Part shown: piece by piece, positions 1 to 64,000 of the stretch
How the letters are laid out: every line of letters starts with the position of its first letter
Numbering within the stretch: position 1 is the first letter of the stretch
Source: a virus
Length of the DNA stretch: 64,000 nucleotides
Reading direction: 5' to 3' (one strand)
Virus record (IMG/VR): IMGVR_UViG_2531839741_000003
Location: 3,238 to 67,237 of that record
Position numbers and translations under genes: made by a program
The notes under the pieces: generated by a model
Told to the model about the DNA's origin: nothing
Seen by the model: only the letters and a program-made list of their open reading frames with translations
Databases searched by the model: none

Positions 1-2
1 CT

Positions 3-1196
3 CTAGCTGCAATTGATCCTCCAAAGGTAGCTAGAAATTTTGAAACCATAGTTACAACTGGACGTTGGGACGACTTGTTTATATTTGAAGGAACTGCACT
101 TGAAACTGCAATGATGGAGTTTATTCATGCTCAATTGAACCAAGATTTAGTTGACATGAAGAATTCTCAAGCTGTTAGTTTATTGGCTAAGTGGATGCCT
201 AGTTCAAATGCTAGTTCAAAAGAAACTCGCCGCCTTGCACGTAAGTTCTATACATTTATGGGTATCAATGAACGAGCTTATAGAAAGATTTTGTCTACTC
301 TAAGAAGATACTTGAGTATCGTAGAGCGGCAAATGAGTGCTAATAAGTTTGGATTGATTAACTATGAATGTGTACCTTCTAAAGCTATAAACAATTATAA
401 AAATGCTTTTCAGCGTCACGATGAAGAGCGTTTTGGTCAGTATTTGTCTGATGTTTATGAAGGCAAAGCTAAAATCAATGCTGGGACTCTATATCCATAT
501 GATGTTATTAAGTCTTATCTTTCTGACAACATATGGACGGGTCCTTGCGTTGATGAAGTAGATCCTGTAGTAGAAGCACAATGGAAAGCATTACCAAATT
601 ATGTTGAGGGAGAACATAATGTAATTGTAATGGCTGATGTTAGTGGTTCTATGGAGGGGCGTCCAATGGAAACATCTATTGGTTTAGGAATTTACTTTGC
701 AGAACGTAATACAGGGGCATATCAGAATTTGGTCATGACATTTACTGATAGACCGTCATTGTTTGAGCTTGATCCAAATTCTACTCTATTGACACGGGCG
801 CAGGAGGTATCTGAACACACGGGATATAACACTAATCTGGATATTGCATTAGAAAAAATTTACAATATTGCTAAAAAGAGTAACGAAGCTCCAGAAGCTT
901 TAGTTGTAATTAGTGATGGTGAGTTTGACGATTATTGTAGTTCAAATCCAGTTGACTCAATTGTAGAAAAGTGGCAAAAGGAATATGAAGCTATTGGCTT
1001 GGCGGCGCCTAAGATTATTTCTTGGAATGTTGCAAGCCGTGGCGACAGATATATTGAATCAATGGCAAATGCTGGAATTAGTTATGTTTCTGGTAGTAGC
1101 GCTGGTACCTTTAAGGAATTGACAGCGTTGATTACTAAGAGTGCTTATGACGCTATGGTTGATATTTTAAGTAAAACTGTATTCTGTTGGAGGTAA
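3..1196 (+). CDS. DUF2828-like vWA-domain protein, 5' end outside the window
   Basis: Frame is open from base 3 (GRWDDL upstream of the track start); MIDAS motif DVSGSM, VISDGEFD and WNV; stop TAA. Confidence 0.75.
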   Translation, partial: LAAIDPPKVARNFETIVTTGRWDDLFIFEGTALETAMMEFIHAQLNQDLVDMKNSQAVSLLAKWMPSSNASSKETRRLARKFYTFMGINERAYRKILSTLRRYLSIVERQMSANKFGLINYECVPSKAINNYKNAFQRHDEERFGQYLSDVYEGKAKINAGTLYPYDVIKSYLSDNIWTGPCVDEVDPVVEAQWKALPNYVEGEHNVIVMADVSGSMEGRPMETSIGLGIYFAERNTGAYQNLVMTFTDRPSLFELDPNSTLLTRAQEVSEHTGYNTNLDIALEKIYNIAKKSNEAPEALVVISDGEFDDYCSSNPVDSIVEKWQKEYEAIGLAAPKIISWNVASRGDRYIESMANAGISYVSGSSAGTFKELTALITKSAYDAMVDILSKTVFCWR

Positions 1197-1335
1197 TTAT
1201 GTATAAGATTTATCCCTACATTAGTTATGTTTTATATAGATGTCCAAATTTTTTGAATTTTATTGCGGCGGCTCTTACATTAATTGTGTAAGGGTTCATG
1301 CCCTAATATTTTGAATTAAAAGGAGCGATTTTATT

Positions 1336-1986
1336 ATGAGTAATTACAAGTGCCCAGGTTGTGGCAAAGTCTATACAACTCTAGATGCGGCAATTGAATG
1401 TGCTAGTAAAGATTCTATGGAGCTAAAGGCGAAGGAATCAAGTAAGGAAAAAGTAACAAAGGAACTTAAGTCACTAAAAGATCACATTTATACGCTATAT
1501 GATGAAATGACTGAGTTCATTGATAAATATAATAGTAAGGCGGCAGATTATAGGAAGAATTATAGTAATTCTGATGATTATGACGCTATTTCTGCTGCTA
1601 TTTACACTTCTGAAACTGTTACCTATGATACTGATGATTTAGGCAATAGTGTAAAGATTTCTTTCTGTGATCTTAGCGATTTGAAAGAAAAGCTAAAGGA
1701 AAAGAAGGGGGCGCAGACTTCTACAGTTAATAAAACTGAGAATGTCGGAAAATACAAGCCGACAGACAGAAAATTTAAGAAAGATGAGAAGGCAAATACA
1801 ACTTCTGCCGCAAAGCCAAAGACAGAAAAGAAATCTGATATTGAGCGTTTGAAATCTCGTTATGAAGATTTATATTCAAAGTTTAGTGCTTCTGATAAGA
1901 AGTTTATTGATGATTTTAATACTGCTTTTGAAAAAACGCTAGAGGAAAAGAAAGATGATGACTTCGATTTTAATTTCTGGAAGTGA
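1336..1986 (+). CDS. hypothetical protein, Lys/Glu-rich, N-terminal CxxC
   Basis: ORF with AGGAG RBS. Confidence 0.7.
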   Translation: MSNYKCPGCGKVYTTLDAAIECASKDSMELKAKESSKEKVTKELKSLKDHIYTLYDEMTEFIDKYNSKAADYRKNYSNSDDYDAISAAIYTSETVTYDTDDLGNSVKISFCDLSDLKEKLKEKKGAQTSTVNKTENVGKYKPTDRKFKKDEKANTTSAAKPKTEKKSDIERLKSRYEDLYSKFSASDKKFIDDFNTAFEKTLEEKKDDDFDFNFWK

Positions 1987-1992
1987 CTTTAA

Positions 1993-2169
1993 TTGGCTCG
2001 CTACGGAAATCGAAGACAAAATATAGATTTGAACAATTACGAAGCTGAATAGGAAGAAAAGAAACGTAAGAAAGAATCAGAGCGGCGGCGTAATAAGAGA
2101 AAAAGGGACAATTATTATGCGGACGATGAAGACGAATGGGAACATTCAGATGAGTACGATTTTGATTGA
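1993..2169 (+). CDS. possible 58-aa charged protein, needs TAG=Gln at 2050
   Basis: TTG start, MARYGNRRQ...EAE(Q)EEKKRKK...DFD; fills an otherwise empty gap; RBS unclear. Confidence 0.35.
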
Positions 2170-2194
2170 ATAAAATTCAAAGAGAGAAAGAAAT

Positions 2195-2223
2195 TTGACT
2201 TTCTCTCTTTTTTATGTTATAAT
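2195..2223 (+). promoter_or_regulatory. sigma70/sigma-A-type promoter; first of about 20 similar + strand copies
   Basis: TTGACT-N17-TATAAT with TG extension. Similar -35 boxes near 2655, 5115, 6009, 10716, 12243, 13654, 15016, 16423, 16967, 17430, 17746, 20973, 23995, 24221, 24392, 25143, 25326, 30317, 30892, 31293; most are followed by ATATATAGAA(GG)TAAGG; minus-strand copies lie at 27-35 kb. Confidence 0.85.
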
Positions 2224-2251
2224 ATAAATATAGTAAGAGGGAGGAAATAGA

Positions 2252-2452
2252 ATGAAAACTTTAATTAAAATGGGTTTAACAAAACTTGTTTCATTCACTT
2301 GTATGTTCGTAGGAATCTTTTGGACTGTTATCTTTATATTCTTAACTTCCTTTGGATATGGAATTCTAACATTTATTGCTACGGCGGCGATCTGTACTTT
2401 ATTAGAATTCGTCTATGTATATCTGGAGGAAAAATATGAAAATAGCAAGTAA
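2252..2452 (+). CDS. small membrane protein
   Basis: RBS GGAGG, two hydrophobic stretches. Confidence 0.6.
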   Translation: MKTLIKMGLTKLVSFTCMFVGIFWTVIFIFLTSFGYGILTFIATAAICTLLEFVYVYLEEKYENSK

Positions 2453-2651
2453 AATATTTTGGGCGCTCATGATTGTTATAGCCGCAGTTATCATGCTTAT
2501 TGTTGTTTCACTTGGTTGTTTCTATACTATTGCATTCTTCCTATTTGGTACAATTGCAAAAGGTATTATAACAGCAGCTTTAACATTTTGTTTTACAGTA
2601 GCGAGTTGCATTACCATAACCACTATGAAAGATATTTTTAGTGAAAAATAA
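2436..2651 (+). CDS. small membrane protein
   Basis: ATG 2436 after GGAGG; hydrophobic. Confidence 0.6.
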   Translation: MKIASKIFWALMIVIAAVIMLIVVSLGCFYTIAFFLFGTIAKGIITAALTFCFTVASCITITTMKDIFSEK

Positions 2652-2715
2652 AATTTGACTTTTATAAAAATTTATGATATAATATATATAGAAACAAAGG
2701 GAAAGGATTGATATA

Positions 2716-3024
2716 ATGAGCAAGCCTATTTGCGGGATTTATCTTATTGAATCTAAAATTGATGGACGTAAATATGTTGGTCAAGCTGTTGATTGTGAAA
2801 GACGTTTCAGAGAACATTGCTCAAGAAACGGTTTAGTAATTGATAAGGCAATTAAGGAAATTGGAGTTGAGAACTTTAATTTTGCTGTAATCAAAAGATG
2901 CGATAAGAAAAGACTTAACTATTGGGAAGCTTATTATATCTACAAGTACGACACAGTAAGAACTGGATTCAACGAGAAAATTGATTCTAAGTATAAGGAA
3001 CATTTTGAGGAGAAGGGATTTTAA
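2716..3024 (+). CDS. free-standing GIY-YIG endonuclease
   Basis: GIYLIES..GRKYVGQ..D..RRF..H motif and later E; own promoter. Confidence 0.85.
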   Translation: MSKPICGIYLIESKIDGRKYVGQAVDCERRFREHCSRNGLVIDKAIKEIGVENFNFAVIKRCDKKRLNYWEAYYIYKYDTVRTGFNEKIDSKYKEHFEEKGF

Positions 3025-3162
3025 TGTTAGAGTGTATTATTAAACAAATGTTAAGTTATGGATATTTGCCATTTGAAATCTCATGTGAACTATGTAGTAG
3101 GTTTGGCTTTGAGCAAGATCAACTCGATTTTATTATTTATAATATTGTAAAGGAGAATTCTA

Positions 3163-4209
3163 ATGTTAAACATTCAATCTTTCATTCAGTCGAATCCTAA
3201 CAATTGGGAAGAATTATTGGCGGGCGCACCTTATTTTTTAAGAATTAAGCACCAAGATAATCTTATCATGTTTAACTATACTCAAGGTCGTTCTATACCT
3301 AGTGAGATTGTTAATGAAGCAAGAGGTTTAATCCTTGAAGCTGGAACTTTTCGTGTAGTTCGTTATATGTTCTATCGTTTCTATAATTTTCAAGAAGCTG
3401 GTGCGGCGCAAATTGATTCTAATTCAATGTTTGCGACTGAAAAGATAGATGGCTCAATTGTTGGTATTTATTATTACAATGGCTGGCATATCTCTACTCG
3501 TAATACTTTTGATGCTGATGCCGCAAATGTAGGTGATGTTAATTTCTTTGTAGAGATTATTGCCGCACTGGACAATGAAGGTATCTTGCTTACAGACTTA
3601 GATAAGAATTTAACCTATGTTTTTGAATTAGTTTCTCCTAATGTACAACAGATTGTACACTATGATAATCAGAATCTTTATTTCTTAATGGCACGAGATA
3701 ATACTACCTTAGAAGAAGTTCAGTTAGATAATAATTGGCGGCGTCCTCAACGTTTTGAAGCAAAATCTATTCAGGATATTGCGGCGAAGATTCAGGAATT
3801 AAATGGTAAAGAATTTGAAGGCGTCGTTGTAGAAGATAAGTACCATAATCGTGTTAAGGTTAAGAACTTAGAATGGTTAAAATATCATAAGTTGCATAAC
3901 AATGGTCGCTTAACTAATGTTAATATCGTTGAAATGATTATGTCAGGTGAAGACGCAGAATATTTATCCTACTATCCTGAGCATACTGAACGTTTCAATA
4001 TGATTCGTGTTATCTATGAACATACCTTGCGTTGGGCAGAATGGGAAGATAACATTGGCTATGCAGATAAGTATACTCGTCCTGAGTTTGCAAAGTTAGA
4101 ACCCACTCCTTTCATGTGGAAGGCTTATAACAAGCAATTGTTGCAGTATGTTCGTACTATGCGGCCTCGTCAATTTGTAGAGAAGTTCTTAGGAGAAGTT
4201 AATGGTTGA
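3163..4209 (+). CDS. T4 Rnl1-like RNA ligase
   Basis: Nucleotidyltransferase motifs EKIDGS, FELVSP, EGVVV, KVKN; N-terminal MFNY and RFYNF. Confidence 0.85.
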   Translation: MLNIQSFIQSNPNNWEELLAGAPYFLRIKHQDNLIMFNYTQGRSIPSEIVNEARGLILEAGTFRVVRYMFYRFYNFQEAGAAQIDSNSMFATEKIDGSIVGIYYYNGWHISTRNTFDADAANVGDVNFFVEIIAALDNEGILLTDLDKNLTYVFELVSPNVQQIVHYDNQNLYFLMARDNTTLEEVQLDNNWRRPQRFEAKSIQDIAAKIQELNGKEFEGVVVEDKYHNRVKVKNLEWLKYHKLHNNGRLTNVNIVEMIMSGEDAEYLSYYPEHTERFNMIRVIYEHTLRWAEWEDNIGYADKYTRPEFAKLEPTPFMWKAYNKQLLQYVRTMRPRQFVEKFLGEVNG

Positions 4210-4411
4210 TTTTAGTGAATATTTAGATTTGAATAAGCCGCCACCTCCTAAAAAGAAGTCAATGGGATTCGATTTCTCTATTGGAGATCCAATGGAGAAT
4301 TCATCCTTAACGGCGGTAGAAATAAAAGAAACAACATATAATCCATTTGTCTATCAATTGGACGAAGATATATTAATGGTGGCTGCTTTATATGGCGGGC
4401 CACTATATTAA
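4202..4411 (+). CDS. hypothetical protein
   Basis: ORF overlapping the ligase stop. Confidence 0.5.
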   Translation: MVDFSEYLDLNKPPPPKKKSMGFDFSIGDPMENSSLTAVEIKETTYNPFVYQLDEDILMVAALYGGPLY

Positions 4412-4414
4412 GGA

Positions 4415-4777
4415 GTGAATATAATGAATTTTATTAATGTAAAAATTGTAGATACAGTATTAACAGATAAGGCAATTTCTCTTGTTGTTAATGGTAGCGG
4501 CGAGAGTGAAGATACTATGTTAATTGGTCCATTTGGTTTTACAACTGAAACATTTAGCACAATTCTATCTATTGTCGGCGCCGAATCATGGGAAACTGTT
4601 AAAGATTCCTACATGAGATTGAAGATTGAAAATGAAAATCAAATTACTGCAATTGGCAATATTATTGAGAATAGATGGGTAGAGCTTGTTTTCAATGGCA
4701 ATGAATCTAACAATGAAATTGCGGCGGCAGAATCTTGTGAATCTTGTGATGGAGAATGTGATACTTGTAAGGAGTGA
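4415..4777 (+). CDS. hypothetical protein with Cys-rich C-terminus
   Basis: ORF track, AGGAG upstream. Confidence 0.6.
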   Translation: MNIMNFINVKIVDTVLTDKAISLVVNGSGESEDTMLIGPFGFTTETFSTILSIVGAESWETVKDSYMRLKIENENQITAIGNIIENRWVELVFNGNESNNEIAAAESCESCDGECDTCKE

Positions 4778-4781
4778 GCTT

Positions 4782-5093
4782 ATGAGATTTGATTATACAG
4801 ATTGTGAAAGTGAAACAGAAGCAAAGAGAAAAGCAAGAAAAGACCTAGTTAAACTTTATTGGGATTTTACTGTGCAGACCTTTGGCGAGGAGAATGTACG
4901 TATGGTTGACAAGAATAAAATTGGCTTCGTCTTTGGGGATGCAAAAGATAAAGATGGTTTCCCTTGTGATTTTGCGGCTGTGATTCATCCTGTCCCTCAA
5001 AACTTTGAAGAGCATACTGGTCCTAAGAGAACATATCCAGCTTATGATTTATATCAAGTTGCAGATGATTTTGCAGCGGGCATTGAAAAGTAA
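4782..5093 (+). CDS. hypothetical protein
   Basis: ATG 4782 after AAGGAG, within ORF 4686-5093. Confidence 0.6.
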   Translation: MRFDYTDCESETEAKRKARKDLVKLYWDFTVQTFGEENVRMVDKNKIGFVFGDAKDKDGFPCDFAAVIHPVPQNFEEHTGPKRTYPAYDLYQVADDFAAGIEK

Positions 5094-5178
5094 AAATTAA
5101 ACTCGAATAAAAACTTTACTTTTCTAAAAATTTATGTTATAATATATATAGAAAGTAAGGAAAAGGAGCAACAAGTTT

Positions 5179-6012
5179 ATGAGTATTTTTGAAAAAGAAA
5201 TTGAAAGAAGATTAGAAAATAATGAGGAAGTTTACAATGCCTATGAAGTTTTAGCTAGTACTGATTTTCATTATGTTAGCTGTGAAGAAGAATCACCTAT
5301 ATATGAAAGTATAATGATTGATGATTATGATTGGATGTCAGGTGCAACAAAAGTCTACATTCTGTTTGCTGATTTTCATTATGTTAGCTGTGAAGAAGAA
5401 TCACCTATATATGAAAGTATAATGATTGATGATTATTATTGGATGTCAGGTGCAACAAAAGTCTGCATTCTGTTTGATGATTTTGTATTGAAAACATTGA
5501 TTTGCGGCGAAATGGAATGGAATGAAGAAACTGGCACTTTTGAAGAGATTGATTGCGGCGATACTTATGATGATTTCTGTAGAATAGAATATCAGGTTTA
5601 TCAAAGAGCAGTAATTGAGGGGGTATCCCAGTTCTTTGCTGAAACAATTTATCTTGGTGATAGCGTCTATGCACAACAACGTTCTGAAGGCGATGTTTGT
5701 GATATTGAAACAGAGGTTGAAGACGAAGAATTAACAGTGGCAAACTTTGTTAATAGCACTTGTAAGGCATTAGGTATTGAGAAACTTCCAACTTATTTTG
5801 ATAGTGATTATTATCTTGTAAAGTGCTTCTTTGATCACTATTCTGATTTAGAAATGGTTCAGTTATATAATTTCTTAAAAAAGTATGATATTAACGATCT
5901 CCACGATGGTAATGTCGGGGTCTACAATGGCAAGCCAATGATTTATGACTTTAGCGGATATTTAAGTTGTACGTCTGAAAGAATTAAAAAATCCTTCAAA
6001 ACGAAAATTTGA
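5179..6012 (+). CDS. protein-kinase/APH-like fold protein with an internal 36-aa duplication
   Basis: DLHDGN and YDFSG resemble the catalytic loop and DFG motif; VLK upstream. Confidence 0.55.
   Translation: MSIFEKEIERRLENNEEVYNAYEVLASTDFHYVSCEEESPIYESIMIDDYDWMSGATKVYILFADFHYVSCEEESPIYESIMIDDYYWMSGATKVCILFDDFVLKTLICGEMEWNEETGTFEEIDCGDTYDDFCRIEYQVYQRAVIEGVSQFFAETIYLGDSVYAQQRSEGDVCDIETEVEDEELTVANFVNSTCKALGIEKLPTYFDSDYYLVKCFFDHYSDLEMVQLYNFLKKYDINDLHDGNVGVYNGKPMIYDFSGYLSCTSERIKKSFKTKI
5261..5476 (+). repeat. in-frame 108-bp tandem duplication
   Basis: 5261-5368 and 5369-5476 differ at two positions. Confidence 0.9.
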
Positions 6013-6139
6013 CTTTTAATAAAATCTATGATATAATATATATAGAGAGTTAAGGAAAAGCTACTTTAAAGCAGTAACAGCGAATCTTACTTAATGAAAA
6101 TATTATTTATATTTTAATTTTAAGCTGCTTGGTAAAAAG

Positions 6140-6430
6140 AGATAGCAAGTCTTCTCTCCTTGGTCGGCATTCGCTTGTGCCTTATCCATAAAAGTTAAAT
6201 CAAGTACTTAGCCGCCAGTTTGCTCAGTAGGCGGGATATAAGTTTACACTGCCGTTTCTTTAGCTTTTCACTTTCCGAAAAAAGCGTAAAAAGCCGTTAG
6301 GGCAAACGAGATCGCCTGCTTTACCTGTACGGGAGTTTGATCGTAAACTGAATCGTATCGGATTTACCATTGCACGATAGAAAATGGCGTCTGCATAGTA
6401 CGAGAACTAATGTATGAGGTACGCTTTCCT
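6140..6430 (+). ncRNA. candidate structured ncRNA, family unknown
   Basis: ORF-free, higher GC, successive hairpins, downstream of the promoter at 6009. Confidence 0.35.
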
Positions 6431-6581
6431 TTTTCTATAGAGGACGCTCTTTAGAATAAAAAAAGTTTGGGTTGAAATTCCTTTTGATGGGCTGTAATAC
6501 GCTGGCGGGTCCATCAACAAAATGGCGGCGAAAGCAAGAACCTTTACGAGGTGCCGCTATTCAAACTAATCTTGCTACTAT

Positions 6582-6655
6582 TGGAAGGTCGTCTAAAGGT
6601 AGGACACGGGACTTTGACTCCTGCAATAATAGTTCGAGTCTATTTCTTCCAGCCA
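6582..6655 (+). tRNA. tRNA-Gln(TTG)
   Basis: Acceptor TGGAAGG/TCTTCCA, anticodon loop CTTTGAC, T-arm AATAG-TTCGAGT-CTATT, encoded CCA. Confidence 0.95.
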
Positions 6656-6683
6656 TTATACCCAATGAATAGGAGGATATACT

Positions 6684-7076
6684 ATGAAAATTTCAAGACA
6701 AGAGATTGAAGATGTTGTTAAGCAGTATAAGCTCTCGGGTCAAAGTAAAATGCCAAGTGATGAAATTGTCTATAAGGCGGACCATGGATTTTACAAATAT
6801 GAACTCTATAATCTTGATGGCGAGATTGCGGCATTTATCTTACCTCGACTCTATGAATATAGAAAGTCTTGTTCTCAATGGATTCCTTCTGATATTCTTG
6901 AGTCTTGTGATGGTAATGAAGCTGAAGCATATAAGAAATGGAAGAAAATTCTTAAGAAAATGATTGTAGCTTTTTATTATGTTGCAAAAGGCTCAACGTG
7001 TAGTGAAGAAGAGGACAAAAAAGTAGAAAAAGGACTTAGATTATTCTCAAAATATCTTACGTCCCTTTGGACTTAA
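6684..7076 (+). CDS. hypothetical protein
   Basis: ORF with AGGAGG RBS. Confidence 0.7.
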   Translation: MKISRQEIEDVVKQYKLSGQSKMPSDEIVYKADHGFYKYELYNLDGEIAAFILPRLYEYRKSCSQWIPSDILESCDGNEAEAYKKWKKILKKMIVAFYYVAKGSTCSEEEDKKVEKGLRLFSKYLTSLWT

Positions 7077-7084
7077 AGATATAA

Positions 7085-7330
7085 ATGCGTGTAGAGATAG
7101 CACGAAGTAATCAATTAGATTGCGGCTTAATTGACGAATCGAAAGACGTAGCAGTTAAGTTTTCAGTATGAAGGTCTTAGCTCTGGGAAATAGTTGAGGT
7201 CGAAAGACGGGAGTAAAGATTGGACTGAAACGGGGTTGCCTGACGACCTGCGTAGCTCAACCGCTAGACAATAGAAACAGGCTTGGCTGCTTTGCGGCGA
7301 CAGAGTTCTCCTATCTCACAAAGGGAGTTC
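7085..7330 (+). ncRNA. candidate structured ncRNA, family unknown
   Basis: ORF-free, GC-elevated; two GAAA tetraloop hairpins, TCAATTA/TAATTGA stem, long-range TTCAGT/ACTGAA and GCCTG/CAGGC pairs. Confidence 0.4.
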
Positions 7331-7336
7331 TAATAT

Positions 7337-7408
7337 TCTTCTTTAGCTCAGCGGCAGAGCACCCATCTGTTAAACGGGAGGTCGTTGGTTCGAGTCCAAC
7401 AAGAAGAA
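7337..7408 (+). tRNA. tRNA-Asn(GTT)
   Basis: Acceptor TCTTCTT/AAGAAGA, loop CTGTTAA, T-arm GTTGG-TTCGAGT-CCAAC; CCA not encoded. Confidence 0.9.
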
Positions 7409-7414
7409 TTATAT

Positions 7415-7735
7415 GGGGTCGTATTAGGTTCGACAGCATAATGGAAAATATTAAGCAAGCAAACCTTTTAACAAGAAATTGCACTAGTAATTTTGCAATG
7501 GCTGCCTAAGTGCAGCCCGTCAATTATAAGTTCCTGTTGCGGCTTATAAGTTGGCGTGGATTAGCAACAGAAAAACTCAGGACAATTGTAATGCGTCTTG
7601 TTTCACCTCCTAAATTACATGGCGGCTCAATAGTTTTGTTCATTTTGTAGAGCTACTATATTAAAATGAAATAAGCTTGTAGAAAGATATTGGAAGTTAT
7701 GTTGGACAGGAGTGCAATTCTCCTCGACTCCACCA
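7415..7735 (+). ncRNA. ssrA: tmRNA
   Basis: GGGGTCG/CGACTCC acceptor with G3-U70, ends ACCA; tag frame ANLLTRNCTSNFAMAA then TAA. Confidence 0.92.
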
Positions 7736-7762
7736 AGACAGAGGCAGTTAATTGCCTCATAT

Positions 7763-7836
7763 TCTCCGTAAGCTTTAAGGTGAAGCACCGACCTTTTAAG
7801 TCGGAGAAGAGAGATCGTTACTCTCACGGAGAACCA
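7763..7836 (+). tRNA. tRNA-Lys(TTT)
   Basis: TCTCCGT/ACGGAGA, CCGAC-CTTTTAA-GTCGG, CCA. Confidence 0.92.
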
Positions 7837-7919
7837 TTTAGACACTCGCAGCCAATTTTATATTAATTTTATTTTGAAAATTATTACAAGTGTCTAGTCA
7901 ATTAAAAAGGAGGTAGACA

Positions 7920-9230
7920 ATGGATTTCCGAAAACTAAAATCAATTGGCAATTGGGCAAATCTAAATAGTATAGATTACCAAACTTATATGGAATGTATA
8001 AAGTTTAGGTTTCTAGAAATTAAAGAAATTTTCCCTGAAATTGATTGGGAGCTATTCAAAACCCATACTCTATCTGAAAGTTTTATTCCAGACAGAGCAA
8101 AGTATAAATATGCAGATAAATTTCTAACTGGTTTTGCTTTTGCAAAAGAAAAGTCTGCCGCCGAAGTTGAATTAATTAATCAAATTTTGTCTATTAGTAC
8201 TCTTGACTTTAGAGAATATGAGATTATAGGTTGGTTACATCAAAATTATTATAATCTTGATAAGAAAGACGTTGATAAGAAACGCCGAGAGGGTAAAGCT
8301 ACAAATGAACAAAGTGAGCTAGAAAAGACTTCTCAGATTTTTACTCCTAAGTGGATTGTAGAATATTTAGTTCAGAATAGTTTAACTTATTATTCTAGAG
8401 AACTTATGGAAGATTATAGCCAAATACTAGATTATTGTGATTATTTTACTCCTAATGCTGTTGGGATTAAAGATAGTAATTCAATTAAAGTTCTTGAACC
8501 TTGTTGCGGCTGTGGAATGTTTATAATTCAAATATTAGATTTCTTACAGCGTTTTATTGTAAAAGATATTCGCCGCATTTGGAATGAGAATATGATTGTC
8601 TATGCGGATTTAGATCCAAAAGTAATTGATGTTACAGATTTCATTTGCTATGTTTACAATCTTACAAGAAATTTTGATTATCAACCTCATGGATTCCTAT
8701 ATCAAAATGAACTAGGATTTATGGATTGTGATTGTGAGATTTGTAAAGACAAGTATGACGTAATATTAACAAATCCTCCTTATGTTGGAAATAAGAATCT
8801 TCCTAAAGAAACAAGAGAATATTTGAAAAAGAATCTGCCGCTTGGTAAAGCAGATTTATGCACGGCGGCCATGGAACAATCTATGAAGATTTTGAAACCT
8901 AATGGAATGATCTCGATGGTAACATCCGATAGCTGGATGTTCTTGAGTAGTTTTGAAAAGCTAAGAGAAAAAATTATTGATGGTTATGATATTATTACAA
9001 TGGCTCATTTAGGTGCTGGTGCTTTTCAAAATGTTCAAGGTAGTGTTGTTAGAGCTACAGCTTTTGTTCTTCAAGAAGGCAGAATTGAGAACTTAAATGG
9101 ACATTATTTTAGACTAGTTGATTCAAAAAATAAGGAAAAAGATTTCTTTGTATGTCATTTCGATGATGTCAAATTTTTGACTTCTGAAGAGTTTTGTGAT
9201 ATAATAAATATAGAAAAAGAAAAGAGGTGA
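7920..9230 (+). CDS. BREX PglX-like (Eco57I-family) N6-adenine DNA methyltransferase, shorter than typical PglX
   Basis: QIFTPKWIVEYLVQNSL, EPCCGCG, TNPPY, SWMFLSSFEKLR, TMAHLGAGAF. Confidence 0.8.
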   Translation: MDFRKLKSIGNWANLNSIDYQTYMECIKFRFLEIKEIFPEIDWELFKTHTLSESFIPDRAKYKYADKFLTGFAFAKEKSAAEVELINQILSISTLDFREYEIIGWLHQNYYNLDKKDVDKKRREGKATNEQSELEKTSQIFTPKWIVEYLVQNSLTYYSRELMEDYSQILDYCDYFTPNAVGIKDSNSIKVLEPCCGCGMFIIQILDFLQRFIVKDIRRIWNENMIVYADLDPKVIDVTDFICYVYNLTRNFDYQPHGFLYQNELGFMDCDCEICKDKYDVILTNPPYVGNKNLPKETREYLKKNLPLGKADLCTAAMEQSMKILKPNGMISMVTSDSWMFLSSFEKLREKIIDGYDIITMAHLGAGAFQNVQGSVVRATAFVLQEGRIENLNGHYFRLVDSKNKEKDFFVCHFDDVKFLTSEEFCDIINIEKEKR

Positions 9231-10343
9231 GAAAGATATTAAGAGGATTTAAAACAAATATTTATCCAACAAAAGAGCAAGAAGATATTCTTTTTGCATA
9301 TTGTGAATACGCTCATAAAATGAGAAATTTTTTAGTAGAGAAATTCAAAGATAATCTACCTAAAGTGGGACCTTATGGAATTATTGGGTACAATGAGAAA
9401 AAATTATTAGAAGAATTTAGTGAGAGAGAAATTCCTAGAATTCCCTTACCGCATCTTTTATTAAAAGGAGTAATAAGAGGATATGCAACTTCCGTTAGAA
9501 AAACATATAAGAAGCTTGCACGCCCACCCAAATTTCACAAATATATTGCAAACAAACAGTCTTTTTATATTCCAAAAGATTATTCTATCATATCTAATAC
9601 AATAGTTTTACCTCTCAAGAGAAACACTTGATCCAAAAATATCAAGAATTAAAGCTGAAAGAGTTTATCTTGAAAAATTTAGTATTACTCAAGTAAAAGA
9701 ACCTAGATATACTTATCAAAATGGGAAATGGTATATTTCAGGTTGCTATGAGGATGGTATTACTCCACAAAAGAAAGAAACAACTTTTGTAGGTCTTGAT
9801 TGGGGGATTAAAAATTTTATGACAACCTCATAGGGGGAGTTGATAAATTATCCAGATAGTGTAATTAGAGAATATGAACGGATTAAAAAATTAATATCTA
9901 TTAGAGATAAAAAAGATAAAGGTTCAAATAATTACCTAAAAATTGATAATAAAATAAATGAAGCTTGGGAAAGATTTGATAACTTAAAAAGAGATTTTAT
10001 TGAGCAGATTACAAATAAATTATGTAAAAATTATAATATTGCAGTTGAAGACTTAACTGATGCAAAAATATTAAAATCAACTAAAAATAGGAGACGTTTA
10101 AGACTTATAGCACCAAGATATCTTTTTATTGAAAAAGCAAAATGGAAATGTCAAAAATATGGTACGCAATTTGTTGAAGTTAATCCAGCATATACTTCTA
10201 GAACTTGCAGTAAATGTGGAAAAGTTAAAGAGAATCTATCATTACAAGATAGAATTTTTAAATGTGAATGTGGATTTGAATTAGACCGAGATATAAATGC
10301 GGCAATTAATATTGCTGCAAGGGGAGCCTGTGAAGCCCTTTAA
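9227..10343 (+). mobile_element. tnpB: IS200/IS605-type TnpB, frameshifted near 9612-9630, with one in-frame TAG; no tnpA nearby
   Basis: N-terminal IYPTKEQ; RuvC motifs VGLDWG, IAVEDL, DRDINAAINI; Zn finger CSKCG/CECG; the 9227 and 9840 ORFs join via a +1 shift and TAG 9831-9833. Confidence 0.85.
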
Positions 10344-10392
10344 AACCACAACATGGTTAATCAAAATGATATCACAGCAAGCGGTAAGACGT

Positions 10393-10658
10393 TGGGAAGT
10401 AGACGAATAGGTACAGTCAGCGGTCCCTAAAACCGTGTGTTAAGGGTTCAAGTTTGGACCCAATAATAAGCGATTATTATTGAAAAGCTATTGAATTGCT
10501 GGAAACTTTACAAAGTAATCAGCAGCGAATTAATACGTTCAACGATTATTCTAATTGAAGTACAGCTTTGCTGGAAGCAATAGCCACCTCAAGCAGGTGA
10601 TGATATAATCTATTTTATATTTATTCTAAATATAAAGCGAACCCCTTCTTCCCATCCA
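10393..10658 (+). tRNA. amber suppressor tRNA (anticodon CTA, probably Gln); exons 10393-10448 and 10638-10658
   Basis: Spliced form: acceptor TGGGAAG/CTTCCCA, D-arm GAC/GTC with GG, GCGGT-CCCTAAA-ACCGT, T-arm AAGGG-TT|CGAAC-CCCTT, T-CCA. Confidence 0.9.
10449..10637 (+). ncRNA. group I intron (IA-like), ORF-less, in the tRNA T-loop
   Basis: P1 GGGTTC/GGACCC with U-G at the splice site; P3 GCTATTG/CAATAGC; P4 TGCTG/CAGCA; GTTCAACGATTA and GATATAATC (P7); P8 CACCT/AGGTG; terminal G 10637. Confidence 0.88.
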
Positions 10659-10661
10659 AAA

Positions 10662-10700
10662 TGAAAATAGCCTCGTCATTTACAGACGGGGCTTATTTTT
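10662..10700 (+). terminator. probable intrinsic terminator after the suppressor tRNA
   Basis: AGCCTCGTC-atttaca-GACGGGGCT hairpin followed by a T-rich run. Confidence 0.65.
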
Positions 10701-10786
10701 TACTCTTATTAAAGTTTGACTTTTATAAAAATTTATGATATAATATATATAGAAGGTAAGGGAAAGAGAACCGAAAGGAGTTTATT

Positions 10787-11143
10787 ATGAGTTACATGAG
10801 AAGTATAGATGGATGGGCAGACAATGTTTATGCTGAAAAATATAAAGCTATGGGATTGGACTTGTCCATTACAGTAAAAGATTTAATGAATATTTTTGAT
10901 GATTGGAATTTGGGTGTAGATGGAGTTAGCTTTTATAATGGCGATAGAAAAATATTCTCAAAGACGGTTAGAACAAATCATAAATGGAATGCTGAAACAA
11001 TGGATTGGGATACAGAAGAACCGATTCCATGGAAAGAATTGATTAAAACAGTAGATGAGAAGGATCTGAAAAAGAAGGTCTATAGAGCAGAAGAAGATTG
11101 TTTTCCAGACGGAAGTAATTGGTTAAGCATTTACACCAATTGA
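10787..11143 (+). CDS. hypothetical protein
   Basis: Promoter plus AAGGAG RBS. Confidence 0.7.
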   Translation: MSYMRSIDGWADNVYAEKYKAMGLDLSITVKDLMNIFDDWNLGVDGVSFYNGDRKIFSKTVRTNHKWNAETMDWDTEEPIPWKELIKTVDEKDLKKKVYRAEEDCFPDGSNWLSIYTN

Positions 11144-11154
11144 AAGGAGATACT

Positions 11155-11331
11155 ATGAAACTCATAAAATCAATTCCTTATATACTTTGCTTCGCCGCCA
11201 TTCTCTATATGGGTTTTTCCTATATTGATGTTGTAACTCATAATGAGCCAATGAGCGAACACTATGGAGAATATTCAGATTATAATTTCTTTGTCCTCTA
11301 TACTGATTTGCTTGGTGATGCTAATGACTAA
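11155..11331 (+). CDS. small membrane protein
   Basis: ATG after AAAGGAG; hydrophobic N-terminus. Confidence 0.55.
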   Translation: MKLIKSIPYILCFAAILYMGFSYIDVVTHNEPMSEHYGEYSDYNFFVLYTDLLGDAND

Positions 11332-11737
11332 GAATTTACTGCGGCGGCTTGAAGTATTCTATGATGATATTGGGGATGAATGTCCCTATAGAACAAAAAC
11401 AGTAGCTTTTTTAATTAGACAAAATAAGATAATTGCTTTTGGCGTTAATTCATTTAAGACAGATCCAAAGCAAAGGAAATGGCAACGCAGATGTTACTAT
11501 AAAGAATATGATAATTATATTTACAATCGCCGCCACGCTGAAATTGATTGTATTGCAAGGACGCCGCATGATACTGATTTCTCAAAGTGTGAGATGGTAG
11601 TTCTTTCAAAAAAGAAAGATAATAGCTTTCGTCTTGCAAAACCTTGTCCAGCTTGTATGGCGGCGATTCAAAACAAGAAGATAAAAAGAATTTGGTTTTC
11701 GACATACGATAATGATGTTATTGAGAGGAGTTTATAA
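11318..11737 (+). CDS. cytidine/deoxycytidylate deaminase-family protein
   Basis: HAE...KPCPAC zinc motif. Confidence 0.8.
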   Translation: MLMTKNLLRRLEVFYDDIGDECPYRTKTVAFLIRQNKIIAFGVNSFKTDPKQRKWQRRCYYKEYDNYIYNRRHAEIDCIARTPHDTDFSKCEMVVLSKKKDNSFRLAKPCPACMAAIQNKKIKRIWFSTYDNDVIERSL

Positions 11738-12024
11738 TGGGAATAGTTTGGTTTCTTTGGGGATTGATTGTTGGTGCGCCGTTTGGTATTCTTATGATTG
11801 CAATGTTAAGTGCAGGGCGGCAAGATGATGAAGCACATGGAAGATTAGAAGGAGATGAGAGTGAAGAATGATTTAGCTTTCAGCTTATAACGATTGAAAG
11901 GAGGTATCACGATGCAAATTTTATGGTTTATTTTAGGAAGTCTTTTTGGTGCGTGCTTGGGAAAAATACTTGCACACGTATTTAATCAGCGAGATAATAA
12001 AAAGCAAAGGAAGGAAGATAAAGA

Positions 12025-12246
12025 ATGATGTGGATGTTTCTTTTGGCGGCAGTATTGAATGTTGCTGTTGCAGTATTTATTTTTGAAGATTTTCTTCAGG
12101 ACGAGCATTGGGGAACGAAGCTATTATCTTTATTCTTTTGCATTGTATTGTTACTAGGAGTTTTTTCGTTCCTAACTGAATTCAGTCAAAAATTGGCGGC
12201 GAAGCAATACACTTCTATTGAAATTTCTACTGATAGAGAAGTTTGA
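12025..12246 (+). CDS. small membrane protein
   Basis: Two hydrophobic segments. Confidence 0.55.
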   Translation: MMWMFLLAAVLNVAVAVFIFEDFLQDEHWGTKLLSLFFCIVLLLGVFSFLTEFSQKLAAKQYTSIEISTDREV

Positions 12247-12319
12247 CTTTTATAGAAAATTATGATATAATAAATATAGAAGATAAGGAAAAGAGCTTAA
12301 ATTCTGAAAGGAGTTTACT

Positions 12320-12631
12320 ATGATTGAATTGAGAAATGATTGCGTTGGTTGCGAAACTTGTTACGGTTATTGCTCAAAGCGTGGTAATTATGAGGTTATT
12401 ATGTGTGATGATTGCGGCGAGGATGTCGAACGAGCAATTGTAATCAATGGTAAACAGTTTTGTGAGGAATGTGCAATTGAATACTTGCTTAATACTTATG
12501 GCGATCGTATTACTTTTGAAATGTTAAAACAATATGATTGTGAGTGTGTTGAGGATTTTTCTTATTTGGAACTTGATACAATTGCAAATGCTCTTGGCGT
12601 TCAATATGAGATCGAGGAGGTTGGAGAATAA
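12320..12631 (+). CDS. hypothetical Cys-rich (Zn-binding) protein
   Basis: Several CxxC pairs; promoter and RBS. Confidence 0.65.
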   Translation: MIELRNDCVGCETCYGYCSKRGNYEVIMCDDCGEDVERAIVINGKQFCEECAIEYLLNTYGDRITFEMLKQYDCECVEDFSYLELDTIANALGVQYEIEEVGE

Positions 12632-12915
12632 TGTATTTAATTACAAGCTGTGATTTTGCTTCTGGTGACGAAAGCTGTAGATTAACCGATTCTATTGAGT
12701 GGGCTTTTAGAATTTTTAGAGAAGAAACTGGTTCTATTTTTATTGATTTATTAGTTGATAATGACATGAAAACTAAAGAATCAATGACTGCATATTTTAG
12801 TGTCAATGGTGTAGAATACAGAGGAATCCCAGCTCCATCTGATAATATTAAAGAAATGTTTTTGTTAATAGATGGTTTATTTTCTGTTACGTTGAAAGAA
12901 ATCGAGGTAGAATAA
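12631..12915 (+). CDS. hypothetical protein
   Basis: Coupled TAATG junction. Confidence 0.6.
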   Translation: MYLITSCDFASGDESCRLTDSIEWAFRIFREETGSIFIDLLVDNDMKTKESMTAYFSVNGVEYRGIPAPSDNIKEMFLLIDGLFSVTLKEIEVE

Positions 12916-12916
12916 T

Positions 12917-13363
12917 ATGGCATACTCAAGGCAATTGAAATTTGAAACTGAATTATTAAAAAAGTATGAGGATGGAGAAAGACTTTATGCAGCTCAAGTC
13001 TATGGGAAACTCTATCATGGATTCAATTGTATTCTTATGAGATTCGACAAAGAACCTTATCTGAATAATGATCTATATGAAGACACAGCAATAACAATGC
13101 AAGGTTTAGAGGAATATAGTGAATTTGAAGGTACTCCAGTTGAAGAAGAAGTAACTTATATGACTAAGAAAATTAAAGTTCTAAACTTTGGCGGGCAGCG
13201 TTATCTCCAAAAGAAATTCGTTGATTACTTTAAGTTTGGAAGAAATTATCAAGTTAAGTTTTATGTTCCAAAAAATAACGCACCAATTCTATTATTTGAT
13301 ACGAATAGTGCAATTCCAGATGGAATTATTGCTCAGTTTAAGCGGAGGGATCAGGATGAATAA
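12917..13363 (+). CDS. hypothetical protein
   Basis: ORF in operon. Confidence 0.6.
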   Translation: MAYSRQLKFETELLKKYEDGERLYAAQVYGKLYHGFNCILMRFDKEPYLNNDLYEDTAITMQGLEEYSEFEGTPVEEEVTYMTKKIKVLNFGGQRYLQKKFVDYFKFGRNYQVKFYVPKNNAPILLFDTNSAIPDGIIAQFKRRDQDE

Positions 13364-13649
13364 AGAAGATTTTGTTAGCTTTATGAATAGATTTATGGGA
13401 AAGCGAGAGGAAGTTGAAGAATTTTATCAAGATTTGGATCAGTGTTTTGGCGGCATTGATAGAGTGATTGAGAATTCTTATATGATGGAAGTTATTGATC
13501 TGCTTGTACTAGTTCTTGATGATAAGAATGGGTGGCTCGATTGGTTCCTTTTTGAGCAAGATGGCAAATTCGGCGGCAAGTATTGGTGTGACGGACAGGA
13601 ATGTGTGCTTTCGTCTTACGGAGAGCTATATGATATTATAAAGGCTTAA
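13356..13649 (+). CDS. hypothetical protein
   Basis: ATG 13356 after GGAGG. Confidence 0.6.
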   Translation: MNKEDFVSFMNRFMGKREEVEEFYQDLDQCFGGIDRVIENSYMMEVIDLLVLVLDDKNGWLDWFLFEQDGKFGGKYWCDGQECVLSSYGELYDIIKA

Positions 13650-13727
13650 AAACTTTACTTTCAAATAAAATTATGATATAATATATATAGAAGGTAAGGA
13701 AAAGAGAACTTGTAAAGGAGCTTAAAT

Positions 13728-14114
13728 ATGTATAGAGTAGAAACTTTTGGAATATCTGATGACGGTCAAATGACGATGGGTAACACGATTTATGGATTTA
13801 AGACTTTGAGAGCTGTTTATGAATGTCTTCTCAATGAAACTGATATGTACACTCTTTACAATGATGATGCTGAGGAAGGCTACGATATCAACCTGCCAGG
13901 CATTGGCTATGTAAATGCAGCTACAATTGCAAAGCGGCTGTTTCCAGAAGAATATAATGCTTATTGTGATAAAATCTATACTGCTCTTGCAGAAGAAGCT
14001 CAATTATTCTTTAATGATTTTGCAGCCGATGAAATTCTTCAGGCTCAAGGTGAAGGATATTTGAATCGGTTTCCAAGTAGAAAAGGCGGCTTTGTAATTT
14101 ATCAGGAGGATTGA
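13728..14114 (+). CDS. hypothetical protein, possibly a distant relative of 15093 and 15431
   Basis: Promoter, RBS; DINLPGIGYVNAATIAK..FPEEY resembles EVDVCGMKYCASRVLKELDPIAY. Confidence 0.6.
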   Translation: MYRVETFGISDDGQMTMGNTIYGFKTLRAVYECLLNETDMYTLYNDDAEEGYDINLPGIGYVNAATIAKRLFPEEYNAYCDKIYTALAEEAQLFFNDFAADEILQAQGEGYLNRFPSRKGGFVIYQED

Positions 14115-14118
14115 ACAT

Positions 14119-14385
14119 ATGATAGGACGTATTATGGCATATTATGAAAATCCAGATAGTACTGTAGTAACAGGAGCAATTCTTCCAGTAACATATGAAA
14201 ACAATTTCAAATCTGCTTGCGCCGCCACCTTGTTTAGATGGGGTGAAAGTGAAGCTCTGAAAGCCTTTGAGGATGAATATGGGCTTGAAGATGGCGACTA
14301 TGATTCTAGAGAATATGAAAAAGAGTTTAGAGATTATCAGTGTAGGAGTGAATGTTCCTATGAAGTGTTGGAGGATGGGACATGA
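14119..14385 (+). CDS. hypothetical protein
   Basis: AGGAGG RBS. Confidence 0.6.
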   Translation: MIGRIMAYYENPDSTVVTGAILPVTYENNFKSACAATLFRWGESEALKAFEDEYGLEDGDYDSREYEKEFRDYQCRSECSYEVLEDGT

Positions 14386-14996
14386 GGGATTTAATTTATC
14401 CAGCAATGGGTGCTAGTAATCATAGTAAAGAAGAGAGAGCGGAACTAGATTACTATGCTACTGATCCAATTGCAGTTAAAGAGCTACTAGAACTCCATCC
14501 TGAGCTTGTAAATCCTGATTGGAAATACTTAGATTGTTGTGCTGGCGGCGGCGCAATTATGGATGCGTTTTATGAGATTACGGGGATTCAAATGAATGGA
14601 ATTGATATTATGCCACGCCGCCAAGACATTATTGTTGATAGCTATATGAATGTTGATTGTAAAGATAAATACAATTGTATTATAACCAACTTTCCATATG
14701 GCGAAGCAACAAAGTCCAATCCTGTTGGGTTTAGTGAGTTGTTGATTAAATTAATTGAAGATGTAAAGGACGGGGGCTATGTTTGCAGTTTTCAGAAACT
14801 TCTTCAATTGGAATCAGCTAAACGCTATCAAAAGATTTATTCAAAGTATAAGCCACAATATGTTTATGTCTATGCTTCTCGCCGCAATTGTTATAAGAAT
14901 GGAGATACCGCTCAAAAGCAATCAGCGGTATGCTATACTTGGACAATTTTTCATAAAGGATATGGCGGCGAAACAATATTGAGATGGATTCCTTAA
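14382..14996 (+). CDS. small SAM-dependent amino-DNA methyltransferase
   Basis: DYYATDP, DCCAGGG, DI, TNFPY (NPPY-like). Confidence 0.8.
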   Translation: MRDLIYPAMGASNHSKEERAELDYYATDPIAVKELLELHPELVNPDWKYLDCCAGGGAIMDAFYEITGIQMNGIDIMPRRQDIIVDSYMNVDCKDKYNCIITNFPYGEATKSNPVGFSELLIKLIEDVKDGGYVCSFQKLLQLESAKRYQKIYSKYKPQYVYVYASRRNCYKNGDTAQKQSAVCYTWTIFHKGYGGETILRWIP

Positions 14997-15092
14997 ATTT
15001 TATTGCTATAAAAACTTTACTTCTATAGAAATTTATGATATAATATATATAGAAGGTAAGGGAAAAGAACCAAATTCGAAAGGAGCTTAATT

Positions 15093-15434
15093 ATGAATGG
15101 AGTAAGAGTTTCTTATGTAGCAAATGGACAGTTGATTGAAGAGGAATATCGTTATCTCGTTGACTTTCTTAATGACGTAGTTAAGGATGATTATGTTGAT
15201 GATACGATTGATGAAACTAATCCAGAAGTTGATGTTTGCGGTATGAAGTATTGTGCTTCTCGTGTACTGAAAGAGCTTGACCCAATTGCATACAGCATGG
15301 TTCGTGATGATGTTATCAATATGATTGCCGAAGATATTGAGTATGAATTGAATCATTACAGTGATGTAGAAGAATTTGAAGGTTATAAAATTACGCCAAT
15401 TGATAGCGATTACGATGCTGATGAAGAGAATTGA
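15093..15434 (+). CDS. hypothetical acidic protein, tandem paralog 1
   Basis: Similar to 15431-15763 (DDYVDDTIDE versus EDYIDSCIDE; ASRVLKELDPIAY versus ASVVLKSVDSVAY). Confidence 0.7.
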   Translation: MNGVRVSYVANGQLIEEEYRYLVDFLNDVVKDDYVDDTIDETNPEVDVCGMKYCASRVLKELDPIAYSMVRDDVINMIAEDIEYELNHYSDVEEFEGYKITPIDSDYDADEEN

Positions 15435-15763
15435 GGAGGAATTTTATGTATAAGGTAAGTTTTAAGATTAATGGAGAAGATTATGTTGAAGATTTTTCTT
15501 CAATTGAGGACATTGTAAATGATTTTGTTACTGAAGATTATATCGACAGTTGTATTGACGAAGTCTGTGACAGCATTGAAATGTTCGGGTTTGAATATCT
15601 AGCATCAGTGGTTCTTAAGAGTGTTGATTCGGTGGCATATCGAGCTGTCTATGAGGAATATATCAAGGCAATTATTGATGATTTGAAGTATGAGATTATC
15701 GAGGGAGAAATGAAAACTCCTATAGTTTTCCTTGATACGTATACAATTACGCCTATTGTCTAA
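15431..15763 (+). CDS. hypothetical acidic protein, tandem paralog 2
   Basis: See paralog 1. Confidence 0.7.
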   Translation: MRRNFMYKVSFKINGEDYVEDFSSIEDIVNDFVTEDYIDSCIDEVCDSIEMFGFEYLASVVLKSVDSVAYRAVYEEYIKAIIDDLKYEIIEGEMKTPIVFLDTYTITPIV

Positions 15764-15914
15764 AGGAGTGATGCTCAGTGAAGTACATTAGAATTTTTGA
15801 CAATTTGAAAGATGCAGAAATTTTTGCCGCTCAACACAATTCAAGAGCTGTTTTAAGATATGAGTGGGACGATATCTATGGACTTATTGAGCTATATGAG
15901 GTGCAGTTTACATA

Positions 15915-16157
15915 ATGTTTAGAGTACTGATTTCTTATCCAGAAGAATATACAAGAGAATCATTAACAGTTCCTCTTGGACCATATGAAACTTTAGAAGA
16001 GTTCTTTGATGAGTATTTAAATGATCAAGCCTTTCCACAAGATAAAGAACTATTTATTGACAATACAAAATCAATGTTCAAAGAAGCTCTTAGAACAGGA
16101 AAATGGGTTGACATTCTTCCTGAAACTGAATATATATTTCGCTTTGTACGTACATGA
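15915..16157 (+). CDS. hypothetical protein
   Basis: GAGGTG RBS. Confidence 0.55.
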   Translation: MFRVLISYPEEYTRESLTVPLGPYETLEEFFDEYLNDQAFPQDKELFIDNTKSMFKEALRTGKWVDILPETEYIFRFVRT

Positions 16158-16170
16158 AAGGAGCGTTCAT

Positions 16171-16401
16171 ATGTTTATCAGAATTCAATTCAAAAATAAA
16201 GACCTTAAGTTTATTGGTAAGCTTTATGATTACAAGCTTACTGATGACGTTGCGCCGCCGCCAGTAGGTAGTATCATTCGTATGGAATATGACGATGGTA
16301 CGGCGGCAGCTCATCACACGAGAGTTAAGGTTGTTGATGTGATTGATAGCTCTGATAAGGCATATGGACGCTCTGTTTGTTATACTATGGCGGCACTATA
16401 A
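16171..16401 (+). CDS. hypothetical protein
   Basis: ATG 16171 after AAGGAG. Confidence 0.55.
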   Translation: MFIRIQFKNKDLKFIGKLYDYKLTDDVAPPPVGSIIRMEYDDGTAAAHHTRVKVVDVIDSSDKAYGRSVCYTMAAL

Positions 16402-16485
16402 AAATTGAATTGGGATAAAAACTTTACTTCTATAGAAAATTATGATATAATATATATAGAAACAAAGGGAAAGGAAGATTGATAA

Positions 16486-16956
16486 ATGACTAGAAAAGTG
16501 ATATTCGACTTGGATGGCACCGTTTATGACCTCTATAATGTTGAGGACTGGCTAGGTAAAATTCAAAGAGAAGAAGCTGGAGTATTTACTGAAGGTGATA
16601 TTCTTTTTGAGCTTGACGAATTCTATTCTACAATTGAAGAAATGCTAATGAATGGAATTGAATTCGGTGTAATTACTTGGCTGCCTGCTGGAGCTTCAAA
16701 AGAATATGAGGAAGTCTGCCGCAAGGAGAAACTAGAATTTATTAACAAATATCTCCCCTTTGTAAGTGAAGTGTCAATTTGTTCCTATGGCATTCCTAAG
16801 CAAAACCTAATTAAAAAGCGGGCGGCGGCAATGTATTTGCTAGACGATAATAAGGATGTCTGTGAGATGTTCAATCAGGCAAAGAATTGTGTAGGGATTA
16901 ATGTTGAGGAAGGAAATCTTGTTCAAGTCCTGCGAAACCTAATGAAATTTGAATGA
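16486..16956 (+). CDS. HAD-superfamily phosphatase (5'-nucleotidase-like)
   Basis: IFDLDGT motif I, ITW, LLDD. Confidence 0.75.
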   Translation: MTRKVIFDLDGTVYDLYNVEDWLGKIQREEAGVFTEGDILFELDEFYSTIEEMLMNGIEFGVITWLPAGASKEYEEVCRKEKLEFINKYLPFVSEVSICSYGIPKQNLIKKRAAAMYLLDDNKDVCEMFNQAKNCVGINVEEGNLVQVLRNLMKFE

Positions 16957-17021
16957 GAATAAAAACTTTACTTTTATAAAAAATTATGTTATAATAAATA
17001 TAGAAAGTGAGGGAAAGATAA

Positions 17022-17249
17022 ATGATCGAGGTACTAAATAATTCAAATGGACGCCTGATGTATTATGACACAGTTTATGACTTCATGAGGACAGGACTTG
17101 ATAAGCAAGAATCGTTGCTAATTCGTAATCTGCTTATTGATATAGCTGAATACTTTGAGTATGAGCTTGAGCGGACTAGAGGTTCTGTAAGATTTTTCAA
17201 CTATGAGATTACAGATAGCAGCGAATATAATGATGAGGTTTCTGACTGA
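17022..17249 (+). CDS. hypothetical protein
   Basis: Promoter and RBS. Confidence 0.55.
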   Translation: MIEVLNNSNGRLMYYDTVYDFMRTGLDKQESLLIRNLLIDIAEYFEYELERTRGSVRFFNYEITDSSEYNDEVSD

Positions 17250-17864
17250 AAGGAGTTTATTATGAAAACTTATACAAATCGTTTTACAACTCGCAAAGAA
17301 GCAGCCGCATTCGCAAAGCTTAACGATGCTAAGGTTGAACTGTGTCCAGCAGTTGGAACTAATAGAGATGGATTCTTTAAGTTTCAAGTGATTACTGAAG
17401 GCAAAGGAAAATTTCACGCATAAAGAATCTTGACTTTTATAGAAATTTATGATATAATATATATAGAAGGTAAGGGAAAGAGAGTTGAAAGGAGTTTAGA
17501 ATGGATTTTGAATTGATTGATTATCTTATGGATTGGATTGAGGCAATGCCTGAAACATTTGATCTTGAGAATTGTGAAACTTATCTCGATTATCTGCAAT
17601 TGAATGAACTTAACTGAGGAGGGGTATTATGAATTTTGATATGAATGTTCAAGTTGAGGAATTCAGTCTTTGCGATTACTATGAGGAATATCTTGAACTC
17701 CTCGCCGCAGCAGAAAGCGAATAAAAATTGTAGAGCAAAAGAAATTTGACTTTAGATAAAAATTATGATATAATATATATAGAGATGAGGGGAAAAGACC
17801 TCATCTGAAAAACAAAAATCTAAAATGGTGCTTACTACCTAGTGTAAGAGAAAGAGAGTTTATT

Positions 17865-18194
17865 ATGACAAATCGTGAATTTTACAACGCTATTATCGAA
17901 GCTAATGTATCCGAAGAAATCACCTCTTATGCAACTGCTCAGATTGAAAAGCTGGATGAGTGTAATGCTCGCCGCCGCTCTAGCAAGTCGCCGAAGCAAA
18001 TTGAGTCGCTGGAATTGGCAGAACGCATTTATGAAGCCTTGACTTCTGAGCCGAAGACTGCAAAGGAAATCGCAAGTGAATTTGAAGTAACTCAGCAGAA
18101 GGTATCCGCAGTAGTTAAACTGCTGGAAGATCGAGTAGTAGTTACTGAAGTTAAGAACGGCAATCGTCTGGTAAAGGCTTACTCAGTAGCCTAA
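17865..18194 (+). CDS. small HTH-like protein, paralog of 29084-29425
   Basis: MTNREF...TAKEIASEFEVTQQKVSAVVK. Confidence 0.7.
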   Translation: MTNREFYNAIIEANVSEEITSYATAQIEKLDECNARRRSSKSPKQIESLELAERIYEALTSEPKTAKEIASEFEVTQQKVSAVVKLLEDRVVVTEVKNGNRLVKAYSVA

Positions 18195-18238
18195 AGGACA
18201 AAAGGAAGTAAAGGTTAAAGTTTGAAAGGAGAAAATAA

Positions 18239-18583
18239 ATGAATACATATAGTTTGAGTGGAGATATGAGTATCACCAAGATCAAGGCTGCTGTTAAAGA
18301 AGAGATTATGGAACGTATTATGGCGGCTCTTGCGGAAGAATTCACAGAAGACTCTGTAGGAATGGTTCGAGGTTCTAAAAAGAATGAGATTGGAGCAGTA
18401 GTTACAACTGTTGAGGTTGATGGCGAAGATGTTCCGATGTGTGTGACAATCAATGTTTCGGCAAAGGAATTCACACCTCATGTAAGTCCAAAGGGCAAGC
18501 ATTATGAGCCTTATGACTTCGCCGCAAGACGACAGGAATATGAGAATCATCAGAGAGAAAAGCAGTTGAATGCTAAGGCATAG
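18239..18583 (+). CDS. hypothetical protein, member of a 4-copy family
   Basis: Shares KNEI..V, KEF..VSPKGK.YEPY with 25326, 27095 and 29581; ends in TAG. Confidence 0.7.
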   Translation: MNTYSLSGDMSITKIKAAVKEEIMERIMAALAEEFTEDSVGMVRGSKKNEIGAVVTTVEVDGEDVPMCVTINVSAKEFTPHVSPKGKHYEPYDFAARRQEYENHQREKQLNAKA

Positions 18584-18634
18584 GGATTGGAAATATCAAC
18601 ACTATAGTAGCGGTGGTAATAACCGCCGTGAAAC

Positions 18635-18709
18635 GCCGAATTAGTTCAATGGAAAGAACACGAACCTTCTAAGTTTGAAATCTTAGTTCGATTCTAAGAT
18701 TCGGTGCCA
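18635..18709 (+). tRNA. tRNA-Arg(TCT)
   Basis: GCCGAAT/ATTCGGT, loop CTTCTAA, CCA. Confidence 0.93.
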
Positions 18710-18760
18710 CCAATATCAATTAAATACTTACTTTCTTACTGAGGGAGTTAATCCCTCTAT

Positions 18761-18836
<76 letters not shown>

Positions 18837-18885
18837 GCATCGGTCTGTGATAAGACTGTTAATTGAGGGAGTTAATCCCTCAACT

Positions 18886-18959
18886 ACTCGTATAGCTCAA
18901 TGGGAGAACAATCAGCTTATAACTGATAGACTCTGGATCGAAACCAGATACGAGTACCA
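18886..18959 (+). tRNA. tRNA-Ile(TAT)
   Basis: ACTCGTA/TACGAGT, ATCAG-CTTATAA-CTGAT, CCA. Confidence 0.9.
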
Positions 18960-19237
18960 ACATCCTCATTTTCATAATATTATCCTTTCTATAAGAGCGG
19001 CGGCAGTTGAGTCGCTGCTCTTTTTACGTATGGAGGTGAAATTTTAATCACAGCATGGAATTTTTAGTTAGAAATAAAAATGGACAATTCTATTCAAAAG
19101 AAGGATGGGTTGAGTATGATAAGGCAGACATATTAAATACTAAATCGCCGCAAGATCAAGAAGTATTGAGAAAATACCTCGGCGGCGAGTATCAGATTGT
19201 AGAGAATATTGAGTATTATAGTTAAGGAGGAATTTTA

Positions 19238-19648
19238 ATGTTACCTTTTGATAGAGCAACTTTTGGTAGGAAATGGGATTATGATGATAAGTGCTATGAG
19301 TGTTTTGCTCTTATTCCCAATCCAAAAGAAGAACGTTGTTGGATTATGATTTATAAAGAGGGCGGCTTTGACGAAATTGGAGTTGGAAAAGACTTTGATC
19401 TAAATGGCTGTGCGTTTTGGGGAGATGATTATAGAGATTTAATGGGAGAAATTACTGATCTCTATTATGCAGTAGGCTTTGAAAATATGGCACAAGGTGA
19501 ATTAATTTGGCATAGAGATAAATCAAAGGATGATACTAAATCTGTTGTTTCGCCGCCATCCCCAATAACCATTTCTGAGCAAAAGAAAAAAGTTAAAGTA
19601 AAAGTCCATAAGAAAACGGCGGCGGCGAAGCGAGGAGAAAAGAAATGA
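19238..19648 (+). CDS. hypothetical protein
   Basis: AAGGAGG RBS. Confidence 0.65.
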   Translation: MLPFDRATFGRKWDYDDKCYECFALIPNPKEERCWIMIYKEGGFDEIGVGKDFDLNGCAFWGDDYRDLMGEITDLYYAVGFENMAQGELIWHRDKSKDDTKSVVSPPSPITISEQKKKVKVKVHKKTAAAKRGEKK

Positions 19649-20574
19649 AAGTTTTAAGTTTATTTGATGGGATTGCTTGTGGAGCCGTTGCACTAAATAG
19701 AGTTGGAATTCCTATTGAAAAGTACGATGCTTTTGAAATTGATCAAAATGCAATTAAAGTTGCCACAAGCAACAATCCCTATATAGTAGAACACGGCGAT
19801 GTGTTCGATGCAGATTTTACTGAGTTCAGGGGGTATGATTTACTAATTGGCGGCTCACCTTGTACTTATTGGTCTTGTGTAAATCAGACTGGGAATAAAG
19901 AAATAACACCCGATAGGCAAGGCGGCAAGCTATTTATGGAATATGTTAGAGCATTGAAAGAATCTAGGTGTAAGTGGTTTCTCTATGAGAACAACTATTC
20001 AATTGCTAGTAATATTAAAGACTTTATTAGTGAACAGCTCAGTGTTAAACCTGTGACGATTGATTCTGCTGGATTTTCAGCACAGTCAAGAAAGAGATGC
20101 TATTGGACAAACATACCTGTAAAGGGATATTGGGTAGATAAGAAGACTGAACTAAGTAATGTAATAGGTAGAGAAGTTTTTGGGTGCGCCTTAAGAGGAC
20201 GAGATAATCCAGATGGAACAAGAACTCAGCATTTGGAAGTAAGAAGAGATAAGAAGTCCAATTGTATTACAACTGTTGGAAAAGATTGTATGTTTTGCCG
20301 CAAAGCAACAGAATTTGATAGAAGTAAAGAAAAAGAAATCTATGAAGTGTTTATGGGTAAAGTAGTTAATAAAGGATGCGAATATAAAGTTAGTTTACCC
20401 GATGGAGATTATATTGTTGAACGTCCTACACCAGAAGAAACAGAACTATTACAAACTTTACCAGAGGGGTATACAAAAGAAATTAGTAAAACACAAAGAT
20501 ACAAATGTATTGGTAATGGATGGATAGTAGATGTTATCGTTCATCTATTACAAAGGCTAAAAGAATTTTTATAA
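19645..20574 (+). CDS. C5-cytosine DNA methyltransferase
   Basis: LSLFDG, GGSPC, YENN, QSRKRCYW, IGNGW. Confidence 0.9.
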   Translation: MKVLSLFDGIACGAVALNRVGIPIEKYDAFEIDQNAIKVATSNNPYIVEHGDVFDADFTEFRGYDLLIGGSPCTYWSCVNQTGNKEITPDRQGGKLFMEYVRALKESRCKWFLYENNYSIASNIKDFISEQLSVKPVTIDSAGFSAQSRKRCYWTNIPVKGYWVDKKTELSNVIGREVFGCALRGRDNPDGTRTQHLEVRRDKKSNCITTVGKDCMFCRKATEFDRSKEKEIYEVFMGKVVNKGCEYKVSLPDGDYIVERPTPEETELLQTLPEGYTKEISKTQRYKCIGNGWIVDVIVHLLQRLKEFL

Positions 20575-20701
20575 ATAAAATACTTCGCCGCCAAAGTATA
20601 AAAGATTTTGGCGGCAATTTTTATAAAAGTATAGGCTTGCTTTTTCTAAAAAATTATGTTATAATATATATAGAAGGTAAGGAAAGAACCGAAAAGGAGT
20701 T

Positions 20702-20968
20702 TTGATTATGAGAGTTAGAGATGAGTTAATAGCTTTAATCAATTCAAAAGAATTTGAAGATGTTGTTCCTTATGGAAATAGTGTTTGTAGAATTAAAATT
20801 GAAAACATAATGGCGGCGAATCAAATTACTGAATGGTACATGGATATACGCTTAGTTGACTGGAACGAGCTTTGGGACGAATTTGTAGTTTCAATTGTCT
20901 GGGTTGAAGATAAAACACTAGAACACATATTGAAATATCCAATTGAAATAAAAAATAAAGAAGATTAA
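20702..20968 (+). CDS. hypothetical protein
   Basis: Promoter and RBS. Confidence 0.6.
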   Translation: MIMRVRDELIALINSKEFEDVVPYGNSVCRIKIENIMAANQITEWYMDIRLVDWNELWDEFVVSIVWVEDKTLEHILKYPIEIKNKED

Positions 20969-21031
20969 AAACTTTACTTTTATATAAAATTATGATATAA
21001 TATATATAGAAGGTAAGGAAAGAACCCATTA

Positions 21032-22462
21032 GTGAAAGGAATTAAAATGACTGTAAGAGAAGCTTTTCCGAATGAAACAATTTTCAAGTCAGCAAGCACA
21101 AACAATCTAATGAATTTTTTGGATTTGCCGAACGATGTTAAAGTACATCTTGCACAGAAGTTTACAGATAGAAATGGTAAGTTAAACGCCTATGAATTAA
21201 GTCAATATGTTAAGCAAATGAGATTAAAGCCTGATGAGTGGAATATTAAATTATTGGAAGCCCGCCATACTAAGAAAGGTGTTATTAAGCTTCTGACAAA
21301 AGTAAAGATTCAGTTTGATTACGTAGATGATTTGATTTGTTTTCAATTGCCTGAGTATGGTTTTCCTACTAAGAAAGCACAAGAAGCTCAAGTTGATTGG
21401 AGCTTAATTTCTGATAATAAAGAGCATTTGTTAAATCCTGATGGTGCTTGGGGCGAAGTAACTCTTTGCTATGATTGCGGCATGATTCAGATGACAAACT
21501 TTGAACCACTTTGTCCTTATACGTATAATGTTGATAAGTATAGAGAGGGAAGAAAGAAGTTTACAACTGAGGAATGGATTGACGTTCTGATTGATGGATT
21601 GAATTTTAACTCGGCGGCCATGACAGAAGAACAGAAGCTTACTACACTACAGAGATTCTTGGGATTGGTTGAGAAAAGATTTAATACAGTTGAAATTAGT
21701 ATTAAGGGCAGCGGCAAGTCTTATTGCTATTCTCAAATTTCTCCTTATAGTTGGTTGACATCTGGTACAGTATCTCGTGCAACTGCATTCTATAATAATA
21801 CAACTAAAAAGGTTGGTTACTTTGGTTCTGCTGATAATGTTGTTTGGGATGAGGTTCAGACATTAAAATTCCAGAATAGTGATGAGATGAATGGTGTACT
21901 GAAGCCTTATCTTGAAAGTGGCGAGATTAGAATTGGTTCTTATTGCGGTGTTGCAGATGCTGGTTTGACATTGGTTGGTAATGCACCGAACTCGATACTT
22001 GATCCAACAAAGTACAATATGTTTAAGACACTTAACAAGACCTTCCAAGAGTCAGCGATGCTGGACAGATTCCATCTATTAATTGATGGTGTCAAGATAG
22101 GGCGTTTTACAGAAGATCGTAAGATGGAAGGCTGGGCATTGAGTTCAGAGTACTTGGCAGAAATCTTCCATTGTCTGAGATCAGAGTTTTACTACCAGCA
22201 GATTGTTGAGGACCTAATCGATGTTGAAGCTGGCGGCGACACAAGAAACCTGAATGCAATTAAAAAGACTGCAACAGCTCTGTTAAAACTTTTATTCCCT
22301 CATGCTACTTGCGCCGCCGACATTGATAAAGAGGAATTTGAATACTATTGTTTAAAGCCTGCAATCCATGGTAGACAGTTGGTATTGAATCAGTTGAGAT
22401 TCTTGGACAAGGAATATGATAATGTTAAAATGCCTGTTGTTAAAGTTAAGGAGGAAGCTTAA
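21032..22462 (+). CDS. BrxL-like AAA+ ATPase lacking the C-terminal Lon protease domain
   Basis: EEWIDVLI, LVEKRFNTVE..KGSGKSY (Walker A), VWDEV (Walker B), SAMLDRFH. Confidence 0.75.
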   Translation: MKGIKMTVREAFPNETIFKSASTNNLMNFLDLPNDVKVHLAQKFTDRNGKLNAYELSQYVKQMRLKPDEWNIKLLEARHTKKGVIKLLTKVKIQFDYVDDLICFQLPEYGFPTKKAQEAQVDWSLISDNKEHLLNPDGAWGEVTLCYDCGMIQMTNFEPLCPYTYNVDKYREGRKKFTTEEWIDVLIDGLNFNSAAMTEEQKLTTLQRFLGLVEKRFNTVEISIKGSGKSYCYSQISPYSWLTSGTVSRATAFYNNTTKKVGYFGSADNVVWDEVQTLKFQNSDEMNGVLKPYLESGEIRIGSYCGVADAGLTLVGNAPNSILDPTKYNMFKTLNKTFQESAMLDRFHLLIDGVKIGRFTEDRKMEGWALSSEYLAEIFHCLRSEFYYQQIVEDLIDVEAGGDTRNLNAIKKTATALLKLLFPHATCAADIDKEEFEYYCLKPAIHGRQLVLNQLRFLDKEYDNVKMPVVKVKEEA

Positions 22463-22884
22463 TGAAAGATATTAAATTCCAAAGAGATTTAATTACTTAC
22501 TTGTCAAAAGGCGAACACTTAATTCAATCTGAAACTAAGGGGGCTATCTTTAGAGGAACAGACCAAATCTTAATGCGACTTGACAATTGCTATATCGACT
22601 TAAGATATTTTGATGAGATTTATAGCTTCGCCGCAAAAAAGTATAATGAAGTAGTTAGTACCTATGAGAATGAACCTGTTAAAATTGGGCGGCGCAAGGT
22701 TACTATTGTTACTTTGAGAACAAGAGATAAAGAAGTTGGTGTTGATAAAAAGTTATTAGATTATTTTGAAGAACCTACTATGTTAGTTAAGAATGATAGT
22801 GAACCTGTGTTTGTTTTTGAGAATGGGGAACTGTGTGGTTTAATAATGCCGATTAAGCTTAAGAGCGCGTGGAGAGAAAAGTAA
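22462..22884 (+). CDS. hypothetical protein
   Basis: Coupled TAATG junction. Confidence 0.65.
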   Translation: MKDIKFQRDLITYLSKGEHLIQSETKGAIFRGTDQILMRLDNCYIDLRYFDEIYSFAAKKYNEVVSTYENEPVKIGRRKVTIVTLRTRDKEVGVDKKLLDYFEEPTMLVKNDSEPVFVFENGELCGLIMPIKLKSAWREK

Positions 22885-22926
22885 ACATATATAAAATTTG
22901 GCGGCGAAGCAACGGAGGTAAGCAAT

Positions 22927-23151
22927 ATGAGAGAAATGTTGATTGGGGCAATTATTGAAGAAGCAATTAGAATTAACTGTATCTATGAGAACGTAAGTGT
23001 TGTATTAACTCTTACAAGAGAGAAAGAACTAATAATTGAACATCAAGTAGATGGAGAAAATGAGGAGTATTGGAAACAGTGGGTTATTAGTAGTAAGAAT
23101 AATGAGAAGTATTTGAATAGTGTTTTGGAAGAGCTAAAGGCGATTAGATAA
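22927..23151 (+). CDS. hypothetical protein
   Basis: GGAGG RBS. Confidence 0.6.
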   Translation: MREMLIGAIIEEAIRINCIYENVSVVLTLTREKELIIEHQVDGENEEYWKQWVISSKNNEKYLNSVLEELKAIR

Positions 23152-23173
23152 GAAAAAAAAGAGATTAGGCATT

Positions 23174-23593
23174 GTGTCTAATCTCTTTTCTAAAGGAGGT
23201 ATCCAAATGGAATTCCAAGTAAATAATTTCAAAACCCTAAACGAGCAAAAGCAAGACCTAACCAAAAAGCTCTCTTCAATTCCTACAACCAGCGGCATCT
23301 ATCGTCTATACTTCCCCTGCGGCAAATCCTATATAGGTTCTGCGGCAAACCTACGTCAGAGAATTAGAACTCACCTAAACACAATCTATTTAGTACTACG
23401 CTATGAACCAGACCTAGACTTTTATATTGCCAGTCATAAAGTTCCTAATTGGTGTGGTGAAGCCTTTAGAGATTTAACTAATTATGAACTGGGGGAGGTA
23501 GTAATTAGGTATAGGGAGATAGAGGATAAAGTAGAGAGAGATTTGGCGGCAAAAGATTTAATTAGGGAAGGGAAAAATTTATATAATAGGTGA
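23174..23593 (+). CDS. free-standing GIY-YIG endonuclease
   Basis: SGIYRLYF...SYIGSA.NLRQRI..H, C-terminal LYN; likely ATG at about 23208. Confidence 0.8.
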   Translation: MSNLFSKGGIQMEFQVNNFKTLNEQKQDLTKKLSSIPTTSGIYRLYFPCGKSYIGSAANLRQRIRTHLNTIYLVLRYEPDLDFYIASHKVPNWCGEAFRDLTNYELGEVVIRYREIEDKVERDLAAKDLIREGKNLYNR

Positions 23594-24754
23594 GGAGATT
23601 TTTTTGTTAGAAAAAATTTTTGAGTTTAACACGTTCTAAATGAATATGGGGAGTTATCTTTAATAAGTATAGAGAGGAACCCTAAGAAAGTGGTAAAAAG
23701 GGAGATGAGATAAGAGAATTGCGGTAAAGGAAGTAGAAAGAGGGAGTAGGAAATAGAATAGGGAAGTAATACTGCTGGGCTTGACGTTTGGCAGTATTAT
23801 TTTATTATATAGTAGAGAATTGATAGAGAGGATGGCGGCGAAAGAAGTAGGAGAGAAAAAGTAGAGAGAGAGGAGTAGGGAGAGAATTGACAAAAGGAAG
23901 AAAAATTTATTAATATATAAGAGGAGAATTTTGAGTAAATGTAAAGTAGAGTAGAAAATAGTTGAGTAGGGAGAGAAGAAAGAAGAGTAGAAACTTGACT
24001 TTTAGAAGAAATTATAGTATAATATAAATAAAGAAGAGAGGAAGTAGGAGAGAGAGGAGGTAGGGAGAGGAGAGGAAGAAGAACAGAAGAATGAGGTAGA
24101 GAATAGAGAGAGGAGGACTTTGAGTAGAGAAGTGCTGAGAGGAGGAATAAGTACTGGATAAGAAGTAGGAAGAAGGAAGTAGAGGAATGAGAAAGGCAGA
24201 AGTAGTAGGAGAACTAGCCCTTGACAATAGTTGGATTTATAGTATAATATATATAAAGGGGAGTGGAACCTAATGTAAAAATTTTTCGCCGTAATAGTTT
24301 TGCTACAGCTCGTTATTGTAGTAGCTGTAGCCTAGTTTTGTAATTGCTGAGTAACGCACTGTAGCGCTGTCAAGGAGTTGGCAGTGGAAACTTGACTTTA
24401 GTAAAAATTATATTATAATATATAAAGGGGAAAATAAAGCCTAATGTAAAAATTTTCGCCGCAATACTTCTACCACAGCTCCTTGCCGCAATAGCATAGC
24501 CTAATGTTATAACTTTTTAATGAGCTGAGCTGAGTAACGATCTGCAAAACCTGTCAAAAATTTGACAAAACGAAATAATTTTAGTACAAATTAAGAATTT
24601 TTCGCCGCAATTTAATTCCAAAACGAATATAAAACGAGTAGAAACGATAAGAAAGTTGGAATTTTTTTGAATCCTAATAAAGAATCTGGAAAAATTTTGC
24701 CGTGAGATGTTCAATTTTTTAACTTTTCTTGTCAAATTTTTTCATTTCCTATAA

Positions 24755-26396
24755 TTTCCAGCTCCTTTTGTTAAAATTTTCCAGCTCCTATTACCAGCTC
24801 CAGCTCCAATAGGGCGTACTCTATTTCCAGCTCCTCTTTTTCCTACACTGCACCGCCGCAAAAATTTGACAGATACTTTTCTTGACAACGGGGTATACAC
24901 TTCCAGCTCTAATAGGGGGTAAGCTCCAGCTCCTGTCAAATTTTTAACCAAACTTTTCCAGCTCCAATAGGGGTCAAACTTTTCCAGCTCCTTCCAATTG
25001 TAAGAGGGGTAGATCAAAAATTTCCCAGTCAAACTTTTACCACACTATCCCACATACTCTATCAAAACTTTCCTGTTCCTTTGCCAATATTTGCTTCGTC
25101 AATCTGTACAAAAACTCAGTTAAATTGTTGACACTATTCTACTTGACAATTCTAAAAATTTATGTTATAATATATATAGAGAGGAGGAGATAGAAAGGAA
25201 TTCCTAATGACTATGGCGGCGAAGCAATCAAACAATGGAAAGGAGTACTATGTCAAATGTTTGTTCTCTTGCCAGACATTGTAAACTGTTCATAAAAAGT
25301 TTACAATTTCGAAAAAGAAAAACGCTTGACAAAAATAAAAAATTATGTTATAATATATATAGAAGATGAGGGGAAGAGCAGTAGCGGATGCCCCAGTAAA
25401 GAACGCTACAGAATGGAGTATATTATGAAAAACTATGATGCATCTGCTACAATGTCCGCAACCAAGAACGCAGTACGTGCAGATATTACCACTGCAATGT
25501 TAGAATTCTTCCGCTCCTACTATGGTGAGGAGAACGTGTCAATTGTTGGTAATAATGAAATTGCTGTTGCCGCTGGTGAGAAAACTCTCTCAGATGGTAC
25601 TATTGGTGAAATCTGTGCAGTGGTAAAACCTGTAATTAAGGAATACGAATCTCGTACAACTGTAAAGGGTGAAGCTGTAGAACCTTACGAGCGCCTTATT
25701 GAAGCAGATTCCTACCAAGAAGAGGTAGAGCAAAAGGCGGCAGAAAAGGCAGAAAAAGCTGCCGCAAAAGCAGCAAAGATTGCTAAGGCAAAAGCAGACA
25801 AAACCAAAGAATAGAATTGGCAAGAGAGTAATAAATAGGAATAATGTGGCAGGGATATTTTCCCTGCTATTTTTTCAATTGCAGCTCCAAAAATTAACTT
25901 TTTCCTTTGTTATTTCCTTGTAAATTCCCTATTGATTTCATTGAAATCACCTATCGCTAAAATTTTCTACGAATAAACATAAATGTGTCAAATTTTAGAA
26001 CGCTCAGAATGCGTTTTTTCTCAGTGATTCGTGCCGGACAATGGCAAAGAAAAATTAGGTTTTTTTCTAAGGTAGGATTTGATAGGTGTGTCCTCTAAAA
26101 AATTCCTCCTCCTAAAGGAGATTCGTACCAGCCAGAACCAAGGAAAAATTAGGTTTTTTTACTAAGGTAGAATTTGGAACCAGCTCCCTCTAAAAAATTC
26201 CACTCCTTTGAAAATTTGACAGATAATGGCGCGGCCGCAATTTAGCAGAGATAATGGGAGGAATTTACAGCTCCTAAATGTGGGAGAGACAATAGGAAGA
26301 AAATGGTTTGGTAAAATTTACAGCTCCTAAATGGATGGGATTTCCAGCTCCTATTAATTGGTAAAATTTTCCAGCTCCAGCTCCTTCCAGCTCCTG
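24755..26396. repeat. two clusters of (TT)CCAGCTCC repeats, about 24755-24992 and 26178-26396
   Basis: Repeated CCAGCTCC/ACAGCTCC units, all on the + strand. Confidence 0.8.
25326..25814 (+). CDS. hypothetical protein, 4-copy family; true start probably near 25410-25425
   Basis: YGEENVSIVGNNEIAV...TLSDGT; ends in TAG. Confidence 0.7.
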   Translation: MTKIKNYVIIYIEDEGKSSSGCPSKERYRMEYIMKNYDASATMSATKNAVRADITTAMLEFFRSYYGEENVSIVGNNEIAVAAGEKTLSDGTIGEICAVVKPVIKEYESRTTVKGEAVEPYERLIEADSYQEEVEQKAAEKAEKAAAKAAKIAKAKADKTKE

Positions 26397-26640
26397 TACA
26401 ACTGGTAAATTTTACCAGTAGTTGGGAGTTAGTTAAGACTAACTAGAGGGAGTTAGTTAAGACTAACTAGTGCCTAGACTCCGCCGCCCACCCCTCCCCT
26501 GCTGTCTTCGAGATTAATTATATTATACCATAGAGTCAAGCATTTGTCAATAGGCAGATTGCACAAAGATCGCGGCGTGTATTTGTATAGTTTGCACAAA
26601 ACCTAGTAAACCTATAGGAATAGTAGGAATTTGGTCCGCG

Positions 26641-26764
26641 AGTTAGTCACCCCTAACTGTACGCCACAGAAGGACAGTTAGTCAATCCTAACTGTACGTC
26701 ATTCGTGGACAGTTAGTCTCGTTTAACTGTACGCCGCAGAAGGACAGTTAGTCACCACTAACAC
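26641..26764. repeat. 35-bp tandem repeat (3.5 units), each with an AGTTAG-N6-CTAACT palindrome
   Basis: Units start at 26641, 26676, 26711, 26746. Confidence 0.85.
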
Positions 26765-27094
26765 ATGAACACTTGAACATATATTCATATGAACAATTGA
26801 ACATATGAACAACCATTCAAATGTTAGTTAGTCAATCCTAACTGAAATCCAAAAAATGGGTGACATTTCTGTCACCCGAATTGTTACGATTTTATGAATA
26901 TTTTTTAATCTTTAATCTGATAACCCTTTACAAGTCGATTGCCATTTTTTACTTCTGTTTCCGTCAAATTGCCATCTTTTACCATTGTTTTCAAAATTGC
27001 CGTTTCCCTTTACCTTACATATATTATTATATCAAATTTTTTGGGATTTGTCAAGTAAACTTTTTATTAACCACCCACCCGCCCTATTCATATT

Positions 27095-27478
27095 TTATTC
27101 ACTTTTTGCTTTGGTAATTTTTGCCGCCTTTGCTCTTGCCTTTGCTTCTTTTTCCGCTTGCTTGCTTGCTTGCTCTTCTGCATAGATATCCGCTTCTGTC
27201 AGTCGTTCAAATGGTTCGTAGATTTTTCCCTTTGGTGTTACTCGTGTATCAAAGTCCTTTGCTACTGGTGCAGATGTAAAGCATACTTCTCCGCTTGTAC
27301 CGTCTGCAAGAGTTCTAAACCCTACACATACCGCAATTTCATTTGATCCCGTGATGCTTACATTTTCCTCCCCGTATTCCATGCAAGCGGCTTTGTAAAG
27401 CAATTCAAAGCCTATTTTTCTAACTTCGTTCTTTACTGCTGTAGCGGTCTTGAGTTCATCAAAATTTCTTGTATTCAT
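27095..27478 (-). CDS. hypothetical protein, 4-copy family
   Basis: Near-identical to 29581-29964. Confidence 0.8.
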   Translation of the reverse strand: MNTRNFDELKTATAVKNEVRKIGFELLYKAACMEYGEENVSITGSNEIAVCVGFRTLADGTSGEVCFTSAPVAKDFDTRVTPKGKIYEPFERLTEADIYAEEQASKQAEKEAKARAKAAKITKAKSE

Positions 27479-27619
27479 AAATATCTACTTTCTAGGAAAC
27501 TTTTTTAGGGTGTTTCCTGTTTCCCTTTACCTTACTCTATTATTATATCAAATTTTTTGGAGTTTGTCAAGCTTTCAATTGTAAACTTTTTATTAACCAC
27601 CCGCCCGCCCCGTTTACAA

Positions 27620-28339
27620 TTATTCTAAACTTTCTTCATACTTTTTTAACATTCTCCATGGTTGTTTTTGGTCAAATCGTGTTTCATTTTTTTTTAATGC
27701 TTTTAGCAAAATCTGGTATTCTATCATAACATCTGCTAAGCCTGTATGTTCTTCTGTAAAGTCCATGTCACCAAATAGATATTTATATACCGTTTCGGCG
27801 TTTGTCTTGTAGTTTCCTTTTTCTGTAATAAACCCGTTAATTTTACACCATTCTAAATAATTTGGCGTGAGAAGTCTTGCGTATGTGATACCCGTCCAAA
27901 TGTCACATATTTGAATTTCTAATTCATCATATAAACCACCTAAAAGCCGTTTCAATGCACTATTATCAAAAACTGCATTGTATGCAAACATTTTTTTGAC
28001 ATTGTACCGCTGTAAAGACTTCTTAAAAACACGATAGAAACCATTGATAGTTATTTTCTGGTATTTTTTGCCGTTGTCCATCAAAATTTCTTGTATGTTC
28101 TTTTTTGTCATCATGCAAGCGACTTTCATTTCTGGAATTGCATTTTTTTCTAACACGTCAATCAAGTTTTCAAAAATGCACTCACAAAATGCAATCGAAC
28201 GCTTCTCGTAAATTCTATCGTTTCGATCTGCTACAATATAACCAATGTTATAAGGTCGCTTGTTACTCATTCCCTCAACGTCAAGAATAATAAATTTTTC
28301 TGTAAACATATTTTTTCCTTTCTTACAAGCCCGTTTCAA
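27620..28339 (-). CDS. DEDD-family 3'-5' exonuclease
   Basis: ILDVEG, AYNAVFD, EEHTGLADV. Confidence 0.8.
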   Translation of the reverse strand: MKRACKKGKNMFTEKFIILDVEGMSNKRPYNIGYIVADRNDRIYEKRSIAFCECIFENLIDVLEKNAIPEMKVACMMTKKNIQEILMDNGKKYQKITINGFYRVFKKSLQRYNVKKMFAYNAVFDNSALKRLLGGLYDELEIQICDIWTGITYARLLTPNYLEWCKINGFITEKGNYKTNAETVYKYLFGDMDFTEEHTGLADVMIEYQILLKALKKNETRFDQKQPWRMLKKYEESLE

Positions 28340-28511
28340 TTTCCTATTGTTTCCGCTTGTTTGAACACTCTTTTTTTCGGCGGTGTCTTTGCCCTTAGTA
28401 CTCTTTAATTATATCACATTTGATCGCCGTTGTCAATACCCTTGAGTATAAAAAGTTTTCAACAATTTAGATTGTTTTTTGTGCAATATGCACAAGTGGA
28501 AATTTTAAGAA

Positions 28512-28581
28512 TGTTTCACGTGAAACACTCATTTCTTGAGTAAATAGCGAGAATTTTTTAAGAAATGTTTCACGTGAAACA
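28512..28581. promoter_or_regulatory. two perfect parS sites (28512-28527, 28566-28581)
   Basis: TGTTTCACGTGAAACA, the canonical ParB/Spo0J palindrome. Confidence 0.85.
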
Positions 28582-29083
28582 CTATTGAACAATTGAACAT
28601 ATATTCATATGAACAATTGAACATATGAACAATTGTTCAAGTGTTAGTTTATCCTAACTCCTACTAAACTAGTAGGAATTATAGGAGTTATTCAAGAATA
28701 ACTCCATTTACAATTTATTCACATTTATTCATATTCTATCCATATTTTTATTTTTACAATTTATTCATATTTGTTCATAGTTTATCCATATTTTTGTGTT
28801 CACAATTTATCTACAATTGTTAATACTTTATTCATATTTTTCTATTAACAATTTATTCATAGTTAGTCTAGACTAACTCAACCTTTCACCCCCCCATTAT
28901 ATTATACACCATTTAACTGAATTTGTCAATGGTCAAACTATACAAAAATTGGCGGCGAAAGAATAAAATTTTTGTGCAACTTGACGATGTCCGGTCAGAA
29001 GTTAGTCTAGACTAACTCCAAATCAAAAAAGAGTGGTAAAATTTACCACCCTCTTTGTTCATATTTGATTCACATTCAATTCA

Positions 29084-29425
29084 TTATTCTTTAATCTTGT
29101 ATCCATTGATCAAACGATTTCCATTCTTTACCTCGACAATTTCAACCCGTCCATTTTTTGCCAACTGTTTCATAATTGCAGTAGTTTTTTGCGGTGTGAT
29201 GTTCTGAGTTTGTCCAATTTGTGAAGCCGTGTAAATGGTGTCTGTTTCCATTTGTTCAATAATTTGTTCACCGATTTTCAAATTTTCCTGTTGTGTCTTG
29301 CTTAACGTTGTACGCCGTTTTTCGTTGCGTTCGTCCAGTTTTTGGATCTGTTGCGATGCATACGCCGTGATTTCCTCGTTGATGTTTGTGTTCACAATTA
29401 CTTCAAAAAATTCACGATTTGTCAT
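29084..29425 (-). CDS. small HTH-like protein, paralog of 17865
   Basis: MTNREFF...TASQIGQTQNITPQKTTAIMK. Confidence 0.7.
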   Translation of the reverse strand: MTNREFFEVIVNTNINEEITAYASQQIQKLDERNEKRRTTLSKTQQENLKIGEQIIEQMETDTIYTASQIGQTQNITPQKTTAIMKQLAKNGRVEIVEVKNGNRLINGYKIKE

Positions 29426-29580
29426 ATTATACCTACTTTCTAGAAATCGTTTTTAGGGTGATTTCTTATTCCCTTTACCTTACATATTTATTATATCATA
29501 TTCTTTTCTATTTGTCAAGCCTTTTATCTGATTTTTATTTGTAAACTTTTTATTAACCACCCGCCCGCCCTGTTTACAAA

Positions 29581-29964
29581 TTATTCACTTTTTGCCTTGG
29601 CAATTTTTGCTTCTTTTGCTTTTGCTTTTGACTCCTTTTCTGCTTGTTTTGTCGCTTGATCTTCGGCGAAAATGTCTGCTTCGGTCAGTCGTTCAAATGG
29701 TTCAAAAATTTTGCCTTTTGGTGTTACACGTCTATCAAAATTTTTTGCAACTGGTGCAGATGTAAAGCAAACTTCACCTTCTGTACCGTCTGAAAGTGTA
29801 CGATAACCAATGCAAACAGCGACTTCATTAGAACCCGTGATTGAAACGTTTTCTTCGCCGTATTCCATGCAAGCGGCTTTATACAAGAGATTGAAGCCGA
29901 TTTTTCTGACTTCGTTTTTTACTGCTGTAGCGGTCTTGAACTCGTCAAAATTTTTCATAGTCAT
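29581..29964 (-). CDS. hypothetical protein, 4-copy family
   Basis: Near-identical to 27095-27478. Confidence 0.8.
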   Translation of the reverse strand: MTMKNFDEFKTATAVKNEVRKIGFNLLYKAACMEYGEENVSITGSNEVAVCIGYRTLSDGTEGEVCFTSAPVAKNFDRRVTPKGKIFEPFERLTEADIFAEDQATKQAEKESKAKAKEAKIAKAKSE

Positions 29965-30395
29965 AAATACTCACTTTCTGAAAATCGTTTTTAGGGTGAT
30001 TTTCTTGTTCCTTTTACCTTACAATATTATTATATCACATTTCGCCGCCGTTGTCAAGCGATTTTTTGAAATTCGGCATATTGCACAAAATGTTTGAGTA
30101 TGTTGAAAACTTTTGTGCAAGTTGCGCAAGGCGGCCGGACTTATGCAATTTATACAAAAATGAACGCTTAAATTTGAAAATATTTGTATAATTTGACGAT
30201 TGACATTCTTCTTCTTTTGTAGTATAATATATATAGAACGAAACGCAAGAGGAAAGCCAAGAGAACGGCATAAAACAAATTGGAAAGTAGTTCAAAAAAT
30301 GTTTACAAATAAATACTTGACAAATGCTCTTGAATGTGATATAATAAGAGTATAGAAAAGAGAAAGAAACTCTTAAAAACTAGAAAGGCAAAATT

Positions 30396-30704
30396 ATGAA
30401 AAACGTAAATTTGGAAATGGTAGAACTTAATGAAAAAGAACTTGACGCAATGAAGAAAGAACTTTTAACAATTGACGAAACACTTCAAGCAATTCAAGAA
30501 CGCTTGACAACATCAGAATATAATGAAAGATGGTTTGAATATGCGGAAAAACTTTCACTTCAAATTATGGAAAAATACGGTGTAAAATATCCCTTGATTA
30601 TGGATGTTTCGGGATATGGTAACTATAATGCAATTGAAATTCTTTTCTTAAATGGTGAAAAAGGTTTTGACGGAATTCAAGTTGATTGCGGCGATATGGA
30701 ATAA
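30396..30704 (+). CDS. hypothetical protein
   Basis: Promoter plus GAAAGG. Confidence 0.6.
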   Translation: MKNVNLEMVELNEKELDAMKKELLTIDETLQAIQERLTTSEYNERWFEYAEKLSLQIMEKYGVKYPLIMDVSGYGNYNAIEILFLNGEKGFDGIQVDCGDME

Positions 30705-30976
30705 TAGAAAGGACTTGATAAAATGAAAGCAATAAAAAATTTAATTTTTTTGGTTAGTATTTTGTTTATGGTTTGGATCGTTGCAAGTTTTATAAATGTA
30801 AATCTGCATAACCTGACAGATCAAAATTTTGCAACGTGGAATTTGTTCACAATGTTCACAAATTGTTTACAATAAAAATTTTGGAAAGTACTTGACAACT
30901 GAAAAGAAATGTGTTATAATAAATACAGAAATTGAGGAGCGGAAAACCTCACTAAAACCGCAGAAAGGTTTATATT

Positions 30977-31189
30977 ATGACTGTTAGAAATATTTTAAGT
31001 ATGTGTAAAAATGATATTGATTATCTCAATGTTACGGTTGTAAATTCTGAAGGCGAAAGAAGTGAAATTATGAGTTTCCCTTTACTTGAATACATCGGTA
31101 CAGAATGGGCAAATCGTGAAGTAATTAGTTTTGAAATTAAAACTAATGAAGAATTAGATTTTACAGAAATTTATTTTGAAGTTAGATAA
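30977..31189 (+). CDS. hypothetical protein
   Basis: Promoter plus GAAAGG. Confidence 0.55.
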   Translation: MTVRNILSMCKNDIDYLNVTVVNSEGERSEIMSFPLLEYIGTEWANREVISFEIKTNEELDFTEIYFEVR

Positions 31190-31369
31190 AATATGAACGG
31201 CTAGTAACTTTGGCAAAAGCTGGAGTGAACGCCTTGTGCATATTGTACAAATTGAGACGCTTAAATTTGAAAATGTTTGTGCAACTTTTATATTGACATT
31301 TGGTTTCTGTTGTGGTATAATAATTATAGAAGTTAAGGAAAAAACTTAAAAACCAGAAAGGCAAGTATT

Positions 31370-31585
31370 ATGTTAGTAAAAGAATTGATTAAAAAGCAGG
31401 AAGGCAAGTTTGATAGTTTGGAAATTATTAGACCAAATGGAGACGTCTATTTTACTATGGTGGTACCCTATGAAAGAAGCGATGCTTTTCAAGAGAATAA
31501 AGACTTGAAAATTTTTAGTTATAGTTTTGTACCATTTGCAAGCGGTAACGGGTACAGATTGAGTATTAAAACAGAAAGAGTATAA
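31370..31585 (+). CDS. hypothetical protein
   Basis: Promoter plus GAAAGG. Confidence 0.55.
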   Translation: MLVKELIKKQEGKFDSLEIIRPNGDVYFTMVVPYERSDAFQENKDLKIFSYSFVPFASGNGYRLSIKTERV

Positions 31586-32043
31586 AACGGGTGCAAGAGA
31601 AATAAAAGTGAATAATAAAAGGGTTAGCGGGTGGGCGAAAATTTGAGAAAAGTTTTTCTGTTGAGACGGGTTCAGAAATTTTTCTAAAAGATTTTATATA
31701 TTACGGGTTTAGAAAAATTTTTGGGCTAAAGTTTTTAGATGTAAATAAATAATAAAATGAGCTAAAGTTTTTAAGAATAAAGCTATATTTCTAGCAAAGA
31801 GGTATCATATTTTCAAAGTGGTTCTTCTGCTTGATGGGGTGATAAAAATTTTTAGCAAAAGTTTTTCTAAAAAGTTAAAGAATAAAAATGAGCAAAAGTT
31901 TTATATAGATAGATATAATACAGTTTAATATATATACATATGTATATTGGAAATATGTCAAGATTTAGTATAGAGCAGGACAGCAGAAATTAACTGAAAC
32001 TTTGTTATAATTAAATAACTTCAATAGAATGAGCTGAAGTTTT

Positions 32044-32199
32044 AGCTCCAAAATTATAGCTTCAATATAGCTCAAAATTATAGCTTCAATATAGCTCAAA
32101 ACTATAGCTCAAAATTATAGCTTCAATATAGCTCAAAACTATAGCTCAAAACTATAGCTCAAAACTATAGCTCAAAACTATAGCTCAAAATTATAGCTT
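32044..32199. repeat. tandem array of 11-12-bp AGCTCAAAA(C/T)TAT and AGCTTCAATAT units
   Basis: Direct reading. Confidence 0.85.
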
Positions 32200-32511
32200 T
32201 AATTCTGTTGGACAGCGACAACAACAGAAGAGCGATTTCACCTCCTACCGCTCTTCTGTTCTACTGTCTTATTTATTTTCTACCGTGATACCCTCAATTT
32301 CAAGTGCTGCTTCGTTTGCCTGATCTCTATCGTCCCAAGCACCGTAGAACCAAAGTTCACCTTCAATTTCTCTTGCTACAATGTACTTTCTATTCTTTGC
32401 ATATTCTGCCATGTTATTGATTTTCATATTTCAATCTTCCTTTCATTATTGAAATTGAACCCGAACGGGATTTTTTCATCCCGTCCTTCCTGTTCAATTT
32501 TCTTGGTGGTT

Positions 32512-32945
32512 TCATTCTGTCACTTCGTAGAATACTGTTGCATTCTCAAACTTAATTTGCCATTCTCTACCGTTTTCGTCCGTCCAATCGCCTGCTTGTG
32601 TATGTGGTACGTTGTCTTTCTGCTCGTATCTTCTGATTAGGCTTTCAAACGCTTCACCCTTGTTACCTCTCATTCGTTCAAGGGTTTCAATTGTACCTAC
32701 CTTTTCGACTCTCGTACAACTGTTCAAGAGTGCCTCTCGTTGCTTGTTATTTGGTCGGAATCTCCATTTACAGCGACCGCCTTTTTTGGTGCTGTCACGG
32801 TCGCATTTTAGCGACGCTTGAAAAGCTTCATTGTCGTAGGTTGTAAAGCAAGCCCATATTTCACCCCCTTCTTGATGCCTATGATTAGGTTTTGCGTTGC
32901 GGTTGTTTTTCTGTATGCCATGAAGCTAGTCAACATTTTATTCAT
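32512..32945 (-). pseudogene. hypothetical gene with an apparent frameshift at a G5 run near 32865
   Basis: The ATG frame (MNKMLTSF...IKKG) stops early; a second frame (GEIWACF...FRPNNKQREALL...QIKFENAT) is open to 32512. Confidence 0.4.
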
Positions 32946-32948
32946 TTT

Positions 32949-33173
32949 TCAATCCTCCATGGTGTCCAGTCCGATGTAGCCGACTTCCAGACTCCAGCGA
33001 CAGAAATCTTCTAAATTTTCCATAATTTCCCATTCGCTGTAGTTTTCAAGTGTATAGTTTCCGTACCGCTCAAGGGCTGTTTCACGTGAAACATTTTCGA
33101 GGTTGATGGCAACCGCATTAAAGCGGTGACTTGTAGCGTTTTCGATGGTTTCAATTGCATTGTAAACAGTCAT
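32949..33173 (-). CDS. hypothetical protein containing the third parS (reads VSRET)
   Basis: ORF track. Confidence 0.5.
   Translation of the reverse strand: MTVYNAIETIENATSHRFNAVAINLENVSRETALERYGNYTLENYSEWEIMENLEDFCRWSLEVGYIGLDTMED
33078..33093. promoter_or_regulatory. perfect parS site
   Basis: TGTTTCACGTGAAACA. Confidence 0.8.
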
Positions 33174-33464
33174 GATATAACCTTTCTACGCCGTTTGGCG
33201 TTTCACTGTTTGCCGGTGCGATAACCCTTATTTCGGAGAATGGTTTTTAACCCGTCCTTCTATATAATATTATACTCCTTTTTTTTAGTTTGTCAAGGAT
33301 TTTTTCAAAAAAAAATACACAAACCTTTTCAACTTTACAAGCCTGTTTTTGTGCAAAATGACGAACGCCTATTTTCAACCATTTTCTGTCATCTGTTAAC
33401 ATTTCAGTCATAATTTCTGGTGTCATGGTAAAATATGTCATCTGTTAACATTTCAGTCATAATT

Positions 33465-34545
33465 TGAACTTTTCAACTTTTCAACGTTGAAAACTTTTCA
33501 ACTTTTCAACAATTCTGTTAAAAATTTAACAATCGCATTGCATCTGTTGAAAAGTTGAAAACTATGTTAAAAAGTTGAAAACTATGTTGAAAAGTTGAAA
33601 TGTTGAAAGCTTTACATTCAATTGTTGAAAAGTTGAAAGCTTTACATTCAATTGTTGAAAAGTTGAAAACTATTAACACTCAACTGTTGAAAAGTTGAAA
33701 CTGTTGAAAACTTTCAACAATCCTGTTAAAAATTTAACAATCGCATCCCACAAAAAGATTGAATTTATTCATAGTTTGTTCATAATTTGCTCCCCCAATT
33801 GTGGAAAACTTTTAACTTTTCAACAATTAAACTTTTCCACTTTTCAACGTTAAAAATTTTCAACTCTTCAACTGTTGAATTGTTGAAAACTTTCCACAAT
33901 TTGTTGAAAACTTTCAACTTTTCAACAAGTTAGTTATGACTAACTCCTCGGCCCTTCCTCGGCAGAACATACGAAATTGTTGAAAAGTTGAAAACTATGT
34001 TGAAACTGTTGAAAACTTTCAATTTTCCACTTTTCAACTGTTGAAAACTTATTCATAGTTTGTTCACAATTTCCTCGGCAATTGTTGAAAAGTTGAAAAC
34101 TATGTTGAAACTGTTGAAAACTTTCAACTTTTCAACAAGTTAGTCATGACTAACTCCCTGGCCCGCCACCCTTGAACAATTGAAATGTTGAAAAGTTGAA
34201 AACTTATTCATAGTTTGTTCACAATTTCCTCGGCAATTGTTGAAAAGTTGAAAAGTTGAGACGCAATTGTTGAAAAGTTGAAAACTCATTCATAAATCAT
34301 TCAATTTGTTAATAGTTTGTTCATAATTTCCTCGACAATTGTTGAAAACTATGTTGAAATGTTGAAAACTATTAACAATCTGAGTGTTGAAAAGTTGAAA
34401 ACTATGTTGAAAAGTTGAGACGGACTGTTGAAAACTTTCAACAACGCACAGTTTTCAACAGTTGAAAAGTTGAAATGTTGAAAGTTTTCCACAAATTGTT
34501 GAAAGTTTTCAACTTTTCCACAGGGGGTGGAAAAATTTCTAATTT
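33465..34545. repeat. dense array of (T)GTTGAAAA/TTTTCAAC(A) in both orientations; candidate origin
   Basis: Dozens of copies, longer duplicated blocks and TTTCCACA variants. Confidence 0.85.
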
Positions 34546-34689
34546 TGTTCATAATTTGTTCATAAAAAGGCCGTACCAACAAATCTTCAGAACTCATTTT
34601 TTAAATTTAAATATCAATCATTGGTACTAACAAATCTTCAGAACTCATTTTTAAATTTAAATATCAATTATCAGTACTAACAAATCTTC

Positions 34690-35049
34690 TTAAAAAATCT
34701 CACTTACCCTATCATAATCTTCTCTATTTGCATATACTCCTAAAAATATTATTCCATTTATATTTTCCGTTAATTCTATTTTAGACATTTCCCATACATT
34801 TACTTCTAAATCTAATTCTTCTGCTTCATCTATTGTTAATAAACTTACTTTTGATTCTACAATATCATCTTTATCATAGATTAGATATAAACATAGGTGA
34901 GTTATATTGTTTTCTCTTAACTTAGGCAAAAAATCTTTTAATTTAAGTCCATTTCTTTTTAAAAAATTATAATATTCCATATAATCTTCTATTCCTATAA
35001 GTGATTGTCTTTTTATTCCATTTTCTGGTCCATAACCTAAAATTTCCAT
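34690..35049 (-). CDS. hypothetical protein
   Basis: AAGGAGG RBS on the minus strand; promoter near 35165-35200. Confidence 0.65.
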   Translation of the reverse strand: MEILGYGPENGIKRQSLIGIEDYMEYYNFLKRNGLKLKDFLPKLRENNITHLCLYLIYDKDDIVESKVSLLTIDEAEELDLEVNVWEMSKIELTENINGIIFLGVYANREDYDRVSEIF

Positions 35050-35509
35050 TGGTATTTCCTCCTTAATAGTTAGTAGTAGTTAGTAGTAGTAGTTATTAAT
35101 TAGTAGTTAGTAATTAATAACAATTAATAAAGAAAATAGAGAACTCTATTAATCTCTATTTTCTAATTATATTATACCATAAAATTTCTTTAAAGTCAAA
35201 TTTTTATTATTAAAATCGAAAATTTGACTTCTTAAGAAAAATATGCTATAATTATATTATAGAGAGAAATAAAGTAGTAAATAAGTATATAAACTATTAT
35301 ATTTTAATAATAGAGAAAGCCGCGATAGCGGATTTCAAAAATTTTAATTGGTCGAGCGTTAGCTCAAACGATTACAAATTTTTAAGGGGAATCGAGCCAA
35401 AAGAAACGTATTAAGAGAACGGCGGCGAAGCATTGTATTTTGGAATTGTAGTTAGTAGTAGTAATATAATAGTTTATTACTTTTCTCTTGTTTGACAATT
35501 GTAAAGGAG

Positions 35510-36733
35510 GTGATAGTAATATTTAAGTTGGATTTTACTATTGAATTATAGGAAGATAGAATGGAGTTTTTAAAGAAAAATGTTGATTTAAAATCTTTGT
35601 CTCAAAAAGACCTAGAATTATGTACTAATTATGTACTCTATGGAAAAGACAAAGATGGTACTTCAATGGTTGATAAGAAGCTTATTTATATTAAATCTAA
35701 ACATAATTCTTATTAGAGACAAGAACCTTTATCTCTAGAAGCTTTATTAGAAGATCCAAATTTTGAAGAATCGTAGTTAAAAGAACCCACTAATATTTAT
35801 AAAAAGATTAAACCTTCAATTGATAAGGAAAAAGTTAAAGATATTCCTGGCATGGTAGAGTTATGGGAAGAAATTGATAAGTTAGATTAGTTTATTTAGA
35901 TTTAGGAAGGCAAAGTTAAACCAGAATCTCCTGTTAAAAAGGTTGATTCAAAAACCCTTTATACTCTAAAACACACACTAATAGATCTTCGCCGCCAATA
36001 GTATATTTTGAAAGATTCTTAGTTCCCTGAGATTTAGCCGAGAAAAAACTATTCTTAGTTTTATTCTAACAGCGCCGATTATTAGGTTAATTACTAGGTT
36101 TTTCCTATTGGAGTTATGAAAGACGAACATGACATTAGATTTACAGAGCCTTGGAGAGATAATAGCAGTACGGCGGTGCGAAATATTGAGGAAGAAATTA
36201 AGCAGTTGAATAAAGAAGGAAAATTTTATTTTAATTTCCTTGATAAGAATCACATTTATCAATTGTGTTTATATTATTATGAGGTTAAGGATTTAGCTAG
36301 AAAACATCCTGATTCGCTTTTAAACAACCTATTATTAACTCTTGATTTCTATATTGATAAAGCGCATTTAAGCCCGCAGCAAAGATTAATTCTTGAAGAT
36401 AAGAAACGTAGAATGAAGAATGAGGAAATTTCTATTCACTTGTTTGAAGAACTAGGCATACATCACTAGGAAAACTATATTAGTACTATTTGGAACAAAA
36501 CTTGTAAGCTCGTGGCCGCTGCAGCAAATTTACACTATGATGAGTGGCTGGCGAGAAACTATGATAAAGCGTGGAAAATTTGTGGATGTTGCGGCAAAAA
36601 ATTACTTAGGGACACTAGGAATTTTGTTAGAAAAAATAACTCATATGATGGGCTTACTTTAAGATGTAAATAGTGTGATAAAAAAAAAAGGTTAGGAATA
36701 CTAGATTTAGAGGACGGGGTTAAAAATAAGTGA
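35510..36733 (+). CDS. putative transcription regulator (HTH-like region plus C-terminal Zn finger), about 407 aa, 14 in-frame TAG
   Basis: One frame from GTG 35510 to TGA 36733 with no TAA/TGA; LSPQQRLIL..EEIS..L helix pattern, CGCCG...CK(Q)C; start approximate. Confidence 0.7.
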
Positions 36734-36927
36734 TTTTCTTTTGAGCTATTAGATACTATAGGCTTTATAATTATTGTTTTGCCGTAAAACTTTAATTTCA
36801 ATTGAATTTCAATTGTTTATTCAATTGTTTCTTAAAATACAATTCTTCGCCGCCGTTCTTACAATGAATTTTGGCGGCAGAAAACGTATTAAGAAAATGG
36901 CGGCGAAGCAACGAGGAGGACAGATAA

Positions 36928-37176
36928 ATGGAAAAACAATTAATGGAATGTTTTACACATTTCCAGCTTGTTGATCTAATCGGATTTGCAAATATACTCC
37001 AAGTTCCCGAAGAAGAAAATTTTGAAGATTACGTGGTTAATATAGTTGAGGCTTTTGATAAGAAACCTAGACGTATTAGAAAAGAACTTGTAAAGCTTGC
37101 AAAGCAAGTTAGAGACAACAACATAGAATATGATAAGGAGATGGCGGCGAAGAAATGTAACCCTGATAGTGAATAA
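36928..37176 (+). CDS. hypothetical protein
   Basis: AGGAGG RBS. Confidence 0.65.
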   Translation: MEKQLMECFTHFQLVDLIGFANILQVPEEENFEDYVVNIVEAFDKKPRRIRKELVKLAKQVRDNNIEYDKEMAAKKCNPDSE

Positions 37177-38099
37177 TGGCGGCGAAGCAATGTTTACTAT
37201 GTAAAGAAGATAAGTCAATTGCCAATTACATATCGGTCAAGTCTAAACTCCTAAATGGTGTAATGCCTATTTGTCGCAAGTGTATTGCTAATACAATTGC
37301 AGAAGCAAAAGAGAGCGAACTTTGGAATACTGTTGACAAGCTCTGTCAATTGGCTGACGTACCTTTTATTCCCGAAGAATTTGAACGAATTTATAAAACA
37401 AATGGTACTGATGCCTTTGGCGCCTATTGTTATATTTTTAGAGATAAACCTTATGATACTCTGGATTGGAAAATGTACAACGAGGTTTATTTGAGAATTC
37501 AAGAGGAAGGACGAGTTGAGGACGCTCTGCCTGAAGTGAAAGCAGATAGAGAGAATAAACTTCGTTCTAAATGGGGCGCCGAATATGAGATTTCAGATTT
37601 AGAGTATTTGGAAAATCTTTACCAAGGTATTGTTGCTACAAGCGGTGTAGTAGGTAGTTTGAATGAAGATCAAGTATTGAAAATCTGTAAAATCTCACTT
37701 ATTATTGAAGAAAAAATAAGAGCTGGCGTTGATTTTTCAAAAGACCTTAAAGGTTACGACGACTTGTGCAAGCTCGCAGGAGTTACAACCTAGTCGGTGA
37801 AGGACGGCAGTGAATTCAATTCTGCTGGTGAAATCTTCGCTTACCTAGAGAAATTAGGTTATAAAGTTAAGTACTATGATGGCGCAATTAATGATGAAGT
37901 AGATAAAACCATTAAAGATATACAATATTGGATAAGATATTTATATGTTAATGAGACTGGTGTTGCTTCTGAAATTCAAGAGCGCATTGAGGGACTTAAG
38001 ACTGCTGATAAGCTTACTGGTGAAAATTTTGACTGGGGAGAATATCGGCAATATGTAGAAGGAATCGATGAAAATGAGGACTTTGAAATTGAAATTTGA
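37176..38099 (+). CDS. Zn-finger protein upstream of terminase (small-subunit candidate), 1 TAG
   Basis: ORFs 37176 and 37797 are in frame across TAG 37791; CLLC...CRKC. Confidence 0.6.
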
Positions 38100-38108
38100 G
38101 GTGATAGT

Positions 38109-40508
38109 ATGATATTAATGCCCGAAGCTATCGCCGCCGCAACAACGAGATTATTCAAAACAAGAGGAAAAACATTTTATAGAAATGGAATTCAATTGGA
38201 AAAAGGTGCAGTAATTAATGAGAATAGAATAAGATATAATTTAGATTTGTATGAATATTATTTTGATTTATTCAGCCAATATCCAGATATATTTATTGAA
38301 TTGATTACTCCAACTGATTCAAAATTTAAACTTAAATTTTTCTAGGTTATTTTTCTAAGAGCTTGTCTACGTTATGGTCGTGTATCAGCTACTATGCCCC
38401 GTGCGGCTGGCAAGTCTTTTATTTGTATTTTAGCACTTTATTTGATTTGTATTTTTAGACCTAGGTCACACGTCAAGAAGGGCGCACTTATATTGTGAAG
38501 TGTAAGTGAAAAGATTAATTAAAAGCTGGGAAATTCTAATACTATTGATACTCGTTGCGCCGCCGCAATTTACTTAAGGCATTTTCATTGTGCAAATGGC
38601 GGCGAAGAGTTGTGAAAACAGAAACAAATTAATAGTTGGCTCATGGTTAAATCCTAAAAGCTGTGATAATGAATAATCAGCACCAAAAAGATTAAAAGAA
38701 TCTTGGTTCAACGACTATTCCCTTGAGGAAGTAGGTAATACCGAAAAATTAATCGTCTTAGTAATAAGAATTGATATAGTCTAAAAGCTTTTTATGTTCA
38801 CCTGGTCGAAATCAGGGCGTTAAAATTGCAACAGAAAAAATTAAACAACTATTTAATATTTTTCCTTTGTTAAAAAATGAATTAGTGGGAAATGGTAATT
38901 TTTCGAATGATTATGTTAAGTTGACATTTAGAAATGGCTCATTATTCGATGTAATGACGCCATTAAACTCCACTCGTGGTAATCGTGCTACGTGTGGTAT
39001 TATAGATGAACATCGTTAGATAGCGATGTAAAAACTGCCTAAATTGCGGGAACGCCCTTAGAGCTTTAATAACTAAACAATTATAGTGATATAATTGCGG
39101 CAAGGTATAACGGCTTTGGTATAGTAATATAATTAAAGATTGGGTAATCAAATGCAGCAAATCTTCTCTTGAGAAGAATGTTCAGAGACTATGTAGTAAG
39201 ACTTCGGTCTGAAAAAGGCAGCATATTTTTATATGATGATATAGTCCAATCCCTAAATAAATATGTCGAAAGACAGGGTTCTAAATGGATCACAACGCAG
39301 ACGATATCAATGAGATCATTCTGCCTTTACTCAACGTTGACCGCCCTATGGTCAATGGAGACATAAATGAGAATGAACCTCAACAGGTTCAATTCTGGAT
39401 TTCGTCAGCGGGAGATAAAAATACATATAGTTATGATAAGACAATTGAATTATTTGAACAATAGATAATCTAGCCAAGTAAAGTGTTTTGCTTTGGAATG
39501 GATTATAGAATTCCAATTATTTCAGGATTATTAACACCAGCATACTTGAATGAAATTAAATTGTCACCGACCTTTAATGAAATAAGCTTTGCAAAAGAAT
39601 ATATGTCCCGATTTACTGGTGGCTCACAAGATGCTTGGTTTGATTTCGAGAAACTGGATTAGAATAGAACATTGATTAATCCTGAGACTCATGAGAACCT
39701 TAAACCTGGCATCAACGCATACTATGTCATTTCAGTGGATGTGGCTCGCATAGGATGTTAGACGGTTGCCACTGTACTCAAGGTATTTCCTGATATAGAA
39801 AATGGATATAGAATTAATTTGGTAAACATATACGTACTCGGTAAAACGGAAGAGGAAAAAATCTTTGACAGATAGGTTGCAGAGCTTAAGTACTTGATAG
39901 AGCAATTCAACCCTAAGGTCGTGATCATAGATATAAATGGCATCGGAATTTCCTTTGCAGATGCAATGATTAAAGAGACTTTTGACGAAAAATTTCAAGT
40001 AATGCGCCCAGCTTACGGCTTTAATAATAGAGAGGAATATTTACCTCTACAACCTCGTGGCTGTGAGAAGATTCTTTATGGAATTAAAGCAAATGCGCAA
40101 CTTAATAGCGATATGCACTCTGCTTTATATTCAAAAGTCTATTCTGGCAAGCTTAAATTTTTAATTTCAGAAAGTGATGCAAAAGTTAAACTTCTTGCAA
40201 CTAAAAAAGGGCAAAGAATGAGTCCTGAGGATAAGAATAAACGCCTATTACCTCATGAAATTACCTCTATTTTAATTAATGAAATTATGAATTTAAAACT
40301 CAAGCCAACAGGCAATGCAAATCAGATTGCTGTTGAACAAATTAATGAACGGACATTAAAAGACAAGTTCTCTGCACTGGAGATGGGGATTTATTGGATA
40401 GTACAAGAGGAAAACACTTTAATGTCTCGCCGCCGCAATAGAGGTTTAGGTGGTAAAAAAAGAACCTTAGTATTTTCCGGTAGAGGAGGTGGAGGTGATA
40501 AAAGATGA
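38109..40508 (+). CDS. terL: terminase large subunit; exons 38109-38473, 38788-39016, 39288-40508; 6 TAG
   Basis: Spliced: KFF(Q)VIFLR, PRAAGKS (Walker A), CGIIDEHR|DH (Walker B), nuclease SVDVAR, IDINGIG, KDKFSA. Confidence 0.88.
38474..38787 (+). ncRNA. group I intron 1 of terL
   Basis: AAGCTGGGAAA, AATCAGCA, GTTCAACGACTA, GATATAGTCT; removal restores RPRSHV-FLCSPG; 3' boundary inferred from frame, P9 appears absent. Confidence 0.75.
39017..39287 (+). ncRNA. group I intron 2 of terL
   Basis: P1 ACATCGT/GCGATGT with U-G; AATTGCGGGAA, GTTCAGAGACTA, GATATAGTCC; ends in G. Confidence 0.88.
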
Positions 40509-42091
40509 CAAAAGATAAAAACGAAATGTCAACAGAAGAACTTCTTAAATTTCAGCGAATTGAAACTTTTAAAAATGAAATTAAATCAATGATAGCAACG
40601 AGTAAAGAAGCTCTCGTAAAAACAGACAATCGTGAAGCAAAAAATCGCTATCGCTGCCACTATACAAAGGAAGATATTAGAGATATTGTAGCAGAGGGAG
40701 ATGCTGTTGCTCGTGCGGAATTATCAAAATATTTCTTTTCTATAAGCGGACTTTATAAAAGAATTGTTTTGCACTATGCAACTTTCTTAACTTATTCTTG
40801 GCTTCTTGTCCCTCATATTAAAAATTAGCTGAAGGACAAGTTAGATGATAAAAAGAATATGAAAGTTTACTACGATGCCGCCGATTTTGCATCGAATTTT
40901 GATATTGAAAGAAAATGTTCTTTATTTGCAAAGGATGTTTTAGTTCAAGGCGGCTGTTATGGAATTATACATGATAATGGGGACAATATTGTAATACAAG
41001 ATTTGCCTTTTGAATATTGTCGTAGCAGATTTAAGAATTCACAAGATGTTGATATTGTTGAGTTTGATATGCGATTTTTTGATTCAATATCAGACGCAGA
41101 TCTTCGTGCCCAAATTTTAAAAACATATCCAAAATGTGTTCAAAAAGGATATACTAGTTTTAAGAGTGGCCGAGCATCTAGTCCTTGGATTTATTTACCA
41201 GCAGAAATTGGAATTTACTTCACATTATTTGAGGAACGTCCTTTCTTTTTGGACTTAATTCCTTTAATTGACGATTTAGAGGATTATAAGCAAATTGATA
41301 AGGATAGGAATTTACTTTCCCTAAAGCGAATTTTAACTCAGAAAGTTCCAACTGATGGAATGAATCTTGTCTTTGAGCCTGAAGAAGCGGCTGAAATGCA
41401 TGAAGGTGTTCTTGAAATGCTCGCTAACAATCCTGATGTTGATGTCGTTACTTCATATAATGATATTGACCTTTTGGATTTAAGTAGTGATGCAGATGAG
41501 ACAACTGAAGTTACAGATGCGCAACAACTAATTTACGATTCTGCGGGCGTATCAAAAGAACTTTTTAGTGCTACAACTGATACAGGTCTTACTTATAGCT
41601 TAAATAACGACCTGTCAATGATGATGGTCCTAGGACAAAGATTTTCAAATTTTTTCACAGCATTGATTAATAATAAATTTGCTACAAGAAAATTAAAGTT
41701 TAAATTACTAATTTTACCAATTAGTTTTTATAATAAAGATGATTACACTTCTAAGGCTAAGGATTTGGCGGCGTTTGGATATAGCTTCTTAACGCCTATT
41801 CTATCAACTGGTATTGACCAAACTAACTTAGCTGACCTTAAGACTCTTGAAAATGAAGTCTTGAATTTGGACGAAGTATTAACTCCTTTACAATCTGCAT
41901 ATACACAATCTGGTAAAACTAATGCAGTAACTGCTGCGGCGGCGAAGTCAGCGGAGGAATCAACAGAGGAGAAGGATACAGAGGAATCTGAAGAAAAGAC
42001 TGAAGAAGAATCTAAGGAAGAAGAATCAAAGGATAATGGAGGTGAAGATGAAAATGGAGAACAAGATAACGGATCAAATGCTAAATCTTGA
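40505..42091 (+). CDS. probable portal protein, 1 TAG
   Basis: ORFs 40505 and 40859 are in frame across TAG 40826; follows terL; about 528 aa with an acidic tail. Confidence 0.7.
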
Positions 42092-43523
42092 CGTAACAGT
42101 TTACGGCGCACAGGAAAGGCTTACTGAAACTCTCTCTAAATCTCGTGTACGAATTTTTTATAAGGGTCTTAATCGCAATCGTACATTTATATCAGAGAGC
42201 TTTGCCGCAGAACTGATTAGTTCACTCCCATATGCTCCTATCAAAGGAATTTTTGATAAGGATACAATGGACTATGAAGATCACGGCGAATTGAACTCAG
42301 ATGGGAGGATTTACGGTATTATTCCTGAAAATCCAAACTTTAGATGGGAACGCTTCACCGACCTAGATGGTGTTGAAAGAGAATATGCTTGCGCCGATGT
42401 TATTCTTTTTACTGCTCTCTATCCCGAAGCAAATCTAATTAGCGGCAAGTCTCAATCAATGGAGATTCACCGCAGTGGTTTGACGGGAGAATGGAAGATA
42501 TGTTAGGAGGATTAGATGCCTTATTACGAATTCCTTCATGGACATTTGTTAGGATTGCAAGTGCTTGGTGAGGAAACTGAGCCATGTTTTGAGGGCGCCG
42601 CCTTCTATTCATTAGTTCAGAGTACTGAGGAACTACTCCACTACATTAAAAATTCTGTTGAAAAGGGAGATGAGATTAAGGCAATGGATAAGAATGTTTT
42701 CAAATTGGCAGACGACCATAAAGTTGGTCTTTTATATGACGCTATTAATACTAGTGAAACTGACTGCAATATTATTGTTGATGTTCACTGTGAATATGTC
42801 GTTTATTTTGATACTACTGAGCAAACTTTTAAGCGGGCTGATTACACGTTCGATTCTGAGAAAGATAGTGTTGCTATTACCACTACAGAATCTTGCATTA
42901 TGGAATTCGCTTCTACTGAAAAATCAGAAGTTGAAGTTGAAGATACTTTTGCCGCTGAAGTTGAAGCTCTTAAAGCTGAAAATGAGTCTCTAAAGGCTCA
43001 ACTCGAAGCTTTTGCAAAGTCAGATGAAAAGAAAGAGGATGACGAGGAGTCTGAAGAAGATGAATCAAAGCCTGAAGAGAAAGAAGATGAAGACGATGCA
43101 GAAGATAAGAAGAAAGAAGCTGAAAAAGAAAAGAATGCTCTAATTCAGTCTTATGAGGAAAAAATTTCTGAAAAAGATGCTGAAATTAGTAGATTGAATC
43201 AACTTAACAGCGACATTACTAATGAAAAAACTCAGCTAGAGGAATTCAAGAAGTCAGTTGATACTGATAAGAAACTTGCAATCCTCGAAGAGTTTGCAAG
43301 TTATCTAACTGAAGAACAGTCTAATTCCTATAAGGAAAAAATGGACGACTTTACAGTTGAGAACTTTAAGAAAGAAGTTTGCACTGCTGCATATGATGCT
43401 GATCCCTCAATGTTTAGCAAGAAGGATTCAGACGATTTGGTTTACAAGATTACAGAAGATAAAACCAATGAAACAGGTGCATTGAAACTTTTAAATAAAC
43501 ATAGAAAAGGAGGGAATAAGTAA
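42036..43523 (+). CDS. probable prohead protease/scaffold fusion, 2 TAG
   Basis: ORFs 42036 and 42516 joined by TAG GAG GAT TAG; protease-like N-half (GKSQSMEI, LQVLG...PCF.GA), acidic coiled-coil C-half. Confidence 0.65.
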
Positions 43524-44203
43524 TGGGTATTAAATTTAACCGCGCACTTTATAAGTCTGGTAAGACCGCAAAAGTCGGCAAGTATGGTCAGATTGAACCA
43601 AACCAGACTTGGTTTAACCGTGCAGGTATGGTTGAAGCACAGTGCAAGCTTGATCCAGAAAAGTTTGCTGCTTCTGAATCTGAAGCTGCTACTATCTCTG
43701 CTGACGGTCTAATCGTAGCACAGAATGGTGCTTTTCTAATGGTTGATAAGGCTAATCGTACAGTTACAATTCCTAATGCGGATATGAGTGCTTATGGTTA
43801 TCCAATGGGTATTAACTATTCAACCGAAAAAATTTATGATCAGTATGCTCCTATGAGACGTACATTCTGCTTAACAACTGAGGATTGGTTGCCTCGTATT
43901 GGTTATGTTGAGCCAGGTATGAGAATTACTACCAATACTGTTCAGTGGGATGAAACTACTTATGCAGATTATACATCTACTGATGATTCTTTTGACTTCT
44001 ACACTGAAATCAAGGAAACTCTAGAAGCTGGCACTACTGAACCAATTTATGCAGTAGTAACTGACGATTCTGATGGTGAACTAGTAATTGGTGCAGATCC
44101 TGCTAATGCAATTGGCAATGTATATGCGCAGCTAGTTAAGGCTTATACTAATGCTGATAGAACGTGTTCATTCATGTTCCAGATTATCAACAAGCCTGAA
44201 TAA
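43523..44203 (+). CDS. probable head decoration/structural protein, no TAG
   Basis: Lies between scaffold and capsid genes. Confidence 0.55.
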   Translation: MGIKFNRALYKSGKTAKVGKYGQIEPNQTWFNRAGMVEAQCKLDPEKFAASESEAATISADGLIVAQNGAFLMVDKANRTVTIPNADMSAYGYPMGINYSTEKIYDQYAPMRRTFCLTTEDWLPRIGYVEPGMRITTNTVQWDETTYADYTSTDDSFDFYTEIKETLEAGTTEPIYAVVTDDSDGELVIGADPANAIGNVYAQLVKAYTNADRTCSFMFQIINKPE

Positions 44204-44218
44204 TTTTAAAAAGGAGAG

Positions 44219-45352
44219 GTGAAAAATACAATGGATAAAAATGCAATCCGCGATTTATACGTACACGCATTTAAGGGAACTTCCCCAGACGTGACAAAGT
44301 TTTCTAACACAGACGTTAAGGAAACTCTAAAAGATGAAATTCATGCTATCGCACATGATTATAATTCCTATCGTAGAAATAAGCTCGACCTTTTTGAAAT
44401 TCTTCAGGAAGCTTATGACGATATTATTCCAGATTATGTTGGTTCTTTCGTTGGTTCATTTGCTGAAATTAAAACAGTAGCAAATGGTCAGAAGGCATCC
44501 TTCATTCGTAAGCGTGGCCGCCGTCGTGCAAAGACATTCATTACTGAAGTAGGTCTTTCAGGCGTTTATGAGAGCTTTAGACTAGATGTTGATACATTCG
44601 AAGTATCTGCTAAGGCTATCGGTGGCGCAGCTTACATTGACTTTGAGCGTTATCTAACTGGTGACGAAGATATTACTGAGTCTACTAACCTATTGCTCGA
44701 AGGCTTGGAAGAAGCAATCTATCGTGAAATTCTAAAGGCTTTGCTTGCTACGGTTAATTCCGCAGATATGCCTGCTGCTAATATGTTCGATGTAACATCT
44801 TTCGATGCTGAACTAATGGCAAAGGCTTGCACTATTGCTAAGTCTTATGGCGGCGGCTCTGCTGTAATCTTCGCTACACCTGAGTTCGTAGCTAAGATGG
44901 GTCCAGATGCAATTGGTATGCCAGTATATGGTCCTTATGCACTAACAGCAAATCCAACCGCTGGTTCTGCTGCTGGTTATGCAACTCCTGTATATAGTCC
45001 TAAGGACATTCAGGATATTGCCGCAACTGGTTATATTACTACATTCCGTGGTACTCCAATTGTTCAGTTGCCACAGTCCTTCGTTGATGAAGATAACGAT
45101 ACTTATCAAGTACCTCCTTCAATCGCTTATGTATTCCCGACTGGTCAGGAAAAGATTGTTAAGGTAGTATTTGAAGGTCCAACTCAGATTGATGATTGGC
45201 AGCACCGTGATCGTAGCTTCGAGGTTGAAGTATATAAGAAAGTCGGTGTAGCAATTCTGTCTACAAACAACTGGTGTATTTATAGAAACCGCGAGCTTGA
45301 AACTACAGAATATGCTATTCAAGATGAATTTAAGGAAATTCTCGATATCTGA
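44219..45352 (+). CDS. major capsid protein, no TAG
   Basis: 377 aa, position in module, strongly biased codons, downstream hairpin. Confidence 0.75.
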   Translation: MKNTMDKNAIRDLYVHAFKGTSPDVTKFSNTDVKETLKDEIHAIAHDYNSYRRNKLDLFEILQEAYDDIIPDYVGSFVGSFAEIKTVANGQKASFIRKRGRRRAKTFITEVGLSGVYESFRLDVDTFEVSAKAIGGAAYIDFERYLTGDEDITESTNLLLEGLEEAIYREILKALLATVNSADMPAANMFDVTSFDAELMAKACTIAKSYGGGSAVIFATPEFVAKMGPDAIGMPVYGPYALTANPTAGSAAGYATPVYSPKDIQDIAATGYITTFRGTPIVQLPQSFVDEDNDTYQVPPSIAYVFPTGQEKIVKVVFEGPTQIDDWQHRDRSFEVEVYKKVGVAILSTNNWCIYRNRELETTEYAIQDEFKEILDI

Positions 45353-45442
45353 GGGAATTGATTAATTTAATAAATTAAGGGCGGTGAGTGAGTTCTGCTC
45401 ACTTGCCGCCATTTTATTAAACGAGTTAAAGGAGGAATTACA

Positions 45443-45979
45443 TTGTCAGATAGACTAGTTAAAATAAAGAGTACAGCAAATAGTACAGTCGCAGTTTCAG
45501 ATCCTAATCTTAATATTCGTAGAATTTGGACAGCGAGAGGAATGGAACACGCTATTCCTTTTGATACGGTTGAGCAACTATTGTGGTCAACGGGCTTTAG
45601 AAATATGTTAGAGAGCGGCACACTTTATATTGATAATATGCAAGACAAGATTGATTTAGGTCTTGAGCCACAAGGTACAACAGAACCAACTAATTATAAG
45701 GTTCTTAATAATTCTCAAATGTTGACGCTGTTAAAGATTAGAACTCCTGAAGAGTTTGAAAAAGAAATTAAAACTTATCCAATTGAACAGATTAATATTC
45801 TAATTCAATATGCTGTTGCGAATGAAATTGCAGAACCTCAAAAGGTAGCAATTTTGAAAGAAATTACTGGCAAAGATATTGTAAAATTAATTGCTCGTAA
45901 GCACGAAATGGCAGAAGCGGATAAGATTCAAAAAGAGAAAGAAGCTGCATATGCTCGTGAGGATGGGCGCAGAGTCTAA
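45443..45979 (+). CDS. hypothetical head-module protein
   Basis: AGGAGG RBS. Confidence 0.65.
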   Translation: MSDRLVKIKSTANSTVAVSDPNLNIRRIWTARGMEHAIPFDTVEQLLWSTGFRNMLESGTLYIDNMQDKIDLGLEPQGTTEPTNYKVLNNSQMLTLLKIRTPEEFEKEIKTYPIEQINILIQYAVANEIAEPQKVAILKEITGKDIVKLIARKHEMAEADKIQKEKEAAYAREDGRRV

Positions 45980-45984
45980 GAGAG

Positions 45985-46470
45985 GTGAAGCAGATGGTTC
46001 GCTTAATGGATGTTTATGATGCCTTTCTTGCAAAAGTTAATGAAGACGATTGGTCACGTTGTTACTCAAAAGAGGACTTAGACTGGTTTCTAAAAGATTG
46101 GCGGGCGTTCTTAAATTCTGCACTTCCTTATTTTAGATTCCCACGGTGTAGTTTAGAAATTGATGAGAAAAATCAACGTTTCATAGATGATAAAATGAGC
46201 CAAGATGAAATTCAAGTTCTTGCAGTTTTTATGAAATAGGAATGGTTAAAAAGAACAGTTGATAGTTGGGAAAATATTAAAACACAATATGATGAATCTG
46301 ATTTTTCTTAGGCAAATCTACTTAGCAATTTCATGGACTTAAAAGATTAGGTCACGGAAGAAGCAAGAAAAGTAGAAGCTATATACTACCGCTCAATTGA
46401 AAAACAGCCTTTTAAGTATCGCCGATTGGCAGGAGGTGGCGGGAAACGTGACAGAAGAATACGCCGCTAA
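45985..46470 (+). CDS. putative head-tail adaptor, 3 TAG
   Basis: Open from 45985 to TAA 46470 when TAG=Gln; function from gene order only. Confidence 0.55.
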
Positions 46471-46726
46471 ACGCCGTGAGATATTAAAAAATCGGCTTTA
46501 TGGACTTCTTTGTGAGAAGGAAAAAGATGGAACATGGGAAGAATTCCTTGATAATATTCTTATAGACTTGTATAAGTTTAATGGCGAGAAAGATGAGATT
46601 TATAAATATCAATTGTTGATTAATAAACTTAATGCTTGCCGCTATTTATCTTATAAGTTCTATAGAAAGAACATTTTTGAATGTATGAATATGGTAGACG
46701 AGATGAGCGCCGATGAGTTATTTTGA
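46448..46726 (+). CDS. hypothetical protein
   Basis: GTG start within ORF 46397-46726. Confidence 0.55.
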   Translation: MTEEYAAKRREILKNRLYGLLCEKEKDGTWEEFLDNILIDLYKFNGEKDEIYKYQLLINKLNACRYLSYKFYRKNIFECMNMVDEMSADELF

Positions 46727-47441
46727 AGATGTTTATTTAAAGAGAATGAATAAGGATGGAACCACGATTCAAGAGAGAGCCAAAACAAGGAAGGAGCATG
46801 AATTTGACGAACCCTTTTTAAAAAAGACCAAATATCAAGGTTTGATTTATTAGATTGATGATTCGACGGCGAACATTGTATGTTCATTATAGCCGAACAA
46901 ATGGAATGAGGATTAGATGCTATCTAATATACTCGTTTCTACAAAAGCTAATAAACTTAATACTGGTGATATTTTACATATATATTAGAAAGTAAAAGAC
47001 AATGAGCAAGATAAACAATGGCTTATTGTCTATGTGGATGATGATATAACACATGGATACCAGGGCTATAAAGCAATTTGTTTAGATGAAACAATGAACT
47101 ATACAGATGAATATGGACAAACGTTAGAATTAGTACCTGTAAAATTTGTAAGTGCTACTGCTACTTTTGTTCAAGATAAATTTTCATCTTATGGCAGTGT
47201 TTCATATAGAGAGCCAAAAGCCGATAGAAAAATGATAACCAAAGATTTTGATTTCTTAAAGAAAGGAATTTACTTTGATTATAAGAACAGAGGATGGGAG
47301 ATTGTCGGTTTTGATAATGTAAGCATTGATGGAGTCGCTTATGTTTCAATTTCCGAAAAGCTAGTAACAGAACCTGAGCCTAATACCTCAGAGAATATAC
47401 TAGTGGGAGAAGATGAGAATTTCTTCTTGAATAATAGATGA
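46713..47441 (+). CDS. putative neck/head-closure protein, 4 TAG
   Basis: ATG 46713 in frame with ORF 47034. Confidence 0.6.
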
Positions 47442-47454
47442 GAGGTGGCGGCAG

Positions 47455-47952
47455 TTGGAATCAATAGTTAATTATGGTCAAGAGATTGGACCAAACTTAA
47501 TTAAAATTTGTAAGAAGCTATTAAATAATTAGAATTTATGTAAATTATTAGTAAACACGGACTTAGATCCAATAAATCCAAAATTACATTAGGATATTGA
47601 AGATCCCATGACGTTGTTCGGAACGAACATACGAGTTATACCTCTAGTTACTAATGATGATGAGACGACAACGAGCAAATTAGTTCTAATTTTTGCTGAT
47701 GGCTCGCCTTCAGATAATTATAGTAACGAAAACTTAAGTTTACTAATTTATATCTATTCGCCGTTTAAGGAATGGCAGATTACTGGTGATTAGCTTCGAC
47801 CTTTTGCTATTATGTCAGAAATCCGAAAGAGCTTATAGGATAAACGAATTAATGGACTTGGAGAAATCAGATACGAGGGGTTTGATATTTCATCATTAAC
47901 TGACCAAATGGGCAGTTACTTAATGAGGTTTCGTATCAATGCTTTCAGCTAA
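47455..47952 (+). CDS. putative tail completion protein, 4 TAG
   Basis: TTG 47455 after GAGGTG; in frame with ORF 47608; TAA 47952. Confidence 0.55.
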
Positions 47953-48688
47953 TTAGATTGCTGTGGTAAAAGAACAAGCTTATGCTGGATATCCATCGAA
48001 GTTTAGAAATATTTGCTATGTTAAGCCTTGTTTAATGAGTGAGTTCTTATAGATGGGTAGTGATGAATATAATTCACGGCTTGGTTTGTTATTACTAACT
48101 GAAGACGAAATTGCTAAAATAGTGAAAACAAAAACAGGATAGAATGTTCCCCTTGAAGAGATCCATGTGTTATCATATTTACTTTAGAGTGCGAATGCAA
48201 GCAATGCATTTTTATTGGAACTCTAGAAGGCTTTTTCTACATTCATAACAGAAGATGTACTGTTGTTACCAAAAATTAATTCGGTGTTGGTCGGTCCGAT
48301 GTCGGAAAAGCGATTGATTACGGAGGAAAACTTTGGCGACTTCTAGACGATTCTGAGAATTCAAAACAGGAAGGAAGTTCCTGAACCACCTCCCGAAAAC
48401 GAGTCAGCAGTTGCTAGAAAAATGAGGTTATTACGTGAGTAGCGTGATGCTGTAAAGAGAAAGCAACAGTAGAAGGAAGGTAAAGGTTAGGATTTGGTTG
48501 ATTTGTTAGAAATCGCCGAGACTTTTGGTGTTGATTATAAATAGAAATCAATTTATGCCTTCTATGGATTAATTAGGCGGCATTAGTTGAAAGAAAAATG
48601 GGATTAGGATATTATGATGATGTGTGCTGGCGCAGATTCTAAGAAACTAAAACCGAAATATTGGGCAGAAGATCCCGATAAAACTTGA
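47939..48688 (+). CDS. hypothetical tail-module protein (chaperone candidate), 249 aa, 12 TAG, missed by the ORF track
   Basis: Uninterrupted frame from ATG 47939 to TGA 48688 when TAG=Gln. Confidence 0.7.
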
Positions 48689-48705
48689 AAATTTAATAAA
48701 GGAGG

Positions 48706-51700
48706 TTGATGATTATGGCACAAAACCTTTTTGAAAAATACGGCATTAAGGAAGTTGCTGATGTGTGGCTTTCTCGTATTGAACGGAAAGAAGAAACTTA
48801 TGAATCTCAAAGAAAGATTCCTGTATCTTCTATTCTAAAAAGCGCATTGACCTTAGAGACTGTTTATCCTCTTGATACAGATGGTAAGGGTGCAGATGAG
48901 GGCTATGAAGCTTATGTGTTTAAGGATGCCGATGTGCTGACTCATTATAATTATGATTGTGATGATGAAGTTACGGTTATTGGTAAGGGTTATGTTCTTG
49001 ATGTTCCAGGCGAGGAACCAGAAGCTCAAACTGATGCTGATACTGGTGAAGTAATTAGTGATTATCCTACTAAAGCTGAAAGCTATTATTCAGACTCAGA
49101 TGCTTTTACAGAAGCTTATACCAATAGTATTTTGACAATTAATTCTGCTTATGATAAAAATTCATTAAGAAATATTCTTTCTTCTGTTAAAGCTTACTTA
49201 GCTGGTACAGATTATGAAATCAGTGAAGTTACAATTTCAGATGTTACGATTTCTAATAGTTATAATACTTCTAGTACTTTAGATGGTAATGCTAGTGTAG
49301 ATGGATCAACTTTAATTACTTATGTATCATATCTAAAGTCCGCATATAGTGATGCTACAACTTTAGACACTCAGGGGAATGAAGTTTCTTATCCCCCAGA
49401 AATCTATTTTACGGTTGCAAAATCTGATGCTTACAACTGGGTAGCAGTAAGAGCTGCTATTGCAGAGTATCTATTATCTATTGACGCAAGCGAAGGTTAT
49501 GGTATCGATATTGATGAAACGGACGTTTATGGAATTTATACTGTTCCTAAATCTACAACTGAAGAATCTACTTCTACAGCCCTGACAACTGTTGATGTTT
49601 CAGCTATTAATATTGATTTTACCTATACAGACGGCGATGGTAATTCAATTAGTGTGAATTTGTCATATAGTGATGAAGAATATCTATCGGTTGCTTTGCC
49701 TACAAGTGTTGTAGAATATTTGACTGGTGCATCAGCTACTGAACCTGATGCAGAAGATGTTGTTGCGGCACTAGAAATTCTTTATAATACAGATGGTGTT
49801 ACAGTAACTCCTGAGGATGTGACAGATTCAGAAAATTAGACACTTTCAGAAGATTACGAAGATGGCGATGAACTATCGATTGATTTTTCATATATAGAAG
49901 GCTTTAATTATACTATCGTTCCTATGGATGATGATAGCTATGAAAGTGGTACTTTTATCCTTACTATCGTTCTATATCCGATTTATAGCTTTAATTATGA
50001 GATTGTTTTTGCGTCTGCCGAAGAAGCTCTTACGGGTATTTTTGATGTAACTACTGAATCACCTGATAACGCAACTGGAAATACAGGTCATTACGTAACC
50101 GATCCAGATTATGCAGATCAAGGTACTCATGAATTCACCTATGCAGAACAAGTTTGCTTAATCTTTGCAAAAGCACAGAATCTAATTACTAAACGTGGTA
50201 CTCGTTATCAGTTTACCGATGCAAACACCACCTTTAGTGACATTGAATTCAGTGATGAATTTGCAGCGGCACCTAACTCTTCAGAAAGAGTTGTGGTTGC
50301 TGGTTTAGCAGATAAAATTTCTGAAAATCTATATGATTTGGATGAAATTAATGAATACATTAAAACTCAACTAACTGATACAATTGATGCGAAAGCTTAT
50401 GATATTGTATATACCGATTATGCAGAGCTTGTTGTTGAGGATGAGATGGGTTACTATTTACCACAGCAACTTGGTACTTACAATAGAACAACTAAGAAAA
50501 TGGAATTCTTTGGTGATGGCGGCTATACTGCATATGCAACTGCACTAAAGGGTGTAGATATTGGTATTAGTACGGCAGTTAGTACTTGGGGTAATGATAA
50601 GCATTATAGTATTAATGACGCAATTGACGCTTTGAAGCAAGAAAAACGAGTTATCGATGGCGAAGTTGATCTTGGTACTGTTGGATTTGAAAGAATCTTT
50701 GGCGGCTACAAGGTACTTGGTGCTGATGATGGCGAGAAAGAAAAAGCTGGTCTACCATTCAATGATGGACAGGGCGTTTATGGATACGAAGTTAATGGCG
50801 AAGCAGTAACAAGTGTAATTGATGATTCTGCTGTATATAGCGGTTATCCTCTTGATTCTGTACTAGAAGCAATTGCATCTATGGAATCTCAGATTGAGGG
50901 GGCGCACTTACGTGTTAATAATGACTTCTTAATTCAGTCCAATAGAGCAATTTACGTTGATGCAGCATCTGCTTCTACATCTGCGCGCGCTCATATTTAC
51001 TTGCTAAGAAATATCAATGCTAAGAAACTTACATCTGATTCTGCTGGTATTTTCGAATTCTATGATAAGAAGGGCAATAAGCTTCATTATCAAGATAGAA
51101 TCTTTGCTGGCACAGAATATCTAGCACTTGTTACCATTGGTCAGTCTGGTCTAATCTTTGTTGTTGAAAGACACGGAACAAAGAATATTGATAAGATCGC
51201 TTGGATGGTAAGTGACGGTGGCTTCTTAACAAATAAACAAGCTGAGAAGATTGTTGCTAATGGTCTAATCCATACAGTAGATGTTACAGTATGTGACGAA
51301 TCCTTTGATGCAACTTGCACAGTAGGTTCTATCAAGATTCGTAAGACCAAGAAGAGCGTTCTTCACTATGTTCCAGTTCTTTATTTAGATACTCTTAAGG
51401 TTAGTACAATTGAGCAAGCCGCTGAAACAGTAGATGCTACTGGTGGTCGTGGCAATGCTAAACTAATTACTTGGGACTTCAGTAAAGAAATCACACTATC
51501 TATTGAAGATGCATTATTTACACCAGCATCTATGGCTGCTATTTGGGGCGGCGAACATGGTGATGTTAAGAATGGCGTTAAGGATACACATCACATTGAT
51601 AGAATGGAAAAGATCACTGCTAAGAGAAGCTTCATTGTACCAGCAGGTAATAGCCTAGGTACTCCTACTGAAGGCGATATTACTGCTCAGGCTGTTTACT

Positions 51701-52763
51701 ATGATCCTCAGACAATGGAACCATTCCAAGATGGTACTCCAATTGCAGAGGGCGAAGTGATTTATAAGTTTACACGTTCTGTAGCTTATGATGATAATAG
51801 TATTGGTAATACAATTGAAATTTCTGCGGAGAAATTCCCTGGTACTTATCGTGTAGTAGGCGAGACTTATGTACGTGATAAGAAGACTGGTGAAGATCAG
51901 AGATTCCAGTTCGTTATTCCAGAGGCTAAACATTTGGTCGCTTAAGTGGAAACATTTAAGGCAATAATTAATTAATTGCTGGGAAAACTTAGGTCAAATA
52001 AACCACAACGCAGTCAGGAATGGCATTCGTGAAGGTTTGAAAATTATTTGATAGTAGAGTTAATCAGCAGCGCGGCGACAGCAATCGCAACGTTCAACGA
52101 CTATTCCGAGAGGAAGTAGAGGTTAAGTAATCTCGAAATATTAAATACCTGAAAAGGTAAAGATATAGTCTTATCATTTGCGGTGACGCAAAGTTCTAGA
52201 CAAAGTAATACGAATACTTTGAAAAAATAAATGAAAATGTCAGCAGAAGATACATCCATTACGCTTGAAGCGGATGGAGATCCAGTCGTAAACAGTAAAA
52301 TCAAATGCGACTGTAAAATTGCTTAATTGCTGGGAACTCCTTAGAGCTAATAAAACTACAACATAATCTGAAAAGATAAGTGTGAATGTTAAAAATTTAT
52401 TAGATTGGACAATCAGCAGCGTAGTACCTTAAAGGGTAAACGTTCAACGACTATTCCGTAAGGAAGTAGAAGTTAAATAACTTCGATGTGACAATTACTG
52501 AAAAGTAAAGATATAGTCTGAACTTCTATTGAAAGATAGAGATATAACAAAATTGGTTTGACTTTACAATGGATGTCCTTCGTCCAGACGATGGCGTAAT
52601 GATGAAGTTCATTCAGTTTGATACAGTAGAAAACGAAGAAGAGAACGATGGTTCTACAATGGTTAAGGATACTGAAAACCTCAACCTACTTGACGATGCA
52701 GAAATGTATAAGATTAGTAGTGATACAGAGGAAGACCTAGCTATTGGTGCTACTGAATATTAA
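48706..52763 (+). CDS. tail-tube-like paralog A; exons 48706-51927, 52234-52289, 52556-52763; 1 TAG
   Basis: YGIKEVADV, PVLYLDTLKVST, ITWDFSKEI..EDALF, FPGTYRVVGETY, and after splicing TLEADGDPVVFDFTMDVL; structural role inferred from position. Confidence 0.7.
51928..52233 (+). ncRNA. group I intron 1 of paralog A
   Basis: P1 GGCTAA/TTGGTC with U-G; AATTGCTGGGAA, AATCAGCAGCG, GTTCAACGACTA, GATATAGTCT; ends in G. Confidence 0.85.
52290..52555 (+). ncRNA. group I intron 2 of paralog A
   Basis: P1 CAGTCGT/GCGACTG with U-G; same core motifs; ends in G. Confidence 0.88.
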
Positions 52764-52854
52764 TAGATATAAAATAAGGTAAAATGGTAAGTTGCAGCCA
52801 TTGGCGATCTAATGGTCCAATGGCTGCTTTTACTTATCATAATTAAATACGGAG

Positions 52855-55035
52855 GTGAATGGAATAATGAATTTATTTGATCAATATGGTATTAAAGAAG
52901 TCGCTGACGTAACAATCTATAGTATTCATAAGAAAGAAGATGGTAGCGGCGAAACATATTATATGCCAGCCTTGTATCTTGATACTTTAAAAGTTACTAC
53001 AACTGAAAAGACTGCTGAAAATACTTGGGCACAGGGCGGCCTAGGCAATTCTCGTTTGATTTCTTGGGATTATTCAAAGGAAATTAATATGACTCTTGAA
53101 GATGCTCTTTGTACTCCTGCTTCACTTGGTCTATGCTGGGGCGGCGTATTGAGTTCTGATTGGAAAGATGCGCAAGTTAATCACCAGTATGGAATTACTG
53201 ATAGTGGTTGTGGCACTGAAAGAATTTCAAGAATGGAAAAATGCTTCTATCCTAGAAATGATATGGCAAATGCTACTGTTAGTTCTTTACTCCCTCGTGA
53301 TGGAAAAGAAGACATTGCAGAAGATTGGAATGGCGATTTAGCTTACTTAACTCGTTCTTCTGTTCTTGATGGTACAGTAGTAAAAGGTTTTGGTTATGTA
53401 GATAGTCATCCTTATAAATGGCATTTAGAGATTGAAACTGCTGTTAAGTCTGTGGCTGTAGTTCCAGATAGATTCTATTCTACTCTTGGAAAAGGATATC
53501 CGATTAAGAAATTCCAGACTGTAGGGATTAATCAGCCCTCAGAGTCTTTTAAATATGAGATAATTTATAGACGTGGTGCAGATAACTATCCTTTTGAAGC
53601 TCCAAAAGCTAAAATTATTTATAATAGACAAGCAGCAGAAGAAGGAGAAAAAACCTTAGCCTGCTGGGATCAACTTGAAGCAATTTCTATGTTAGATGAT
53701 ATGGTAACATATCCTTTCTTAAAGATCAGGGTTTGTCTTGACGGTTCAATTAAAGCATATCTTGGTACTGAATCTGTTGATTGGGATTTGGAACGTACCA
53801 TTGACGAAACTGTAGCTGATGCTGATAAATACTGGGTAGAAAATCCATATATTAATACTGAGCAATTTAGATATATTGATATGTGGGAACGATTTGATAG
53901 CATTAATGCTCTTTCTTATTATTTAATTACTAAATATGAGGAGAATATTTATTCTATTGGTCCGAAAGATATTAAACCAGGTATCCCATTAAATACATAT
54001 ACTGGAATTACCTATTATACCGTACCATCAGGCAGTTATAGTTTTGTAATAAAAGAAGGACAGGTTGTTAATATAGAAGTGTATGATTATGGTACTGATT
54101 CAGATACAATGGATGAAACAACAGCAAATGATGTTATTAATAAAGTTCCTGAAGATTTAACAGTTACCTTCACGTTGACAGAAGATTTGAATGTTCCAGC
54201 GAACAGTGAGAAAGAAGCTATATATATTGCATTTTTGTATGCATATGGTGCCGTAGATATTGAGAGCGTAACTGATGATTCTAATATTACTTATTATACG
54301 ATTACTAAAAACTCTAGTGCAGATAACTGCGTAGTAGATAGTACATCTGAAGAAGTGACTTACAATGTTGGCGTTTTATCTGTTTAGTTTAATGAGATTG
54401 ATAGTAGTAGCATTACAACCACGGGTGTCACACAAACAAACGTTAGAGCAGGTGACGCGCATGTTGGATTAGGCGACCCAAGCAATCCTACAAATGGTGT
54501 AGTTGGCTTAGATTATGACTTAACAGATTCAAACCTCGCTATTGATAGTGGAACCTGTGTTCCGTGTTGTAAGAAAGCTAATTTAAGTCGTGCAATTTGG
54601 GCATATGTAAATCCTAGAACAATGTCTCCTTATGATGATGATTATTGGTTCCATCAAGGTGAGCCATATCTTAAGAAATCACTATCATTAAGTGCTAAGA
54701 ATTCTAAGCTCAAAGCTCAGAAAATTGTTGTCAACACTGGAGAGTTCCCTGGCATGTATAAGATTGTAGGTGAGACTTATATTAGATCTCGTGAAACAGG
54801 TGAGGATGAACGTGTTCAACTATCATTCCCATTATGTAAAATTAAGTCTGACCAAACACTAACGCTTGAAGCAGATGGTGACCCAACAACCTTTAATCTA
54901 GATGTTGAAGTTGCTGTGCCGCCAAATGGTGTTGCAATGGAAATTACATTTTACGATGTTGAAAAGGAAATGACTTCAAGTTGCAATGGTAGTAGAGTTG
55001 AAAAGGATGGTTCAACACGAGTAAGTGCGCAGTAA
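52855..55035 (+). CDS. tail-tube-like paralog B, 1 TAG
   Basis: ORFs 52855 and 54622 are in frame across TAG 54385; same conserved blocks. Confidence 0.7.
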
Positions 55036-55050
55036 GGGAGGTGACGTTAG

Positions 55051-57174
55051 ATGAATATATTTCAGCAATATGGTATTAAAGAAGTAGCTGATGTCTGCCT
55101 TTATGCAATTGAACTCGATGAAAACGACGATGAAGTTTATGTACCAGTCCTTTATTTAGATACGTTAAAAGTTTCTACTGTTGAGGAAACGGCTGAATCT
55201 GTATCTGCACAAGGAGGATTAGGTAATCCAAAACTAATTACTTGGGATTTTGGAAAAGAGATAACTGTAACTCTAGAAGATGCCCTCTATTCTCCTGCTT
55301 CTCAAGGAATGACTTGGGGCGGCACTATGGGCACAAAGACTCTTAAACTCTATTTAAGAAATTTCTTTGATAGAGGAACAGATAGCAAGAACCCAAATGC
55401 AAACTTACGTGGTGCTGTTCTAACGCTTGAAACATTTTCAGATTTCTGTGAGATTCCTGATAGATGGCCAACTTATGAATTAAAAGGTTCACAAAGTGAC
55501 TAGAATACTACTGGTTACGTTGGCGGCACATCAATTTACTGCTGGCTTACTAGTGGTAATATTGTTTCTAATGATGGGAAGAAAAGGGTATATGTTGAAG
55601 ATTTGATTCTGTTTTTTAGAGAACAAACTTAGAAATGGTATTTTTACAATGGTAAAGGACCGGTTGAAGATGTTGATGGATATATTGATACAATAGAGGA
55701 TCCTTATTATATCAACGTCCAGTATGGTCGTGAAGCTTTTGAATGGATTCGTGATAATTTAAGCGGCGATAATATGGATAAGTGGCAAAAATATCTTGCT
55801 GGCACTTGGTCAGATGGTGGCATTCCAACTATGACTGATACAGAGACAAATGGTGTTGCTGATCCTTATAATTAGGATACAGAATCTAATTATCGTTGGA
55901 CAGAGTATGAGGATGTTGCAAAACAAACCATTGCTGATTGGGTAGAGGATGCACCTTGCGAAGAATATGATAGAGGACCAATATATAATGTAATGGGCGC
56001 AGATTTAATTTTCTTAACACAGAATTTATATATCGATGGATATAGAACAGATAAGTGCGCACGTAATAGACTCTATAGTGAATTAACTGAAAGTGAAGAA
56101 TCACTAGTTGAAACTGCTGGATATCAACCATATCGTTATAACGCATCTGTCGATGTAGTTTATAATACGAATATTGCGCCGCCGCAAGAAGTTATCTATC
56201 AAATTGACCATGATTTAGATAATGTAGTTTATCTTGATAGAATTGAAAAATGTAAAGCTTCATCTAGATTCTGTATTGATACTGATGTTAATATGAAACA
56301 CGGTAATTATCGTTATATGGAAAAATATGCAAATACTGAGCTAACAGTATTTATAGACCCTAAGACAATGCAACCATATGAACCTAATACCGCAGAATAT
56401 TATCGCAGAAATGGTCAACGTATCACAGGTAACTTACGTGCTTTTAAGCAATATGAAGTTTATTATAAATGGACTCGTACAAAAGCATATGAACATACTA
56501 CTTTGGGCAAGCAAATTGTTGTTGATGCAACTCACTTCCCTGGTACTTATAGATTAGTTGGTGAAACTTATTCTAGAAGTCGTAAGACGGGTAAGGATTA
56601 GAGATTCCAGTTTGAGATTCCATTGTGCAAGATGGGTACTGAAAACAGTTTTACCCTTCAAGCTGATGGCGATCCAACAACATTTACAATGACTTTAACT
56701 GCAATGCGTCGTGCCGATGGAGTTATGATGAAGTTGACACAGTATGATGTTGCAGAGAAGAAATATGGTAAATATGCTAGTGGTAGTACTGAAATTACTC
56801 CTTATGATAGTACTTATGAACCAACTGATGAAGAGTTAGATGAGCAGAATGTTTCTTATACTTCTAGTGAGAGTACGACTACAAGTTCAAAAATTGTTAG
56901 CTTAGAGATTGTTGAACCTGAAGAAGGGACAGTTTATAGCTTATCTAATGGGGAGGATTCATTAACTAAGAATTCTGGTGAAGGTGACAATGATAAAATG
57001 ACAATTGAAGTCGCTGCCACAGGACAAGTAACAACTACAACATCAACAACATGGACTCGTGATGAGGATTTAGATGAACCTGTTTCCTTTAGCTCAACTT
57101 CATCGTCAACATCTGCATAGACAATCTATTTGGATGCCGATGAGTATGAAGCAACTCTAGAACCAGTAACATAA
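55051..57174 (+). CDS. tail-tube-like paralog C, 5 TAG
   Basis: Joins ORFs 55051, 55993 and 56623; TAA 57174. Confidence 0.7.
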
Positions 57175-57187
57175 AAGAGGTGATTAA

Positions 57188-59371
57188 ATGAACATTTTCA
57201 ATCAATACGGTATAAAGGAAGTCGCAGATGTTACTTTCTATTCAATTACCAGAGTTGGAGATGAAGAATTTTATACACCTGTTTTATTTTTTGATACATT
57301 GAAGGTTTCCACTGTTAAAAAGACAGTGAAGACAGTCAATGCTACAGGAGGAAAAGGAAACGGTAAAGTTATATCGTGGAACTTCGGTAAAGAGATTACT
57401 TTATCTTTAGAAGATGCTTTATTTTCAGATGCATCGTTAGATATGTTCTTAAATGGACGAATATAGACAAAATTAGCTGATTGGACTTCTGTAATTGCAA
57501 AGCTTAATACAGCAAACAAATATGGTAGATTACACTATTCAACTAAAGCTTATCCTTCGCCGCAATTGACAATGAGTGAATGGGAGATCGTTTTTAGATG
57601 CGCAGAGAAAGCTGGTTATAGTGCAAAGTATGGAGACGCAGGATTGACTTTAGACGCCAGTGATAATAAAGAATATTCATATAGATATTAGTATGATACC
57701 ATTCGTGGTGATAAAGAAGGCGATTAGTTTGTCGCTGAGAATAGAAAATATCTGACACAAAAATATATGAATAGAAATCAATTGTCGCCGCAATCAAGAA
57801 ATGTTGCATATTTTTATGATATAAACGATGGATATTCTGGTGTTGACATAAGAATTGTTGATGAGAAAGTTGATACAGATTTTACTGAAAGTGTTGAGAC
57901 TGGAGGAACAAAAATCTATATAGAATCGTCAAATTCTTGGTACACAGAGGAGGCTGCGGCTGAATATATAAAAGCAAGAATTGATAATGCCGCAACTAAT
58001 AATACCGTTGAAACATTAGTACTGAAAAAGAATATTTACGTACGTTATGTTTAGAATGGAAGTATTTGCTACAGAACAGGAACAATAACTGCTTGGATTA
58101 GTATAACAGCGCAAGGTTTTTACTGCCGAGCAACTTATTTAGAATTTTCTAATTCAACTGATGTTTTGAATAATCCTTACTGCGGCCGTGACACGTTTAA
58201 TGACCATATATTCTACTATTTATTCCCAAACTATTTAGGAACTATAATAGATTTGTGCTATTGCGACTTGCAAGATAAATTCTATCTTGCTATGCCGCCG
58301 ATAGTAATAAATGAAATTGTTAAAGAGATTGATTCAGTTCATAAGATTGGAAAAATTGAAAACGATCTCTATGACAGTTAGTATATAGATAGATTTGAAA
58401 AGTGCGTTGTTACAAATAGAGATGGATTTACAATTGATGCTGGATAGCAAAGAGAAAATCTAGTAAAGTATTATAATAATGTTACAGATGAGAGCTATAC
58501 AATTTATTATGATGCTAAGACAATGTTGCCTTTGTTTACTGGTGAGAATTTTAATATTGAACCTTATACAAAGCAATATATTAAAAATACTGAATCAATT
58601 GAAATTACTGATTCAACTGTTTTATTGAGTATTTCCAAGTCAATTGAAGAAAAAAGTGCTTGCTACTATGATTTTCCATATCAAGTTGCTTATCAAATAG
58701 CATTAGTTGGTATTGATTTGATTAGTCTAATAGGCAATTCAATTGCTGATTGGGTGGCGGCGCAAGTTGAAGATTTTGATCATTTGGAAGATATAATCTT
58801 TATTGGTGGTCTAGATGAAAATGGATTGCCAGTAGGAATTACTGTTGAAACAGATGGATATACAATTACGAAAATTACTTTTGACACTAATTCATTATTA
58901 ATCAAATATGTTCAAAAGAATCCAAATCTATTTAAAATTAAACGCAATACAATTTATTATAAATGGACACGTACTGTAGATGAAGCTGGTAGTATTTTTA
59001 CAACAATTGGTACGGATTTAATAATCAGCGCAGATACGTTTCCAAGTGAATATAGAATTGTTGGAGAGACTTATATAAGAGAGCAAAAAACGGGAAAAGA
59101 TTAGCGATGTCAAATCGTATTTCCTCGAGCAAAAATTTCTCCAGCAACAGATATTAAATTACAAGCTGACGGTGACCCCGTTACTTTTTCAATAGATGTA
59201 AATATCTTAATGCCGAAAGATAAAGTAATGATGGAATTAAGATAGTTCGATGTAGAAGAGGATAAGAGAGAGGGCGGCTTTAGAATTATACCTCAAGATA
59301 AACGATACTCTTATACTCCTACAAATCAGGAATACGTTGATACTGTTATTGATAACAACGAGATTTATTAA
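57188..59371 (+). CDS. tail-tube-like paralog D, multiple TAG
   Basis: Joins ORFs 57188, 57767, 58166 and 58523; ends EIY TAA. Confidence 0.7.
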
Positions 59372-59384
59372 GGAGGTGAAAGAG

Positions 59385-61310
59385 TTGAATTTATTTGAAA
59401 AATATGGTATTAAGGAAGTTGCTGATGTTGTGTTCTATTCAATGAATTAGGTTGGCGATGATGAGATTGTTTATACTCCTGTTCTTTACTTAGATACATT
59501 AAAAGTTTCCATTTATGAAAAAACTGCTGAGAGTGTTTTTGCTACTGGTGGTTTAAAGAATAAGAATTTGATTAAGTGGAATTTTGGAAAATCAGTTCAA
59601 TTGACATTAGAAGATGCGTTGTTCTCGCCAGCGTCTATGAGTATGATATGGGGCGGCAAGTTAGATAGTACTTTTAGTGATGCAACTTCTTTAGTAGCAA
59701 AAATTAATTATGCAAATGTATATGGTAGATTGAGGTATTCTACTAAAGCTTATCCTTCGCCGCAATTAACTAATGATGAATGGAATATTGTATTTAAAAT
59801 TATTCAAAATAAGCTTGAAGGAACTACTTTGGATATTTTAGATAATGATGTTGCTAATACATTAGATGATGATTTGAAAACTGCTTTTATTAATAGATAT
59901 TATGATAGACCTGTTCTATTTGATGGTGTCAATGATGTTGGCAGTGATACTGGGAAAAATGACTTATCTCAACCTTGGACTTATACCTACGACTTAGAGA
60001 ATTTTGGTACTTACTTTGGCGCCAATTACTTAAGTGTTTCACAATTGAATTTAGAAGGGTATGAGAATATAAATGATCATTATGACGATAATGGCGTGCT
60101 TAAAGTTGGACATTATCGGTGGTATTCAGCTAAAGCAATGCCTGAGTATGTTATTTATATTATTAGAAATTCACTGAAAGAATTGAGTGATATTGGTAAT
60201 ATAAAAACTAATATTGGTGAAGTTGAAGTTGTAGATAGAATGGAAAAGTGTTTGGTAACTAAGAGAGATGGATTTAAAATTAGTACTAAAGAACAGCTTG
60301 ATAATCTATTTAGATATTATGCGGATGATAGAAGTGAAACTTATAGTATTTATTATGATGCTAAAACTATGTTACCACTGCTTCATATTGAGGATGATGA
60401 AATTTAGGGATATAATTTAGAGAAGTTTTGGGAAACATCAACTTTGGTAAGTGAAAATAGGTATGATTATGGTAATTATTAGGAACTAGACGTTTATAGT
60501 TCTTATTCAAAATTATACTAGTACTTATTATATTTAATTTCAACATGGGATTCATCATCTCTTGGAGATAGTTCTTCAAAGGGTTATACAGTAACATTTT
60601 CTTTAGATAATGTTTATACTTATACTTTAGCATCTGCTTCGAGTGGAATTAATATTTCGTAGAATTCTATTTTGGATTATGAAGTTTTATATGAGATATT
60701 AGCTTCAATAGCAACAAATCGTGTTTTAACAAAAGAGCCAGATTATTATTTGCCACGTAGTGTCAGCTTGCTTTTGAATTATAGTACTGAAAATGGATGG
60801 TCAGCATTTGTTAGAGCAATTGGTTTACGAGAAAACGATTTTTCTTGGATGAATGATATTTTCAAAATCAAATTCGGTACTGTCTATTACAAATGGACAC
60901 GAACTGTAAAGTATCAAGAATACGAAGATGATGCGGTTCTTGGTTCTTGCTTTACAATTGATGCGGATACATTCCCAGATGATTATAAAATAGTTGGAGA
61001 AACCTACATACGAAATCAAAAAACAGGTAAAGACCAGCGATATCAAATCACAATTTTTAAAGCAAATGTATCATCAGATACTTCAATAACTTTATAGGCA
61101 GACGGAGATCCAACGACATTCTCTATGACAATAGATGTGTTGGTTCCAGAGAATGACATAATGATGGAGATGATTCAACTAGACACAGAAGAAGATCGTT
61201 TCCAAGGTGGTACAAGAATTTTGCCGCAAAAGACAAAACTTACTTATACACCAGCAATGGAAGATTATGGAGACATTATTACACCTATAGACAACAACGA
61301 AATTTATTAA
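59385..61310 (+). CDS. tail-tube-like paralog E, multiple TAG
   Basis: TTG 59385 after AGGAGG, NLFEKYGIKEVADV; joins ORFs 59568, 60672 and 61125. Confidence 0.7.
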
Positions 61311-61418
61311 TAATAAAGGAGGGCGAATTCTTGACAAGATTTGCCCTCTTGATTTTATAAAATAAAGTAGTGTTTTAATTACATTGATTATAGAATTGAA
61401 ATGAATGGAGATGTTAAG

Positions 61419-62315
61419 ATGGATAGATATGTTGGTATGAAAGAATTGTACGATGTTAATATTAGATTGAACTAGCCGCTTGAAGTCGGCAAGAGGAAAT
61501 ATGATATTAATGAGACAATTCTTAGTTTTAAGACTGCTGAGATTGCATAGCTTTAGGAAAGTAGAAGCTTAAAAACTGCAAGGGGTGGTTTTAATAATAA
61601 TGTACTTTTAGATTGGGAAATTGATAAAGAGGTTTCATTTGCAATAACTAATGGAATTTTATCTCCTTTATCTTTAGCGATGTTAAGTAATTCTAAAATA
61701 AATGAGAGATAGAATAAATCTATTTCTTTTTAGGAGGAAGTCAATGTTATTGAAGATGATGGATATTGGTTTGCTGATCTAAAATATATACCAAATCATG
61801 TTGATGGCAAATGGGGAGTACAGGGTAATCCAGATGGAGAACAATTACCAATGGGTAGAAAGCCTTGGATACTTTTGAAACCTTTGCCGCCATGCCGTGA
61901 TAGATTTATATTCTGTTATGATGTTGAGACAGGCAATAGAATAATGAATTTTGATATAGTTGAGAATAGAGTTATTTTTAAAGCTGAACATAGGAGAGTA
62001 ATGGTTGATTATACTTTTGATTATGATGATGGTGTTAGAGAGCTTGATGTGGGGAATAGACTATTTAATGGATGGATGAGTTTAGCTGGGAAAATGACTG
62101 CAAAGGATTATGGGAATGGAGAATCGAGGACTGTTTTATTAGAGATTCCGAGATTAAGATTGAGCAGTAATTTGGCGCTTAAGTTGGGAAGTGGATATGA
62201 GAGTGCTGTTACTAGTGATTTTTATTTTACTGGGTATCCTGAGGAAGGTAGAAATAATGGGAGTGTTTGCAAGATTACGTTTTTGGAGACGGAGTTGAGT
62301 GGTGAGTATTTATGA
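61419..62315 (+). CDS. divergent tail-tube-like paralog F, multiple TAG
   Basis: GMKELYDV and ARGGFNN..LLDWEIDKEVSF resemble GIKEVADV and ATGG.GN.KLITWDFSKEI. Confidence 0.55.
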
Positions 62316-64000
62316 GTGAAAACCTTTTGAATAATATCAAGGGTAATATAAGTAAATATTATTTTGGTCATTTGAATAATGAAGATAATCCTCTCTTAGA
62401 AAGTTGCAAAAAATTTGAAAAGGATATAAAATCTACATATAATGAACTCTCACGTGACATGAATAATAAAAGTAAACTTAATGATCTTTTTTTAGAAAAG
62501 ATAAAAGAAATGAAAAAAAGAAGTTACAATTTAGAAAGACAGCTTTATGAAAAAAACAATTCCTCAGGAAATTATGATAGTATCAATAAAGTTTCATATT
62601 GGACTTCTATATATGGGTTAAATTCTTAGAAAATTGAAGATAAGAATGTTGAAATTGATGATAAAACTTGTTTTTAGCTTATTGTAGGAGAAAAAACTTT
62701 TTCATCTTTTTTAGATAAATATTTGGCAGGAAATAGGATAAGTTTATCAACTTTATATGGGGAAAATAAAGTTCCTAAAAAAGAAGGTACTAAGCAAACG
62801 GATATTAAGAAAGTAAAAAATAAAATAGAAAATACTCCTTTTAGCTTTAAGGCGGCAATAGAAAATAATAATAATTTAAAAAATGGAACAGAAGAAGAAC
62901 TTATTAGTGACTTTAAAAAAAGAGTTGGCGGAATTAAAACAGAATCAGACAAAACTGGGAGAAAAATGATGAAATAGTCTTTTAAAGAAGCTTTAAAAAA
63001 ATAGGGCATGAGAAACGGTGTATATTATTTAATGATAGGTGAGAGTGGAAGTGAAAAACCTTTTATTACAGTTACTTTAGAAGAGAATTAGAATAGTGAA
63101 GAGGGACAATAGGGCGAAGAATTAAGAAATGCTTTTTTATCAGCGATAGAACTTTTTAATATAAATAAGAATGGGGATAATAGTTATGATTTTAATGAAT
63201 TAGGATTAGGCACAATAACTATAACTGATAAAAATGATGGTAAGGACATACTAAGTGAATATAAGAAAAAAGCTAAAAAATATGTAGGACAAATTCACTT
63301 TGATAAAATTACTTTCTCAAAAGGGAGTGAGAGTGGAACAATAGGTTTAGTTGGTGAAGTTTTGAGATATGAAGGTTTTTCTTCTTTTAAGAATATTGAA
63401 CACCTAGGCCCTGTTTAGGAAGTATATACAAACAGTACAGGAGCAAAAACAAATGTGGGTGAAAGTATATCAGATATTGGGTTTTCTTTTGAAGAGCAAA
63501 AATTAGGTGTAAATATTAAGCATTATGTTTCACAAGACACAAGCGTTGAAATTTATAAAGGAAATGAGGGTGTATCTCTTTTTGAAAGAAATATCGTAAG
63601 ATATCTTAGTAGTAATGAAATAGAAGTTTTTAGATTTATTTTTAGTAATAAGAATATTCTTAAAGAAAGCATGACTTTTGACAATTTTTCTAATAGTTTA
63701 AAGGAAAAAGCTAGTATTCATTTTGATGGTTTTATCAGAGAGTATAGTATACTTTCAGGAAGAGAAAACATTTTTTATTTAATTAATAATTTAGTTATTC
63801 CTTCATCAATGATTTTCGAAAAAGTTTATAATTTTTTTAGTGAAGATAATAATGAAATATCTAAATATTTTCAAATAAATAATATAGATTTCCCTTCAAA
63901 AATGTAGACAAAAAAAGAAGATTTTCCTGAAAGAAATTTACTTGAAAATATTTTTTCTTCTCCTGCATTAAAAATAAAATTTACTGGATTAAAGATTTAG
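62312..64000 (+). CDS. hypothetical protein, TAG-rich, runs off the window end
   Basis: ORFs 62312, 62723 and 63455 share one frame broken only by TAG. Confidence 0.65.

Follow-up and report, generated by a model that had tools for sequence, protein, structure and literature searches.

A glutamine-type amber suppressor tRNA gene interrupted in its T-loop by a group I intron in a TAG-recoded phage

Intron-form tmRNA was reportedly described by Williams in 2002. For tmRNA genes interrupted by T-loop group I introns, 883 sequences have been counted at four T-loop subsites, one of which, subsite 3, lies after two U's and has been reported only from Bacteroidia (PMC11915505). Group I introns of bacterial tRNA genes fall into 21 classes, all in the anticodon loop; the method behind this classification tested only eight positions there, and the same text notes the T-loop group I introns of tmRNA genes (Williams, bioRxiv 10.1101/2020.01.27.920355). 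As the design of this survey, the only systematic one, confined it to the anticodon loop, any T-loop case would have escaped it. The initial annotation of the locus described below had stated that bacterial tRNA introns classically sit in the anticodon loop, and published tRNA cases are indeed placed only there, although the annotation did not mention the closest precedent, the T-loop introns of tmRNA (PMC11915505). Full-text literature searches found no published tRNA, suppressor or otherwise, whose T-loop is split by a group I intron.

Phages that have reassigned TAG to glutamine (code 15) encode suppressor tRNAs (Borges et al., bioRxiv 10.1101/2021.08.26.457843; Yutin et al., PMC7886860). 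Recoded genomes without a detectable suppressor have also been reported (Borges et al., bioRxiv 10.1101/2021.08.26.457843), as have crAss-like ones (PMC7886860). Theta (HDV-like) ribozymes are found beside phage suppressor tRNAs, with a proposed role in the code switch (Kienbeck et al. 2024, PMC10879173).

Here, we focus on a phage amber suppressor tRNA gene that is split by a group I intron within its T-loop. The stretch of DNA that was analysed (64,000 nucleotides, hereafter the window) corresponds to C24:3238-67237, within a 2.2 Mb, 65-contig MAG. The split gene, the helices of its intron and the flanking elements are as follows.

9177-9205, + strand: promoter-like site, TTGACT-17-TATAAT with extended -10 TG, 11/12 matches
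9227-10343, + strand: tnpB-like transposase gene (phrog_506, E 2.9e-60, scanned over 9483-10343 with TAG read as Q)
10393-10448, + strand: tRNA exon 1, comprising the acceptor 5′ strand, D arm, anticodon arm, variable region, T-stem 5′ strand and T-loop U54 and U55
10444-10461, + strand: P1 hairpin and internal guide sequence, from the Rfam alignment and the sequence
10449-10637, + strand: group I intron, 189 nt, without an ORF, matching RF00028
10462-10481: P2 of the intron
10487-10493 with 10578-10584: P3 of the intron
10497-10502 with 10519-10524: P4 of the intron
10505-10516: P5 of the intron
10525-10538: P6 of the intron
10544-10548 with 10606-10610: P7 of the intron, GAUUA with UAAUC
10549-10560: P8 of the intron
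10614-10636: P9 of the intron
10637: terminal G of the intron, directly 5′ of the 3′ splice site
10638-10658, + strand: tRNA exon 2, comprising the T-loop remainder CGAAC (also P10), T-stem 3′ strand CCCUU, acceptor 3′ strand CUUCCCA, discriminator U and encoded CCA
10669-10700, + strand: intrinsic-terminator-like hairpin and T run directly after the tRNA, 9 pairs of which 6 are G-C, tail TATTTTTT

A cmscan search with relaxed filters, confined to 10200-10800, matched RF00028 at 10439-10635 on the + strand with 62.1 bits (E 2e-15) against a gathering score of 50 bits, and the match covers the full model (1-253). The initial annotation had called a full group I core with a U-G pair in P1 and a terminal G, bounded by exons at 10393-10448 and 10638-10658; the core is borne out and the borders are correct to the base. 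The intron also exceeds the RF00028 cut-off in a search of the whole assembly. By contrast, a whole-window Rfam scan at gathering thresholds reported no intron at the 10393-10658 locus, because its default speed filters dropped it; the same scan returned two tandem group I introns at 51918-52541, the tmRNA at 7415-7735 and six tRNAs.

The splice junction follows from the pairing of the guide with both exons. In P1, GGGUU of exon 1 (10444-10448) is paired with GACCC (10457-10461), placing the wobble U10448·G10457 at the 5′ splice site, and it is to U10448 that the conserved U of the RF00028 model aligns. In P10, GUUUG (10452-10456) is paired with CGAAC (10638-10642) of exon 2. The P1 and P10 guide segments abut, which fixes the junction at 10448/10638 (UU/CGAAC) with G10637 as the terminal G. 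The predicted ligated exons read ...AAGGGUU/CGAACCCCUU..., and the intron lies after U55, between T-loop positions 55 and 56. ARAGORN accepts a sole alternative junction, C10449 with G10639, which was ruled out because it shortens the T-loop to 6 nt and forfeits both the U·G pair and P10. An RNAalifold consensus of the intron and two paralogs contains 46 pairs, 12 of them kept via compensatory changes, which with three sequences amounts to modest support; the helices recovered are P2, P3, P4, P5, P6, P8, two peripheral hairpins and P9. P7 is invariant among the three paralogs and is part of the pseudoknot, hence its absence from the consensus fold. The intron looks functional and is predicted to be self-splicing.

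When the exons are joined (10393-10448 plus 10638-10658), ARAGORN calls a 77-nt tRNA with anticodon CUA and an encoded CCA, in agreement with the complete cloverleaf that had been proposed. The acceptor stem has 7/7 pairs, the D stem 3 bp, the anticodon stem 5/5 and the T stem 5/5, leaving all 20 cloverleaf stem pairs intact. The loops comprise the anticodon loop CCCUAAA and a T-loop UUCGAAC of the TTCRANN type; GG (G18, G19) is present in the D loop, and U8 is also present. The discriminator is U (U73), whereas most tRNA-Gln genes have G or A, and the anticodon loop (10424-10430) has C at position 33 in place of the near-universal U. C33 is shared, however, with the homologue in the relative G404, with six IMG/VR suppressors that have an identical anticodon arm, and with natural tRNA-Gln(CUG) genes (L285, L293); the identical arm belongs to intron-less CUA tRNAs on 6 IMG/VR contigs. 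The CCCUAAA anticodon arm (L068; L010-L015) occurs in phage CUA tRNAs that look unrelated, one of them with a long variable arm. The unspliced gene is called neither by ARAGORN, which finds six other tRNAs in the window, nor by the Rfam tRNA model, much as the initial annotation had expected of standard tRNA scans.

Chance joining of flanks does not readily produce a tRNA. Brute-force joining gave none at 29 group I introns of relatives (29 out of ~95; 9,787 joins including the window control), none at 9 other group I introns of the same phage and none at 80 intron-like pattern matches (21,964 joins). The window locus was recovered every time, and the ~31,000 control joins yielded no false positives.

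The glutamine type of the tRNA is evident in its D arm and acceptor stem. The D arm GUAGACGAAUnGGUAnAGUC was found in 42 tRNAs in a search of IMG/VR and GTDB, 32 of which are tRNA-Gln (UUG or CUG) and 4 CUA suppressors; the tRNA-Gln genes stem from phages and from bacteria that include cyanobacteria and Omnitrophota. Identity between the spliced tRNA and the best-matching of these tRNA-Gln genes is 72-74%, and its U1-A72, G2-C71 and G3-C70 pairs are the same as in the phage's own tRNA-Gln(UUG) at 6582, a likeness already pointed out by the initial annotation. U1-A72 is a known determinant for GatCAB. By its sequence, the split gene is a glutamine-type amber suppressor tRNA. Among natural tRNA-Gln(CUG) genes, those of two cyanobacteria, L276 (Desmonostoc MAG) and L282 (Microcoleus MAG), have T-loop inserts of ~25 nt relative to intact orthologues such as L277; these may be small repeats or mini-inserts.

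The phage itself has reassigned TAG. Open reading frames become sharply longer on contigs C24, C47 and C31 when TAG is read as sense, and tblastx against the relative G402 adds C16, C4 and C25, giving ~136 kb of assembled phage on six contigs; complete relatives, found via a capsid-like protein, measure 150-186 kb. The late genes of the window are TAG-rich, as had been claimed, with 79 in-frame TAGs in 21 late ORFs, and most of its early half can be read with the standard code. At TAG sites of the phage, relatives have CAA 126 times and CAG 25 times, far above anything else (loci of 39 relatives), and opposite the TAGs of relatives the phage most often has Q (85 cases; next K, 19). TAG therefore encodes glutamine. 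At the head of the late region, a sigma-factor-like gene (35492-36733, phrog_5767) contains 14 in-frame TAGs, so late transcription may itself depend on the suppressor.

Seven tRNAs are seen in the assembled phage, and across all 65 contigs (2.2 Mb) ARAGORN detected no other CUA, UUA or UCA tRNA. On the question of a second, intron-free CUA tRNA, which according to the initial annotation would speak against gating, none is present in the ~136 kb assembled; given the 150-186 kb of complete relatives, a piece may be missing on which such a suppressor could sit, and uniqueness is thus not proven. The binned genome encodes GatB (596.7 bits) but lacks GlnRS, for which the best match reached 71.9 bits where the cut-off is 425.8; this MAG is a candidate host, since co-binning with the phage contig is not proof of a host relationship.

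The gene lies in a setting of repeated promoter-like sites. Four near-identical promoter-like repeats (TTGACT-17-TGnTATAAT plus flanks) occur in the window, at 6009, 9177, 10716 and 12243, and the same element occurs dozens of times in the relatives G401 and G402. The site at 9177-9205 is likely the start of a transcript running through tnpB into the split tRNA. The tnpB-like gene has two in-frame TAGs, and its frame looks broken upstream of 9483, so that 9227 is a putative start. Its stop precedes exon 1 by 49 nt in the same orientation, and tnpB lies outside the intron. The insertion sequence seems to have landed between the promoter (9177) and the suppressor tRNA; its guide RNA region would border on the tRNA leader or run into it. 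Elsewhere in the window, the phage tmRNA (7415-7735) is uninterrupted; it scores 94.3 bits with Rfam and is missed by ARAGORN. An identification of the split gene as intron-form tmRNA was ruled out: its host RNA is a 77-nt tRNA with an anticodon arm, and the phage tmRNA is the intact gene at 7415-7735.

The intron belongs to a larger set. RF00028 matches number 10 in the assembly, all on the phage-like contigs C24, C47 and C4, and this one alone lies in a tRNA; the phage contigs hold at least 10 group I intron copies, mostly in protein genes. The two closest paralogs, both on C47, are 75-77% identical to the tRNA intron over the core and have no tnpB inside. Judged from these copies, the intron is a member of a family proliferating in this phage. 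On C47 (L006:9654-10305), a group II intron (RF02004 148.5 bits, RF00029 62.4 bits) adjoins three group I introns, and the genome is unusually intron-rich.

Intron-less alleles, which the initial annotation had suggested seeking in related phages, do exist. Each of the closest relatives, G401 and G402 (74% capsid-protein identity), encodes ~48 tRNAs, a tmRNA and, adjoining the tmRNA, two intron-free CUA tRNAs with U1-A72. G404 carries an intron-free homologue of the split tRNA, which matches it in D arm and loop, resembles it in the T arm and has a long variable arm; when 24 whole relatives were searched with the locus DNA and a D-arm pattern, a homologous tRNA was found in G404 only. In G403, a complete genome of 157 kb in which ORF coverage rises when TAG is read as sense, ARAGORN called no CUA tRNA. 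The sole CUA candidate there is a homologous gene (L262:1029-1168, at ~121.45 kb) with a hairpin-forming insert of 46 nt on the 5′ side of the anticodon loop; without the insert it is a 94-nt tRNA(CUA). The insert-bearing gene is identical in L256, L258 and L263, and the insert matches no Rfam family and is too short for a group I intron.

The split arrangement itself was sought more widely. No RNA run turned out to contain the phage. Three DNA runs that were checked gave only fragments of relatives, among them a 197-nt contig from another sample, ~86% identical, that aligns end to end over 10423-10613 and spans the junction of exon 1 and intron; the split thus seems to be retained in one diverged relative or more. 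In IMG/VR, the exact junction pattern had no match, and a pattern of the intron core plus GCGAA returned 80 loci, all of them P9 tetraloops and none in a tRNA. A pattern of anticodon loop, GGTT and P4 gave only chance matches in protein genes in IMG/VR and JGI metagenomes. Across 50,697 GenBank phages, the sole BLAST match was 43 nt long and fell in the promoter repeat. In 400 genomes of the host family, BLAST did not detect the split gene, and all matches were short and weak (20-40 nt, E 8e-5 to 1e-3).

We consider it probable that the locus is the phage's amber suppressor, a derivative of tRNA-Gln, into which a small, mobile, ORF-less group I intron was inserted between T-loop positions 55 and 56, most likely as a tolerated selfish element. 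The split gene would be transcribed together with the upstream tnpB from a host-type promoter. The intron would then fold, with its guide binding GGGUU in P1, where a U·G pair marks the cut, and the CGAAC of exon 2 in P10, and guanosine-initiated self-splicing would ligate UU to CGAAC. Only after splicing could the T arm and acceptor stem form, allowing processing by RNase P and charging. Because the binned genome has GatB and no GlnRS, charging would probably proceed via a non-discriminating GluRS and GatCAB (Glu-tRNA-Gln), if the MAG is the host. The charged tRNA would read UAG as glutamine in the TAG-rich late genes, and the practical effect of the intron is that annotation overlooks the suppressor. 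The anatomy of the gene, its glutamine type, the reading of TAG as glutamine and the paralog family are observed in the DNA, whereas splicing in vivo, charging and timing are predicted from it.

The initial annotation had gone further and proposed a splicing-gated code switch, in which the rate or conditions of self-splicing would set the timing of the suppressor and hence of translation of the TAG-rich late genes. Such a gate would accord with the split gene being the only suppressor found in the assembled phage and with the 14 TAGs of the sigma-like gene (35492-36733), which should make late expression steeply sensitive to suppressor level. The junction also appears to be kept in the diverged relative represented by the 197-nt contig, the sole CUA candidate of G403 is interrupted too, by a different element, which could hint at selection for interrupted suppressors, and theta ribozymes adjoining phage suppressor tRNAs have been proposed to act in the code switch (PMC10879173). 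Yet the intron consists of a standard compact group I core, to which no ligand site, alternative fold or regulatory element is added; intron-free suppressors serve the relatives that share the recoding (G401, G402, G404); and the phage contains at least 10 copies of such introns, most of them within protein genes. Constitutive splicing is also the general rule for group I introns of bacterial tRNAs and of phages, which counts against gating. Dependence on splicing, which the annotation took as the gate, is trivially true of any intron-containing tRNA, and the sequence bears no sign of regulated splicing. With no positive evidence of its own, and weakened by the relatives' intron-free suppressors and the proliferating intron family, the gating idea is not supported, and we regard it as distinctly unlikely; the intron is probably not an evolved control device. 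It is just as doubtful that interruption of suppressors has been selected across this phage clade, with removal of the element (the T-loop intron here, the 46-nt insert in G403) acting as an RNA-level timer of the code switch. What stands of the initial annotation is the split amber tRNA, its likeness to tRNA-Gln, the T-loop position, the complete group I intron, the TAG-rich late genes and the failure of standard scans; the gate and switch do not.

It is conceivable, though unlikely, that the intron has inactivated this copy of the gene and that TAG decoding falls to a suppressor encoded in a missing stretch of the phage genome or proceeds by other means. The assembly is incomplete, C33 and U73 are unusual, and G401 and G402 possess two suppressors each among ~48 tRNAs, when this phage shows 7 tRNAs. 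A dead gene would be expected to decay, however, and here all 20 stem pairs and a canonical T-loop are intact, as are P1 and P10 of an intron whose core scores above the Rfam cut-off; the relative represented by the 197-nt contig, ~14% diverged, still aligns across the junction. The proximity of tnpB, with its stop 49 nt 5′ of exon 1 on the same strand, could suggest that intron and transposase form one mobile unit, as in the IStrons of Clostridioides. In IStrons the insertion sequence sits in the 3′ part of the intron (PMC4227781), but here tnpB is upstream of exon 1 and outside the intron, and the gene is therefore not part of an IStron. The intron of 189 nt has no ORF, and its C47 paralogs also lack tnpB. 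This composite reading is ruled out by anatomy, since the genes of the insertion sequence are not inside the intron, and we accord it next to no probability.

Interpreted as a tolerated insertion into the phage's own suppressor, the locus has consequences for how recoded phages are read. Interrupted suppressor genes are one possible explanation for recoded phage genomes that seem to have no suppressor tRNA, and pipelines that deduce the genetic code of a phage from its tRNA content will miss such genes. The guide of the intron pairs with GGUU/CGAA, a sequence present in nearly every tRNA; with a target so close to universal, reverse splicing could in principle carry such an intron into a large number of tRNA genes. 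Were suppressor supply limited by splicing, this would bear on the trigger of the code switch, although present evidence is not in favour.

What sets this locus apart from published cases is the T-loop position in a tRNA and the suppressor as host gene; T-loop introns in tmRNA and anticodon-loop introns in tRNA were known. The phage intron is likened to the T-loop introns of tmRNA by position and features: in both, the U before the cut is contributed by the loop and the intron ends in G, and most tmRNA copies are, like the phage intron, small and without a homing endonuclease. At the minor tmRNA subsite 'position 3', the intron falls between the same two nucleotides as in the phage tRNA. The host RNA sets the two apart: the phage intron interrupts a genuine tRNA of 77 nt with an anticodon rather than a tmRNA, and this tRNA is found in a phage. 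Bacterial tRNA group I introns resemble this one in that splicing precedes folding and charging and in that default tRNA finders miss the gene; they differ in lying in the anticodon loop, in belonging to subgroup IC3 and in that none interrupts a stop-codon suppressor, whereas the phage tRNA intron resembles the phage's own protein-gene introns. With other code 15 phages, this phage shares a glutamine-type CUA tRNA, in-frame TAGs in late genes and an early region largely compatible with the standard code, and it differs from them in that the suppressor gene is interrupted. Theta ribozymes offer a further parallel, in that maturation of a phage suppressor tRNA is physically coupled to a ribozyme; they cut at the 3′ end of the tRNA from outside it, whereas here a predicted splicing ribozyme lies inside the tRNA body.

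Follow-up and report, generated by a model that had tools for sequence, protein, structure and literature searches.

Two predicted group I introns around a 56-nt micro-exon in a tail-tube gene of a phage with TAG-containing late genes

The 64,000-nt stretch of phage DNA analysed here (the window) carries six tandem paralogs, A to F, at positions 48715-62315, all of which match phrog_2729, the tail tube or major tail protein family. Their products comprise 1,158 (A), 726 (B), 707 (C), 727 (D), 638 (E) and 304 (F) amino acids. Relatives of the paralogs recovered by tblastn include gp211 of Izhevsk ("tail tube protein"), the "major tail protein" of Skywalker and ORF136 of 949, and over both of its exon junctions the spliced product of gene A aligns with tail tube proteins from Lactococcus phage 949 and Bacillus phage Izhevsk, which are 235-247 aa long. 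The family profile matches the solved tail tube proteins 8k98_A and 9jgh_A (E = 1e-4). In Pfam no match was obtained for A, its orthologue or paralog F; the homologues carry the precomputed label PF27173. On the basis of these comparisons, gene A is assigned as a siphovirus-type tail tube (major tail) protein gene, one of six tandem paralogs. Large unrelated inserts were observed in five of the six copies of this otherwise single-copy tail tube family, and six distinct subunits raise the idea that the tube ring could be a hetero-hexamer.

All in-frame stops within paralogs B-E are TAG, and the late region resolves into long ORFs when TAG is read as a residue. Since two of the gene A orthologues described below (L016 and L017) have TAG where six others have CAG (in a ..R-F-Q-F.. 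motif near the match end), this residue would be glutamine, and the phage is predicted to read TAG as glutamine in its late genes. Gene A itself contains one such codon (49837-49839). Throughout the late genes (35492-64000) TAG codons are numerous in frame and other stops are absent from the frames; in the neighbouring stretch at 28339-35492 long ORFs are very scarce, even when TAG is taken as glutamine. A suppressor tRNA was not found in the assembly by ARAGORN, from which a candidate, described further below, is hidden by an intron.

Gene A extends from 48715 to 52763, its ATG lying 9 nt 3' of an AGGAGG motif (48700-48705), and encodes the 1,158-aa product once both introns are taken out. 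Its parts and immediate surroundings are as follows.

48715-51927, plus strand: exon 1 of tail-tube paralog A, 1,071 codons from the ATG at 48715
51924-51939, plus strand: P1 of intron 1, GGCUAA paired with UUGGUC, with a U51927.G51936 wobble at the 5' splice site
51928-52233, plus strand: group I intron 1, 306 nt, no ORF; RF00028 69.3 bits, fold z = -4.65
51943-51945, plus strand: in-frame TAA in intron 1 ending unspliced translation (..EAKHLVA-stop)
52234-52289, plus strand: exon 2, a 56-nt micro-exon of 18 codons plus 2 bases
52283-52313, plus strand: P1 of intron 2, CAGUCGU (52283-52289) with GCGACUG (52307-52313), 7 bp ending in U52289.G52307
52290-52555, plus strand: group I intron 2, 266 nt, no ORF, no P2; RF00028 66 bits
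52324-52326, plus strand: in-frame TAA reached if intron 2 is retained, 12 extra residues after ..GDPV
52556-52763, plus strand: exon 3, last tube-domain strands and conserved acidic tail ..IGATEY; stop TAA at 52761-52763
52794-52835, plus strand: GC-rich 11-bp hairpin followed by a U-run, directly 3' of gene A; -27.1 kcal/mol, z = -5.4

The first tube strand (..YGIKEVADV) is located at the N-terminus of the product and is followed by about 1,000 variable residues and then by the remaining domain. In exon 1 alone, residues 484-668 match positions 23-207 of the 252 positions of phrog_2729, while the match of an intron-less, contiguous orthologue reaches positions 22-247. Exon 2, whose translation agrees with the 18 residues (plus 2 bases) given by the first-pass annotation, codes for the turn between two conserved strands and includes invariant K, M, E, A, G and P columns. 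Both junctions fall inside the most conserved stretch of the tail-tube family, i.e., among invariant alignment columns, and conserved stretches of host genes are where group I introns usually sit. The placement of the junctions in strands is given with low confidence; the AlphaFold2 model of the orthologous C-domain (pLDDT 47) was too poor to serve in a fold search. The hairpin at 52794-52835 is likely an intrinsic terminator or attenuator, which the consensus scan missed because of its 12-nt loop. A second strong hairpin with a U-run was observed 3' of paralog E (61317-61350), and the paralog array may be transcriptionally subdivided.

Both introns were detected with the Rfam covariance model RF00028 (group I intron; gathering score 50), which was run over the whole window and the whole assembly. 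Two matches lie in gene A; they are full-length, on the plus strand and came up in both runs, at 51918-52193 with 69.3 bits (E 1.7e-15) and at 52250-52541 with 66 bits (E 1.6e-14). No match falls in paralogs B-F, in agreement with the earlier proposal that only this paralog is interrupted. The intron ends were set by hand from P1/P10 pairing with the Rfam alignment, local folds and reading of the sequence, and RF00028 matches, pairing and orthologue junctions all led to the coordinates 51928-52233 and 52290-52555 that had been proposed from the bare sequence. Each intron ends in G (G52233 and G52555, respectively).

In intron 1, the model comprises P1, an 8-bp P2 with a GAAA loop (51941-51960), an extended P5, P7.1/P7.2, P8, P9 and a further 3' hairpin. 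Its P1 is weak, with four exon base pairs and -3.7 kcal/mol, and P10 could form between CAUUU (51931-51935) and the first bases of exon 2 over 3-5 bp, with an uncertainty of one base in the register. Junction 1 may slide by 1-3 bases and still give the same mRNA, since A's stand first on either side; the rules of a U at position -1 and a terminal G pick 51927/52233. For intron 2, P10 is formed by UCAAAU (52301-52306) and GUUUGA (52556-52561, the start of exon 3) over 6 bp. Rfam had placed the P1 of this intron in a chance hairpin of exon 2 (52254-52275), which was overruled by the 7-bp U.G-ended P1, P10 and the orthologue junctions, all pointing to 52289/52290. Other 3' ends were rejected as well: G52193 for intron 1 leads to an immediate stop, and for intron 2 G52541 yields an unrelated 18-aa tail and G52556 breaks the frame.

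Group I introns have a conserved catalytic core, P3-P8 with the guanosine site of P7 and J8/7; from this core, the P7 strands GACUA/UAGUC and the AAGAUAUAGUC segment of both introns align to the RF00028 model. When the two introns are folded jointly, P7, P7.1, P7.2, P8 and P9 emerge with nine compensatory pairs, and in both a 33-nt insert between P7 and P3' folds as two hairpins (P7.1 and P7.2). Hairpins P7.1 and P7.2 at this position mark group I introns of subgroup IA, a criterion reportedly going back to Michel and Westhof in 1990, and both introns are subgroup-IA-like. On the plus strand, neither contains an ORF of at least 40 aa, the criterion applied for a homing endonuclease, and a free-standing gene between A and B was likewise absent.

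Comparative evidence on the junctions came from orthologues, which were searched for in viral contigs with the C-domain of exon 1 as query and, in addition, in metagenome loci. A 122.7-kb contig (L012) carries an orthologue of 85% identity as one uninterrupted, intron-less ORF of 1,130 aa (1466-4855) free of RF00028 matches, whose DNA reads ..ATT CCT GAA GCT AAG ATG.. and ..CCT GTA GTA TTC.. across the two junctions. Seven metagenome loci (L013-L019, 83-88% identity) are likewise intron-less at both junctions. All eight loci (L012-L019, 83-88% aa identity) equal the predicted ligated exons base for base, and the orthologue protein runs ..IPEA|KM..GDPV(V)|F.. across them. Hence the expectation that splicing restores the C-terminal block was borne out, and the block is also contiguous in paralogs B, D and E. 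Among 11 further orthologous protein fragments, nine run contiguously over both junctions. Of the remaining two, one ends before junction 1 is reached and the other shortly after it, a few residues into the part encoded by exon 2; both appear to be gene calls truncated by a TAG codon or by the end of a contig. Short homologues were also considered as exon-1-only gene calls, indicating introns elsewhere, and none of the 11 fragments read was of this kind.

Comparison with the same orthologues revealed that exons 2 and 3 contain neither stop nor frameshift and evolve under strong purifying selection, with dN/dS of 0.03-0.1 at saturated synonymous change. Exon 2 differs from the orthologues by 7-11 synonymous and 2-4 non-synonymous changes, and the changes in exons 2-3 that are private to the window comprise 13 synonymous and 7 non-synonymous ones. 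The low dN/dS and the private synonymous excess therefore argue that both exons are still translated in the predicted frame. These data bear on the view that the introns are dead relics which no longer splice, so that gene A would end at 51945 and exons 2-3 would be decaying remnants. Such a state could be tolerated, as the five other paralogs could cover the function, and the weak P1 of intron 1 would fit it. Against it stand, besides the selection on the exons, the intron cores, which are intact and score above the Rfam cut-off, and the helices of both introns, which were kept via compensatory changes; we consider this explanation extremely improbable. A co-conversion tract, i.e., a divergence peak near the junctions, was not seen: identity is 0.70-0.82 throughout, with synonymous sites saturated.

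What incomplete splicing would produce follows from the reading frames. Unspliced RNA is predicted to add five residues before the TAA at 51943, ending at 51945 as previously noted, retention of intron 2 adds twelve before the TAA at 52324, and skipping of exon 2 shifts the frame, as had been anticipated, and gives ..EA followed by a single Val and TGA. All of these truncated forms would lack the invariant columns K216, M217 ... F235 and V241-R243 (alignment numbering) and would probably not fold. Moreover, pairing between the intron 1 guide and exon 3 is poor (-1.8 kcal/mol). Since the invariant C-terminal residues are missing and this pairing is poor, the incomplete forms appear to be by-products rather than programmed isoforms. 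Programmed alternative splicing, in which a truncated A isoform (unspliced, intron-2-retained or exon-2-skipped) has its own role in tail assembly, could draw on the fact that all three forms end at early stops after 1-12 extra residues, and skipping of exons through group I introns is reported for Twort orf142 and a Bastillevirinae polymerase gene. Yet the guide pairing is unlike that of Twort, the missing family columns speak for products that probably do not fold, and every orthologue manages without introns, which makes this option very unlikely. With respect to the truncated isoforms proposed by the first-pass annotation, the arithmetic of early stops was thus right, while their production in quantity or their use found no support.

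The origin of the two introns was approached via their relatives. The nine RF00028 matches of the whole assembly include four on this contig. Among these introns, 1 and 2 are most closely related to each other: they share 66-67% identity, whereas neither exceeds 57% with any of the other seven. A search of IMG/VR with a 38-nt core pattern found no very close intron relatives; a 25-nt core motif common to both introns is widespread in viral contigs (at least 118 loci). Three of the IMG/VR contigs reached through this motif (L063, L084 and L106) encode distant tail-tube homologues, with about 30% protein identity to A and several group I introns each. One of these introns belongs to the family of intron 2, is 63% identical to it, likewise lacks P2, and occupies the position of intron 2, namely phase 2 of the codon that precedes the invariant Phe after G-D-P. 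It was located as follows.

L063, 1399-1709: intron at the site equivalent to that of intron 2
L084, 2614-3036: intron at the site equivalent to that of intron 2
L106, 1980-2252 (minus strand): intron at the site equivalent to that of intron 2

The P1 (CUUCCAC/GUGGAAG) and P10 (GCUGAAU/AUUCAGC) of this intron co-vary with their own, different exons, and this covariation of exon and guide therefore provides independent support for the P1/P10 pairing scheme. At its 5' splice site there appears to be a C-G pair instead of the near-universal U.G (exon end ..UCCAC, guide GUGGAAG). The genes of L063, L084 and L106 differ from gene A in having further introns elsewhere and none at the site of intron 1, and L084 harbors twin introns around a 17-nt micro-exon. 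Together, this suggests that intron 2 sits at an established site and that intron 1 is its sister copy, at a position where no other intron was seen.

The comparisons further point to a recent gain of both introns in this lineage: in a sample of about 20 relatives, all orthologues were without both introns, and the 122.7-kb relative has no RF00028 match above the cut-off at all. Repeated loss in the relatives would be the alternative to recent gain.

Further group I matches were observed outside gene A. One, at 10439-10635, scored 62 bits in the genome search and escaped the whole-window gathering scan. It is contained in a tRNA-like gene (10393-10658) that has the anticodon loop CUA and directly follows a TnpB/IS605-type transposase ORF (9483-10343, phrog_506). 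The large terminase gene (38109-40505) is split into an N-part (phrog_15503) and a C-part (phrog_24618), with a sub-threshold RF00028 match at 38965-39268 between the halves. Five additional matches are found on two other small contigs, C47 (16295-16515, 24611-24916, 25138-25391) and C4 (1912-2108, 11064-11258), which may be pieces of the same phage.

The distribution of these matches leads to a reading in which the introns act as a splicing gate. With an amber-suppressor tRNA and a terminase gene that are both split by introns, late morphogenesis would hang on ribozymes and so on GTP, Mg2+ and ongoing translation. It could build on the RF00028 matches in the tRNA-like gene with its CUA anticodon loop (10439-10635) and between the terL halves (38965-39268), and the idea of phage introns as a "molecular switch" has been discussed (PMC11878797). 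However, selfish invasion of conserved sequences predicts the same pattern equally well, and a close relative does without any of these introns above the cut-off, which would make such a gate dispensable; we regard it as decidedly unlikely. A broader proposal combines ectopic spread from the G-D-P-x-x^Phe site to a copy 56 nt upstream with a late programme (suppressor tRNA, terminase, tube paralog A) dependent on at least five ORF-less ribozymes as physiological gate on morphogenesis; as a whole, it seems unlikely to us.

We instead favor, with a probability of roughly 0.9, that gene A contains two ORF-less IA-like group I introns which are self-excised to join exons 1-2-3 into the message for a 1,158-aa tube protein, the introns being recent selfish passengers and the truncated forms useless. 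After transcription, each intron would fold; in P1 its guide would pair with the last bases of the upstream exon and in P10 with the first bases of the downstream exon, and the intron would then excise itself by two guanosine-initiated transesterifications. The joined exons would then serve as mRNA for the full-length protein with its C-terminal strands and acidic tail intact. On unspliced RNA, the early TAA codon of intron 1 would stop ribosomes, as would that of intron 2 where it is retained, and partly spliced or exon-skipped RNAs would give just truncated, probably non-folding products. The introns themselves would have been acquired recently by this lineage as selfish passengers. The self-splicing, the recent gain and the uselessness of the truncated forms are here predicted from sequence.

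The closest known parallel is orf142 of phage Twort, encoding the tail tube protein TmpA, for which three group I introns and exon skipping were described (Landthaler and Shub, 1999, as cited in PMC11878797 and PMC3073962). In the Twort records, the orf142 CDS is joined from four pieces, adjoins the sheath gene and is annotated as tail tube protein; Rfam detects three introns in it. From AF132670.1 we derived exons of 345/41/23/20 nt and introns of 325/252/286 nt, giving 142 aa without stops, and the core of intron 1 of gene A is 76.7% identical over 89 nt to one of the orf142 introns. In both systems, several ORF-less group I introns that are related to one another cluster at the 3' end of a tail tube gene, with micro-exons between them (41 and 23 nt in Twort). 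They differ in that the Twort protein is a 142-aa, single-copy tube protein of a myovirus, whereas gene A encodes a 1,158-aa siphovirus-type protein, one of six, in a TAG-recoded phage. Twort introns 2 and 3 have the same 5' exon ends, while the guides of gene A differ and skipping should be less favored; in addition, splicing is demonstrated for Twort and predicted from the sequence for gene A.

Further examples come from other phage groups. In Bacillus cereus-group prophages, group I introns occur in the tail tube gene and at three tape-measure sites (PMC2504315), comparable to gene A with regard to the tail structural genes, the Firmicutes siphophage background and the patchy distribution among relatives. 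There, however, one intron is reported per site, and for the tail tube gene no pair of introns flanking a micro-exon is described. The crAss-like Delta and Zeta groups carry many group I introns along with TAG or TGA reassignment, with capsid genes in up to five pieces (PMC7886860), and Jug phages average 18.5 introns per genome, splicing of 37 of their 76 predicted introns being backed by metatranscriptome reads (PMC12880540). Like the present phage, both combine group I introns in core virion or packaging genes with stop-codon recoding, but they represent other lineages with other host genes, and many of their introns contain endonuclease ORFs. In Enterococcus phage EF1, a terminase gene of the family found in the present phage is interrupted by three introns lying close together, one of which adjoins an HNH gene.

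Consequently, the general statement that phage group I introns are mostly found in nucleotide-metabolism, replication, terminase and lysin genes proved incomplete, since tail-tube, tape-measure and capsid cases are documented, and the unusualness of the present locus had been overstated because Twort orf142 and the studies PMC2504315 and PMC7886860 document such host genes. The arrangement is not new in kind, having had a precedent in Twort since 1999, and represents a well-documented further example.

Under the standard code, gene A shows as three or four unrelated ORFs, and gene callers miss such cases. The locus provides an exactly delimited phage intron pair with a micro-exon, verified by comparison, and extends the Twort precedent by a siphovirus-type, stop-codon-recoded case. 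The case of gene A leaves the understanding of how such introns work unchanged. It reveals one codon position of the tail-tube family as a recurrent intron site, with a guide that co-varies with the exon, and this could offer a way to examine how group I introns lacking an ORF reach or retain their positions.
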